Origin: Xylographa opegraphella
Taxonomy: Eukaryota
Assembly: GCA_022813865.1 (NCBI GenBank)
Contig: JALDZX010000060.1
Span: 62,037 to 122,731 of the forward strand
DNA length: 60,695 nucleotides
Direction: 5' to 3'
The translations under genes were made by a program, and so were the position numbers. The notes beneath the pieces are model-generated. The model ran no database searches. It saw nothing but the letters and a program-made list of their open reading frames with translations, and had not been told where the DNA came from. The first letter of the stretch is position 1. Every line of letters begins with the position of its first letter. This document shows, piece by piece, positions 1 to 60,695 of this stretch.

Positions 1-695
1 CTTCACCGAATATACGATTACTGTTGCCCCCGCCCTGATCCAAATACACGTGCCTTTTAATACCATGCATATAATAAAAAAGGAATGCTTCGTTGTGCTT
101 TTTCTTTTATTTTATAGAACTAGGAGCACGTCTATCCGATTTCTACCCCAGATGTCCTATTCTGCTGTCATATCCTATGCTACAATATCATCCCCTACCC
201 CATCCCCATCCCATCATCCCATCATCCCATCATCCTCCCACCCCTTCCAACTCCACCAAGTTCCATCCGTCCCACACATAACCTTCCGCACCCCCGCCCC
301 CCTCTCTATTCCGAACCCATACAACGACGCTGTCCCACGCAACGCCACGCTGCCTCCTCACTCTCCGCGCTTCTCTTCGCACGGCCGAGGGAGCTAGGCT
401 GTGATGCCGAAAGCCGATAGGACGAGGTGTGAAATGGTGAGGCGGCAGGAGCCGCTGCCGCTGCATCGGAGGTGGGAGTTGTGGCTGAAGCCGTGCGGTG
501 GCTAGAGTTTTGGCTTTTCGTACTGCACTTCCGTACTGTGCTTCCGTATCGTGCTCGTCGTAGTCATTTGATGCGTCCGTCGTCCGGAATGCCCAACCGG
601 GCACATCTCCCAGTCCCAACTTCCCCTACCCCAAATCCCAACCGTTCCCATCAAGCATAACCGCTCGTCTATATCTCCAAATCCATCAAGAAATC

Positions 696-3600
696 TCACA
701 ACGCCAAGCCCGAGCCATCGCCCGTCCATCGGTACAGCGAGAGGACCTCCCGCCGCCGCAGCTGCTGCTCGCCAAAATCTTCCGACACGCGGCCTTTGAC
801 CTGCGCAAGGGCGGAGCGCATGACCTTGCGGAAGTTCCGCTGGCCGATGGCGTTAGCGCGATGCCAAAACGGTCTAGTTTGAAAAATAAAATAAAAATTG
901 GGAAAAACAAAAGACGAATCTTACCTGATACTCCGTATTGAGCGTCACGACGCACGCCTCGTGCGCGCGCACAATCGTCTCGCACGCCTTCACCACGCTC
1001 GGGCTCGCTTCGCCCTGCAACTTGTCGGCGATGAGGAGCAGCAGGAAACTGCCCTGCAGGAGGTAGATGCCGAAGAAAAAGGGCATGAAGCTGAGGTCGG
1101 GGTCGTACTCGAGGATGTCGCTGATGGCTTCGGCGGCGCTGACGGCGTGGCCGGTCGCGCTGATGAACGACTGCGAGCTGATCCACAGGTCGTTGTCGTC
1201 CAGCAGAGAAATAGGATCCCACTTCCCCGTCAGGAGAATGTGCAGCACGTGCATGACGTGCGTGCCGTACGCGACCACCGTCTTGGTCTGGATGATGGAC
1301 TCGGTGATTCGGGACGAATTGGAGTTCGCCGATCGGACGGAAGGGGTCCCCATGTCGCCATTGACGTGCTCCGATTCTGTTGGCTCGGTCGAGTGCATGT
1401 TCGCAGTGTAGCGTGTTTCGAATTCCTTCAGGCTTCGTCCATACGCCTCCAGTTGCTGCGTGATTTCGGCGGCTTGGTCGTCCCATTCATTGCCCCCTCG
1501 GAAGCCAAGACCAAATCTGGGATGATTGCGCGCGTGATTGAGGTCGACAATTTCGCCCAGGATCGTCATCAGGGGTAAAAAGTACCCATAAATACTGTGA
1601 CCGGTACACTCGAAGCTGGGGCCGGTTCGACGGTACTGTGGAGTATTCGGACTTCCTGAATAGATGCTGGAATTTCCCGAATAGAAATCGCCAGCCTGCC
1701 AGACCGTGTCGCTGATTGGTTGAAGAAGTCCATCACATTCGATGTCCAGCAGAAACAGCGGGCGATTGTAACAGAGTGCCAGATGTCGATCCACGGTATA
1801 TAGTAACCACCATATCCGCCGGCGCTCTTCACGCTCCTCCTCGCTCACCGTCCCCGGTGGTACTGGGTCATTGGTGGATCCTGGTATTCCGTTCGCCGGT
1901 TCCTGCTCCGCCATGTCAAGATCGACCTCTCCATCCGCATCCGCTTCATCTCCCTGCACATGATCCCTTCCACCTGGCTGTGGAGGATTTGGAGGCAATT
2001 CCCGTCCGAGCTTCAGCTCGCGTGCCAACGACCATGCTGCATTCCACCATCGCAAGCTCGCTGCCTTGTACTCCGAAGCAGAGATGACGGTGGCGAGGTG
2101 GAAATAGGTGGCCACATCATCCAGTCCTCCCGTGGCGCCACCGTCCGCGGACAGCGAGTCACCGCTCGACATTGCGACTCCCAGCCCCCCCAGCGCTACG
2201 CCGTTGATGACCGAGTTCATGGCGTAGTTCGGGGAGCTGTCCGACGTGCACGGTCCGTGGATCAGCGGGCGCAGGAGGCCGACGGTGAGCTCCAGTAATT
2301 TCTGACAGATCCTCCCGCGGGCGGACGGTGGAGACGTGAGGAAAGGAGCGTCGCTGGTTTGAGCTGCAACCCATAGCATACTACACAATAACGCGGGACT
2401 GCACAAACGTGGCCGGCTGGGATGGAGGAAAGATCGTCGTCGGAAGACATATCCCAACACATAAGGCGAAAGCGGATGCACGTGTGAGGATGATGAGCTG
2501 GTAAAGTAGAGCTCAAGAAGATCGCATGCTAGAGACGTGGGGAGTATGCTCGCGATACTCGGTAATAAGGGCTGCAACACCGGGTATCTCAGCGTCGGAG
2601 GCGGGTTCAGGAGATTTTGAGGCTGATACACCGAAGCGGACGGGGACGGCAATGAAAGCCAACCGGGCGATCCGGGGATGGGTGATGCGGCCATGAAGCT
2701 GGTCAACGGGCTCTCACCGCTCCGACCGAAAGCATAGCTGGTCGGCGCATGCGGATCGTGAGAGTTCAGCAGAGGATATCCGCCTTCGCCATACGCAGGA
2801 TAGCCATTCTGGGTGGTTGCTGGGGTGGGGAGGTGGTGCAACGGATGTCCATTCAGGACATGTGCTCCGTTCATCGAGGGCAGCGCATGCATCGGCTGCC
2901 GTCCGTAATCCTGCATGAGGTTGAAGCCGTTCAGCGAGAGGGATCCGGGACTATCGCGCAGGCTTGGGCGCGGAAATTGCGGCGCCTGGAGATCTGGGGA
3001 TCCCGCTCCGTGCAGGCTCGACAAGCGCCGATGGTGCTGGAGAAATACTTTGTTAGACGATCTTTCCTGTGTCATGCTCATCGTTCTCGCTCTTACCACT
3101 TCACCGGCTCCGTTGATCGAGGAAGAGCCAGCAGTCCCGCTATCCGATCCGCTCATCGATTTCAGCGGAACGGGCGGCGGCGGTAAGTCCATCGGGGCCG
3201 ACGGCGCCCCCTTCAGAAGATCTTGGTCGCCATGGTTCGATTGAGACGGGGAAGGATCCTCGGACGAGTAGCCACTCGGAGATGGAGGATTGGCCGCTGC
3301 AGACGAGGCGGTTTGCTGCCGGGCCAGATCCTTCCTCGATGCCTTCCCACGCTTCTTTCGCTCACGAAAGTACTCGCAGGCCAGCCCAAATTCTTCGTGC
3401 ACGCGTCAGCTCAGTCCAGCGGGGGCGGGGGTGCCCTCGACTCACCAACGCAATGAGCACACGGGGTTCTTCCGTCGCACTTTGTCCGCAGCTGGTTGCA
3501 TTGATCACATGCCCGGCTGATCCTGCGCCGGACGGGACCCGAGGTGCCATTCTTCTCCTCGCTTCGAACCTCGGAGTTCCGCCGATGCCCTTCTCGCGCT

Positions 3601-3848
3601 TTGAGCTGAGCGTTCTGGAGCGAATGGTGGCGAGCGCGGTTCGGGCTCTTCAAGGGCGGGGCTGAGTCCTGGTCGGCCATGGCGATGGACTGCACGTGAT
3701 GGACCGCATATTGCGGCCCACTGGACATGGAGTCGATTCCGGATGTCTGGATGCGTTGCGGGTGGTCGATTGCGGGCGGGAAGGCTTTCAAATCTGGACT
3801 CATCGGATTAAAGATTGGTGAGAATTGGTGGTGAGCCGTCGCGAGCAT
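696..3848 (-). CDS. xlnR: Xylanolytic Zn2Cys6 transcriptional activator XlnR/Xyr1 (3 exons: 3848-3446, 3392-925, 839-696)
   Basis: Zn cluster [35 protein letters not shown] joined across intron 3445-3393. Fungal TF region [27 protein letters not shown]. XlnR C-terminus [15 protein letters not shown]...[30 protein letters not shown]...[13 protein letters not shown]. Confidence 0.95.
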
Positions 3849-6296
3849 GGTGTTTCGTGTCTCCAGGCAAGTGGGATGTATTGGCAACGGTGAAGAGTGT
3901 GCCAGAGCAGGATGTTATTCGCCAATTACCACGGATCTGCGTGAACATCGACGTTGTTCACGCTCATCGCACGAACGGGCAGCTTTGCTGATCGAGGGCG
4001 AGCGTGAGGGTGGAGGACGTGGGTTGACCAAGGCGAGGAGGCGAGCATCCAGATGTAGGAAGAATAACGAAAAGCTTTTTTGTTTGGCAGAAGGAGATGA
4101 CGAGAAATCGCATCGAGCGCCCAGTCCAGCCCCGAGCCTGCGCATTGACGTCGCCTGCAAGCAATAATAATATTCCGTACATAGTCCGATAGGCACAGGA
4201 CAGGCGGGATGGGCGACGGGGGATTTCTTTGGTGTGTTCGGACCAAAGCTTGTGGGGGTGGGTGGAGGGCAAGGAAAGCGGCCATGCAGCTGTAGGCTTC
4301 GGGGCGTGTTCGGCGTGTTGGGCGTGTTGATGGCGTCGAGCGTCAAAGTCAATAGCATACTAAGCTGCCCGATGTGGATTAGTCGGACGCGGGGTAGAGG
4401 AGATGCCGGGCTGAGGACCGACAGGGGTCAGAGAAGGGCGAGCTGAGAGGTGGAAGGTGGAAGGTGGGAGGAAGTTTGACCTTACGTCAGGATCACGATG
4501 TGGGACGATGGGGGAAGAGACACGAGGGGGGCGTCAACGGCCAAGTCAGTAGGTAGGTACACGGCAACAACAAAAGATGTGGCTGCGTCCAGAAGTACCA
4601 GGAACATGGGCCTGCCCACACGCCAACCAGCAAGTACGGAGTACATCTCGCTCCCTCTCTCCTCCCCATCTCTCACCGCGCATCCACACGTCGGTCCGTT
4701 CATCCGACAGGGCCACCAGTGGTCGTTGGCGGGGTGTAAAAGTGTGGAGTGACTTTCGCTGCACAGCCCGAAGAAGCAGGCAGCCATGTGATAGACTTCG
4801 CGATGCATCATATCTCTCTCACGGTGTTGGACCGACCCGCAACAACAAGGAGTGGAATGATGATGTGTGGTAGGGCGGAGGGGCAATCATCGAGCTCCGA
4901 ATGAAGCAGGAACCGGGGGGGCAACTGGTGCCGCGCTACCTCGACACACCCCCGGTGACGCTACCCAAGGTAAGCTCTCTAGCGAAGTAGAGATCTCGAC
5001 GGCGGAAAGTGAAAGTCCAATGATAATCTCAACATTTCACCGTCCCTTCGACCCACTCCCTCCCTGTCCTAACCCCATTTTGAGTTTGATATATGTAAAC
5101 GGGCCCCCTCCCCTAGAGGTCCCCCGTGGCGTGAACGGAGATGTGTGCGCGAGCCCTCTTGTGACGATACCACCCCCTCGTCGGCCCAGATCGAGTGCTG
5201 CAGGCCGCATGCAAATAATATGTGGCTTTCGTTCCACGGATGGGCGGAAGCGAAAAGATGGAGAAATTCCAACGCGCCAACCAGCTGCTCGGGTGCTTAG
5301 GCCCCACCTAAGTGCCGGCAGGGCCCCTGTGCGGCTTGCAGCCCGCGCCCCGGGGGGGGTGGGGGAACAGCCATCACGCCCTCGACCGCTTGGGCAGCCG
5401 ATCATCGCTGCACGCTTCCCTCCTGCCACACATTATTACCGTATTACCTTCTTGTCGGCGATGGAGGACGAAGGAGGCAAGACGGGACTGGAAGCACGGT
5501 CCATCCTTTCGGCGACAGCGCCCCGTCTTCAGCGTCCGCTCCCTCCCCGACGTCAGCAGCCTGCGTTTGCCGGCTCGTTCACGTGTTCGTTGGGCAGCGG
5601 GTAGGATCTGGTCTAGCCACTCTCGTGTCACGGAGGCCACCTCTCCGCTGCCACTCGGTGCAGAAAGCAACCTTCGTGAGGCTTTCCAACTACTAGAGGT
5701 ACGATGGTGGTACCTGACTGTACCTCCGTAGTACCTACTGTGTAGACTACTTACTAGGTACCTGCTTCCCAATCCCCATCTCCACCTCCACCTCCACACG
5801 CTAAATCTCCACAGACGGATCTCTCGAAATCCCAACGGCGTTCCCGGCGTCGTGGTCCGCCGCACGAGGCTCGCACGTCCTTCCACCACTCCTGTTCCGC
5901 TCCCATTCATCACACGCCCGACCGCGTGCACTTGTGCCTGGCTTCGATGCGCATGCCTCCTTGCCCCGTTTGTGGTCGGATGGTCTCCTCCGTGGTAGTG
6001 GATTCCTCTGTCGAGCGCGAGACCTGTACCCGTCCTGCGCCCTACCCCGCGGAAAGCCAAAGCTTGGCAAAGCCTATGGTGGTTCTAGACCTCCGATGCT
6101 CTATCTTCTGTCGACCATTTGGCGAAGCAAGATTCCCGGCTCCTTCTCGGCAGATTCCACCCCATGATCTCTCCATGGACATCGCATTGCTTTTTCAACC
6201 CGCACGCATCGTAAGACCGTCGTCCGACCTGGCGCTCGTGGCCATCGAGCTCCTGCCACCACGCAACTGTGGACGACCGTCCTTCCCAATGCTACC

Positions 6297-8017
6297 CTAC
6301 AGTGCCAGGGCCGAGAGCACACCGGCTCCGATCAGGCCGCCTTCCGAGGCCTCTCGGAGCACAACCCGTGGCGTGGGGCGTTGCGTGAGGTCAAGGAGGA
6401 TGGTGTCGAGCGATGCTTGGATTTGTGCTCGGTAACCGGGATACAAGCAGATCAAGCCTCCGCAGTAAGCCACCACGAGTTCGTCGACGGAGTCTGGCAG
6501 CTCCGAGGAGCTTCTGGTGGTAGTGTCGGCTCTATGAGCCTCCTCCACCCCCATATCTCCGCTGGTGAAGAGCAAGGCGAGGATAGCCGCGGCAATCATG
6601 GCCGCTGATCGACGCAGCACCAGGCTTTCAATTCTCAGGAATACAGCGCAGAGGTGCGCTGTCCAAGTCCAGTGCTCACTTTCTTCGAACCCTGGAGTGT
6701 CTCTCAAACGCTCGGCTAGAGTCTCTGGGTCATTTGTGGTGCCCACAGTCTGCGCCAGAAACGAAGTTGGAACTGCGTGGCGCTGAAGGAGGCCAGACGG
6801 AAGTCGAGTCCTCTCGATGTGCATGAAGTTGATATATGTATCCACGAGAACCAATCGGACAACCTCCCCCAGGTAAGCTCCTGCTGTCATGTACTCGAAT
6901 GGCTGGAATCCTGGATTGTGGCTTTCCTCATCCAAAGCTTTGTCCCAGCGTGTAATCACACCGATCTCGCGTAGAGTGGCAGTTGATCCCCGGAGAGTCC
7001 ATTCGGTGTTGACCACCAACGTAGAATGGTCCGACACGGTCAAGTGCGAAGGTCTTTTCGAAGAACCAAGGGCGTCAAGCTTGAGGCACACTGCTGCGTT
7101 ACAGCCCGTCCCAAGGATGAGGCCTATCGCAGTTTTGCTTTGCAAGGTCGTTCTTGTTGAGTACGATAGAGACAGGAATGTGGCCACAGCATCGTTGGAG
7201 ATGGCTGTGATCCTAAGCTCGGGCAGACCCTGGAGAAAATGCTTCCCACCGTCTAAACGGGGTTTCCGATAACGTTCATAGCCTCCAAGGACCATTTCCC
7301 CAAGATCATGATATGAGGTGATCGCGAATCCTTTGCCCATTGGCATAAGAGTGGCTTCAGTTATGGATGATTGCCTGACAATGAGAATATTAGAGATCAG
7401 GGACAACATGAATTCTGAACACAAAAACACCAAGAATGACGCCTTGGATCATTGTAGGAAAAGAATAAGTGCGGCTTTGGAATAGAAAGTGATACATGAA
7501 CATACATCATTGGAAAACTGAAGGTGATACCTAATGGAATATCATTGGGTATTTGTTCCGAAGTTGCATGACAGAATCGAGCTTCCACAACTTCAGCGAG
7601 GCAGTCTCCGACCCAGGCAAACAAGTCCTCCGCTTTCTCAACTTTCAGATGCTCCTCAATTGGCCAAGATTTACCGTGACATTTCCGGACATTTTCCGTG
7701 AACAAATGGCCTTTTTGATCATCTGCAAGCTGATGAGTAGGACCTTCAAGATGGCTTGTTTGACCATCTGGACCACTCCCCAGAAGAGTGACAAAAGCTA
7801 TGCGAAGATTTGTCCCGCCCAGATCAATGGTCAAGTATTCTCCTGTCTCGTGACCAGTTGGAAGCCTTGTGATGGGAGTTGCCAGAAACTGGTCAGTCGA
7901 ATGCAGCGCTAGGTCGCTATATGTGGCAGATAGTTGACGGACGAGAGAACACAACCTAGCGGAGCTTATCTGCAACGGGTCAAGCCAATCATCGATGATT
8001 GCAGTCTGGTGCGACAT
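6297..8017 (-). CDS. Atypical hexokinase-like protein (HxkC/HxkD-type, possibly regulatory); 2 exons, intron 7505-7375
   Basis: Motifs DLGGTNLR, LGITFSFPM, SNDAVATFLS, ILGTGCNA, VNTEW, PFEYMTAGAYLGE. The canonical WTKGF is replaced by MGKGF. Confidence 0.88.
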
Positions 8018-8493
8018 AATGAACAATGATGAACACTTCAAGAGAGAATGAATGGTAGCGAACTGCTTCCTACACGTGTATCGTATCGGACTCAGGACGT
8101 TGTCCAGATGGGACTTCGTTGTTCACGAAGTTCTTCAATAAGCATCCTTAATGAGGTTTGAGCTGCATCGCCTGATGAAATGTTTCTTACAAGACGAGAA
8201 CTTGGCCAACGTTGAAGGGAATTGCTCGAATTGTTGTTTACAAACTTAATCCTCGGAACTATGTATCTCCGAGAATGTGGCGGATATGTAGCAGGGGTTT
8301 GGCAAAAGGTGGAGTGACTCTGCGGGATGTCGTGATTGGATTATATAAGCTCAAAGACCCTAATCGATATTGAAGTAATGACCATCTTGAGAAATTTATT
8401 TGCCATCCTTTCGCATACATAATTGAATCCGAGGGTAACACTTCAGTGATCCCTCAGGTTCTTTCCCACATCGCATTTTTTGTTCATATTACA

Positions 8494-11400
8494 ATGACGA
8501 CTGTTTCAAGCGTTGGTGAAGCTGGTACGTAAGAAGCACAAGGATCCCCCGCCTGCGGCTTTGTGGCGAACCTATCAGCCATTGATAGTGAGCTGATTCG
8601 TGATATGCAGTCGCACGCATTGCATACATTTCCAGCGATGTCGTTGTGTCTGTCCAGCCTACACTGGCAAAGGACTCGGAGTTTTCGAGGCACCTGAACG
8701 ATCTAGTGACGAGAAAGTCTCCTTCTGTAATTGCAAAAGGAATTCCAAATGTACGCAGGCACCGATCAAACAGCTTGAGAATACTGATCGGAGATTAGGT
8801 ACAATCAATAAGACACAATAACGACCCTTTTCTGTCTGCCTTTGAACCTCTACGTTCCGGAAAACTCGTCTCCGTTACGACACCCTCGTCTACACTTCTC
8901 ACCTCTGTTCCACATCTTTATAAACTTGCTCAGTATCCAATTGTGATTCATGTTTCTCTACATCCCCTTGGCTTGCCCGACTACTCGGAGATCACTGCCA
9001 TAAGGCAATCTGGATTCTCCTTTTTACAGTCTGAGACTCTACAGGAGGCGCAAGATATAGCACTGACTGCCCATGCGCTTGCTATTACATCTGGGAAGGG
9101 AGTCATCCACTTTTTCGACGTGAGCAACTCGATCGAGGATACATCAATATCCGTGGAGAGCGAGAACTTTGTTCGAGCATTGCTGGAGACAGATGCTGTC
9201 AGAGCTTATCAATCGTCGAGAATCGGAGCTAGTTCGCTATATGTGGACGACGGGCGCCAAGCTACCGTCACCAAAAGTGACCTCCCAACGGTTGGGGAAC
9301 ACTCTAACCAGATTGATGCCACGCCTATTGCAGAGCAGGCTCAATCCAAGGAAGCCAGTCGTGATGCGTCGTCCGTCGGCTCATCAGCTCGAGAGAGCAG
9401 TGCTGATAGTCGGCCCACTATCTCCTCAATGTCTTCTATCGATTCAGTGACGACTAGAACGATTACTTCGGAAGATATTTACGAATACCTATCTGCTATC
9501 TGGTCAAAATTTCAATCCGCGACAGGCCGCAGCTATGAAGCATTCGAATACACTGGGCCGTCTGATGCTGAGTCTGCTATATTCATATTCGGATCAACAG
9601 GAGTGTTCATTGATGCAATTCGTGACGCAAGTTCCGAGGATGAGTTTGCCAATGTTGGAATTATCACCGCTAGGGTATATCGCCCCTGGTTTGGCACGAG
9701 ATTGGCAGATTCGCTCCCCGGATCCGTCACCCGGATAGCTGTACTAGAGCAGATCAAGAGAAAAACTACAAAGTGGGGCCCTGTATTGCTCGACATCCTC
9801 ATGAGCTTGAAGACCGGTGCTTCTTCGACACAAGCTCCACTAATCGTGGGACACCAGCTTGGGCATATTGAGCCTGCTACTGCCCGCCAAGCTCTCCGGG
9901 GTATCTACCAGAATTTGAACTCATCGTCGCCGATACAGAATCTGGAAGTAGGAGTTTCAAAACCGCCGGCGGAGAGCTTGGCAAATTATGCGTTGGAACA
10001 ACCTAAAGTTGAAAGCGCATACTTGAAGATTTTGGATCAAGTTTTCGGCGACCGACTTTACATGGCGAATCGTTTGGAAGCGTCGGACGCTGGAATCTCC
10101 GCGTCGATTGCAGCTAATCCAGAATTTGGTTTTGGCTCCCTTTTAGCACGAACGGAACATCGACGGCGCTTTATAAGCGAGGTCAAAGATGCTGCGATGA
10201 CGATAAACTTTGCAACAGATATTCCACAGACTTGGCTTTCGAAATGGGCACTGAGTGCAGAAGACCCGAAGAAGTCCAACTCATTGGCTCGAGATGTCAT
10301 TGCCCGACTCAGAATTGATGGTTCGCCGTTGGCATATCAACTTCTAGCGTCAAAGCCTCTATTCTTCAAAGAGTCTCAGTGGCTAATCGGATCCGATGCG
10401 TGGGCATATGACCTCGGAAATTCTGGTGTCCATCATGTTTTAGCTTCCGGTGCGAATGTCAACATGCTGATCATTGATTCTCAACCATACTCGGAGAGAG
10501 CTGCCGCAGATGCCACACGACGGAAGAAAGATATTGGTCTCTACGCTATGAACTTTGGCAATGCCTATGTTGCTTCCGTGGCTGTATATAGCTCGTACAC
10601 TCAGGTTCTTGAGGCAATGATCGAAGCGGATCAGTTCGATGGTCCTTCGGTCATTGTTGCATATCTACCATACAACAAAGAGGATGACTCTCCTCTGACA
10701 GTGTTGCAAGAAACCAAGAAGGCTGTCGACCTTGGATACTGGCCTTTATATCGATGGAACCCACACAACGAAGACAATGGCTCTGCGAATTTCTCGCTTG
10801 ACTCGGAACGTATCAAGAAAGAGCTTGAAGAGTTTCTTAAGCGGGACAATCACCTATCTCAACTCATGAGGCGACATCCTGAGTTTTCCGCAAACTTGTC
10901 CGAATCGTACGGCAGTGAGGTTCGCGAGATGCAAAAGAGGAGTGCTAAAGACGCGTACGACCAGATGCTCGAAGGACTCTATGGTGCACCAATGACCATC
11001 CTGTTTGCTTCTGACAACGGAAATGCAGAAAGTTTAGCCAAACGGTTAGGTAACAGAGGAAAAGCTAGAGGTTTGAAGACGCTGGTTATGGCAATGGATG
11101 AATATCCTCTCGAGGATCTTGCCGGTGAGGAGAACGTTGTTATGATCACAAGTACAGCAGGACAAGGCGAATTTCCCCAAAATGGTCGCGCCTTTTGGGA
11201 TGCAGTCAAGGGTACTGTCGACCTCGACCTATCCAAAATCAAATTTTCCGTCTTTGCTCTTGGAGATAGTCACTATTGGCCGAGGAAAGAGGACAAGATA
11301 TACTACAACAAGCCTGGAAAGGATCTCGATATCCGAATAGCGTTCCTAGGCGCCCATCGACTAACTGAAGTCGGTATGGGAGATGATCAAGATCCGGATG

Positions 11401-13217
11401 GCTATCAGACTGGATATGCCGAATGGGAGCCAAAGCTATGGCAATCTCTTGGCGTCGATAAGGTTGAGGGCTTACCTGAAGAACCGCCACCAATCACAAA
11501 CGAGGATATCAAGATTGAATCAAACTTTCTTCGGGGTACTATTGCTGAGGGCCTCAAGGATACGTCTACAGGTGCGATTGCGGCTTCTGACCAACAGTTG
11601 ACTAAATTTCACGGGACATACATGCAAGATGACCGTGACTTACGCGATGAACGCAAAGCACAAGGTTTAGAACCCGCTTACACGTTCATGATCCGGTGCC
11701 GCTTGAACGGGGGTGTTGCTACACCATCGCAATGGCTGCAAATGGATGCCATCAGTAGCGCATATGGGAATGAAACCATGAAGATGACAACTCGACAGAC
11801 ATTCCAATTTCATGGCGTTGTGAAAGGAAAATTGAAGCCGGCCATGCAGGCTATCAATAAAGCTCTGATGACCACCCTGGCTGCTTGCGGTGATGTCAAC
11901 CGTAACGTTATGGTCAGCGCTCTACCCACGCAATCAGCATACCACAAGGATGTTCACGAAGTATCTGCAAGGATATCGGATCACCTCCTACCCGCGACTA
12001 CAGCGTATCATGAAATTTGGCTGAAAGATGAAAATGACAACAAGACTCAAATTGCAGGGAATGCGGTTGTGGATCAAGAACCATTGTATGGTCCTACTTA
12101 TTTGCCTCGGAAGTACAAGATCACTATTGCAATCCCGCCTCATAACGACACCGATGTGTATGCCCACGACGTTGGACTTATCGCCATCAAAAATGATCAA
12201 GGCCGGCTGGAAGGATTCAACGTTCTTGCAGGTGGCGGCATGGGAGTTACACATAACAATAAGAAGACCTATCCACGAACTGGTAGTATGATGGGTTATG
12301 CTCCCGCGGAAAAAATCCACATTGTCTGCGAAAAGATCATGCTCGTCCAGCGAGACCACGGCGATCGCACAAACCGAAAGCATGCACGCCTAAAGTACAC
12401 GATCGATGACATGGGTGTTGACGTCTTCCGTGGGAAGGTGGAAGATCTTCTCGGGTACAAATTCGAACAAGCGCGACCGTTCGAGTTCGTCTCCAATATC
12501 GATACGTTTGGTTGGCAAAAGGACGAGTTTGGGCTCAATCACCATACCTTTTTCGTCGAGAATGGACGCGTCGAAGATACACCAGAATTCCCGATGAAGA
12601 CTGGGCTGAGAGAGATCGCCAAAGTACACAAAGGAGAGTTCCGGCTGACGGGCAACCAGCATCTGTGTCTCTCCGGTGTACACGACGACGACCTGGACAA
12701 CATCAAGGCCATGATGAAGAAGTACAAGCTGGACAACGTCCAGTTTTCTGGTCTTCGGCTGAGCTCCTCGGCTTGCGTAGCTTTTCCCACCTGTGGACTC
12801 GCAATGGCCGAGTCGGAGCGCTATCTGCCTGTTCTCATCAGCAAGCTCGAGCAGTGCCTGGAGGAGAACGGGCTCCGCCACGACAGTATCGTCATGCGTA
12901 TGACCGGCTGTCCCAACGGCTGTGCCCGGCCCTGGCTGGCCGAGGTAGCCTTCGTAGGGAAAGCATACAACACCTACAATATGTATCTGGGCGGTGGATA
13001 CCACGGACAGAGACTCAACAAGCTGTACCGGAGCAGCATCCAGGAAGAAGAGATCCTAGGCATCATGAAGCCTCTTCTCAAACGCTACGCACTTGAAAGG
13101 CAGGAGGGCGAAAGGTTTGGCGAGTTCACCATCCGGATCGGGATGATCAAGCCGACCACGGAGGGCAAGACCTTCCACGACGATGTTGCCGAGGTTGAAA
13201 GCGATGTGGAGGCTTGA
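8494..13217 (+). CDS. MET5: Sulfite reductase beta subunit (hemoprotein, Met5/Ecm17 type); two short 5' introns
   Basis: Flavodoxin motifs LFASDNGNAE and TSTAGQGEFP; KFHGTYMQDDRD; siroheme/4Fe-4S motifs CVAFPTCGLA and MTGCPNGC. Start MTTVSSVGEA at 8494, then spliced VARIAYISSD. Confidence 0.95.
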
Positions 13218-13429
13218 AAAGGTGGGCACACGAGAGGTGATTTGTGTTACTTTACGCAGCATTGCATGGCAAGGAGTCACTAGGGAAATCTTTGGTTGGG
13301 TTGGATATCGGGACTATTGTCAGACACTGTATATAAAAGCACCAAGCGATGATGTATATAGAAAATTTTCATGCGCCACTTGATGTCTGAATACCCGAAG
13401 GCAGTTCCCATGAGAGACGATCGGTGTGG

Positions 13430-13612
13430 GTCTATAAGCGTTGTTCCTCATTCATTACACCTATTGACGAGATGAATACTGCTCTATAAGTGTTAATCCT
13501 CACTTTGCAAACCCATTGTGACTAGTCGAATGCTGGTCTATAAGTGTTATTCCCCACTTCGCAGGCCCATTGTGAGCACACGAATGCTATTCGAGAAATG
13601 TTATTCCCCATT
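13430..13612. repeat. Degenerate minisatellite, ~4 copies, period 52-54 bp
   Basis: Core CTATAAG(C/T)GTT..TCC.CA recurs at 13432, 13484 and 13538, with a degenerate copy at ~13592. CCCATTGTGA/CGAATGCT segments also recur. Confidence 0.65.
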
Positions 13613-14198
13613 CATGCTAAGCTTAAATATGATATTCAGTATTGAGAACAATAAAGCAGGTGGTTGGGTCTCCTGATTATCGTGAACTCTAGGGATGTCA
13701 TTCACGCAAATCCACCCCGAGGAGTACTATTTAATTCCTTCAGACCTCCAGCGATTTCTTCCTCTTTCATACTTCGAACATCTCTTTGAAGCTTGACCTT
13801 TTCCTCTTTCATCCTTATATGAGATCAAAACATCAAGTTCTACCAACCAAGCAAGCATTGCGATCATTGATAAGGTATGTTCGTCCGCCCCTTTAAGTAA
13901 TGTGGATCACGCCTGACGAGCTCGGCATGACCAGCCCCGCCACAGCGCCCGAAAGACCCCTGTCATCATCCCCACTAGCTCTAGCTCAGCCAGCTAAACC
14001 CATCCCCTGTTCCTTTCCGGTAAGTGACGCTGTTATCCGGACATAACACATAGCTCGAGGCTCCAAGATTTGAGCGTGCTTCACAACCTCCTCTACCATA
14101 CTTGCTACTGTAGAGCATGAGTTCTACGTTCTGACCTTCTTCATGCAGACCTCTACTCCTCCTTCCGTCTTTTCTGTCGAATCGCGCGTAGAGACAGC

Positions 14199-15122
14199 AT
14201 GGGCATCCCGAAGAACGAGTTCCCGATACTCCGTGCCCTTGGGCTCTATGCTGGTGACACGACTGGCTACGGTAAGCTGCCTTGACATTCCTTGCCAACC
14301 CCCCCGACTCGTTCCACGAGCGAATATTTCTTACGATTTAGTGCTGACCATCTCGTGAAGGAGACTGTCTCTTCCGTGCCCTTTCCGACCAACTCTACGG
14401 CGACGAGAGCCACCACCAGGAGATCAGGGCCCGCGTCGTTCAACACATGCGAGAGAATGCCGACGTCTATCGAAACTTTACCGCCGTAGATGCTGGGGGA
14501 GCCATACGCCGCAATTCTCGAAGACGCACTGCCTCATATGGCAGGGTCAACAGTACCATGCCGACTGACGCGGAGATTGACCAACGATTCTATGACAATC
14601 TGGATGTTATGGCCAAGGCAGGCACATACGGGGATCACTTGGAGATCCAGGCATTCTGCGAGGCGTACGGGGTGGATGTCAAGATCTACCAGAAGGAGAA
14701 CGGAGAGATCACGTTGGAAGGCTTCCGCACGAAGACGGAGAAGAAACCCTTGGCTCTCCTCGCCTATCACGTAAGCTACCCCTGTGATTTAGGGCTCGCA
14801 CGCACGTGACTCACATCGCACACAGAACTATGAGCATTATTCCAGCGTGCATTCCCTCGGCCGTCCCCACACCGGTATCATGGCCATCACCCTCGACAAC
14901 ACCGACGAGTACACGTCGGCCTCGGACTCCCAGCAGTCCAGCACAGGGGGGGCATGCCTCCAACGTCTCCAGCGCCTCCGCCTCTCGCAGCCGAAGCCCC
15001 GGTCGGGCTCAATGACCGTGAAGGACTGTCGCAAGGTCCGCGGTCGCCCGCGGAAGCTGATTTCTCGCTCGCGCATGCAGCTGGAGAGGATGGCGTTGGG
15101 CTTAGAGCCGTTGCCTGCGTAG
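14199..15122 (+). CDS. OTU-family cysteine protease / deubiquitinase-like protein (exons 14199-14271, 14361-14770, 14826-15122)
   Basis: Spliced translation gives GLYAGDTTGYGDCLFRALSDQLYGDESHHQEIRARVVQHMREN...YGDHLEIQAFCEAYGVDVKIYQ...LAYH|NYEHYSSV, containing the OTU catalytic Cys and His boxes. Confidence 0.85.
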
Positions 15123-15459
15123 GCAGCAACGGAGAGGGAACCATCGGGGGGACGGAACGGGATCTGTTTGTCGCCGCAGAATCTGCGGCATTTCAGTCGA
15201 GTATATTTTAGCGATAGCATAGCATAGGGCGGGATGCATGGTGGAGGAGTTGCATGGCTGGCGCGGGCCTGCGTGGCGGCGGGCGTCAAATTTCTGTTTA
15301 CATAATCTGAACCACCGAGCTTTTTTCCCATCAAGACTCTCAAAGTCGTTTATTCCCAATCAATCCGAGAGACTACTGCCTCTGTTGCACATACCAATCA
15401 TCTGATATCCCACCCCTCGTATCCGTAAACCTCGCTTGCCTCAACGACCGCGCTCAAAG

Positions 15460-17072
15460 ATGGCAGAATCCCACATCGTCGTCGTCGGGTAAGTCCCCGA
15501 TCCGCCAACCTCGTGCTGAATAGAAGCGCCATTGACATACGGAGATCACACTGCTGAAACCCCCCGCTCTCTCTCCACAGCGCCGGCGTCTCGGGCCTCA
15601 CCACGGCGCTGCTGCTGTCCAAGAACCCGGCCTACCGCGTCACCGTCGTCGCCAAGTACATGCCCGGCGACTACGACATCGAGTACGCCTCCCCCTGGGC
15701 CGGGGCCAATTACCTGCCGTGAGTCCGCCCCGAGTGCCGCGTCGTCCTTGCTGCTTCGTTCTCCCTCCGGCTGCTTCACTCCCACTCCGCCTTCGCTGAC
15801 CATATCGCGCGCAGCGTCTCCGCCGCTGGCACCCCCGCCGCCGAGCACGACCGCAACACGTGGCCGGAGCTGGCGCGGCTCGCGAGCGAGTGTCCCGAAG
15901 CGGGCGTGCATTTCCAAGGTCGCTCTTCCCCTTCCCCCACCCCCTACCGCCCCGCGCGCAACCCCCACTCCCCTTCCACTGACGAAACGGCCACAGACAC
16001 GACCATGTACGCGCACGCCTCCGACACGGCCAACGAGCTTTACAAGCCTGACCCCTGGTTCGCCAGCATCCTCCCCAACGTACCTCCCCCGCCCTCTCCC
16101 TCCCCCCCCTCTTCATCTCCCATCTCTAACCCCCCCCCGCTCCCACCCTACAGTTCCGCCTCCTCCCCGCCGCCCAACACGCGGGCTACGACCACGCCAC
16201 GGCCTTCACCTCCGTCTGCATCAACACGTCCATCTACCTACCCTACCTGCTCTCCCGCTGCGCCGCCGCCGGCGTGCGTTTCCAGCGCGCGGTACTCACG
16301 CACATCGCAGACGCGGCCCGCCTGTCGTGCAGCGCCCCCACCGCAGACGTGGTCGTCAACTGCACGGGCCTCTCGTCGCTGCGTCTCGGCGGCGTGGCCG
16401 ACACCGCGCTGCGGCCCGTGCGTGGGCAGACGGTGCTGGTGCGCAACGAGGCCGGTGGCATGGCTGCGACGGGGCGCACGGCGGACGGGGACGAGGAGAT
16501 GTGCTATGTCATGCAGCGCGCTGCGGGTGAGTCGGTGCTGTTTCTTCTTTTCCCTCCCCCCCCCCCCAACCTTTTGATCGAGCACGGAGATAGATAGGAG
16601 GGAAGCCAGAGCGTGTGCGTGTGTGCGAAACAAGTCAAGCAAGCAACCAACTAACCCCCGCCTTTCCCTGGGCCCCCAAAAAACAGGCGGCGGAACCCTC
16701 CTCGGCGGCTGCGCCCAACCCGACAACTGGGACCCCACCGTCGACCCCAACCTCGCGGTGCGGATCATGCAGCGCGCCGTCGCGCTATGCCCTACCCTCG
16801 TCTCTACTCCCCATACACACCCGCAACACACCCCCCCCGCACGCGGCGGCATCGAGCGCCTCAGCATCATCCGCCACCAGGTGGGGCTGCGCCCCGTGCG
16901 CGCCGGAGGGGTGCGGCTGGAGCGCGAGCGTGTGCGTGGTGTGTGGACGGTACATAATTACGGGCACGGCGGGTATGGGTACCAGGCGTCGTATGGATGC
17001 GCGGCTGTGGCGGTGGGGTTGGTGGCGGAGGCGGTGGAGGAGGGGAGGGGGATGGGGAGGGCGAGGTTGTGA
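15460..17072 (+). CDS. DAO1: D-amino acid oxidase (FAD), multi-intron, peroxisomal
   Basis: IVVVG|AGVSGL FAD motif, [51 protein letters not shown]-terminal PTS1-like ARL*. Confidence 0.93.
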
Positions 17073-17235
17073 GGGGTAGTGGGAGATGAGTGGTGAGAGG
17101 AGGGGTGGTGGGAGATGGGAGGGGAGCGGAGGGGGCGTGAAGGGGAGGGGAGAGCGTGAGAACGCAGTGGATTACTTGATACGTGAGCACCTAGAAATGT
17201 GGTTCGGTTTTGGGTAGTGCAGATAGTCATCGGCT

Positions 17236-18620
17236 TTACTTTATGGTCCCTCCCTCCTGCAACCACTTGTACACGACGCTAAAGTCCTTGCCGCTTTCCT
17301 TCCCTTCGACGTGCTCATACACCTTCTGAGCCATACCCCCCAGCACCAACGTCGCCCCTTCCACCCCCTGCCCTGCCTCCACCGCCAACCGCAAGTCCTT
17401 CCGCATCAACCCGACCCCGAATCCCCCTTCATATCCTCTGCCCGCCGGCGCCCCGTCGCTCACCCCTTCCACCGGGTTGTTCACCTCGCTCGCCCAGCAC
17501 CTTCCCGTGCTGCTGTTCACCAGCTCCCCCAGCTTCTTAGCATCCAGCCCGCTTTTGATGCCCAGGTTCATGGCCTCGCACACCGCGATGTTGCTGATGG
17601 CCAGAATGTAATTGTTTGCCAGCTTGGCCGCAAGACCGGCGCCCTGTGGGCCCATGTGTAAAACGCGGGCACCGAGGTGCAGGAGAGCGCTGCGTGCCCG
17701 GTGGTAAGTCTCTGGGGAATCGCTGCCGACCATGAAGGTGAGAGAGGCCTTCGAGGCGCCGGTGGTGCCGCCAGACATGGGAGCGTCGACGAAGTGGCCG
17801 GCCGAGGAGGAGTGGATAGCGTCGGCTATTCCACGAGAGGTGGTGGGGTCGATGGTCGAGGTGTCGATGAAGAGGCGGGAGGAGTGGGTGGCTGATTTAG
17901 GGAAGGCTGGAAGAGCGGAGGAGAGGATAGTTTCGAAAACGCCCTTGACGTGCGATGGCTCGGGGAGAGCGGTGAGGATTGTGGTCTGAATGAGGGGAAA
18001 GGAATGTTAGTTCGGGTGGGGAAAGTAGAATGGTATCGAATAGAGTATAAGAATTGGGCAGATCAGAGGATTGGCTTTGATGTATAGAATTGTGAAATCA
18101 CGAGAAGAGCGCGAGGCCCCCAACTTAGATCATGGATAGAACATGCTCATCTTTTCAACGAGGACAGGTACAGAAAGAAAGGTCAAGAACGCAAGAACCT
18201 ACACATTTCTCCGCAACCTCTCGTGGATCCTTGGATACCTTGACTTCCATCTCTTTACTTTCCGCATCGGAGCTGGCTTCTTTGACAAACTTCGCAGTCA
18301 CGTTGGCGTTACTGTCGCAGATAAGTAAAGTGTCTTCCTTGGGTATCCTGGCTCGCAGGTTCTTTGCCATTGGGTATCCTGATTACTCGGGCACGGTCAG
18401 CTCCAGCTTGCGGACAATAGAGAGCAGGGTAGACAGACACTTGGTCGCTAAGAGCGGGCTACTCACCCATCCTACCCAGTCCAATGAATCCCCAGACATC
18501 GCGACAGAGGGACGTTGATGAAAAGGTTCGTCTCCGAGACAATGACATCGCGCCAGCAGCACCATTGAAGAGCACACGGTACTGTGAGGGCCTCCAGCAA
18601 GTCCTCGCGATTGCCTTCAT
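17236..18620 (-). CDS. 3-hydroxyisobutyrate dehydrogenase, mitochondrial (multi-exon)
   Basis: Presequence-like N-terminus, WGFIGLGRMGYPMAKNL, DAPMSGG, LTFMVG, AAKLANNY, YEGGFGVGLMRKDLRLA, KDFSVVYKWL. Confidence 0.92.
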
Positions 18621-19248
18621 GATCGTTTCGATCGATGAAGGTGATGAGACTAATTCGAAGTCTCAGGAGGAAGTTTTTACTCTGATTATCCAGTGTTTCG
18701 CGGAAAGTTTTAGCGTGTGGGGACAGAACGTGGGATCAGAAACATATCTGAAAACAGCCTAGGACTGTACGGGCATCGGTCTTTGTCTTCTTCCTTTATT
18801 ACTGCATAGTTTGGACTACGACTGGGGTAGAGAAGGCTAGACTACTCAAAGTGGAGTTTCATAGCTACGTTTCTAGAAGGATTAGGACTCGAGGATCAAG
18901 CTCCCAATAGGGGTGTAGTTAGGCTCCATTGTGGTACAGACGAATGTAGTTATGTAGATTCTTCAACGACAGTGGTTGCAGACAAAAACAATCCGTTCAC
19001 TTGAAGCTCGCTACACAAGACGTCTGTCTACCCAAATCATGGGACCATGAAGCCAGGCTGCTCTACCATCCTAACACAATGGCTCACGCCATTCATGTAT
19101 CGGGTACATATTGCCTCAACTCCTGCTCAACCTCAAAATCGCAATTGTACGAACATAGGACGGGTATTAAAGGAGAGGGAATAGGTTGAAGAAAATCCGA
19201 ACGGATTGCGTGGGAAGAAACTTATGAGTGCGATATATTGCAATCGAA

Positions 19249-20717
19249 TCATCCGCCGATCAGAAAGGGGACGACGGCACTGGAGGCACATTAGCAGATG
19301 TCTGTCCGTTGAGCGTAAAGGTCTCAAAACTTGCCCAATAGCTAAAGTGGCTGCTACACCAATCAAAGCTCGCTTCTTGACCTTTTGATTCCTCACTTCC
19401 TGCTCTAGTAATCTTGCCTTCTTGGCAGGCTGCAGCACGGCATCTAGTTCTTGATCCTCTCCGTCGTCCAACTCGTCCGCCTTCCGCTTCGTGACCCTGG
19501 GAGTCTCATTGTCCAATTTCCTTGCCTCCTCCACCATTTCTTTGGCTCTTGTAATCATGTCTTCGGTGCTTTCTGGCACCGGAAGTTCGGAACTACCGAG
19601 CGGCATCTGGACTCGTACCTTGGTATTGGTAACTTCGGTGTCGCCGTTTACCTCAACGGTCGAGTCAACCTGAACGGTGACCTTGTCGCCATCCGCTATT
19701 TCCTCGTCGTGTTTCTCGCCATTAACCTTATCGCCATCGACCGACTCGGTATCCGCTATCGATGCCGCATTGTCCAAGGTTGCTTGTAATGTGGCACTTG
19801 CTTCGCGAGCTGATGTCGCATTAGCCTCTTTCGAGGCTTTTGTCGTTCGCGGTTTTCGTGGAGTCAAGTGTTTGGTACCTAATGTAGACTTCATCGGAGA
19901 TGATGCTCGTGGTCTCCCTCTGCCACGTGCAGGAGTACCGCTCGGTGGTGGGAGTGAAGTTCTGTCTTGACCGGCCATGAAGGTGAACTTTGGAGGAGGA
20001 GATATTACTTTCTCGTCGTCCACAGCTGCGACTGTAGTTTCGTCAAGAAGGGCTTCGATCCAGGGCAGTATACCATATTCCTCCGCTAGCTCAAGTGCTG
20101 GAAGGAATGTCAGCATTTCATTGTTTGTGCGGAAACGGAATAGTGGCTTACCGAACGTTTCGGGAACCCAGACATTGCCAGCCACCGCGTCGTGACTTGT
20201 AGTCAAAAGATTTCTCAGATATTCGTACTCATCTTGCTCCTCGGCGGTCTTGGCCCATGGAAAGCTGACTTTGAACATTCCCGTCGCGCTGACATATCCG
20301 TCACTGCTTCGGCGCTATCAACGCATTTCTCATTAGTCCTGCGCGACCCAGTGCTCCAAGTACTTCATCCAGAAATCGACGTACCATGAGAAAGTAGGCT
20401 GCTGGGGTCGGTTGCTTGGGCTGAGGCGCGAAAATCTCCGAACCCTTCAGGTTTTCGGGCAATGGGGCGCGCAAATGCGCATAGTCAAACTTGCCCAGAT
20501 TTTCAGGTTTGGTCGCATTGGAGCTCCCAACTTGACTCGGTTTGACAGCAAGGTTTGTCTGGCCCAGACGTCTTCTGCTGACGAGTTCGGAGTCTAGAGA
20601 CAGAGTGCGTTAGAAGATGGGCGATCGCGGAAGTAGCAGCAATTGCTTACGTTCTGGCGTCTTGTCTGGCGCAACCAGAGGATTTCTCTTCTTTGGGAGT
20701 GTTCTTTCCTGCGCCAT
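19249..20717 (-). CDS. APSES/KilA-N domain nuclear-envelope protein, Bqt4-like, with C-terminal membrane anchor
   Basis: GYVSATGMFKVSFPWA, AGNVWVPE, ALELAEEYGILPWIEALLD; acidic linker; hydrophobic tail RALIGVAATLAIG|AVVPFLIGG* after a GC-AG intron (19334-19280). Confidence 0.8.
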
Positions 20718-21503
20718 AGCGATGCCTGCGTGATAGACGACTTTTCACGAAAGCGTGGCGCTCAGGTAGCTTATGGCGTTTGATGGGATGTCAGCGCAGA
20801 TCGGAATCTGTCGCGATGGAAAGCGGCGCGACTGTGCTCAATACTAGGCACAGCAGCAGTATTATGAGCAAGCGGCAATGATGATGATAGCGTCGCTATT
20901 GATGATGCTTGTAGAGATGGAGGAGAGTAAACGGCCAGCAGATGGATGTCGGGGGACTTCCCCCTAGAAGCAACGGGCTTGCTCGCTAATTGCTTAAATC
21001 GCGGTGGCTGGCCCCATTGGCAGATGGCTGGCAGTAGGCTGATCAATCTGGGGAACTTCAATTTCACGTCACCGATGGAGAATAACTAGTTCAAGCCGGC
21101 ATGTTGTTAGTATGATTGCCTTATTCCGAGGTCACCCAAGTGTTGAGGCCTGCATCTGCTTCAGTTTGGAAGTTGTTCTGCGCGTGGAGGTATCCCTTCT
21201 GGTGGGTTGTGTTCAAGCTGTGACCCCTTTCGGCGGGGAACAGTACGTAGACGACACCGCGACCGTCGGATGGTAGATTATTTGTATCTAGCTCAAATAG
21301 CGATGCGCCCCATCAGTCATACATGATAGGCTAGAAAGGACCATCTATTCTACTTCGGATGTGCTGATTGAACAGAGAAGCGAAGTCTCAACACAAATCG
21401 GACCGGTAGATTGCTCAAAAACCCCACTTAAAGTCCGCTTCAGCCAATTTCGATACCCAACCTGTAGACAGTCGTTTCCTGGGGAGACATTCGACTGACG
21501 AAT

Positions 21504-22495
21504 ATGGCAAGCCAAGGAGATGACGATCTTGTTGCATCCAAGACGGAGGGATACAAAGTCGGCGAGAAAAAGACAGTAGAAGAGTATGCGAGGCTAGGTG
21601 AGCGAGGCATTTTGCAAGTATCAGATGAACTGGCATCTGTTTGATATATCCGATCAATTGGCACACTCAGTGTTCTGTACAATCATGTCAAAATATCAAA
21701 TAATGGGCGACTCGGTGTGATGATGCTGCAACGTCTCCTACTTTGGAATTCTGCAGTGAAATCCTTGAGCTTTGCGCCAATTATTTTTAGTATTCGTCTT
21801 GCTTGGTATACCTTGCACGAAGTCCTGGTGGAGGTGATGACTTGATTCTTTGCGAATTCTGACAATCATCTCCAGACCAAAATGATGAATCCCTCAACCG
21901 CTGGAAAGCCTCTCTCGGCATCGCCACCGGCGCTCCGCTGGCAGTGACGCCTGGTGACACCCGCCGCTGCGTGATACAGTCTCTCGCCCTCGAGGTGGAG
22001 GGTCGCCCTGACATTGTCATCGACCTGACCGCGCCCGGCAGTATTGAAGCTTTAAAGAGCAAGCCGTTCATTATCAAGGAAGGCGCCAGGTTCCGCATGA
22101 AAGCCAACTTCAAGGTCCAGCATGACGTGTTGAGCGGTTTAAAGTACTTGCAAGTCGTCAAGAGGAAAGGTATTCGAGTCGGAAAGGATGAGGAGATGCT
22201 GGTACGTATGCTTAGCAAGAGGGTGAGCATCGTTTGGTCTGCTTACATCTAGTTGCTTAGGGTTCATATCCGCCGAATACGGTTGACAAACCTTCGTATG
22301 AAAAGAAGTGTAGGTCTATTAGCGGAAGAAGTTTTCTGAGCATGAACTCATTTGTTTGCAGTCTCACAGGACGAGGCTCCGACCGGAATGATGGCTAGAG
22401 GTCACTACGAGGCTGTGTCAAAGTTCATTGATGATGATGATCATACCCACCTGAAGTTCGAATGGTCATTCGACATTACGAAGGAATGGAAGTGA
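21504..22495 (+). CDS. RDI1: Rho GDP-dissociation inhibitor (4 exons)
   Basis: TEGYKVGEKKTVEEYARL|DQNDESLNRWKASLG, FIIKEGARFRMKANFKVQHDVLSGLKYLQVVKRKGIRV, APTGMMARGHY, FEWSFDITKEWK*. Confidence 0.95.
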
Positions 22496-22728
22496 GCATC
22501 TTCAATTTGCATGACTACAACAGGATATTTGCGGCTTCCATATAGGCCAGGAGTTACCGGGTCAAGCTTGAACCACATCTAGCCCTAACTTTAGGGTACT
22601 AAAATTGGACCAAATTATGTTCATCCATACAAGTAACACAATATCATATTGTGTATGATACGCTAGGAATGCTCAGTATTCCCACCCAATACCGAGACAC
22701 TCATGTCATGACCCATTGCTGTGGTATC

Positions 22729-23809
22729 TCAAAGAAAATATTCTACCACAACTCCCTGACCATCCTTGCCCTGGTTCTGTTGCTGTTGCTGTTCTCCTCG
22801 GTGGAGATCATTCTCTGGTGCTGCATCAAAGACGTTGAAAAACCGTTCTCCGGTATCACTGACCTCCAGCACACTCGCCATGTTTCCGCATCTGTAGCAA
22901 TAATTTGGCGCACTCCAAACTGTACTCAGTCGGTCATCATACAGGACCTGGTAACCCTCTTGGCATAACTGATGAGCTCGTAGGATGTGATTCATAGAAT
23001 TGACTTCCAGGAATTTCTTGACAACTTGGGCGCCAAAAGTGTAGCCAGCGCCACGAGGGGACAAGGAGAACTCGTCTCTCTCAGGGTCCGGATCAGACCA
23101 CACCAAATCCGCCATCGGTCCTTCATGAGGTATCTCCCGGAATCGGTCAATAATCTTGATCTGATCTATTGAGTGTATTGAAGGCGAAAGACCGCCATGA
23201 ACGCAAAAGATCTGGTCATTGATCACCACGCTCAACGTCAAGAAGTCAAACATGTCGGTAAAATAGTGCCACACGTTAGCATTTCCATATTTCCGAGAGC
23301 ACTCTGTATAGAACCCATATGACTGCGTCACGCCTCTCGATTCGTGGTTTCCTCGGATCAAATGCACACGCTGAGGATACCTGAGTTTTAGACACACAAG
23401 TAATGATATTGTCTCGACACTAAAGAGACCACGATCGACATAGTCTCCTTGAATTTTGATCAGCCACGGCCATCCGTCTCGTCTGAAAGTTGTCCTCACC
23501 AAGAAATAGGTAGTTTGTGTCTGGACAGAAACCTCCAATCTTGAATATCTCGATCATGTCAAAGAATTGCCCATGTATGTCTCCAACTACCGTCACAGGA
23601 GCCGCAATATGAACCACATTGCTCTCCTTCATAAGCAATTCCTTCGTTTTGGCGCATATGGCTTCAACAACAGATTCTGCCAGCAGTTCCTTTTTGTAGA
23701 GTCGTTCGATACATTCATCTAGATCAATACTAGCTAGATATCACATAGGGTCAGTCACAAAATCATCGTCCAAAGTATGCCAACCCCACACACCTGGTAG
23801 CCCTGGCAT
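22729..23809 (-). CDS. PPG1: PP2A-like Ser/Thr protein phosphatase catalytic subunit, Ppg1 type (2 introns)
   Basis: [61 protein letters not shown]-terminal VEYFL*. Confidence 0.9.
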
Positions 23810-24886
23810 TGTATTGCTTGCAATATTTTTGCCTTTGCTAAATGGTCTTAGCAAGTGTATTGCAAGGACTCCTGAACGGCTTGGCTACGTGATCTATGCA
23901 CAGAAGATAACCTTCGCCTTAAGATCATGTTGTCTCCCAGGAGCCTGCGTTGCCCCCAAAAGAGAACGGAACAAAGCAATACATGAGTTGTCCCTCATGC
24001 TGAATCTAATCCCGGTCGATTTCTCGTTACCATTAACTCTCGCTGTCATGGTTATTCCGCTCCGTGATAGACTAGGATAGGACAAGCAGAGCACCGAGAA
24101 TCCTTAGCGCCAATTCGCAACAATGTGGATGTTTCGACACAAGAACTGAACATTCTCTCCATACCATTCACACGCCTGTGGTTACGCATTGGCTGCCTTA
24201 GGTACCGGTGTTACCTTCATTTGTCACCATCGAATTTGTATCTCACACAGTTTGGACTTGGCCTTGCTCTTCGTTGTTGCTACCGGCAGTGTAAGAGTGA
24301 GCTTACTAGCGGTTGTTGTAATCCTCACAGCCACAAACTCGAAAGAATCAGCCGCAGAAAATCAATCAGACGCTATCCAAAATCGTTGGTTTCGCGTGCA
24401 TGGTGATGGTGAGGAAATTGATAGTAAGACTGCCCGAATGACTAAGGGACAGTATCTCGAAATGGCTTTGGCTTGAGATTGAGCTTCAAGACTTTTGGCA
24501 AAAACTTTAAATTGCTATAGATGAGCAGCCATTCTTACTCAGAGTAGACCATATGATTTCGCTAGACGGTAGCCTTGTTGGATAACAAATGGCAGGTGGC
24601 ACCTGCAGATGTTCGCAGTGGAATCAGTGCAGTTCCTGCAGCTTGTGCCGCAGAGTTAGTACCTGTTCTTCAAGTCAAATGCCGGTCACCGAAGCTTTAC
24701 CTTATGCTAAGGATCAAACATGATTGTGATCCGGTTTCGGTTCGTATGTTGGGTATACAAAGTTTTCTTCATCGCTATATAGTAAGTATTTGTTCACATT
24801 CCGACATTGCTTCATAGTCATTGAAATTTTCATCGCTGTTCAAACTGTATCACGGTTCTTTTGTCATTGCATACTTCGTTGTTACT

Positions 24887-25634
24887 ATGCGTTTCTTCCA
24901 GGCCGGCGTGGCCTTGTCTATGTTTCTTTCTATATCACTCGCATATGATCCCCGATTCGCCGAGCGAAATGGACGGTCAGTACAACAAGGACGGTCGACC
25001 GCCACGGAACTACTAGCATCCAGGTCGGAGCCAAGATCTGCTCCAGTTTCGCGTCGGCACTCAGTCAGTCAACGTAGCCCAGCTAGGGTCCTCAGTAAAG
25101 AAGAGATGAAGGTGGTTCTTGCAAAGCAAAGAGCTGAACAGGCGTGAGTTACACTTTACACCAATCTTCAGAATCAGTCCTGCTAATGTCATATGATATT
25201 AGTAAAACACCGTCAGAGATTCCATTCCCATTTTCCTTCGCCTGTTTTCGAATCTCCACTGACCAATTTCTATCAACAGAAGAGAGTGTATAAAAGTCGC
25301 CGACTGTAACTGCAAAAAGAAGGCCCCCGGTTCCACGAGCGAGTCGTGCTTGAATGGGAAATGCTTGTGCGGAGCCGCGAACAAGGGCTTTGCAGACATC
25401 ACCACGGCGTTTGCTAAACCAGTTTTCGAGGGGCTTGCCAAAGCCGGAAGAGAAATGCAGAAAGTCGTTGGCGGTCTGGAGTTTGCTGTCAAAATGGCAC
25501 TACAAATGGCGAGTTGGGCGATACCAGGTCTTGGTAAGGCGGCCGTGAAAGCGCTCAACGAGGCAATCCCATTGACTGGGACTGGAGATAAGAAAGCGGA
25601 TGAGATTATGAAGACTATTTCGAAGGTTCTATAG
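24887..25634 (+). CDS. Small secreted protein: signal peptide, basic/Ser-rich linker, 6-Cys module and amphipathic helical tail (includes a 9-nt micro-exon)
   Basis: MRFFQAGVALSMFLSISLA signal. Exons 24887-25143, 25203-25211 and 25280-25634 splice in frame to AKTPRECIKVADCNCKKKAPGSTSESCLNGKCLCGAANKGFADITT...TISKVL*. Confidence 0.7.
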
Positions 25635-26830
25635 AGAGGAGAGAATATAATGATGATGGTTTAATTGAATTACAGAGTATAGCCAGAGTCCGTGGTACAG
25701 CCAAATCGCTTGTCTTTTTAGCTACGGTGGCGATACATCATGGTGTGTCCGAGAACATTGTCATGCAGGCGCGGCGGACTTATCTCTATCTCGAATGCGT
25801 CCAACCGCACAGCTGACTTCACGACTCTATCAGTATCAGTGAATCTATGCTGTTCGAATACCACGCCATCCTCCACGTTTAGCCTCTCCACCTTGACTCG
25901 TAAATCGGTCACCAGTCCGTCGTTAGACCAGCGACCGAGACGCCGTTACAATGGCCGTGATGAGGGAGTAAGTACTGGTGGGAGCGCCTGTAGCCGGCTG
26001 ATCGGCGCCTTAGCTATGTAGGCAGGCGCGTGTGTAGTAGTGCTAGTTTGGAATACGTGGTGGGAACAGGTAAAACGGGAAGAGCGTACGGTGGTCATTC
26101 CTAAGGTGTTTCTGGGGCATGTGGTTGGTGGTGCAAAATAAGTGATACGGAAGGACAGGCGCTGGTCAGTGTGGGTGCAGGCACGCAGACGTTGTCATTT
26201 ATGTGACCAGGCTTGAAAGTAAATTGTTGTTTTTGGTATCGTTAGATCGCTATATTGCGAGAGTGCAACGAAGTTGTATGTATCATGAAGAATGATTATA
26301 TTGCTACCACAAGTAATACGGACAAGGGCTATCCTAGCGCGCCCTGCTAGGCATTGAAGCGAGCGTTGAAAAACCTAGAAATGACTACAACCAAAAACGT
26401 GGTCAAAGTGATCTTATTCATATGCTGATCGTAACTACAGCTTGGAGGGGCCCGCATTCATAGTGCCCAAAGGAGCTAGTCACTTCGCGCCTGCTATGGC
26501 GCAGAGTGGCATCAAGCAAAGCTATCCTTCTCAGCGTCCCTGGGCCCGAGGCGGCCATGAAGCTTCCAGCTCCCATGGACGTACCAGCACGCGTAACACA
26601 TACGTTCTATCGACAGTTCACTTTGGCCGCTTGGCTGAGTGCTGAAAGAAAATCACAGTGCCTCCAGAAACAGCTGTCCTCATATTCTCTTTCCTACAAC
26701 CTTTGCGCCGTCATAAAATCCCTTTCAAACAGACAATGAAACAGACCATGAGTTGATGTTACAAGTCCTTCTGAAAGCCGAAATCTCCGTTTTGCTTTTG
26801 CCTATGAGTTTGGCGCTTCTTGCGTGGAGG

Positions 26831-28276
26831 CTATTCCTGATCCGTGGCTTCTCCGTTTGAATCTCCCGATATGGAGAGCGTTATCGGTTCCGAGTCTGGT
26901 GAGCCGAGTTGGTGTGATCCATACTCGATACCGACCGGCTGCGGGAGGTGATCAGAAGTACTGGGATCGAAGTCAAGATCAGTCCGGCCTGGACTGTTGG
27001 AGTCTCCCGCTCTCACCGTGCCGGAACGTCGACTCCGACTGAAGCAACGCGAAACCATCTTCGCTGCCTTTACATAAGCAGAGCCCATTCCTCCCCAACG
27101 AACGCGGTGTACCCCAAAAGTGAATCGTTCGAATATTCCATTCAATTCTGAGCTAAACTTTTCGAACTCCTCTTTTGTGGGTTTATTGCCAAAGTCGAAA
27201 TATAAGGTCAAAGTATGACGCTTGTCTAGATTTGGACTGGGAATATCTTTACGTCGACTTGCGGAAATCGAGCCACCGCTAGTAACGGGGTGGAGCATGA
27301 TTCGACCAGCTGGATCCTGGTTTATCCGATCGGAAAGAACTGGAGTCTGCTCTCTTGAGAAGCTAGGTGCACCGGATCTAATCTTGTTCAAGAGCTCTAC
27401 CGTTGTGAAGCGGCCACCATCTTTCCCTTCGCGTAAAGCTGTCAGGGCATACACCAAGGCTGAGGTGAACGAATCTTTGCCGGGAACAGGGGTCCCGTGC
27501 ATCGGTCCTGTTGCAGCTAGATATTCGAAATACCTGTTTCCCATTAGCCAGAGACTCGATCTTGAATACAACGTAATTGGCCTGTGCTCCCATCTAGTAA
27601 GTCCCAACGTTCCTGCATAGCAGCTAATCCAACGCTTTAGCGGTGAAGCTAATCGGCAAAGGAGAATACTACCAGTCGAAGATTTCCAGGATATCTGCTT
27701 CTGCAACCTTTAAGAGCTCTTCCGTCTTATTCCATATAAGAGCATCGACGCGCTTCTTCTTGTCATTGGGAGAGGATTGTCCGGGACCGTCAGTGACTTG
27801 TAGATACATGGGTATATTCGGGCTTACCCAAAGAGTTCAAGACTGCCATAAAATTCCCCTGGTCGGCCATGGCCAGCATAATACACTATAAGTAATTTGT
27901 TTGGTCCATCATGGTCGTGAACAAATTTAGCTATTATAGCGTTGACTTGTACCTGCAATTTTTGTTCCTTATGCGCGTCCAGGTACTGTATTTGAGCATG
28001 GTATCCAAAATTGTCCACGAAAACAGACTCAAGCTCGTGTACCTCCTTTTCAGTGGTCATGTCCTTAGAATTCTCCTTCCAACACAACAGTAATACGTCA
28101 ACGCCTCTATAGGTAGAGGAGCTTTTGAGGGGTCCTTTGTCCACTGCATTACTCCATATGATTTGATACTCAGAAGCATCTCTCTCGTCTTTGCGTGCAT
28201 AGTCAACAATTACATCATCCGGCTCCAATAACGGGTCAGACTTCACCATATCTGAAGCTTCCTGACAGCCGGCCAT
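26831..28276 (-). CDS. Caspase-like (clan CD, peptidase C14/CHAT-like) protease; intron 1 acceptor reads CGG, so possibly a pseudogene; 5' end uncertain
   Basis: YRGVDVLLLCW...EVHELESVFVDNFGY...LLIVYYAGHG (catalytic His). Spliced ADILEIFDC|CYAG (catalytic Cys). FEYLAAT and SFTSALVYAL follow. Confidence 0.8.
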
Positions 28277-29204
28277 TGCTTTCGACGGCTCCAGAACCAA
28301 TACAGGAGTGGAGGGTTCTCAACGACAAGCAAGTCTGCTAACGAAGCTTTGACACAAGGAGCTGTAGACGGAGATATATATGAGAGGGAAACAAATACTC
28401 AGACAGCGCTTCATCAACACCATAAGTCTTTTGCACGTCACAGCAGGCTTTGCTGTACGACACAGTTTGCGTAACATCTTTATCCGACTTGTTGTAAAGT
28501 CTGCCTTGGGCTGGTCATGCAGGTTCAAGGGCAGAATGTCTTTTACGACATCGTGTGTGACCTCCGCGACTAAGAACAGCAGTTCGATGGATGCCTGAAC
28601 ATCCACTGCCTCAGGACAGTGACTGGTGAGCGAGATCTTGATATTCTATAATCAGGCTAGGCACGTCCTTTCTTCCCATTAATGCTGATCTGCCTTAGTA
28701 CCCGGAATTGTGGTTCGATAAGCAGATCGTGGAAGTATACTCCTATCTGAGAGATATGCTGATGGGCTAATTGGCCAGAGTTACACAGGAGACCAAAGGC
28801 TGTGAACTATTGTCGATCATTGGTTCACCTTTTGGTGCGTGGATAATATCACGGATACATGCATTGTGCTATCATCCTGGGACAGTTGTCGGCAACCACT
28901 CAGATTTATAATCCAGGGAGCAGGCAAGTTACACAGATTCTGCGAAACCCCAAGATGAACAGCCTGAACCGGTGACATCGCACAATGGGCGATATCGCAC
29001 GATGCCTGACATTTAAGACTTGATTCCACAACGCTGCGGTGCACAAACGAGTTCAGACACCGACGGCTTAGCGAATCCGCCCAAGCATACGGCTCAGAAA
29101 GCATATATTCAATATGGCCGAGGAATCAACTGTTAGCATTGCGAATCACATTCACGTACAAAGGGACTAAAACAAGCGTAGCAAGATAAATATATACCAA
29201 CAGA

Positions 29205-29300
29205 ATGAGCAGACGTGGACTGAAGGATATCTACAAATGAGCAGACGTGGACCGAAGGATATCTACAAATGAGCAGACGTGGACCGAAGGATATCTACAA
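29205..29300 (+). repeat. 3x 32-bp tandem repeat ATGAGCAGACGTGGA(C)YGAAGGATATCTACAA containing start codons
   Basis: Copies start at 29205, 29237 and 29269, with one mismatch in copy 1. Confidence 0.95.
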
Positions 29301-29558
29301 ATGTTCAACAAGTGAGTCCAATGTCCAGAAAGACGCAGAAAAATCGGCTAGAGGGCTAGAATTAACGTAGTTCAGCGTCCTCGAAAGTACGCGGACGGAA
29401 CCAAAGTAAGGAAAAGGAACGCCCAAGGCATTTTAGTGTACGATATCATCATCGTGAACGCTGTTTATGACAATCAAAGCCACAAGTGGTTGTACAGTCT
29501 GAAGGACTATCAATTGGAACCCATTGCCGGGTGGACCGCAGAAGCTGAGCTCGGCTGA
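29269..29558 (+). CDS. 76-aa small beta-barrel (SH3/Tudor-like) protein, not in the ORF track; intron 29312-29370
   Basis: GTGAGT donor and TAG acceptor give MSRRGPKDIYKCST|IQRPRKYADGTKVRKRNAQGILVYDIIIVNAVYDNQSHKWLYSLKDYQLEPIAGWTAEAELG*. The pattern Y..G.KV ... W.Y.L.D ... W..E.EL resembles SH3/Tudor folds. Confidence 0.55.
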
Positions 29559-29566
29559 GGGGCGGA

Positions 29567-29630
29567 AACGATGCATGACCAGCCATCCTTCGAGCGAAAA
29601 CGATGCATGACCAGCCATCCTTCGAGCGAA
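29567..29630. repeat. Perfect 2x 32-bp tandem duplication AACGATGCATGACCAGCCATCCTTCGAGCGAA
   Basis: Identical copies at 29567-29598 and 29599-29630. Confidence 0.95.
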
Positions 29631-29865
29631 TGGGCTCTCTTTCCCATTTAACAGTGCATTTAGCGCTTATGCAATTGTCTTTACTCGGGGGCTGTAAAGA
29701 GTGGCAGTGAGGAAGAGACAGGAGCATGAGCTTTGTCGTACAGCTTGTTTGTGAAATATATAAATCATAATGTGTCTGCCCTATTTCATGCGGGGCATAC
29801 CATGTAAGAATTTTGCAGAGACTTGAACCCAGATGGCGTCCTACAACACCTCAACTTAGCTGGAG

Positions 29866-31346
29866 ATGGACTTAAAGCTTCCTGACGTTGCTCCTGACGT
29901 CGTACTCGCACAGAGTCCAACAGCTACCACAGGCACGAATGGTACTTTGTCAGAAAGCCCGCTCACCCGAGAAGACCGTAAGTTGCTAGTATGATTCGCA
30001 AATAACATTGCCATCCCCTCTCAGACTACCTAGGCAGATCTAGGCTGGCGAGCATGCTTGGTACGCTCAAAAGTTACTCGCCACGCTGCAACTCAAAGCC
30101 GGGCTTGCCATTGCACAGACATGGCCGCATGGCCCCGACGAAAGTGCAGAAGCGTGAGTTTTGCGGACGTCACACGAACCCGTTCTCTTTTTTCACAGCT
30201 ACTAACGGGCTGACCCCGATTTTCCCCCCAGTTCAAGATTTCCCGCGCGGCTTCCCCAGGCTCGCGCGTTTCCTCGACAGCGATGACTCGTTCATGGTCT
30301 ATCGACGCTTCGTACCGTGTACGCTCGGCTTCTACTGCACGCGCAAGACGAGATGAGGCGGGTGGAAGCTACTTTGAAGGCGATGGACAAGACTGATGAG
30401 TACCACGGCAATGCCCAGTACCTGATGTCGCCAGAGCTGGATGCCAAACGACAAGTCTTCCCGGACGAGTGGCCGGGCCAGTCCCGCCCGCAGTTGCTGG
30501 AGCAGCTGAAGGGGAAGGCGCTCGACTATGGTGATATACATGATATATATATATATATATATATATGTATATGGTTGGTTCGAGGCTAACGTGCTGCAGC
30601 CGATCTAGCCATCAAAACCCAGCAGCTGAAGGCAATGGGTCAACCATTGAATCGAGACTACCGAAGCGTCCTACACTTCATGGAGAACGACGGCGGCCAG
30701 ACCTTCGACGAAGAAATGTCCTTCATATACGAGAAGGAAGACCTCATCACCCTGCGGCCCGGAAGGGAGTACGCCTGGCTGGACAGTATCGTCGAGCGCG
30801 TCCTTCGCGTATTGCGTTGCAGATTCACCGTGGTGAGTGACCGCCCACCAGTCCGCAACATACGCCCCAATCCCCCACGCTGACACTACAGGGATAGTTC
30901 CTCTTCTCATCCAAGGTCAGTCGCCCCACGCCCGCCCGCCACCCACCCACACAGCCAGAAATCCTCCACTCCTNCCCCCCCCCCCCCATCCGCAGGAAAG
31001 CAGCGCCAAAACCAACGACTCCACCATCCACTACTACGACCGCGGCCGCATCTCCGCCTTCGTGACCTTCATCATCACGCTCGTGATCATGCTCCTGCTC
31101 GTCGTCCCCATCTGGCTACTGTACAAGTGCTCCGTCGCCGCCAGCACCAGCAGCACCACCACCAGCAGCGTCGCCACCGGCGCCGTCACGATGGGCATCA
31201 TCTCCGTCTCCACGCTGGTCTTCTCCGCCATGCTGTCTGTGTTCACGAAGGCGAAACGCCATGAGATCCTCGCTGCCTCGGCGGGCTACTGTGCCGTCTT
31301 GGTCGTCTTTCTTGGCAACGTGGGCGGTTGTGGTGGGGGTCAGTGA
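29866..31346 (+). pseudogene. DUF6594-type fungal membrane protein (3 C-terminal TM helices) with an apparent 1-bp frameshift at ~30312
   Basis: QDFPRGFPRLARFLDSDDSFMVYRRF then a frame change to TVYARLLLHAQDEMRRVEATL. Also RDYRSVLHFM, EDLITLRPGRE, and TM segments ending KRHEILAASAGYCAVLVVFLG. Confidence 0.78.
30543..30566. repeat. (AT)n microsatellite inside a DUF6594 intron
   Basis: atatatat... run of about 12 units. Confidence 0.9.
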
Positions 31347-31679
31347 GTGCGTTGGTATCGAGCGAGGGAGGATGAGCTTGGGCGTTAGAAAAGATGCTGC
31401 GGGTTAGCCAGGTGGGACGCTTACGCCGTTGGCGGACAGGGGCGGCAACGCGTCTACAATAGCTAGGGAAACGACGAGGCTAGGGCCAACGGGCGCTGCG
31501 GAGCAGTCGCCGTGGGAATTACTTCGACGGGCCTCTATAGTGTGTATTTCCAGGTTAATTATACTGTCACACTAACGGACATCGATGCTATAATTTAGTG
31601 TTCACTACAAGTTGTATAAAACAGCGACGATAAGCTCTGTTCGATGATGCAAATATAGTCCCTAGTATTTCAACCCCCA

Positions 31680-33426
31680 CTACTTCTTTTCCTTCACCCA
31701 GGCAGGCACGAAGCTCTCCTCGGCCTTCTGTGCGTCGGCTACGGGAGCAGGCGGCAATTTTCTCGTCGTCTGGTTCGCAAACAAGCCGTTCTCGTCCCAG
31801 TGATGGACCGCTCCTGCGATCAGAATGAACGGCCGATCCGTGCTGTCGGTGCGGTTCCACGGCTTGGTCTCAGGCGCGTGGACCGTCGCAGGCCGCCACG
31901 GATCCTCCTGGCCGTCGATGAAAGCCAGACGGTCGGAGGAGATGTTGTAGGCGCCAATGTAATTCACGGCGTCCGTGTCCGGAGGAGTGGTGATGTTGAA
32001 GGCGTCGCGGCAGATCAGGCTCTCGTACTCGAGGGTTTGCGTGCGTGAGATGATCGGGAGCTGGTCTTTGGGAACACCGGAGCCTGTTTGCAGGAAGCCC
32101 CATCTAGAGGGTACGTTGGTTATGTTGAAGAAAATGATTAAAAAAAATAGAGGATTATGGGACTTACTGCGAACAGTACTGGTAAGGCCAACTGCGCCAG
32201 CTTTGCGAGAGATCATCTTGCTTGTAGAACTCCGGAATGTGCGTCGAAAAGCAGTCGTCCTGTGTCTGGCCGCTTGCCGCGCACGGGGCGACCTCGGTGA
32301 CATTGAGCCAGCCAATATAATTCATCATGCGTGGAACTAGGGTCTTGGCTTGCTCTGCGTAGCCGGTCGCCGACAGCAGAGCGTGGATTGAAGCATTCAT
32401 GCTCACTGTGGCCGGATATAAAACGGCATCGGAACTGACATTGCCGCAATACTCGGAGAAGGAGGGATCGTTGACAGCTGGATCCCAATTCCGGGATTGC
32501 CAACCTCCAACGCCAGCACCGAGGACACTCGCAAAGTCATTGTTGTAGGTCACGTTGGGCATCAGGAAAGTGTTTTTGAGCTGGCCGGTCAGTGACGTGT
32601 GGTTGAGCAAGATAGTATCGACCACGTGCATAACACTCTGCGTAGTCGTGATACATTCCGCAGGGCCGTATTGCCGGACCGGCTCGTAATACTCCCAGTA
32701 GTCGTAGATGGCCTTGACCACCCCTGAAGAGGAGATGGCGCCCCAGAAGACGTTGGGATATAGAACGCGCAAAAACGCGACAAAAGCTCCGGCGTAGGAT
32801 CCGCCATACGCAACCCACGGTACGGCAGACGCCGTCAGGTTGTGATGCTCGAGACCTGGGAAAACAACGTTCTCGGCGAAGTACGCGGTATCGGCCAGCG
32901 CTTGGGCGGTGGTTAAGAAGCGCAAGTTCTCCGTGGACAGGTCCGGTGTTGGGAAGCTAGTGCCATAGTAACGATGCTCCAATATCACCCCAAGTCCATT
33001 TGTAGCTGCCGCAAGCTTTGCGACAATTCCCTTTTGCAGGTAGGGAAGGCGGTCGACAGCAGTGTCCTCCCCGCTGGCGAGCACAATCACCGGCCCGCCC
33101 GCTCTATAGTGACTGGCGTCGAAAAAGTAGCGCAAATTGAACATGCCATCGCTGCAAAGTCGCTCGTCAGTCCAAAACTCTGTTGCAGAGGTTGAGCTGG
33201 GGGAGTGCTCCTGCTCTTACCTGTGGGGTTCGTAGCGCGAGTCATTGTGGAAATGGTCAATAGGGACGGAGAGGTTGTGGGCCGGGTAGAGGAGGCTTGG
33301 ATCGATGTCCCGTTTGGTCATAGACTGCGCATGGGTCCATTTTAGAGAGCGGATGGGGCGTTTGAGCGCGCTCTCGACGGGACACGACCACAGTAGTATT
33401 TGGAGGAGCAGCGCAACAGCCTTCAT
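31680..33426 (-). CDS. Secreted serine peptidase, family S28 (3 exons)
   Basis: Signal peptide; VPIDHFHND, ILEHRYYGTS, LRFLTTAQALADTAYF, nucleophile GGSYAG, WPYQYCSQ|WGFLQ, DGQEDPW, GAVHHWDE. Confidence 0.93.
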
Positions 33427-34465
33427 CTTGCACTACGTACCTTGAAGTGCACGACATCGCAAATCGCTGCTGCCCCAGCTTTATATACGCTGATGCAGCC
33501 CTGGCCTCCCCATTATCTGCCCCGGAGCGGAGCAATCCTCGGACTGCATCACACCTTCCATGTTTGTGGACTTTGCCCCGCGAAGAGATCCCTACTGCAG
33601 CGGACTATCCTATGACGGATGCTCCGAAACGAATCATGAGAAGGCGCGTCAGGCCAGCTGGGTATTACTCTAACTAGATGAAGAAGTACAGATCTTACAG
33701 CCGCGGATCAGGAGTGGGTCGCAGTGGGCCTGCTGGAATAGTATTCTTACTGGATGCTGGATCGTGTTGTGGTGAAGGCTGCATCGCTGGCCAGCAGTAA
33801 TGCGTCATTGCATTGCAATGGTATTGTCTGCACTGTGGCTTGTTCCAGCCATAGCACTGCGAGCTTTGATTGCTCTTCAGCATTGATTGCACGGTATTCT
33901 TCGACTCAGATTTTGGGGTTTGATGAACCTGTCAAGGCGGTAAACCGTTCGCTAGCAACGTAAATCGGGTCCGACCCGAGTTAAAAGTTGAAAATAATCA
34001 ACAAATATATTGATAACATTTTTAGTTAAGATGTACGGGCACAGGAAGCAGAATGGTGGAGCCTGTGTATCATCTGACGGCCATCAAAGATATGTAAGAA
34101 GGATGTTTTTTTCCTGATCCAGAAAGCTCACTTGTATACTACTACGCTATTACGCATTGAGTATTCTGCCAGGTGCCGCTATTTCTAACAGTTTGTTAAA
34201 AAACGGTAAAATACGTGCAAGCGTATATCACGTGTTCATTATTAATATATTCAATAGCGTCAAACCTCGATTCTTCGTCGAGATTAACGTATGTAACTGC
34301 TTGTGAATAATTCATTTTTTGTAACTATTGTGTGATTGATCAGGTAATAACAAAGACGGATCGCATTGAAGTCAAAGATCGCTATCGAGGATATTCGAGC
34401 TTGAAACCCATACTTAGTTCAAAAGAAATGCAAGATCAATATCACACGGTAGTGGGGATAGCCTT

Positions 34466-36161
34466 CTACAGAAGATAATGGTGAGTAACAAGTGATGACG
34501 TATGGGCACCAGCACCCAGCTGCCCGGCAAGAGCTTCGGTCTCTTTCTTGATCCGGATTCCCAAGTCGGCGTCAATCTTTGTGAAGATGTCTAGTCAGGG
34601 TAGTCAGTATGAGATCAGGGCTATCGTAAAGGGCGAGACTTACCGTAAGTGGCCTGGCGAATTGGGGCGTCCGCTTTACTCAAGCTCGCCGCTACGTTGC
34701 CTACGAGTCTCTCCTGTTGCCCAGGAGGGTCGGCCTTCTCCAACATCTTCCAGAACACCCGCGGCTGGACATAGTCGTCGTCTGTCACTTTAGAATCGAA
34801 ATAGGTCACCGTGCCTACCCACTGCTCGTGGGCGGCTTGCTCATACTGCTTCACGGTGATAATCTTTTTATGTTGCTGGTCACCGGGGATATAGTTCGGC
34901 AGCGATCCGAGGTTGTCGATGTTGCCAGCGCCGTCTCTTTTCGTTGGATTGTAACCGTATAGGGACCTGTTGACGGCAGACTGGTAGAAGTTGACGCCGA
35001 GCCGATAGCGAGCCGCAGAACCGTATGCAAACAGGCGGGTCTGGAGAATTGGGTCTGCAGTTACATCCCACCCTGGAACGATGGCTGTCGGTGAGAATGA
35101 AACACCTTCCACTTCCGAAAAGAAGTTCGTCGGGTTTTCGTTGAGTGTAATCTTTCCAAACGGGATTAGAGGATAGTCAGCCTGCGAGATAACCTTGGTA
35201 GGATCAAAGATATTGACTTTGTACGTCTGCGCCTCCTGCGGTGGTATAATCTGTACGTAGACGTCCCACACGGGAAAGTCCTTTGCGGCAATAGCATTGA
35301 AGAGACTGCGGCTCATGAAGTCTGGATCCTCTCCAGCGATCCGGGTTGCTTCTTCCCGCGTGAAGTTCGCGACACCTGCCTTTGGCTTCATGTGTACTTT
35401 CACGTACCAGAATGAGCCGTCTGTCTTTGTAAATTTGTATGTGTTCAGGCCGAATATCTCCGAATTTTGATAGGATTTGGGGGTACCACGATCACTGAAA
35501 ATCATCATAAGCGCGTGAAACGCTTCGGAGTTGTGGTCGAAAAAGTCCCAGAAAGCTGAAGAGCTGAATAGGTTGTTCTGCGGAACGCCTTTCTGGCAGT
35601 GAACGAATGAAGGAAATTTACCACCATCGCGAATCGGGAAAACCGGCTCGCTGAAGAAGAGCCAGTCGAGGTTCCCTTTTTCAGTGTAGAGCTTGAAAGC
35701 AAACCCTCGAGTGTCCCGGACAGTATCGGCAGAACCTCTGCCGCCTGCCACTGTTGACAAGCGGGAGAAGAGTTTAGTCTTTTTTCCGACTTTGCTAAGA
35801 AAGTCTGCACTCGTGAATTCTGAGATATCGTGCGTAACCTCGAACTCGCCATATGCTCCCGCTCCCTTTGCATGGACAAGCCTCTCCGGTATTCTCTCAT
35901 GCGTGACATGGGATATTATTTCAAGGAGATTGATATCTCGCAGTAACAATGGGCCTTGAAGCTTATCTCCAACTCTAAGGGTGGCCTGCGGATCGGCAAG
36001 GGGCAATCCTAGGTTCATGTGTCAGCGTCATATCACGGTCCACAACATGAACATACCGCTGTTCGTCGTATAGTATGCCTCTCCCGGTGGGGGCTTCTCG
36101 ATCAGTCAGTGAAAGAATGAGACTGCTCATAGAGTTTCCTTACGGGTGCTTCAAACGACAT
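34466..36161 (-). CDS. Small-subunit heme catalase-like protein with non-canonical distal site (exons 36161-36144, ~36096-36057, 36008-34644, 34590-34466)
   Basis: HERIPERLVHAKGAGAYGEF (distal His), RLSTVAGGRGSADTVRDTRGFAFK, proximal RLFAYGSAARYRLGVN (Tyr). GNLDWLFFSEPVF replaces the canonical GNxDxVxNNTPxF. Confidence 0.92.
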
Positions 36162-36265
36162 ATTGATGTTAAAAGCCTTTAGAACGGTAGCTTGATGTTG
36201 GATGGTTGGCAACAAAAAGGCTTATGTTTATACTGTGAAATTGACAGTAACCATACCAAACACCA

Positions 36266-36277
36266 TTTATATATATG
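36266..36277 (-). promoter_or_regulatory. Putative TATA box of the catalase-like gene
   Basis: TATATATAAA on the minus strand about 110 bp upstream of ATG 36161. Confidence 0.4.
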
Positions 36278-37483
36278 TACAGTGCATGGCATCCAAGGAA
36301 AGGGCAAGAAAAAGGCAACACTTGGCGTAAGCAGATAAGATCATAAGCACACCATCAATGCCTGAAATCAGTGCTGAATCCAAACAAAATGGATGCTCAG
36401 GCAGAGTATGATTTGATGCCCGATTAACAGCACCGCCCGATAGTTACCACCACTGCGCATTGTGGAAGATAAATCCAGTAGCAGTACACCAAGATGTTTA
36501 GCTGAAGCAAGACGACCACAGCTACTGCGGTCAGACATCTGCGCGTGACCAAGACTATCACCCTCGGATACGGGGCTGATCAGGAGTTCGAGACGCAAAT
36601 TGCTCAGCTCTGTCTTCGAAGATGCACAAAACGACTGTGGACCATGTCCCTTCGGCAATTTTCAGCTGGCCTCAGCAAGCCACGCGAGGGTCTATTGGCT
36701 GGACCGACTGTTTCCGTGCATGACAAGAACGCCACGGGATATAGGAACATTAAAGCAGCCGCACGCTTGATTGGATTCTTATTTCAAATTACGACCTTCC
36801 CTTGGAGACTAACATGTTGAACTCTTTAGCGAGGCGCAGCAGCGACCTTGCTCGCTCTGTACAGACGTCAATTGTGCAGCTGAGGAAGCAATCAGACAGT
36901 TTGCAGATGGGAAACCGCTCGAGCCTTTGGTCCACGGAACCTTATTGGATCACAGCCACATAATGCTGGGTATACGAAAGGCTCCACAACAATTCTTCTC
37001 ATTAGGCAATACTATCAATCAGAAGCAGATCGGCTCATGATACGGAACCAAAGGAAGCAATCGGTCATATGATCCGTCAACTATTCTTCTCCTCAACACT
37101 GCATGATCACTGCATGATTTACTGCTTCCTTCTGCGAGCTGGAAGTCTCATGCCTGCCATATAATTGTTCAGCTCATTTAGTCTAGATGGCTTTGTTTCG
37201 ACTCAGGCTAGACCAAGCCACTATCTTTGGTACCGTGTTCATTGCAAAGCTCCAAGCTTTTGCCTGCTGTCGAGGCTTCTTGCTAACTCCCTGCTCAACT
37301 CGGCCGTTCGAAGCATGCTTTTGGGTGATAGCGATAGATAGTGACAAGTAAGAGATTGAGGTAGGCAATTTATGGCACTCGGTACTTGTATAGAGTTCTG
37401 AGCTCTTCCTTCTCCTTGCCTGACCTACACCCAATCTGAGCTCTCTCATTCTATCAACTCACTTATCGAGCTGACTTCTATCC

Positions 37484-39631
37484 ATGATGGCTGACCCAAA
37501 CAATACACAGCAATATCCTGTGTGGGATGACGATGGAACTACTGATGTCCAGTCTCTCTTCAAAAACCCATCATTCGTTCCTGCTGAGCATCGAAGCGGT
37601 GCTGCCACTTACTGGTACAGTAATATGGCCAGCTTCGGGCTTTTCCTCTACGATACACCCACCCAGAGCAACAATGTCTTTCAAAGTGGGCCTGCCATAT
37701 ACAGTAAACTAGCTCCGGGGGGAAACATGCCCGAGGCGGGGCCAGACTACAGCGGTCGGTTCCCAGCCGATGCCATAGAAAAGTTTCGTGTGTGGTATAA
37801 CCAAGGAGGTCGTGTGAAAAAGACAGATCCCATACCCAGCCCGAACGTGCCAGCTCAACCGATTGAGCCTCAACCTGCACGGAAGTTCATAGTCACTGCA
37901 CACCCGGTGTGGGATGCCCAAGGTGCTGAGGATGATATCAAGATGTGTTTCACAGACCCTTGCTGGATCTCCAATGGCTCCAGCAACGCGGCCGACTGGC
38001 GAACGAATATGCTCAATTTTCAGTACGATGCAACGACAGATCCCCCAACCATGTTCGATTTACAGAACTACGGGCATGTCAAAGGATGGGCTCGCAGTGT
38101 CTACGACCATGTTGCATCTAAAGCAATGCCTATTGAGGCACCATTCTTTTCGGACGAGGCTGTAGAGGCATTCAGACTTTGGTATAACCAGGGCTGTCCT
38201 CAGACCCGAAGCCAAGTTGGTGTTGCAAGCGTGCCTAAAGCTCCGATCCCGCCTGAGCCAGTGGAGAAGCCGTTCAAGATGCGGAAGGACATCAACGCGT
38301 TGACCGATTCAGAGCTGACAACCTACCGATTGCAACTCTTGGCCCTCCACAGTAACGCTGTTGAGGACTCCACGTGGCAGACTGGTGGTTTCCTGCATGC
38401 GAATTGGTGCCTTCATTATATGCAGGCTTCGTTTCCGTGGCATAGAGCGCATTTGCTCTGGCTGGAGACCCAGATTGGGGGCCCCATTCCGTATTGGAAC
38501 TTTTACTCATCAAACGCGGCGGACCCAGACTCACCAGATTCTGGAATCCCGCAAGCATTTCTGGATGACAAATTCAAAGATTTTGAAGGAAATTGGCGGG
38601 ATAACCCATTACGCCATGCTCTGGCGCGCAACGGCATGTCCCGTGCATCGACCGCGTCAAACCCGCTTCACCGAGTCAAACGCGCACAGCCATTCGAACA
38701 TCCCGACGGCCCGATCAAACGAGCGGATTACATCACGCAGCATGTACCTACCTATCTTGACCAGATCTACCATGCCACTGTCATGCAGAGTATCGGCGAT
38801 ACAGAGGGAGCAGGGTACCCATTCACCTTTGCGCAGCCCGACCTGACGCCCGACAACCTCGCCAAATACTACCAAGATCACCTCATGGAGTATGATGGCG
38901 CTCTCGAACAAGCCCATGATAACCTGCACGGCTGGGCTGGTCCCGATATGGCAAATAACAGCTATGCCGCTTTCGACCCGCTCTTCTGGTCGTTCCATGC
39001 GAATTTTGACCGCCTCTTCGAGACGTGGATACGCACTCACGAGCAGCAGGATTGGACGTCCAACTTCCCACTCCGCCCGTTCAAGGGTCGAGAGGGACGG
39101 ATCGATGTTATCGAAGGCGATCCATTTGTCTACAAGTATACCAATATCGGCGACATGGTCATGAATTGCAAGGCCCTAGGATATACGTACGCTCCCCCCA
39201 AAAGCCCGGACTACGCACCACCTCCGTCAAAGATCAGCCACGCTCTTGCACCGATCGTGTTCTTCCCAAATGTCAAGTGTACGGATAAAACATATGTCGT
39301 TCACGTCGCGCTCGACAATGGCGACGGCAAGAAGCTTGTCGTCGGGCAGCCAGGTTATGTTGGCAGCATCACGCGCCTCGGGATGGGCCCGGACAACGGT
39401 AATGATCGATGTATTCAGAATGGTGTTCTCCGAAGACTGGAAGCCGCCAAGGCAGTGCAAGACATCGGTGGCATGAAGCCGCACAGCGAAGTTAAATTGA
39501 AGCTGTTCGTCGTGGAGGATGGAGCAGGTCAGCCTGCCAGGGAGGTATCGGAAGTTGAGTACAGAGACTGGCCGGGCTTCAAGCCGCTGGTCATCTGGGA
39601 CAAGCCTGTCGCTGGCGTGGTAGCTCATTGA
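37484..39631 (+). CDS. Intronless cytosolic tyrosinase (type-3 copper) with two tandem N-terminal ~100-aa domains
   Basis: CuA: FLHANWCLHYMQASFPWHRAHL. CuB: EQAHDNLHGWAG...AAFDPLFWSFHANFDRLF. Also IPYWNF, LRPF and LGYTY. No signal peptide. Confidence 0.92.
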   Translation: MMADPNNTQQYPVWDDDGTTDVQSLFKNPSFVPAEHRSGAATYWYSNMASFGLFLYDTPTQSNNVFQSGPAIYSKLAPGGNMPEAGPDYSGRFPADAIEKFRVWYNQGGRVKKTDPIPSPNVPAQPIEPQPARKFIVTAHPVWDAQGAEDDIKMCFTDPCWISNGSSNAADWRTNMLNFQYDATTDPPTMFDLQNYGHVKGWARSVYDHVASKAMPIEAPFFSDEAVEAFRLWYNQGCPQTRSQVGVASVPKAPIPPEPVEKPFKMRKDINALTDSELTTYRLQLLALHSNAVEDSTWQTGGFLHANWCLHYMQASFPWHRAHLLWLETQIGGPIPYWNFYSSNAADPDSPDSGIPQAFLDDKFKDFEGNWRDNPLRHALARNGMSRASTASNPLHRVKRAQPFEHPDGPIKRADYITQHVPTYLDQIYHATVMQSIGDTEGAGYPFTFAQPDLTPDNLAKYYQDHLMEYDGALEQAHDNLHGWAGPDMANNSYAAFDPLFWSFHANFDRLFETWIRTHEQQDWTSNFPLRPFKGREGRIDVIEGDPFVYKYTNIGDMVMNCKALGYTYAPPKSPDYAPPPSKISHALAPIVFFPNVKCTDKTYVVHVALDNGDGKKLVVGQPGYVGSITRLGMGPDNGNDRCIQNGVLRRLEAAKAVQDIGGMKPHSEVKLKLFVVEDGAGQPAREVSEVEYRDWPGFKPLVIWDKPVAGVVAH

Positions 39632-39804
39632 GTGCACAGTTATTTCGTGTGTTCCGACGTATTCGTATTACTACGAACTCTCTTTCCTTGCTGCCTGTCG
39701 CTGTTAGTGTCGCCGTCTCTATTATCGCTGCTACTTTCATGAGTAAATGATAGGCGTTCGCAGTAGTACGGCAGCGATAGCTATAACAACAGCGACAGCG
39801 ATGT

Positions 39805-39881
39805 ATAGCCACAGCGATAAATAGCCACAGCGATAAATAGCCACAGCGATAAATAGCCACAGCGATAAATAGCCACAGCGA
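39805..39881. repeat. 16-bp tandem repeat ATAGCCACAGCGATAA, ~4.8 copies
   Basis: Perfect copies from 39805, with degenerate units upstream (39770-39804). Confidence 0.95.
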
Positions 39882-41433
39882 AACTGTTGTGGCGCTTGGC
39901 GCTTACACATGTACATATGCCCACCACAGTAGAAGTTAGCTTCAGGATCAAACATCAGACCTCACGAATACAATATGTTTAATCCCGACACACAAGGTGT
40001 CATATATTGAGCACTGTACCGTACCAGTCAGGCAGTTTGCTTCTATCAGAGTTCGGTGCGGGCTGAAGCATTGTAAATACGTGACACCTGTGACGGGCAA
40101 CATTGATATTTCTGACAGCGCAGAGGGATTTCAGAGCGAGACTTTTGGCAGCAAATGCATAAATGTAGATTCGAAGTCCGATTCGCGTATTTCTTTAATG
40201 GTGACTTTGGGACCAGAGCGCATCTAGAGCAATATCTTTCGATCGATTTATTTTACACATTCAGAGAATCTCAAGCAGTTTCAATAGCGAATACGCTAGT
40301 TTATCTACTGCGGCTTATACAATGTCAATTGCCTGTAATGATACATGGTTTGATCGGATGATTGATACTCTAGCTATCGATAAACATATTAGTAAATACA
40401 CTGGCCTCCTTAGTAGCAGGTGTAAGAATATCTTACAAATCTATATACATGAAACGCAAAAAGGGGAACGGGGAGGTTGCTAAAACCGAAGGGAGTTACT
40501 GTAAAGGAATTCGTAGGAAGTCCGCAGCAGCCTAGTTGAGTAGGCAAAGGGGTAGGCAAAAGGATTGGATCGGGGTCGCAGCTAGGTCAAGTCTTTTCTG
40601 AATAAGGTNACTATCCGTCCGACAGAGAGTGAAAAGAAGAAAAAACGAATTAACTGCCGTTGTGGCTCTGCTGCTCTATCGCTATATGTAGATGCGTGAG
40701 GAAGGAAGCTCGAAATCCAAAGAGCGCCCAAAAGACCCGCCCCGAATCCACCACATTACCAGAATCGAAAAGGAATGCCAGTTTCTAAGACGTGGCAGTG
40801 TTTAGGGCAGCACCCTTTGCTAAACGTACCCGTTAGAAAAGGATGATTCATCCACTCCTTAGCGTATTGTATTGCTTTGTGAAGAACCCCTTCCTTACCT
40901 TCACGGTAGTGGCCGAGTTGGTAAATCATATCACTTGAATGCCGACGGAGACCGCCGATACTCTATTATTTTTCAGATGAGTTCGCCTCCACGATCAGCG
41001 GCATCGGTTCTCATGTCGATCGGATCTGGAGTTGCACCAGGCTCCTCCAGAAGCAGCTAGATAGTAATATGATTATTGCTGTGAGAGGAACCATTCGGCC
41101 ATGCGGCGGTAGTAGAGATCGTCACTCGAATGGGTTTGAGCTTCGAAGTATTGCTTTCGAAATATACGAGGTGCTCGTCTCCTTCAAGACCAACAGTATG
41201 GTTGATAGAAGTAGCTGCGGTACATGCGCCTGGCGCAAACAATATGGGTACGATCCCAAGGACTCCAAAAATCGGGAAAACATTCAGGAAATATAACTCC
41301 GTGTGTAGAAATCTGGGGTAGTGCTAGAAAAGCAAGCGAAGATTTGATTGGTACAAGATACACATCCATCGGTCAAAAAATTCGCTTCGCTTCGATAGCC
41401 AAAGAACCAAACAATCATCGGGTCAAGAACTGG

Positions 41434-42406
41434 CTACGTGGAACTTTCAAGCTCACGGCAATGTTCTGGTCCCCGCAAATCCTGCCGCCGCTGCGCCACG
41501 AACGGTCCATGCTCAGCTACATTGCCGTCGGCGTCCACTTCGTGTTTGACCTCGTCAACTCCCAATTCCAGTCTCTCACGAGGCTCAAGCTCCTGGTAAT
41601 TAGGCTGATTGACATCCCGTCGGGACCGTCGATGTCTGCTAACCCAAAGATAGAGTCCCATCGTCAGCAATGCAATAGTACCGACCGGCACGGCTACACC
41701 GATAGCCGCTCGATCACCTGTACTTAAGCCTGTCGCAGGCACCACGGGAGGCTGCGATGATCCATTGCTCTGAGGCGCGTTCGAAGGAGAAATTGCAGAA
41801 GTTATGGTAGCAATTGCGGTCACCGTTACCGATACAGTCTTAGCCACTTGCTGTGTGTTTGTTGGTATGGGTGTTGGGGCAGGAACGATGGTAGCCAGGC
41901 CTCCAGCACTGCACGTTGGGTTGCCAAGAGAAGAGATAAACATGGACACTGCTGTACTCTGAAATAATGTGTTGGCTCCACTCGGAATTGATATGGACAC
42001 TGGCGGCTCAACGGCATTCGGTGTTCCCGTTGTAACGAAACACTGTCCACCTTGCAAAACTGTAGACACCACCGAATATGCTGTAAAAACAAGATAGGTA
42101 TTCGTGGTTGTAAATGCGCTGTGCCATAATCAATAGGCGATATTTTGCGTGCTGTGGATCAACGTACCTGCTCGTTATTCCGAGAGGAACTTGGTACTGC
42201 TCATTCACAAGGCTTTCGATACCCGCCATCACGTAGCATCCAGCACAGCTCTATGTGGGAATGAGACTGACTTCACAAGTTTAGTCTCGGCTGCTGTAGC
42301 TTCCCACTCAACCCACGGTCTGACCTTGGGGTACTCCAGCGCAACGCCATCTCGACGAAAAAGTCGCGAGAAGGACCAGGCATATTCCTATCCTGTAGAG
42401 CGGCAT
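41434..42406 (-). CDS. Type I cell-surface membrane protein (Mid2/Wsc-like layout); exon boundaries approximate
   Basis: Signal-like MPLYRIGICLVLLATFSS; Ser/Thr-rich stalk; TM GLSTGDRAAIGVAVPVGTIALLTMGLYLWV followed by basic SRHRRSRR; cytosolic ELE/EL motifs. Confidence 0.7.
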
Positions 42407-44557
42407 GAAGACAGCTTGAAGCAAAGAATCTAGAGGGCGACGCTATCCATAAAAGTATGCCAAAACATAGAGAACCAGAGGTCGGAGAAGAGCAGGCACG
42501 AAAAGAACTCGACCCCGCAAAGGGAGAAAGCCGGAGCCCCGTCGTTGGACAAGAGGCTGTGCACTGCACATGCACGGCTGAGGGGAAGCAAAGATACATG
42601 CAGATCGCAGAATAAGGCTGCTGTTGGTGGTGGGAATTTCTCCCCACCATCATGGGTTCTGGATTGTTCTCCCTTCACGACGTAGACAAAAAGAAATTGC
42701 GTAGAGAAAGACATATCGAAATCACGAGTAGGGATTGCCTTGAGAAATGCATTGTAAACCTTCATGTGTTCAAGGTCCAAGTCAGCCGACCCTATCAAGA
42801 TATTTCGATAAAAAAAGAAATTATCGCGGAATCGACACGAACCCTAAATTGAATTTTTAGGCGCAAAATGGCCGCTAAACTTACCCCGGTACGGTTTAAA
42901 TGTTTATAAATTACATATTACCTTATTATATAACAACCAGCGGCCATGGTGTATGATTAAATTTAAAGCTTTTAACCATGACAGCGAGATAGAATCCCAT
43001 GTAAAAATTACAGTCCGTCGTTAGCGTTACCGTCCACGTATGAAAATACTCAACCTTGAATTCTAGCTTGGAACATCCAGCCTTATGAAGCCTGCTGACC
43101 AAGGTATTGGCTACACCAAACTATAGCCACCGCAACGAGCAGACTTAGACGAACGCCCCCAGCAAGTGAAACGATGGCCCGTATGGGGCCCATGGGGCAG
43201 AAATTCCACTGGGCGTGGACGCCCTGCTCGTTCGAGGGATCGCGAAAAGCGCTGTAATTGCACATGGTTAGTGTGCGGTGGGGGTGGCAACAAAGCCGGT
43301 TGACGATTTGGTCGTGGACGGAGGGCTGGAGTGTGATGTGAGCGGTAAGTCTGTGGTAATTTGGGGACAGAAATTGGTGAGGAAGAATTACGAAGAGAGG
43401 GTTAAGATCGGGAGGAATAGGAGGCCCACAGAGGACGTTTTGGGAATTTCGGTGTGGATAAAACGCTTGTGTGAACGAGTGTATGGCAATAGCAGGGTAT
43501 TGTAGAAATCAGAGGAAATAGTAACTTCGCATAAATATGCTTCACTCGAGTGACATTATTCATGAAGACAAGATATTTTCAAACATGCTCGATTTGGGTA
43601 TACTGTCATTGAACATTATAACCTACCTTGACCCACTACCAACCAATCCAAGATCAACCTTCTGTTGACCGCCGTGTTTCGGATGAATGACTGAATCTCA
43701 TTAGCGCATACCCAGGGATTGGAGTACTTAGCTTTATCTGGGAGTTCGTTTCTTTCATCTGTTTCCACGCATGAGCATCAATTTCAGTGAGTTTGGATAG
43801 GTGCTAGGTAAGAAGTCCGACCCTGGCCGTGCAAGAAGGTCATGGGACTATGTTCCGGGAGGGATATGTCGAGTCAGACATTTCTTCCCGTCAGGGGCCA
43901 CAGCTTTCATGATCAGCAAACAAGGAATTCGGCGGTGTGGATTCGGATGTGTGCGCAAGTCCTGGATGCAAGAATTTCGTAGGCTACTTGTGTTAGGATG
44001 TCGAAACGGCGTTGACAAAGAGAGACATCGTAAATGGATCCAGAAAAAGTGCGCACTATGGCAATACAGAGACTGACCATGAAACAGGGACAACGCATCG
44101 ACGCTACCATGCGTCAAACTTGTCTTAAAGAAAATGATGTAGTCGGATTTTAACAATGTGGCAGTACTCAATTTCTTTCCCATAAATCAGCACAAGCCTC
44201 TGGGAACAGATCACTCACCTTTTCTCCCTTTCATAATCTTATATTCGAGCAATGTCGACGCAGAAAGTTCCAGCACCGTCGAAGCCAACTTCCTTAACAT
44301 AAATTAGCACAAACCCTGGGGAACAGATCACTCATCTTTTCTTCCCTATATAATATGTCAATCTCAAATTATCCACTTTTCTAAATATCAAAGAATCGAG
44401 TCGACCATCTACCTAAAACAATGAATTCTCCTTGCGATCCAAAAATCGAAGTCGACCATGTGTCGAAAATGAAACAAATGGCAACTTTGGCCGCATCAGC
44501 ACCAACCCACAAATGAGAGCACTTACCTCTCTCCCTCCCACCCGCTGCAGCCATCAT

Positions 44558-45172
44558 TCAACCCTCTATCTCGCACTCTCGCGCTTCCCACTCGGTATCC
44601 CACCAAGGCGCGTCGCCGGCCGCGCGATCGAGCTCGTTCTGCAGCTGCTGTGCAGCCGCGGCGTCGTCGTCCAGCTCCGCAGTAAAGTCTGCGTCAGGGG
44701 CAGCGGTCATGACGATGTCATCATCCCGGGCGGCAGTCATGGCAATGTCATCGTCCATGACAGTGTCATCATCAAAGACAATGTACTCATCAAAGTCGAG
44801 GTCATCATCCGGGACAGCGGCGGTCGGGACAACGTCGCCAAAGGCATTGACGAAGGCAACGTCGTCATAAGCATTGGCGGCGACAGTGTCATCGACCGAG
44901 TTTGTGATGGCAGCGTGCAGGCCGAGCTGAAATGTGGCTTGCTCGTCGTCGGCGCAGGTTTTGCAGAGCTGGTCTGCGGAAAGGGGAATAATTCTGCCGA
45001 CGAGGTTGTAGGCGGGCGGGTCGTCGAGGCATGTGTCGAGGCAGGGGTTGCGGATGACTGCAGAGATGTGGTTGCAGGCCGGGTGGTAGTAGACGGCGAC
45101 GTGGCACATCCCGGTGGACTGGTCTTCCGGTATGATGTCGGTATTGTGAATTTGATCTGGGTTTATTGACAT
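44558..45172 (-). CDS. Hypothetical protein with N-terminal Cys/His (putative zinc-binding) motif and very acidic repetitive C-terminus
   Basis: MCHVAVYYHPACNH...C...C...CKTC followed by Asp-rich repeats (DDDIAMTAARDDDIVMTAAPD); coding-like GC3. Confidence 0.6.
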   Translation of the reverse strand: MSINPDQIHNTDIIPEDQSTGMCHVAVYYHPACNHISAVIRNPCLDTCLDDPPAYNLVGRIIPLSADQLCKTCADDEQATFQLGLHAAITNSVDDTVAANAYDDVAFVNAFGDVVPTAAVPDDDLDFDEYIVFDDDTVMDDDIAMTAARDDDIVMTAAPDADFTAELDDDAAAAQQLQNELDRAAGDAPWWDTEWEARECEIEG

Positions 45173-46068
45173 TTTTGATGAAATGCTGTAATGCAATTCT
45201 AAGATGTTGCAGTGTAGATTTGAGAAACTAAAGTTTGATTCTGAGAGTGGAGTTGATGAGAAACAGTGAGAGACACAGTCATAGATATATACCGCAATCG
45301 AAGACATCAAGACAACAATATAGGCCAAAACCCCCATAACAAAAAGCCTCTATGCAGACAACAGCATTGTTTCCCGTACCCCAGCCGCAAAAGCAGAATG
45401 CACACAAAAAGGGTATTGTTCCTGCAAGCTCGCTTTGAGAAGTAGAATCCATTGTATAATTAACAAAGCTCATCTTCTTCAGAGACAGACAAACCAGCAG
45501 CGCGGGTAGTTCTCGAATGGGCACAAAGTTAGCCAGACGATCAAACACTTTGGAAGCTTCCGAACAGCGGGTTGATGCTCTGCATGCATCTCGAAAGCAA
45601 GAACGGAACGGGAACCGTGGACAATACACCAAAAACACATGGGTAAGTAGGATCTGAACAAAGTCAATCGAGGACAATGACATGGATTTTCATCGTTTAT
45701 CGATAAACAATGGACAAAAGATCGAGTCCGGGCAGAAATAAGCCTGGAACCTCGGCGTCGGCGTCAGTTCATCCGAAACATTCGAGGCGAACCTATCTGA
45801 GCCATGAAGAGTTGAGTACGGCCAGTGCGAGAAGCTACCACCATGACAGAAAGACAATCCCATCCTGCCCAGCACACCATTTCCCACATATCCCATCCAT
45901 AAACCCATCCATCTCCCCAAGTTGATCATCCAACATAGTTCTACCCCCACTCACCTGGTATCATCACCACCGCTCAATCACACCCCTATACCCAAGACCT
46001 CCCCTCAACGCCATGGACCCAAAACAAAAGCCCCAATATATCCAACCCCCGCAGCCCAGCCCGCGTAC

Positions 46069-47718
46069 CTAAACAGCCTGCTCCATCTCCGTGATATACA
46101 GCTTGATATGGGCGTCCATCTTCAGATACTCGTCATGCGCGTCCCGGATCTCGGTCTCGATGTTCTCTTTCAGATCCGCCATCTGCAAGCTACCTGTCAG
46201 CCACCTCTCCCTCTCCCCTTTCCTAAGCCCAGTCTCGAAAAATGAAAAACCAAATGGTAAAACCCATTCATTGCGACTTGCCACCAAAAAAAAAAAGCAC
46301 ATACCTTCTTCTCCGTCTGCTCGATCCTCACCCTCCTCCTCTCCATCTCGCGTCCCTTGTCGCCCCTCTCCTCCGTCAGCTTCCGATGCACACTCCTTAG
46401 CTCCTCCATCCGCTTCTTCGCCGCCTCGGCCTTCTCGGCGCTGCCCTTGCGCAACGTTTCCGTGCGTTCCAGCCACCGCGCTAGCTGCCGCTGCAGGAGC
46501 GCCTCCGTGCGCTCGACCTCCCGCACATTGTTGCCTCGCTCCAACAAGGCGTCTCTCCGCTTCGCGGCGTCGACGTTCTCTTCGTCCACCTTCTGCAGCT
46601 CGATGGAGACCTCTTCCAGCACTTTGATGCAGGAGCTGACGTCGGCGGTCACGACGCCGAAAGTGTCCGCGCTCGTTTGAAGCGCCCGCGTGCGCTTCTC
46701 CAATGCTTCGGTGAGGCCCTTGTCTCGGGCAAGGTTCTCGGAGAGCTCGGTGAGGTTGGCTTGCAGCGCCGTCGACGACTGCTGTGCGTACGGACGGAGC
46801 TTCTCGGACTCCTGACGGATGACAAGGCATTTCTCTGTTTTCTCCTCCAAGACACCCGTCAGCCGCTCCTTTTCGCTCTTGGCCTTCTCCATGCGCTCGG
46901 CCACTTTGGCCTGCCCCTTCGTGAGCTCCAACAGTTTCGCTTTCAACTCTTCGTTTCTTTTCATCTTCTCCTTGGCTTGACTCTCCATCATCTTCCGCTC
47001 GCGCCTCATCTCATCCAGCCGGGCTTCCATGTCCTGGTTCTCGATGTACAGGGTGTCGATGCGACCCTTTGTGGTTTCGATCTTGTTGAAGTGCTCATCA
47101 ATGGTGGCGGTCTGGGTTTCGCGGAAGCGGACGAAGTTGATGATGTAGGAGAATATGCGTACGAGGCGGTCGTGGGTGGGGCGGAGGAGGTCGGAAAAGG
47201 AGAAGTCGTTGATGCCGCACTATTGATACGTTTAGCGTCTCCTGTCTTGTGGGTCGTATAATTTTAATATGGACAATGGAAGACAGCAGTCACCTCAACC
47301 AGAAGCTTCTTCAAGGAAGCATAGAACCCCATAAGATTCCGTGTATCCGGAGGAATGATATCCACATACTCCTTGCACACGTCCTCTGCCGCCGCGCGCA
47401 TTGCCGGTTCGACCGTCTCCCTCGTGATATTCATCAGCAGCTCGGCGAACCATTCAAACACCTTCTGGATCTGCTGGGGCTGGGGTTTGAGGAGGTCGTC
47501 GCGGGAGAAGGGTACACCGATGTCGCTGATGCAGCCAGCGATCTCGAGGTCGGACTGCATGCATAGTCAGCAGTGTTCCGTCGTATCTGACTACAGTGTA
47601 GGGATACCAAGCGCATAAAGGCATCGCTGTCGTCCTGCTTCGGTCGGCCTTGACCAGGTCCTCTGCTGGTCTGGTTTTGCGAGCGGAACTGCTGCGAGGC
47701 ACGCCCATTGTAATCCAT
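46069..47718 (-). CDS. NUF2: Kinetochore protein Nuf2 (multi-exon)
   Basis: DSDAFMRL|..[50 protein letters not shown], long coiled coil, [17 protein letters not shown]. Confidence 0.93.
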
Positions 47719-48316
47719 TGCGAATATCGTTGACTGCTAGTGATATTGAAGTGTGGTGTCAGAGCGCTGTGAGCTTGAAATCATTCGCTTGTTGGTTGTG
47801 TCGCATCACGCATAATTGCTGCGAAAGTAAACAATCGGAAGCACGGTCTTTCAGTTCAGCCGGCAGCACCGGGCTAGAGCTATCGAAGCTTAGCTGTGTT
47901 CTCGGGTACATTAACCCCGAGCGGAGTGCCAAGCACACGTGAGTGCAGCCACCGATGTCAAGCGAACGGGGGGGTGGTTATGACCTCACCGATACCAGAT
48001 CGGCGCCTCGATCGCCCTTTCTGGAGCTGCGCTCCGTGGGTGAAGCAGTGGAGTCCAATACTTGAAGCAACTCCACCCAGAAACTTGTCGTTTGGGCCCC
48101 GGCATTGACGCTTGGTCCGGGGATTTTCCCATCATCATTCATGCGTGATTTCCGGTAGTTGTGTTCGTTTGATAGAGGCTGACTTCATCAAGTCCCGGTG
48201 TGGTCGAGTGGCCCAGCGGTGGCCAACGTGGTCGTGCATGCTTGTGACATGACGCGGGCCAAAGCGACGGCTTGTGCCATATCACAGCGACTGGCTCATG
48301 GACAGTAGGTAGTAGC

Positions 48317-48416
48317 TATCATGTCTGTCGGTTAATGCGCACGGGATAGCAGCAATAGAATCGCGGTATCATGTCTGTCGGTTAATGCGCACGGGATAGC
48401 AGCAATAGAATCGCGG
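48317..48416. repeat. Perfect 2x 50-bp tandem duplication
   Basis: TATCATGTCTGTCGGTTAATGCGCACGGGATAGCAGCAATAGAATCGCGG at 48317 and 48367. Confidence 0.95.
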
Positions 48417-49006
48417 ATGGGTAATCAACAGTAACATAGTAGTGAATTCCCGTTTCCCCATTTCAATAATTAATCGTCGAACGGCCAGAAGCACTATCAT
48501 GGCGGGGATCGTGGTGGATCACGACTTATCAGATTCTTCCCCTGGGACAAGCGTCGGCCTTTTGGCAGGTATTATTCAGGTACGCAGGACACTGACGTCC
48601 TCTGCAGGTGCATGACAGCCCGCTCTGCTGCCCTACCTTATCCTCCCGTGTCTCCGCCAGTGATGTCCGGTTTACACACTTCCCCCTTTCAAATCCGCGA
48701 GCTCCTGTGCTCTTTCTCCGTCATCGAATATCACAATACACACACCCTCATGGATGAGCGACTTGGCTGAGGAGGCATGGTCAGCCTCCCCGACGCCCCT
48801 GACCCTGTGACATCGATTGTGGCGTCTGTTCATCGCCGGCTCGCTCGCTGAGACTCTCGGACCGGGGTCACGCCCTGTTTCCGCGTTGGGATTGGCCGCT
48901 GTTGACCATGACGGAAGGCGGCCGATCTCCGTCTCTTGAGTGAGGTGCGGTAGGGAGTAAGAGCGCGACTAGAGGCCTACGTACTAACCCAATCTATCGT
49001 GCAAGA

Positions 49007-49120
49007 CTCTGACCTCTGACCTCTGTGTCTGACCTTTGATCTCTGATCTCTGACCTTCGTTCCAGCCCGCGACGGCTCAACGTCTACTTACTACTTACTA
49101 CTTACTACCTTACCTTACCT
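49007..49120. repeat. Short degenerate 7-mer arrays (CTCTGAC-like; CTACTTA-like)
   Basis: ctctgacctctgacctctg... at 49007-49056 and ctacttactacttacta... at 49084-49120. Confidence 0.7.
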
Positions 49121-49668
49121 AACGCAGTCCACTGCACTACTACAACTGTCCCGCCCCCTCCCATGAGATAATATCCTCGAGTTAAAGCCTGCCCCCGGAC
49201 CGCACCCTAATGAAAAAGGTCCCAAGCCCACAGCCGCACACACCAAGAAGTCATCCTGTGTGTGACCGTCAAACTCGTTCCGCCCCAAAAAGTCATCAGA
49301 CGGTGCATTCCTTCCTTACGTCGCCGCTGCGACGCTTGGCAAATCACAGACCATATCATCCAGGGACAGAATAGCTTTCGAATCTTCCCCAATTTCCCAG
49401 CTGATCCTGTCGGTGTCGCATCTACGACCATACCGTCTAGTCCTTTCAGCTCGCTAATTTTCCACTGCACCAACCACAGGCCCACGTCCATCTGGCGCAG
49501 GAGGCCCCTTCCCTGCAACACTACTAAACTCTACTTTCCCCATCATACCACACCATTCAGCCGCCTGGTTCATGCGCCTTCAAACTGTCGGCCACTTTCC
49601 AATGCTGGAGTCGTGGGAGGCGACGTGTGGATGGCGGCGCGCACCTGTTGTCTGACTCCACGGACGGC

Positions 49669-52296
49669 ATGGCTTTTTGGCCCTTTGGACGAAAGAAGAG
49701 AAAGACCAACGCACAAGGCGACAGCAACATGGCCATAGCAAGAGCAAAGAATCCAAGTGATGCAAGGGTGGAGCTTGGTCGGCCGACAACTGACGTCAAT
49801 GCCAGAGCCTCCTCCAAATCAGTGCGCAAGAACAGCCAACGGAGGCCACGAACGCCATCCAAAGTGCTGACCAAGGCCGCTCCTCCCAGAACACGAGACC
49901 TCGAGAAGACGACTTCCGTACCTCCCGTACCCGTTCTGCCACGCCCCGCTCACGAAGTACCGGAGCAATTCAATGAAAAGTTCACAGGCCCAACTTATGC
50001 CGGCCAGTCCAGACAACCTCTCGCGGCAATGCCCACTAATCAAGCAGACACAGAGACCTACTACTTTCAAAACCCTACCTCCCAGACAAGTATCCAGGCC
50101 GAGAAGTTCGACTTTATACCTGTCGTCCCAACCCTACAAGGCAAGCGCAATGTTCATGACAAGAACCTGCCAAGGCGGAAATCAAGCAAGAGAAAGGCCG
50201 AGGATCAGGTGAGAGAACAGGAGATAAAAGCGTTGAGTTCGCCGATACCCATACCCAAGCGGCCGCAGCCTCACGGTGCTGGACTGCTTACACGGGAGAG
50301 TAAGAGAATACCGGGTGGCTTGAACCGCAACCTACAACGACCGCTTTCGGAGGTGTCCCTGCCGCTGCAAGACTCTCTGCATTCGTCGAATTCAGGCATG
50401 CCAGACAGCCATGCATTCAAAGTAAGCGCTTTTGATGCCTTGTCGCCGAGACCGACCATTAAGTACTCTGAAAATCCACGGTGGACGCCCGGCGCGAGTA
50501 ATCTCGGGGCTTCGAGAACCTCCACGAGGAAAGACAAAAGACCTTCACTTCCAGGAGATGTTGTCAACGCCCGAGCTCGCGTTGACGATCTTGCGGACGA
50601 GCTCGACGCAGGTTCATTGCGAGAGGTCATGGAACGAGATCGACGAAGGAGAGAGTCGAAACGGAAATCTGACCATGAAAAATTGCAGCGTCGACTACAA
50701 CGCAGGGCTGAAAAGCAGAAGATTGAAAGCCGAGCTGAACAGACTGCACCGGCACCGAACGCAGGTCTCCCCGGAGATGGCTTAGGGCTGGAAGTCTCTG
50801 AATTACCAGTACAACAAAGCGACACTCCAATGTTAGAAGCAACCAGCGGCAGGGAGGAAGCCAAGTCTCCAGACTCGTGGTTGGATGACGCCTCTCGAGA
50901 CAACCAAGCCATGGAGAACCCATTCGATGACCGGATGGGTGCATCACATCTGGAACCACCAACACCGGAAGAGAAAGACGAGCCCGTGATTGAGACGGCG
51001 AAAGCTGTACGATTGTCAGCAGCCAGTATGTCACCGCCGCTATCCCCAGTTCGTGCACATGCGCGAGGTCCTTCGAATCTTTCGACACTCGATGATCTGG
51101 CTTCTCGAAGTACTCCTGATGTCGGGGAGAAACTCCGTCCTGAGGATGCCAGAAGAGGCTCGGACTCCAGTTCACGTCTGGCAAGCAGCTGGACGTCCTT
51201 CTTTAGAAGGAGTGGCACGCGTGGGGCTCGGAATTCTTCAGAACGTGGACGAGCGACCCCGTCAGAATTTTCCAACACTTCGAGAGAGTCATTTGCTCGC
51301 CAAGCACCACCACCAGTATTCATCCGTAACGTACGGGAAAGATCGGGTACTCCTGTACGTACGCAGTCCAAATTCCGAGAGGATCTCCCGGAGCTCCCCA
51401 TCTCGCCGCCCGTCTCTCGGGTACAGTCACCCGAGTTGGTTGGTAGTTCGCCTTACATAGATCATGCATCAAAGTTGCCAGTTATCGGCGACGCAACCGC
51501 AGAGTCAGCACCCCGGCTCTCCGATGTTCATCCTGCTTATCGGGAGGAAGTCGCTCAGTCAATTCGTGGCGCATCTCCAGATCTTCCGATCACAAATATC
51601 ATGTCCCAGTCAATGGCTTCCGTGGATTCGGAAGGCTCATGGCTGTCGGGCCGTCCGCCGAAACGTTCTTCGCAGCAACTCAATCCGCTAAGGACAAGTG
51701 GAGGATCGCTAACCCAGAATCTGCCCGAAGAGCAAAGTAATACCGATGAAGATGGTGGAGCGATGGAAGGCAGTTCTTTGAATCGTGGCATATCAAGTCC
51801 CTTGGGAGCTTACGTACCTGGGTACTTCACGGCGCAGATCAACGCTCGGGGCACTCCCGCCGGCGACGAAAGCGACTACGAAGAAGCGGCAACCTCACCG
51901 GAAGCGACTCCAGCGGAAGAGGCCCCCAAGATGAGTTCGGTGGTTGGCCGACATCCCACCATAGTTCGTCGCAGCATGCGTGCCAAGTCGCGAGAAGGCT
52001 TACTTGATGATTTTGGCATGGACGAATCCCCTACGTCATCGCCATCGGCAGACTCACCCATCGACCCTCTGAGTCGGGTCCGCGACGCTCAAAAAGAAGG
52101 CTCTTCGATTCACCGTGCCACCAGTGTAGACCTTGGCAAGACCGGTCACGCCAGACACATCAGCGCCGGGAGCGCACGCCTTCTCGACCTCCCGCCCAGA
52201 TCATCGACCGAGCAGAAGCGTCTGAGCACCGGGTCTGGCGAGCGAAGTCCTCTCCGCGCGGCATACGATGGCGCCGATACTGCTCCTCGGGACTAG
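49669..52296 (+). CDS. Long, intronless Ser/Arg/Pro-rich, largely disordered hypothetical protein (likely start MAFWPFGRKK)
   Basis: Uninterrupted ~875-codon ORF with a coiled-coil block (LREVMERDRRRRE) and low-complexity segments; no family recognised. Confidence 0.8.
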   Translation: MAFWPFGRKKRKTNAQGDSNMAIARAKNPSDARVELGRPTTDVNARASSKSVRKNSQRRPRTPSKVLTKAAPPRTRDLEKTTSVPPVPVLPRPAHEVPEQFNEKFTGPTYAGQSRQPLAAMPTNQADTETYYFQNPTSQTSIQAEKFDFIPVVPTLQGKRNVHDKNLPRRKSSKRKAEDQVREQEIKALSSPIPIPKRPQPHGAGLLTRESKRIPGGLNRNLQRPLSEVSLPLQDSLHSSNSGMPDSHAFKVSAFDALSPRPTIKYSENPRWTPGASNLGASRTSTRKDKRPSLPGDVVNARARVDDLADELDAGSLREVMERDRRRRESKRKSDHEKLQRRLQRRAEKQKIESRAEQTAPAPNAGLPGDGLGLEVSELPVQQSDTPMLEATSGREEAKSPDSWLDDASRDNQAMENPFDDRMGASHLEPPTPEEKDEPVIETAKAVRLSAASMSPPLSPVRAHARGPSNLSTLDDLASRSTPDVGEKLRPEDARRGSDSSSRLASSWTSFFRRSGTRGARNSSERGRATPSEFSNTSRESFARQAPPPVFIRNVRERSGTPVRTQSKFREDLPELPISPPVSRVQSPELVGSSPYIDHASKLPVIGDATAESAPRLSDVHPAYREEVAQSIRGASPDLPITNIMSQSMASVDSEGSWLSGRPPKRSSQQLNPLRTSGGSLTQNLPEEQSNTDEDGGAMEGSSLNRGISSPLGAYVPGYFTAQINARGTPAGDESDYEEAATSPEATPAEEAPKMSSVVGRHPTIVRRSMRAKSREGLLDDFGMDESPTSSPSADSPIDPLSRVRDAQKEGSSIHRATSVDLGKTGHARHISAGSARLLDLPPRSSTEQKRLSTGSGERSPLRAAYDGADTAPRD

Positions 52297-53607
52297 CTTC
52301 GCTGCTTGCTACAACACTTTTGTCTTCACAGAATGTCTATACCATGTTTTTACGAAATCGCCCGTCATGTTTACGCTCGCTATACCCCTTTCGTTCTGGC
52401 GAGATACCCACCATTTGGCGGTCTCCACATGTACATCACCTATCTCGATCACCCATCTTGCGATCGGAATCGCCGCAGCCTCTTCAGGCCCATTTCCTTG
52501 GTTGCAGAACACTATTTGAAAGAGGAGTCTGGCCTCTCTTACCTCTCTCGTCCGAGGCAGAGCTTCATGACTCACGAGAGATTTTTTCCAACCTAGGCAT
52601 GGCATCGCGGCCGGATGTTGAAGCCGGTCACTTTCTATGTCAGCGGTGCGGAATGCCTCGCTGGAGTCCGTCGTCCGAGCAAGGATGGGAGGGGATTGAA
52701 GTGGTCGATTCATATATTAATCGGAGAGACGGCGATGTAATCATAGTGTCGCGGAGATAATCATAAGGCAGGAGAGGGAAAATCTATTACCATACATACT
52801 TCAGAGCGTATTTGACCAATAATCTATCGTCCACAGTGTGCGGAGCTACGATTGAACCCGTGATGCAACTCCAGCAGCTTATTGATATCCCAAACCCACC
52901 CTCCCCTAGTCTAAGATCTCTTGTAATCAGGGTGTGGCTACGGTGTCAGCAAGTCCGAGTTCACACTTCTCATGAATGGTAATCCGGACGTGAGGTTGAT
53001 TTGTCAACTACGGCAGGGCAGGAAAAGGTACGCTTTGGGTGTAACTTGAGCTACATAGGTATACTCCGCATAAGCGTCGGAGTGCAAATGATACACTACC
53101 TTGAATCACTCTTGCATATGCTGGGCCGAATGAATCTCGGGACGGAAGTTTATGGGCTGTACGAGTATTCCCGAAAGGCATCTCTCCATTTTCGGAGCGT
53201 TTTATTGAACAGATGTTGCACGCCGTCGAGCGTTGATATCAAAGCAACACCCACACCCGCATCAGATAAGCGACCCCAGGCCCCCAATCACGCCATTCCC
53301 AGCTCAGCCCTGCCCGCGATTCCAAATCCTTCCGCCGGCCGAAAACAGAAACATACGTCATTCGCACTGCGCATCGATCTCGGACCGCAAACTGCCATCA
53401 GTCATCCAACCATTATTTGCCAAAACGTCCAGCATCTTCTTATCCGACCGTAAGCACATCCTCGCAGAAACAAACATATATCACCACCACTCTCCAGTTC
53501 TGGCTTCTGCAACCAGGTACCGATCGATCGTCACCGCAGCTCGATACAGCAGATTCCAACCAGGCTCGATCACTCAGCAGAGGTTTTTCAGGACAGAGGC
53601 AGCGAAG

Positions 53608-54283
53608 ATGGGTGTTCACAATATTACCAGGTAGGTGGCTGGAAAGAGTCCCTCTCTGGTCACGGTGGGGAGGTCCACAGCGCTGCAAAACCGTGGAGGG
53701 AGAACATGGCGTGCTTGCGCTGCGCAACATCCTTTCTCATACCGTGCTGAATGGATCTCCCATCCCAGCCCTCGCCATCTCTGGCCGATAATCTCTTCCC
53801 TTGACTTCTCGTGTGGAACATCAGCTAACGATGACCGTCTCCTCCGCAGCATGTCTGAATACAAAGACGCCGTCGGCCAGAAAGGCACCATGGTGATCGA
53901 CTGCTTCGCCACGTGGTGCGGGCCGTGCAAGGTCATTGCCCCCAAAGTCGTCGAGTGAGTCTCTCCCCACTCCCGATATCCTCCACACTCGAACCCATCT
54001 TTACCCCCCTACCACACATCTCTTCGCCCCCTCTCTCTCCCCCCCTCCCCATCCAACCACCAACCCCACTAACCCGCCCTCCTCCTCACCCAGATTCTCC
54101 AACTTCTACCCCGACGCACGCTTCTACAAAGTCGACGTGGACGAGGTCCCCGACGTGGCGCAGGAGCTGTCCGTGCGCGCGATGCCGACGTTTGTGCTGT
54201 TCAAGGACGGCGAGCTGGCCGAGACGGTGGTGGGGAGTAACGCGACGAGCTTGGAGGCGGCGATCAAGAAGTGCGTTGCCTGA
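53608..54283 (+). CDS. TRX1: Thioredoxin (3 exons)
   Basis: MGVHNIT|...MVIDCFATWCGPCKVIAPKVV|...FYKVDVDEVPDVAQELSVRAMPTFVLFKDG. Confidence 0.95.
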
Positions 54284-55325
54284 TTGAATGGCGTTGTTGG
54301 GTGGATGTGGGGAAGAGAGAGGTGGGGGGGGGGGGTGGAATGGCGATGGATGGATGGACGGATAGGATATGATAGGATAATATCATGTATGCGGAAACCG
54401 CGGCAATGTGCACTTGAACTTGTTGTGCCGTCGCCTCTGTGGCATATGTATTGTGTCTGTCACTGGGTACGCCGCATCGCGCTTAGGTTTTAAAACAACA
54501 GTAGTCTAGTCTACCAGTAACGATGAACCCGGATCCATAATATAATCCACCAGCCTACCCTATACAGCGCGCCGAACAGAACACCCCCACCGTTCCCTCC
54601 CCCTCCCCCCCCCGCGAAAAACAGACTTCCCCAATCAATCGATATCTATCCTTCCCTCCTCCCCCCCCTCCCCCCCCTTTTTTTTCCACCTTGGTTTTGT
54701 GTACGTTGGAGGGTTTGGGGTGGGTACTGGCTTGGGCAGAGGAGGGCAGGGGAGATTAGAGCAGGAGAGCAGAATGCTGCATACCCCTTCATCACCCGTG
54801 TGCATGATATACGATATATGATGCTAGCGTGTATATAAAATACAACGACCCCTCACTCAGGCCACAGACGGGCGAATGTGTGTTGCCTGCGGGTCATATT
54901 TGTCAAGCTGCATACAGCAGAGCTCGAGGTACGGATTCCGGAGTCGATACCCAGCAACTAGAAGGATTCGCAGACTCACGAAAAAAGCTTTCTCGTAGTA
55001 CTGGGGCCAGGAAGCAAGATATAAGAACCGTATGTTTTCTCTTTTGGTTTTTCCGGTTCGGTGTGGGGAATAGGGGGGTGAGCGGGAAGGACGAAGAGGT
55101 CAGGGTGGAATGAGGTAGGGTTGGATGCGGGGTGCAGTTTAAATGGGGGTGCGAAGGAGGAGGGGGGACGAGTTGGCGGCCGGTTAGGATCCAGTACCCT
55201 TGTGGGGATAGGAGGGTAAGGTAAGGGGAAGCAGGCTGTCAAAAAACACACCCACAGCACGCAGCGAGAGCGCATGCGCGGACAACAGAGCGATAAGATG
55301 CGAAGGATTGCATATCTCCCTCCCC

Positions 55326-56880
55326 TCACCCCACCAAATCCCCCGCCGTCTCCGGCCACAGGCCCCAGACCATGGCCTTGCGCGGCACGCGCCCGCCGAT
55401 GGGCGCCAGCACGCGCATCTTGCGCTTCTTCTCGTCCACCTCGGCCACGTACACGAAGCCGATGACGCTGGCGTCGCGGATGCTGTCGAGCGCGTCGTGC
55501 GGGTCCGCCTGGACGATGGCCAGGAGGCAGGCCTGCATGTCCGCGGAGGGGGTCACGCGGTCGAAGATGTCGTGCCTGCTGCCGTCGGAGTCGGCCTCGC
55601 CGCCGGGGAGGAGGGAGTGCATCATGCTGGACTCTGGGGGGGGCGGGTTAGGAGAGCTTTGTGTGATAAACTGGGGGGAGGGGGGGAGTGCGTACGCTCG
55701 GCGACGCGGTAGATGGAGAGGTCGCTGAAGTCGATCTGCTGCGTGTGAGGGTTCAGCGGGTTTCGAGCGTCGCCGAAGAAGTATTCTCGGATCTGGGCTT
55801 GCCGGAGCTGCTGCAGGTACTCGCTGTCGCGGTCGACGCAGCCGCCGGACTTGTCGAGCTTGATGACGGAGACGGAGTCCTGGCTGCTGGTGGCCTGCCT
55901 CGCGAAGCGGCGGGACATGTCGCTGTAGAGGCGTTCGGAACCAAGAACGATGAGGACGTTGACTGGTGGGTGTCAGTGATTGGAGTAGTGGAATGATCAA
56001 GGGATGCTGGCAATCTTACCAGAAAACTCTGCTACTATGTGCCGGATAATATCGTAGGCCGCTTTCCCAGAGCTGATGGATCCCGAAGTATCGATTATGC
56101 ATCCCGAGTGCTTGGCCTCCCTGTCCTCCTCCAGTCTGCTCATCACGGAAAGCGCCAGCCGCGTGACGATGGGCTTGTAGAGCTCTCCCTGGGCTTCGGG
56201 GTCTTCAACACCGTAGTAGTATACCAGAGGAAGCTTCACGGGGACCTGGCTCGGTCCATTCATCGGACTGCTTCCCCACCCTTGCTCCACGTCGATTACG
56301 GAGTCCAGCACCATAGTCGACAATGTACCAGGCACGCTCAGCAAGCCCTCCTTCGGATCCAGATTCACTACAACGGGCTGGCGCTCCGAGCGGGTAGCAT
56401 ATGCTGCAAGTAACCTCACCAAGGTCGTCTTGCCCGCATTCTCAGGTCCGACAACTAGAACACGAGGGCCGGTGGATTCCTCCTCGAGAGCCGCATTCCT
56501 TAGATTCTCAAGTGCAAAGTGCGTATTCGCATAGCTGACCATCGGCGTCTCCTCGGCCGTATAATCAATATGGCACTGGCCGGTAACTTCGAGCCGGCAC
56601 CCATGCCATGTGTAGACGGCAGCTTTCCGGCCGTTGAAGCTATAGGGCTGGCTCAGCGCGAGCTCCGTCCCGAAGATCTCTGCCGTTCCAGACAGCAGCT
56701 GTAGCAGCATAAGTTCAGTGAAACCGCAGAAAGTGAGGGAACGGTTGCGGCTACCTTCACTTCTACATTCTCGCCAAAGGCCACCTCGAACCGCCATTCG
56801 GTACCCCTCGAGAGTTCATGGATTGAGGCTGTCTTCTCTTCTACGGGTACGGAATTGAGATGTAGGCCGGGAAGGGACAT
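55326..56880 (-). CDS. CLP1: mRNA cleavage/polyadenylation factor Clp1 (multi-exon)
   Basis: EWRFEVAFG, GTAEIFGTEL, VYTWHGC, P-loop VVGPENAGKTT, LDKSGGCVDRD, QIREYFFG, VIGFVYVAEVDE. Confidence 0.93.
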
Positions 56881-57564
56881 GGCATCCAACGACTACGAGG
56901 GCGTGATGCGGCATATCATGTTTGCAATGTGAAATCTTTGTACTGCCACCGCGACCGATATTGCCGGATTGTGTCCTTAGCGCGCGTCTAGAGCGCCTAT
57001 ATCACTAGTGCCGACTACGGAAAGTGTCTCGTCACCACGAAATGTGGTCTGAACCAACTTGGAAAGGATCAAGATGTACTGTTGTGTTCATGACTTATTT
57101 GATCATATGAGGAAGTACACAACTCGGGTTCTGACGTAACAGAGCAGAGGATTCAGTGTATACCACCCCTTGACGACGTTTACTCGGTAAATGCTTTCGG
57201 CTAGTCCTTATTGCCCAAATATCTCGAAACATCTAGATGATCTGAAACGGTAGCAAGGTTGCTCAAATCTGGTAATATGACCTACACTGCGGACAGAAGT
57301 CGAGAGAGAGCAAAGGCATAATATTCAACCATCGTGCATAGATAGTGTTACACATCATAAAGGCTATGGAACTGCTACTATCGATGACTACAGTTATCCA
57401 ACATCTTCAAGTTACTGACAAGCCTCAGACTGAATCGCTAAAACAGACTCCGTAGTGTTTGGTGACCCCACTCCATGTAACGCCCTATGTTCGTCCACTC
57501 ATGCATCATTCCAATACGGTCGTCTCGTCGTTAACTCAAAGATCCCCTCTCGCTCCATGGTTGC

Positions 57565-59501
57565 TCAGTGAGTCGAATATGCAGGCAATTCATCAGGCTT
57601 GATGTCATACTCCGGTTTGCAAATCTCTTCGTATACCGGTGGGTCCACAGGATACACGGAACCCAGAAGATCTTGCACAATCAACCTTTCGCACACTCGC
57701 CCGTGAACATCAAAGAATCCAACATGCGGATTGAACTTCGCCACACGCTCCAATTCGATGGCGTGCGAGTGATGATGTGGACAATTTTCCATACCCACGA
57801 GGGCTATGGTGACGTACGCCCAGGTTTCGCCGAGTAACTCGAGCTCGAACTCGTCCATATCGGTAGCTTCGCCATCAAGAAAGACGAGCAAGGACAATTT
57901 AGGCATACCAGGAGTGGCCTGCCAACCAAAATCTGGGTCGAATCTTCCATGTCCATAATCCCTGTTTTGGTGCTCGAAGTATGTGGCCTTCACTTTCTGC
58001 CATCCTTGCATTACTTGAGTACCACCACCAAGACGAACCTTTGACTGCCAATCATGGTTGAAGTTCAAGGTAGACAATTGTCCAATATAAGTGCCATAAC
58101 TTGAGAACGTGACTACGTCAATGCCACGTTGATGTGGATGTTCTTTCTGAGCTCGAGGAAGCATGTGATTCATGACTCTACGGACAAGATGTTGAACGAG
58201 GCGAATGTTTGATGGCTGATCGTGATAACGCGTGATACCGTCGGGGCCCGGAATACCTGAATGCGGATTCCAAGTCATTGATCCCGACACATCAATCAGT
58301 ACCATAGTCTCCAAATGGTCTGTTCCATGTATTATTCCTTCGGCAAACTCATGTAAGGCTTTCATCCGTGTGTCATAGACTGTGTTCGGGACTTGTTCGG
58401 AATAGCTGTGAGACTTGATCTGTTTGTCGCTTTGGAAGACATCCCCTGGGCTCATGTATTTGGCTAGAAGTTTAGGGTCCAAGGGTATCTGTCTTGCGTT
58501 ACGTTGGTTCCCACGTCGTATAATGGTATACCTGTCTCGATTGATGTTGAGAGGTCGTATACTTGCATGTCTGGAGCCGTCTGGCATCATGCCGTTGTTA
58601 AGCAGGTAATATAATCTCTTTTCTGCAGGTGTTTCATAATAGGATCCTTCTGGATAAAGATACGCCAGTGTCCGTGCGGTGACCATGGCTGTTGGAATTG
58701 GCTCCATGTAACCTTTCTCAAGGTATTTTCTGAACTGTCTCGGATGTTGCCCATGTAGGAACATCCAGTGATCGAACATCCTTGTGGCTGCCCAGTAGCG
58801 TGCCACCATCTCACGTCTTTCAGATCCAGGTGGTCCCCATCGGTCGTTCATCAGCTTATCAGCTTTGGCCATTATCAGTTGCTTCTTCTCCATTGGTGTT
58901 TTTGTGTCACCTCCAAGCGCCGAGAACCACTTTCGTAGGGTACCGACTTCTTCTATAAGATAGTCAGTGCTCTGCTCGGGGTAGTAATGAGAACGGTGTA
59001 CTTGCGGTCTTCCTGATTCTGCAGCGATAAGCCATTACCGGTGCCAACCTCAGACTTCGCATCGCCATCAAACTTGGACAACGCTGCAACGTTCTGTGAG
59101 TTTTTCGTATCCTTGTTCAACTTGCCGCTTCTCAAGTTCGCTGGCCTTTCGTAAGCAGGCGGTGCGTATTGTGGTTGGGATGTAGAGGAAGAGTCATTTC
59201 GCTCCAAACACGAAGCGATATGTGCGTGGCGGGCAGCTTCGTTTCCATCAAACTCCTTTGTCAGTAATGAAGTACGACAGACAGGACACTCGTTTTCCTC
59301 GTTCCGGGGATGCTCCAGCTCCGCTGCCCTCTTTGCGTACGCTTTCTGGTCATTGGCTTGCTCTCCGGGCTTGGAGATGTGCGAATCGATGCATGAGGCG
59401 ATATGAGCTTCGGCAGCGGTCTTCGTGCCATCTTCACTCAGTGGGAGGCCGGTGTGGCAAATTGGACATTCATCTTCGTCTATCTGTGGATCGTTGTCCA
59501 T
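57565..59501 (-). CDS. vWA (MIDAS) domain protein with two N-terminal C2HC zinc-finger-like motifs, joined by a GC-AG intron (59005-58953)
   Basis: CPIC-x17-HIASC and CPVC-x18-HIASC; MIDAS LIDVSGSM, LGGGT, FLDGEATD. The GCAAGT donor, CTGAC branch and TAG acceptor are phase-compatible. Confidence 0.75.
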
Positions 59502-59961
59502 CGTCAATACCGGTGCCACCCTTGTTAGGGATTGCAATGACGTCTACTAGTCAACCTCAGTGACATGAGCGCAGAAGCTGAGCTTCAGTTGTGTAGATAT
59601 AGAAAGGTTGGAGGATCGTGGTACAGATTGGCGCAGTGTTACAAACAGTTAATGCCGCATTTCAGGCACTCTCCCTATTGGGTACCTTAGATGCCGTAGC
59701 AAGCGCCACAATGCGATGAACGAATGCCCTGCATGAACCACAGATCTCCGCCACTCGGTCTTCATGCTCAACACCTGAGCCACGTATCTAAAGGTAAGGT
59801 ACCCTGTACCGGAAAGTACGTCACCATACAGTATAGCAAGGGCTGTGGCCCTAAGGCTGGAAGATGGCGTACAATAAAATATACGGTACCTACCTTGCCC
59901 TCATACTCCTGCGTAAGGTAACTTGGTGACGGATTTCACTTCACCCTTTTTTTTACTCGCC

Positions 59962-60597
59962 ATCGAGAACCAGCCTGACTTTGAACGACTCTCTGAAGTG
60001 TTGCCACCACTTCCACATTTATTTGACACTGCCTTTGGAGAATTTGCTCACATTTCGACATTCCCATATCCAATGATGGACAGCCTCTTTTTGAAGCGAT
60101 TAATGGTTTGACCAAAAACTGCTGAAAGCTTTCGAAATCATGTTCAAACCATATTCACCGCTCTCATGGGCAAACTTATCACTCTTGAGGGCAAATTTAC
60201 CATTCTTGAGAGCGCCATTGGTCGCCGGTTCAAGGATATCGGACATCGTTTGGATGTAGAGTAAGATCATCTTTACCTTCCCCTCAAGCTACGGTAACAT
60301 TACTTATAGTTCCGTAAATCATGCAGCTAAACTATTCAATTCGCACAATACTGGCCGTGAAACACCTCTTCACGTACTACACAACCGACAGGATGTACCA
60401 TTGGACGGATTTCCTCTTGAATCCGTTGCTCTTATGCGCCTGATGGGTTAGTTGCAATATAATGTACTAAATTTATTCACTAATTTGATCATAATAGGTT
60501 CCACATTGGCAACTCTTTGAACAGTGTACGGGTTATCAAGTGGGGGATTATGCCCGGCCAAAAGAAAAAGGTTTAAAAGTTTGTTGGTGTAACGTGA
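59962..60597 (+). pseudogene. Degenerate coiled-coil / Mug135-C-like gene remnant
   Basis: (I)ENQPDFERLSE..., frameshifted coiled coil, spliced NHAAKLFNSHN...PLHVLHN...LDGFPLESVALMRL|GSTLATL*TVYGL...KFVGV. Has an in-frame TGA, frameshifts, and ATC where ATG is expected. Confidence 0.55.
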
Positions 60598-60695
60598 TCT
60601 ACCCCCAAACGGATCAGCACCCCACCCCGAAGCGTCTTTCTAGCAAAACACGCAAATGCCTCCCAACCGCAAAGCCGATCAGGAAGCTAGAATTC

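Follow-up and report, generated by a model that had tools for sequence, protein, structure and literature searches.

Catalases have long been believed to have one function only, and the enzymes behind the abundant phenolic chemistry of lichen fungi are poorly known. According to the account given in PMC12003167, the catalase fold can be put to a use other than H2O2 disproportionation, since chanoclavine synthase EasC (PDB 9jdb) and its homologue CnsD are catalase-fold enzymes capable of O2-dependent radical reactions; EasC is described in PMC4249865 as acting with EasE. Catalase-phenol oxidases (CATPO from Scytalidium thermophilum and an enzyme from Cladosporium) are described as oxidizing diphenols without H2O2 (PMC10836395); for a catalase that neighbours a phenoloxidase, phenol chemistry thus has a precedent. 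The distal Asn and the channel Phe are both rated as essential and invariantly conserved in fungal catalases in the review PMC7712995.

The window analyzed here, a stretch of 60,695 nucleotides from Xylographa opegraphella (contig JALDZX010000060.1, positions 62,037 to 122,731), contains a catalase-fold gene and a tyrosinase-family gene arranged head-to-head (Table 1). The original prediction of a divergent pair across approximately 1.3 kb was right in both coordinates and orientation. As it had also claimed, no signal peptide is apparent in either protein, judging from the hydropathy of the first 50 residues (top 12-residue values of 0.17 for the tyrosinase and 1.46 for the catalase). The catalase exon model reproduces the 514-aa NCBI model (P0035), and the X. 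opegraphella protein MCJ1287164.1 is 100% identical to the window catalase. Two oxidoreductase genes side by side are not in themselves beyond chance.

Table 1. Features of the catalase-tyrosinase locus (window coordinates)
Feature	Position	Strand	Description
Catalase-fold haem protein gene	34466-36161	minus	4 exons, 514 aa; Pfam Catalase
Catalase exons	36161-36144, 36093-36057, 36008-34644, 34590-34466	minus	Read from sequence
Catalase start and stop codons	ATG 36161; stop 34468-34466	minus	
Phe-Ser-Glu-Pro-Val-Phe-Pro codons	35650-35670	minus	Residues 137-143 of the 514-aa protein, in place of Asn-Asn-Thr-Pro-x-Phe-Phe
Divergent intergenic region common to both genes	36162-37483	unstranded	1,322 bp between ATGs, 46.6% GC
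Tyrosinase-family type-3 copper protein gene	37484-39631	plus	ATG 37484; single intronless ORF, 715 aa
N-terminal helical domain, copy 1	37511-37828	plus	Residues ~10-115; only in lichen-type members
N-terminal helical domain, copy 2	37901-38203	plus	Residues ~140-240; also in single-domain Tuber and Collybia tyrosinases
Di-copper catalytic domain	38270-39043	plus	Residues ~263-520
C-terminal beta-sandwich domain	39206-39628	plus	Residues ~575-715; type that lies over the active site of latent phenoloxidases and of hemocyanin units

The core of the catalase matches PF00199 (E 4.1e-150, profile positions 5-380 of 383), and its best solved relatives are fungal peroxisomal small-subunit (clade 3) catalases, namely 2xq1 (peroxisomal catalase, E 6e-126) and 1a4e (catalase A, E 1e-123). 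It shares with them the core fold family and, in motifs that align with the canonical ones, the distal His (RIPERLVHAKGAG), Ser (RLSTV) and, on the proximal side, Arg and Tyr (RLFAYGSAARYRLG). Unlike them, it carries FSEPVFP in place of the canonical NNTPxFF (alignment to 2xq1, 1a4e and 6rjn), so that both Asn of NNT are replaced, by Phe and Ser, and the second Phe of the channel pair by Pro, and it has RDG in place of RDP. The predicted loss of the distal Asn is thus confirmed (NNT to FSE; residue 137 of P0035 corresponds to residue 119 of the main-exon translation). In the channel, Val before His is retained (LVH). The protein ends in HHYLL and has no PTS1-like C-terminus, whereas canonical relatives end in tripeptides of the ARL, SRL or PRL type.

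The loss of Asn is a character of a clade and not a private oddity of the window catalase. In a tree of 118 homologues (the 120 best ones listed, minus two shorter than 400 aa), 63 lack the Asn; a branch with support 100 separates these, which are spread across Pezizomycotina, from the rest. An alignment-based count over the 118 rows gives 55 Asn, 33 Phe and 30 Leu at this site, all 63 Asn-less homologues thus having Phe or Leu. The position of the second channel Phe is occupied by Pro in 48 of the 63 Asn-less rows and by Phe in all 55 rows with Asn. Other clade-specific residues are common to most of the 63 rows, the clade-wide changes being N138S, F143P, G206 to Leu, Ile or Val, H207 to Asn, W292 to Ile or Leu, and Y314F (P0035 numbering). 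Some of the changed positions we take to be the proximal relay His and the NADPH-pocket Trp and His of human catalase (human numbering).

The original prediction held that the enzyme does not simply remove H2O2, and these data support it: the window catalase has lost the distal Asn and one Phe of the channel pair, both losses are conserved across the clade, and the protein is therefore probably no simple H2O2 scavenger, as far as can be judged from its residues. This bears on a protective pairing, where a working catalase would clear peroxide and other reactive oxygen species arising from the quinone chemistry of the tyrosinase. Intact haem ligands and distal His and the strong match of the core to Pfam Catalase are in its favour, but the residues that are gone are those rated essential and invariant in PMC7712995, the loss of Asn is fixed in the whole clade, and canonical Asn-bearing peroxisomal catalases of other lichen fungi (e.g. 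Icmadophila and Peltula) are found among the matches, consistent with a separate scavenging paralogue. We regard such pairing as very unlikely. Loss of a residue considered essential could also point to a pseudogene or a gene in decay, in which case the pairing would mean nothing. Against this, the four exons are clean and give an open reading frame, all 63 Asn-less homologues have Phe or Leu at the Asn site and most of them share the other clade-specific residues, an intact relative exists at about 80% identity, and conservation already suggests purifying selection, which makes decay highly improbable.

The window catalase was also considered as a member of the EasC clade, and this placement was rejected by the ranking of PDB matches, in which the yeast peroxisomal catalases are the closest and 9jdb lies outside the 60 best (all with E 1e-93 or better). 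With only the C-terminal 86 residues compared, EasC comes second among the PDB matches (E 3e-4), while for the segment around the Asn site it ranks only 20th. Moreover, neither a prenyltransferase (DMATS) nor an EasE-type FAD oxidase, expected in the context of an indole-alkaloid cluster, is present among the 29 ORFs scanned. The Cladosporium catalase-phenol oxidase (9hxt, E 1e-95) is a more distant match to the window catalase.

In the second gene, the central domain matches PF00264 (E 6.2e-22) and all six copper-binding His are present. In the 15-sequence alignment H305, H311, H320, H482, H505 and Cys309, which precedes the second CuA His by two residues, do not vary, and H478 is conserved in 90% of rows or more. 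Structural comparison with Foldseek returned latent polyphenol oxidases (PPOs), a pro-tyrosinase and hemocyanin units over approximately 490-610 alignment columns. In Aspergillus oryzae MelB (3w6w), aurone synthase (4z11) and squid hemocyanin (4yd9), as in the window protein, the di-copper domain precedes a C-terminal beta-sandwich (E 5e-12 to 7e-10, probability 1.00). The latent proteins and hemocyanin units share with the window tyrosinase the six His and the Cys equivalent to Cys309, but sequence identity to them is only 13-18%, the spacing from the first CuA His to Cys-x-His is short in the window protein, and it is extended at the N-terminus by two helical domains of about 100 aa. The AlphaFold2 model (pLDDT 76) places strands of the beta-domain at residues 589-706, and relatives match DUF7868 (P0024). 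On the model and the Foldseek matches, the tyrosinase is of the latent form with a C-terminal covering domain. The duplication of the extra domain, claimed previously, is borne out by BLASTP of residues 1-143 against 144-259 (E 3e-10, 28% identity).

A search for recurrence of the two genes as adjacent pairs in unrelated fungi yielded co-location in three related assemblies only, all with at least 74% protein identity. These are represented by the window's own 122,731-bp contig, a 204,937-bp contig of Ptychographa xylographoides (MMC19_005570 and MMC19_005571), and a 10,899-bp contig with catalase P0037 and tyrosinase pieces P0239 and P0164 (about 80% identity). A 17,133-bp contig of run X2, grouped with Ptychographa, is colinear with window positions 34317-39637; the intergenic region aligns with it, except for about 200 bp (36562-36762), where other sequence is found. 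Both genes are intact and adjacent down to approximately 74-81% protein identity, which is compatible with selection for linkage and is a point against considering the genes as separate.

In other lichen-type assemblies, contigs ranging from 89 kb to 5.7 Mb carry either gene alone. None of the contigs with tyrosinase relatives (5,694,132; 565,081; 450,568; 340,729; 336,575; 265,953; 147,593 and 113,629 bp) is the contig of any listed catalase, and none of those with catalases of the window subclade (698,771; 648,591; 287,113; 118,417; 89,722 and 34,089 bp) is the contig of any listed tyrosinase; these calls are indirect, being made by comparing contigs between protein listings, and depend on both proteins having been called and listed. 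Among annotated genomes, Heterodermia speciosa has such a tyrosinase and no such catalase in the collection, and Pseudevernia consocians has such a catalase and no such tyrosinase. No tyrosinase was found by tblastn and the family profile within up to 10 kb at any of 68 metagenomic catalase loci, a set of retrieved contigs to which that of the closest catalase (118,417 bp) does not belong; 14 of the 68 have Phe at the Asn site, with at least 3 kb upstream in nine of the 14. Both genes are accessory and, at such similarity, largely limited to lichen-derived sequences.

The genes around the pair are housekeeping ones: the neighbours in the window are a hexokinase, a sulfite reductase, a dehydrogenase, a phosphatase, a metacaspase, an S28 peptidase, Nuf2 and Clp1. 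As had been stated, PKS and NRPS domains are absent from the 29 largest ORFs of the window; the same set contains no backbone enzyme, tailoring set, transporter or pathway regulator near the pair, and the sole transcription factor ORF in the scan is 31 kb away. On the left, the nearest ORF with a family assignment, the S28 peptidase, is at about 1.0 kb, and on the right only ORFs without Pfam matches precede Nuf2 at 6.4 kb. The description of the flanks as AT-rich and gene-poor was overstated: their GC content is 45.1%, compared to 46.6% in the intergenic region and 52.1% in the whole window, as in ordinary non-coding DNA of the window.

Hence, with linkage in three assemblies only, unlinked genes elsewhere and housekeeping neighbours, the conserved co-regulated mini-cluster proposed originally is not supported. 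The pairing is kept only in close relatives and therefore resembles local gene order rather than a conserved unit of two enzymes. We consider it somewhat probable that the locus comprises two separate accessory oxidoreductases, an Asn-less catalase-fold enzyme with poor catalatic turnover and an intracellular latent-type tyrosinase, adjacent by lineage-specific synteny; they would be head-to-head because gene order was inherited in a single lichen lineage that comprises Xylographa, Ptychographa and a further relative. The first protein is probably cytosolic and a member of an old, Pezizomycotina-wide clade of paralogues, in which the distal Asn was lost and a channel Phe, a proximal-side His and two NADPH-pocket residues changed. 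It would still bind haem through Tyr and His and, with catalatic turnover presumably poor, may be a peroxidase- or oxidase-type enzyme acting on or with an organic substrate. The tyrosinase, with its complete di-copper site, C-terminal lid and two copies of the N-terminal helical domain, would hydroxylate or oxidize phenols upon displacement of the lid. The intergenic region may well drive both genes in the Xylographa lineage; no observation points to a dependence of either enzyme on the other.

Alternatively, the genes could form a true module that arose recently in the Xylographa lineage, with a bidirectional promoter co-expressing both and the two enzymes working one after the other on a single substrate, a phenol or an aromatic amino acid: the latent tyrosinase would make a catechol or quinone, and the catalase-fold enzyme would follow with radical or peroxidative chemistry. 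The common intergenic region and the intact adjacent genes in three assemblies agree with this, as does the precedent of catalase-fold enzymes beside a partner oxidase, reported for EasC and CnsD (PMC12003167) and for EasC with EasE (PMC4249865). At such divergence, though, adjacency is predicted by ordinary synteny, and the many long contigs of other lichens with unlinked genes, the named genomes holding one gene without the other, the 68 metagenomic loci and the lack of a backbone enzyme, transporter or regulator at the locus all speak against a module, which we deem unlikely. A unit of this catalase and tyrosinase, if real, would lend itself to expression and assay as a simple system of two genes. 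The comparisons made here render it unlikely, and therefore effort is better directed at the catalase clade itself: large, conserved and Asn-less, with channel, proximal-side and NADPH-pocket positions also changed, it suggests itself as a source of further non-catalatic catalases.

One catalase of the sister subclade, likewise Asn-less, is located head-to-head with a flavin amine oxidase (locus L036). The adjacency to a different O2-using oxidase hints at a recurrent theme of a catalase plus an oxidase; it is in line with the module and is a point against the reading as separate genes. In the broadest form of this theme, Asn-less catalases would be neofunctionalised haem enzymes throughout Pezizomycotina, each paired with a neighbouring O2-using oxidase, as EasC with EasE, that feeds radical or peroxidative chemistry with peroxide or a reactive substrate. 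The partners would be the latent tyrosinase in Xylographa and Ptychographa, the flavin amine oxidase at L036 and perhaps polyketide tailoring at L066, the window pair being one instance of a recurring design of a catalase fold plus a variable oxidase. We find this generalization rather doubtful.

The N-terminal helical domains of the tyrosinase match no Pfam family, and the tyrosinase sequence contains no CxxCH haem site. Compared with class I cytochromes c as a candidate cytochrome c-like fold, their repeat has its best VIA matches in FoxE (Z 4.2, rmsd 4.3, 95 aligned) and PccH (Z 3.8), all below Z 5, and among the named Atlas clusters PSCyt1 comes closest, with no more than 0.83-0.84. The conserved MP motif of the repeat may resemble the axial-Met region of cytochromes c.

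The main exon of the catalase matches the Pfam family Catalase (E 4e-150), and the nearest solved structures are the yeast peroxisomal ones, 2xq1 (E 6e-126) and 1a4e (E 1e-123). The alignments to PDB relatives show conservation of the distal His (RIPERLVHAKGAG), of the Ser in RLSTV, and of the proximal Arg and Tyr within RLFAYGSAARYRLG. The canonical motif NNTPxFFxRDP becomes FSEPVFPIRDG here (alignments and motif table), so the distal Asn, already described as missing in the original prediction, is indeed absent, FSE standing for NNT. The catalytic Asn is presumably the first of NNT (Asn148 in the human enzyme), which would equal Phe137 in this protein; since both Asn residues of NNT are lost, the identity of the catalytic one is immaterial. 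In fungal catalases the distal His, Ser and Asn, together with the channel Val and two neighbouring Phe residues, are described as essential and invariantly conserved in a review (PMC7712995). At the level of sequence, the proposal of a role other than simple H2O2 removal is supported. The hydropathy check reveals no hydrophobic N-terminus, and the C-terminus is HHYLL, where canonical relatives from the same search have tripeptides of the ARL/SRL/PRL type; hence the protein is probably cytosolic.

The loss of Asn is a character of a whole clade. The tree was built from 118 of the best 120 homologues listed, all of at least 400 aa (P0053 and P0060, being shorter, were dropped), and one FastTree branch with support 100 has 63 of the 118 rows on one side (60 scored as Asn-less, three unscored by the pattern) and 55 rows with Asn on the opposite side, one of them unscored by the pattern. 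The alignment-based count of the Asn column over the same 118 rows is 55 N, 33 F and 30 L. The Asn-less side holds proteins from Xylariales, Botrytis/Sclerotinia, Diaporthe, Cryphonectria, Paecilomyces, Rasamsonia, Penicillium and Fonsecaea, as well as from Trichophaea, Orbilia/Arthrobotrys and Trichoglossum, and by this broad taxon spread of the named proteins the paralogue is old within Pezizomycotina. The catalase of the window belongs to a subclade of 14 rows (support 100), mostly lichen-derived and carrying the FSE motif.

Several other positions split almost perfectly between the two sides of the tree (numbering of P0035, the 514-aa model of the catalase). In particular, N138 of Asn-bearing catalases is replaced on the Asn-less side by S, F143 by P, G206 by L, I or V, H207 by N, W292 by I or L, and Y314 by F. 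In human catalase H207 presumably equals the relay His (proximal His-Asp-Arg), and W292 a Trp in the NADPH pocket. As a whole, this pattern is that of a neofunctionalised enzyme, and decay of the gene was rejected: the reading frame remains open, haem ligands are retained and a relative at ~80% identity is intact.

EasC and CnsD, catalase-fold enzymes of biosynthesis, perform O2-driven radical reactions, and the substrate of EasC sits in the NADPH pocket, as described in the passages of PMC12003167 that deal with them. By its PDB matches the catalase of the window falls outside the EasC clade: EasC (9jdb) is absent from the best 60 matches of the whole catalase exon and comes 20th when only the stretch surrounding the Asn site is searched. 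For the last 86 residues, however, it is the second-best match (E 3e-4). No published account of an Asn-less fungal catalase clade was found in the literature covered, including passages of PMC3523812 and PMC7712995; since subscription journals lay outside its scope, the clade is not shown to be undescribed. This clade itself is a more interesting object than the gene pair.

The catalase gene and the gene of the 715-aa tyrosinase are divergent, with a spacing of 1,322 bp between their ATG sides. The predicted coordinates and orientation of both genes are correct, and the main exon of the catalase is 100% identical to MCJ1287164.1 (MMC26_006512) from Xylographa opegraphella, the lichen-forming ascomycete from which the window originates. 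The flanks, initially described as AT-rich and gene-poor, turned out to be ordinary non-coding DNA (45% GC vs 46.6% in the shared intergenic region). Pfam scans of the window ORFs found no PKS, NRPS or transporter genes near the pair, in line with the predicted absence of PKS/NRPS, and the families found elsewhere in the window (hexokinase, sulfite reductase, 3-hydroxyisobutyrate-dehydrogenase-like, Ser/Thr phosphatase, metacaspase, S28 peptidase, Nuf2 and Clp1) are all housekeeping, the sole exception being a fungal transcription-factor ORF 31 kb off the pair.

Coordinates of genes and other features in the window and in two metagenomic loci with Asn-less catalases
Feature	Source	Coordinates	Strand	Remark
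Catalase gene, four exons	window	36161-36144, 36093-36057, 36008-34644, 34590-34466	minus	joins rebuild the 514-aa P0035 (script-confirmed)
Tyrosinase gene, single ORF	window	37484-39631	plus	715 codons
S28 serine carboxypeptidase gene	window	31680-33426		left of the catalase
Interval from tyrosinase to Nuf2	window	39632-46068		6.4 kb, Pfam-less ORFs only
Tandem repeat	window	39791-39881		just 3' of the tyrosinase stop
High-depth segment	window	40496-40762		~260 bp
Candidate ORF, Ser/Thr-rich	window	41434-42129	minus	Pfam-less, single hydrophobic membrane-span-like stretch
Candidate ORF, Asp-rich	window	44558-45349	minus	Pfam-less, 263 aa
First head-to-head gene	L036	6220-8725	minus	lichen-type metagenome contig
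Second head-to-head gene	L036	9980-11723	plus	lichen-type metagenome contig
Asn-less catalase neighbourhood, first segment	L066	672-2663
Asn-less catalase neighbourhood, second segment	L066	4606-5430
Asn-less catalase neighbourhood, third segment	L066	10001-11740

Co-location of the two genes in other genomes was scored indirectly, by catalase and tyrosinase entries that share a contig of exactly equal size in bp, and both genes are found together in three assemblies only. The first is the contig of the window (122,731 bp), and the second is Ptychographa xylographoides, where the genes are tagged consecutively (MMC19_005570, MMC19_005571) within a contig of 204,937 bp. The third is a 10,899-bp contig of a relative, with exactly this size given for all three protein clusters: the catalase P0037 (80% identity over 444 residues) and two tyrosinase pieces, P0239 (residues 2-462, 74%) and P0164 (residues 468-715, 80%), whose split apparently reflects a short intron that the ORF caller read through. 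Moreover, a 17,133-bp contig from X2, a sequencing run of a relative that may or may not be Ptychographa, is colinear with positions 34317-39637 at ~90% DNA identity, with ~200 intergenic bases replaced.

Beyond the three assemblies the same indirect size matching gave no shared contig for any relative. Tyrosinase relatives with 48-72% identity lie without a partner match on contigs of 5,694,132, 565,081, 450,568, 340,729, 265,953, 147,593 and 113,629 bp, and FSE-subclade catalases with 69-79% identity on contigs of 698,771, 648,591, 118,417, 89,722 and 34,089 bp; a short-protein search, made for the tyrosinase only, recorded no tyrosinase fragments on the catalase contigs. Within the collection, annotated Heterodermia speciosa has the tyrosinase (336,575-bp contig, no partner match) and no FSE-subclade catalase was found in it, and Pseudevernia consocians has the catalase (287,113-bp contig, no partner match) and no such tyrosinase was found. 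The tyrosinase is also absent from all 68 metagenomic loci retrieved with the catalase (tblastn, and the family profile against all six-frame ORFs). Phe occupies the Asn site in 14 of these loci, nine of which include 3 kb or more of DNA upstream and represent three distinct genes. As the metagenome scan missed the closest JGI catalase contig (118,417 bp) and the 68 loci hold more distant catalases, this absence bears on the wider clade, not on the closest orthologues.

Within this indirect matching the homologues do not recur as adjacent divergent pairs in unrelated fungi, and the comparative evidence (three assemblies, none of the 68 loci, housekeeping neighbours) does not support the co-regulated two-enzyme mini-cluster that had been proposed. 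The most likely account, favoured here with some reserve, is that the two genes encode independent accessory oxidoreductases whose adjacency reflects lineage-specific synteny. The three assemblies could also be read as a lineage-specific functional pair of catalase and tyrosinase, set against the separate occurrence of the relatives on long contigs, and we regard this as rather unlikely. Nothing relevant on a lichen tyrosinase-catalase cluster was found in the literature search.

L036, L037, L044 and L056 represent one gene in four samples, a sister-subclade catalase with the motif FFST..PTFPIRDGG, located head-to-head with a flavin amine oxidase (PF01593) at a distance of ~1.1-1.3 kb; this arrangement parallels that of the window, with a different oxidase. 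Another Asn-less catalase (L066, L067) has both a polyketide synthase KS domain and a serine hydrolase of the FSH1 type within ~9 kb, and may lie inside or border a polyketide cluster. A divergent O2-using oxidase neighbour is present in two of the four distinct Asn-less loci with usable flanks (the window and the L036 type), and is absent from the L038-type and L066-type loci; the sample being small and the category set post hoc, the broader association of catalase and oxidase should be taken as a lead and no more. L059-L062, which have 36% identity and align poorly around the Asn site, were left out of the Asn classification, and L048, L049, L052 and L053 were rejected as Asn-less loci, as they retain Asn and have an intron at the site. 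One of the latter four has a GMC oxidoreductase neighbour.

The 715-aa tyrosinase contains the Pfam tyrosinase central domain (E 6e-22). In an alignment of 15 sequences H305, H311, H320, H482 and H505 are invariant, as is Cys309, two residues ahead of H311, and H478 is present in at least 90% of rows. The AlphaFold2 model (mean pLDDT 76) places a beta-domain (589-706) after a helical copper domain, and Foldseek with the copper and C-terminal parts yields latent aurone synthase, latent apple and tomato PPOs, A. oryzae pro-tyrosinase and mollusc hemocyanin functional units (E 5e-12 to 7e-10). The predicted architecture is the 'latent' one, with the active site covered by the C-terminal domain, where DUF7868 is matched in relatives.

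The duplicated extra domain that had been predicted is borne out: residues 1-260 comprise two copies of a ~100-aa helical domain (BLASTP of one half against the other, E 3e-10, 28% identity). The two-copy form occurs in lichen-type sequences, and relatives from Tuber and Collybia have a single copy. The domain matches no Pfam family. Exhaustive phmmer yielded 49 proteins at E <=0.001, 20 of which were covered by the Pfam scan: in seven of the 20 the domain is ahead of or inside a protein carrying the tyrosinase domain, and in nine (P0187, P0188, P0192, P0193, P0195, P0200, P0201, P0203, P0212) it is near the C-terminus of 457-677-aa proteins with no Pfam family. Its presence in the latter makes it a mobile domain, not solely a tyrosinase appendage. 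A haem-less cytochrome c-like fold is hinted at by three weak leads, all below the level of fold assignment: the best VIA matches (FoxE, Z 4.2; PccH, Z 3.8), the nearest named Atlas clusters (PSCyt1, 0.83-0.84), and the conserved ending MP...W..G, which we take to resemble that of cytochrome c-like domains. The tyrosinase sequence has no CxxCH. A separate AF2 model of the repeats alone is poor (pLDDT 59), and since the second copy is below 50, the fold comparison concerns copy 1 only.

Rfam and tRNA scans found no RNA genes in the 33-42 kb region. In run X2 the S28 gene is on a 49,520-bp contig, apart from the 17,133-bp contig of the catalase-tyrosinase block, which beyond the colinear region has no alignment at >=80%; this separation may be assembly fragmentation or a genuine break in gene order. 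The tandem-repeat scan of the 33-42 kb region identified a single array, 5.7 copies of the 16-bp unit AGCCACAGCGATAAAT with 96% matches. The segment at 40496-40762 is either a repeat of high copy number or an organelle-like insert: in contigs of the run that probably gave this assembly, bin means of depth there are ~4,900-9,000, reaching 24,000 at 40722, against ~160 elsewhere, and at either edge many contigs break off into sequence that is unrelated and partly AT-rich. The segment has an N at 40609.
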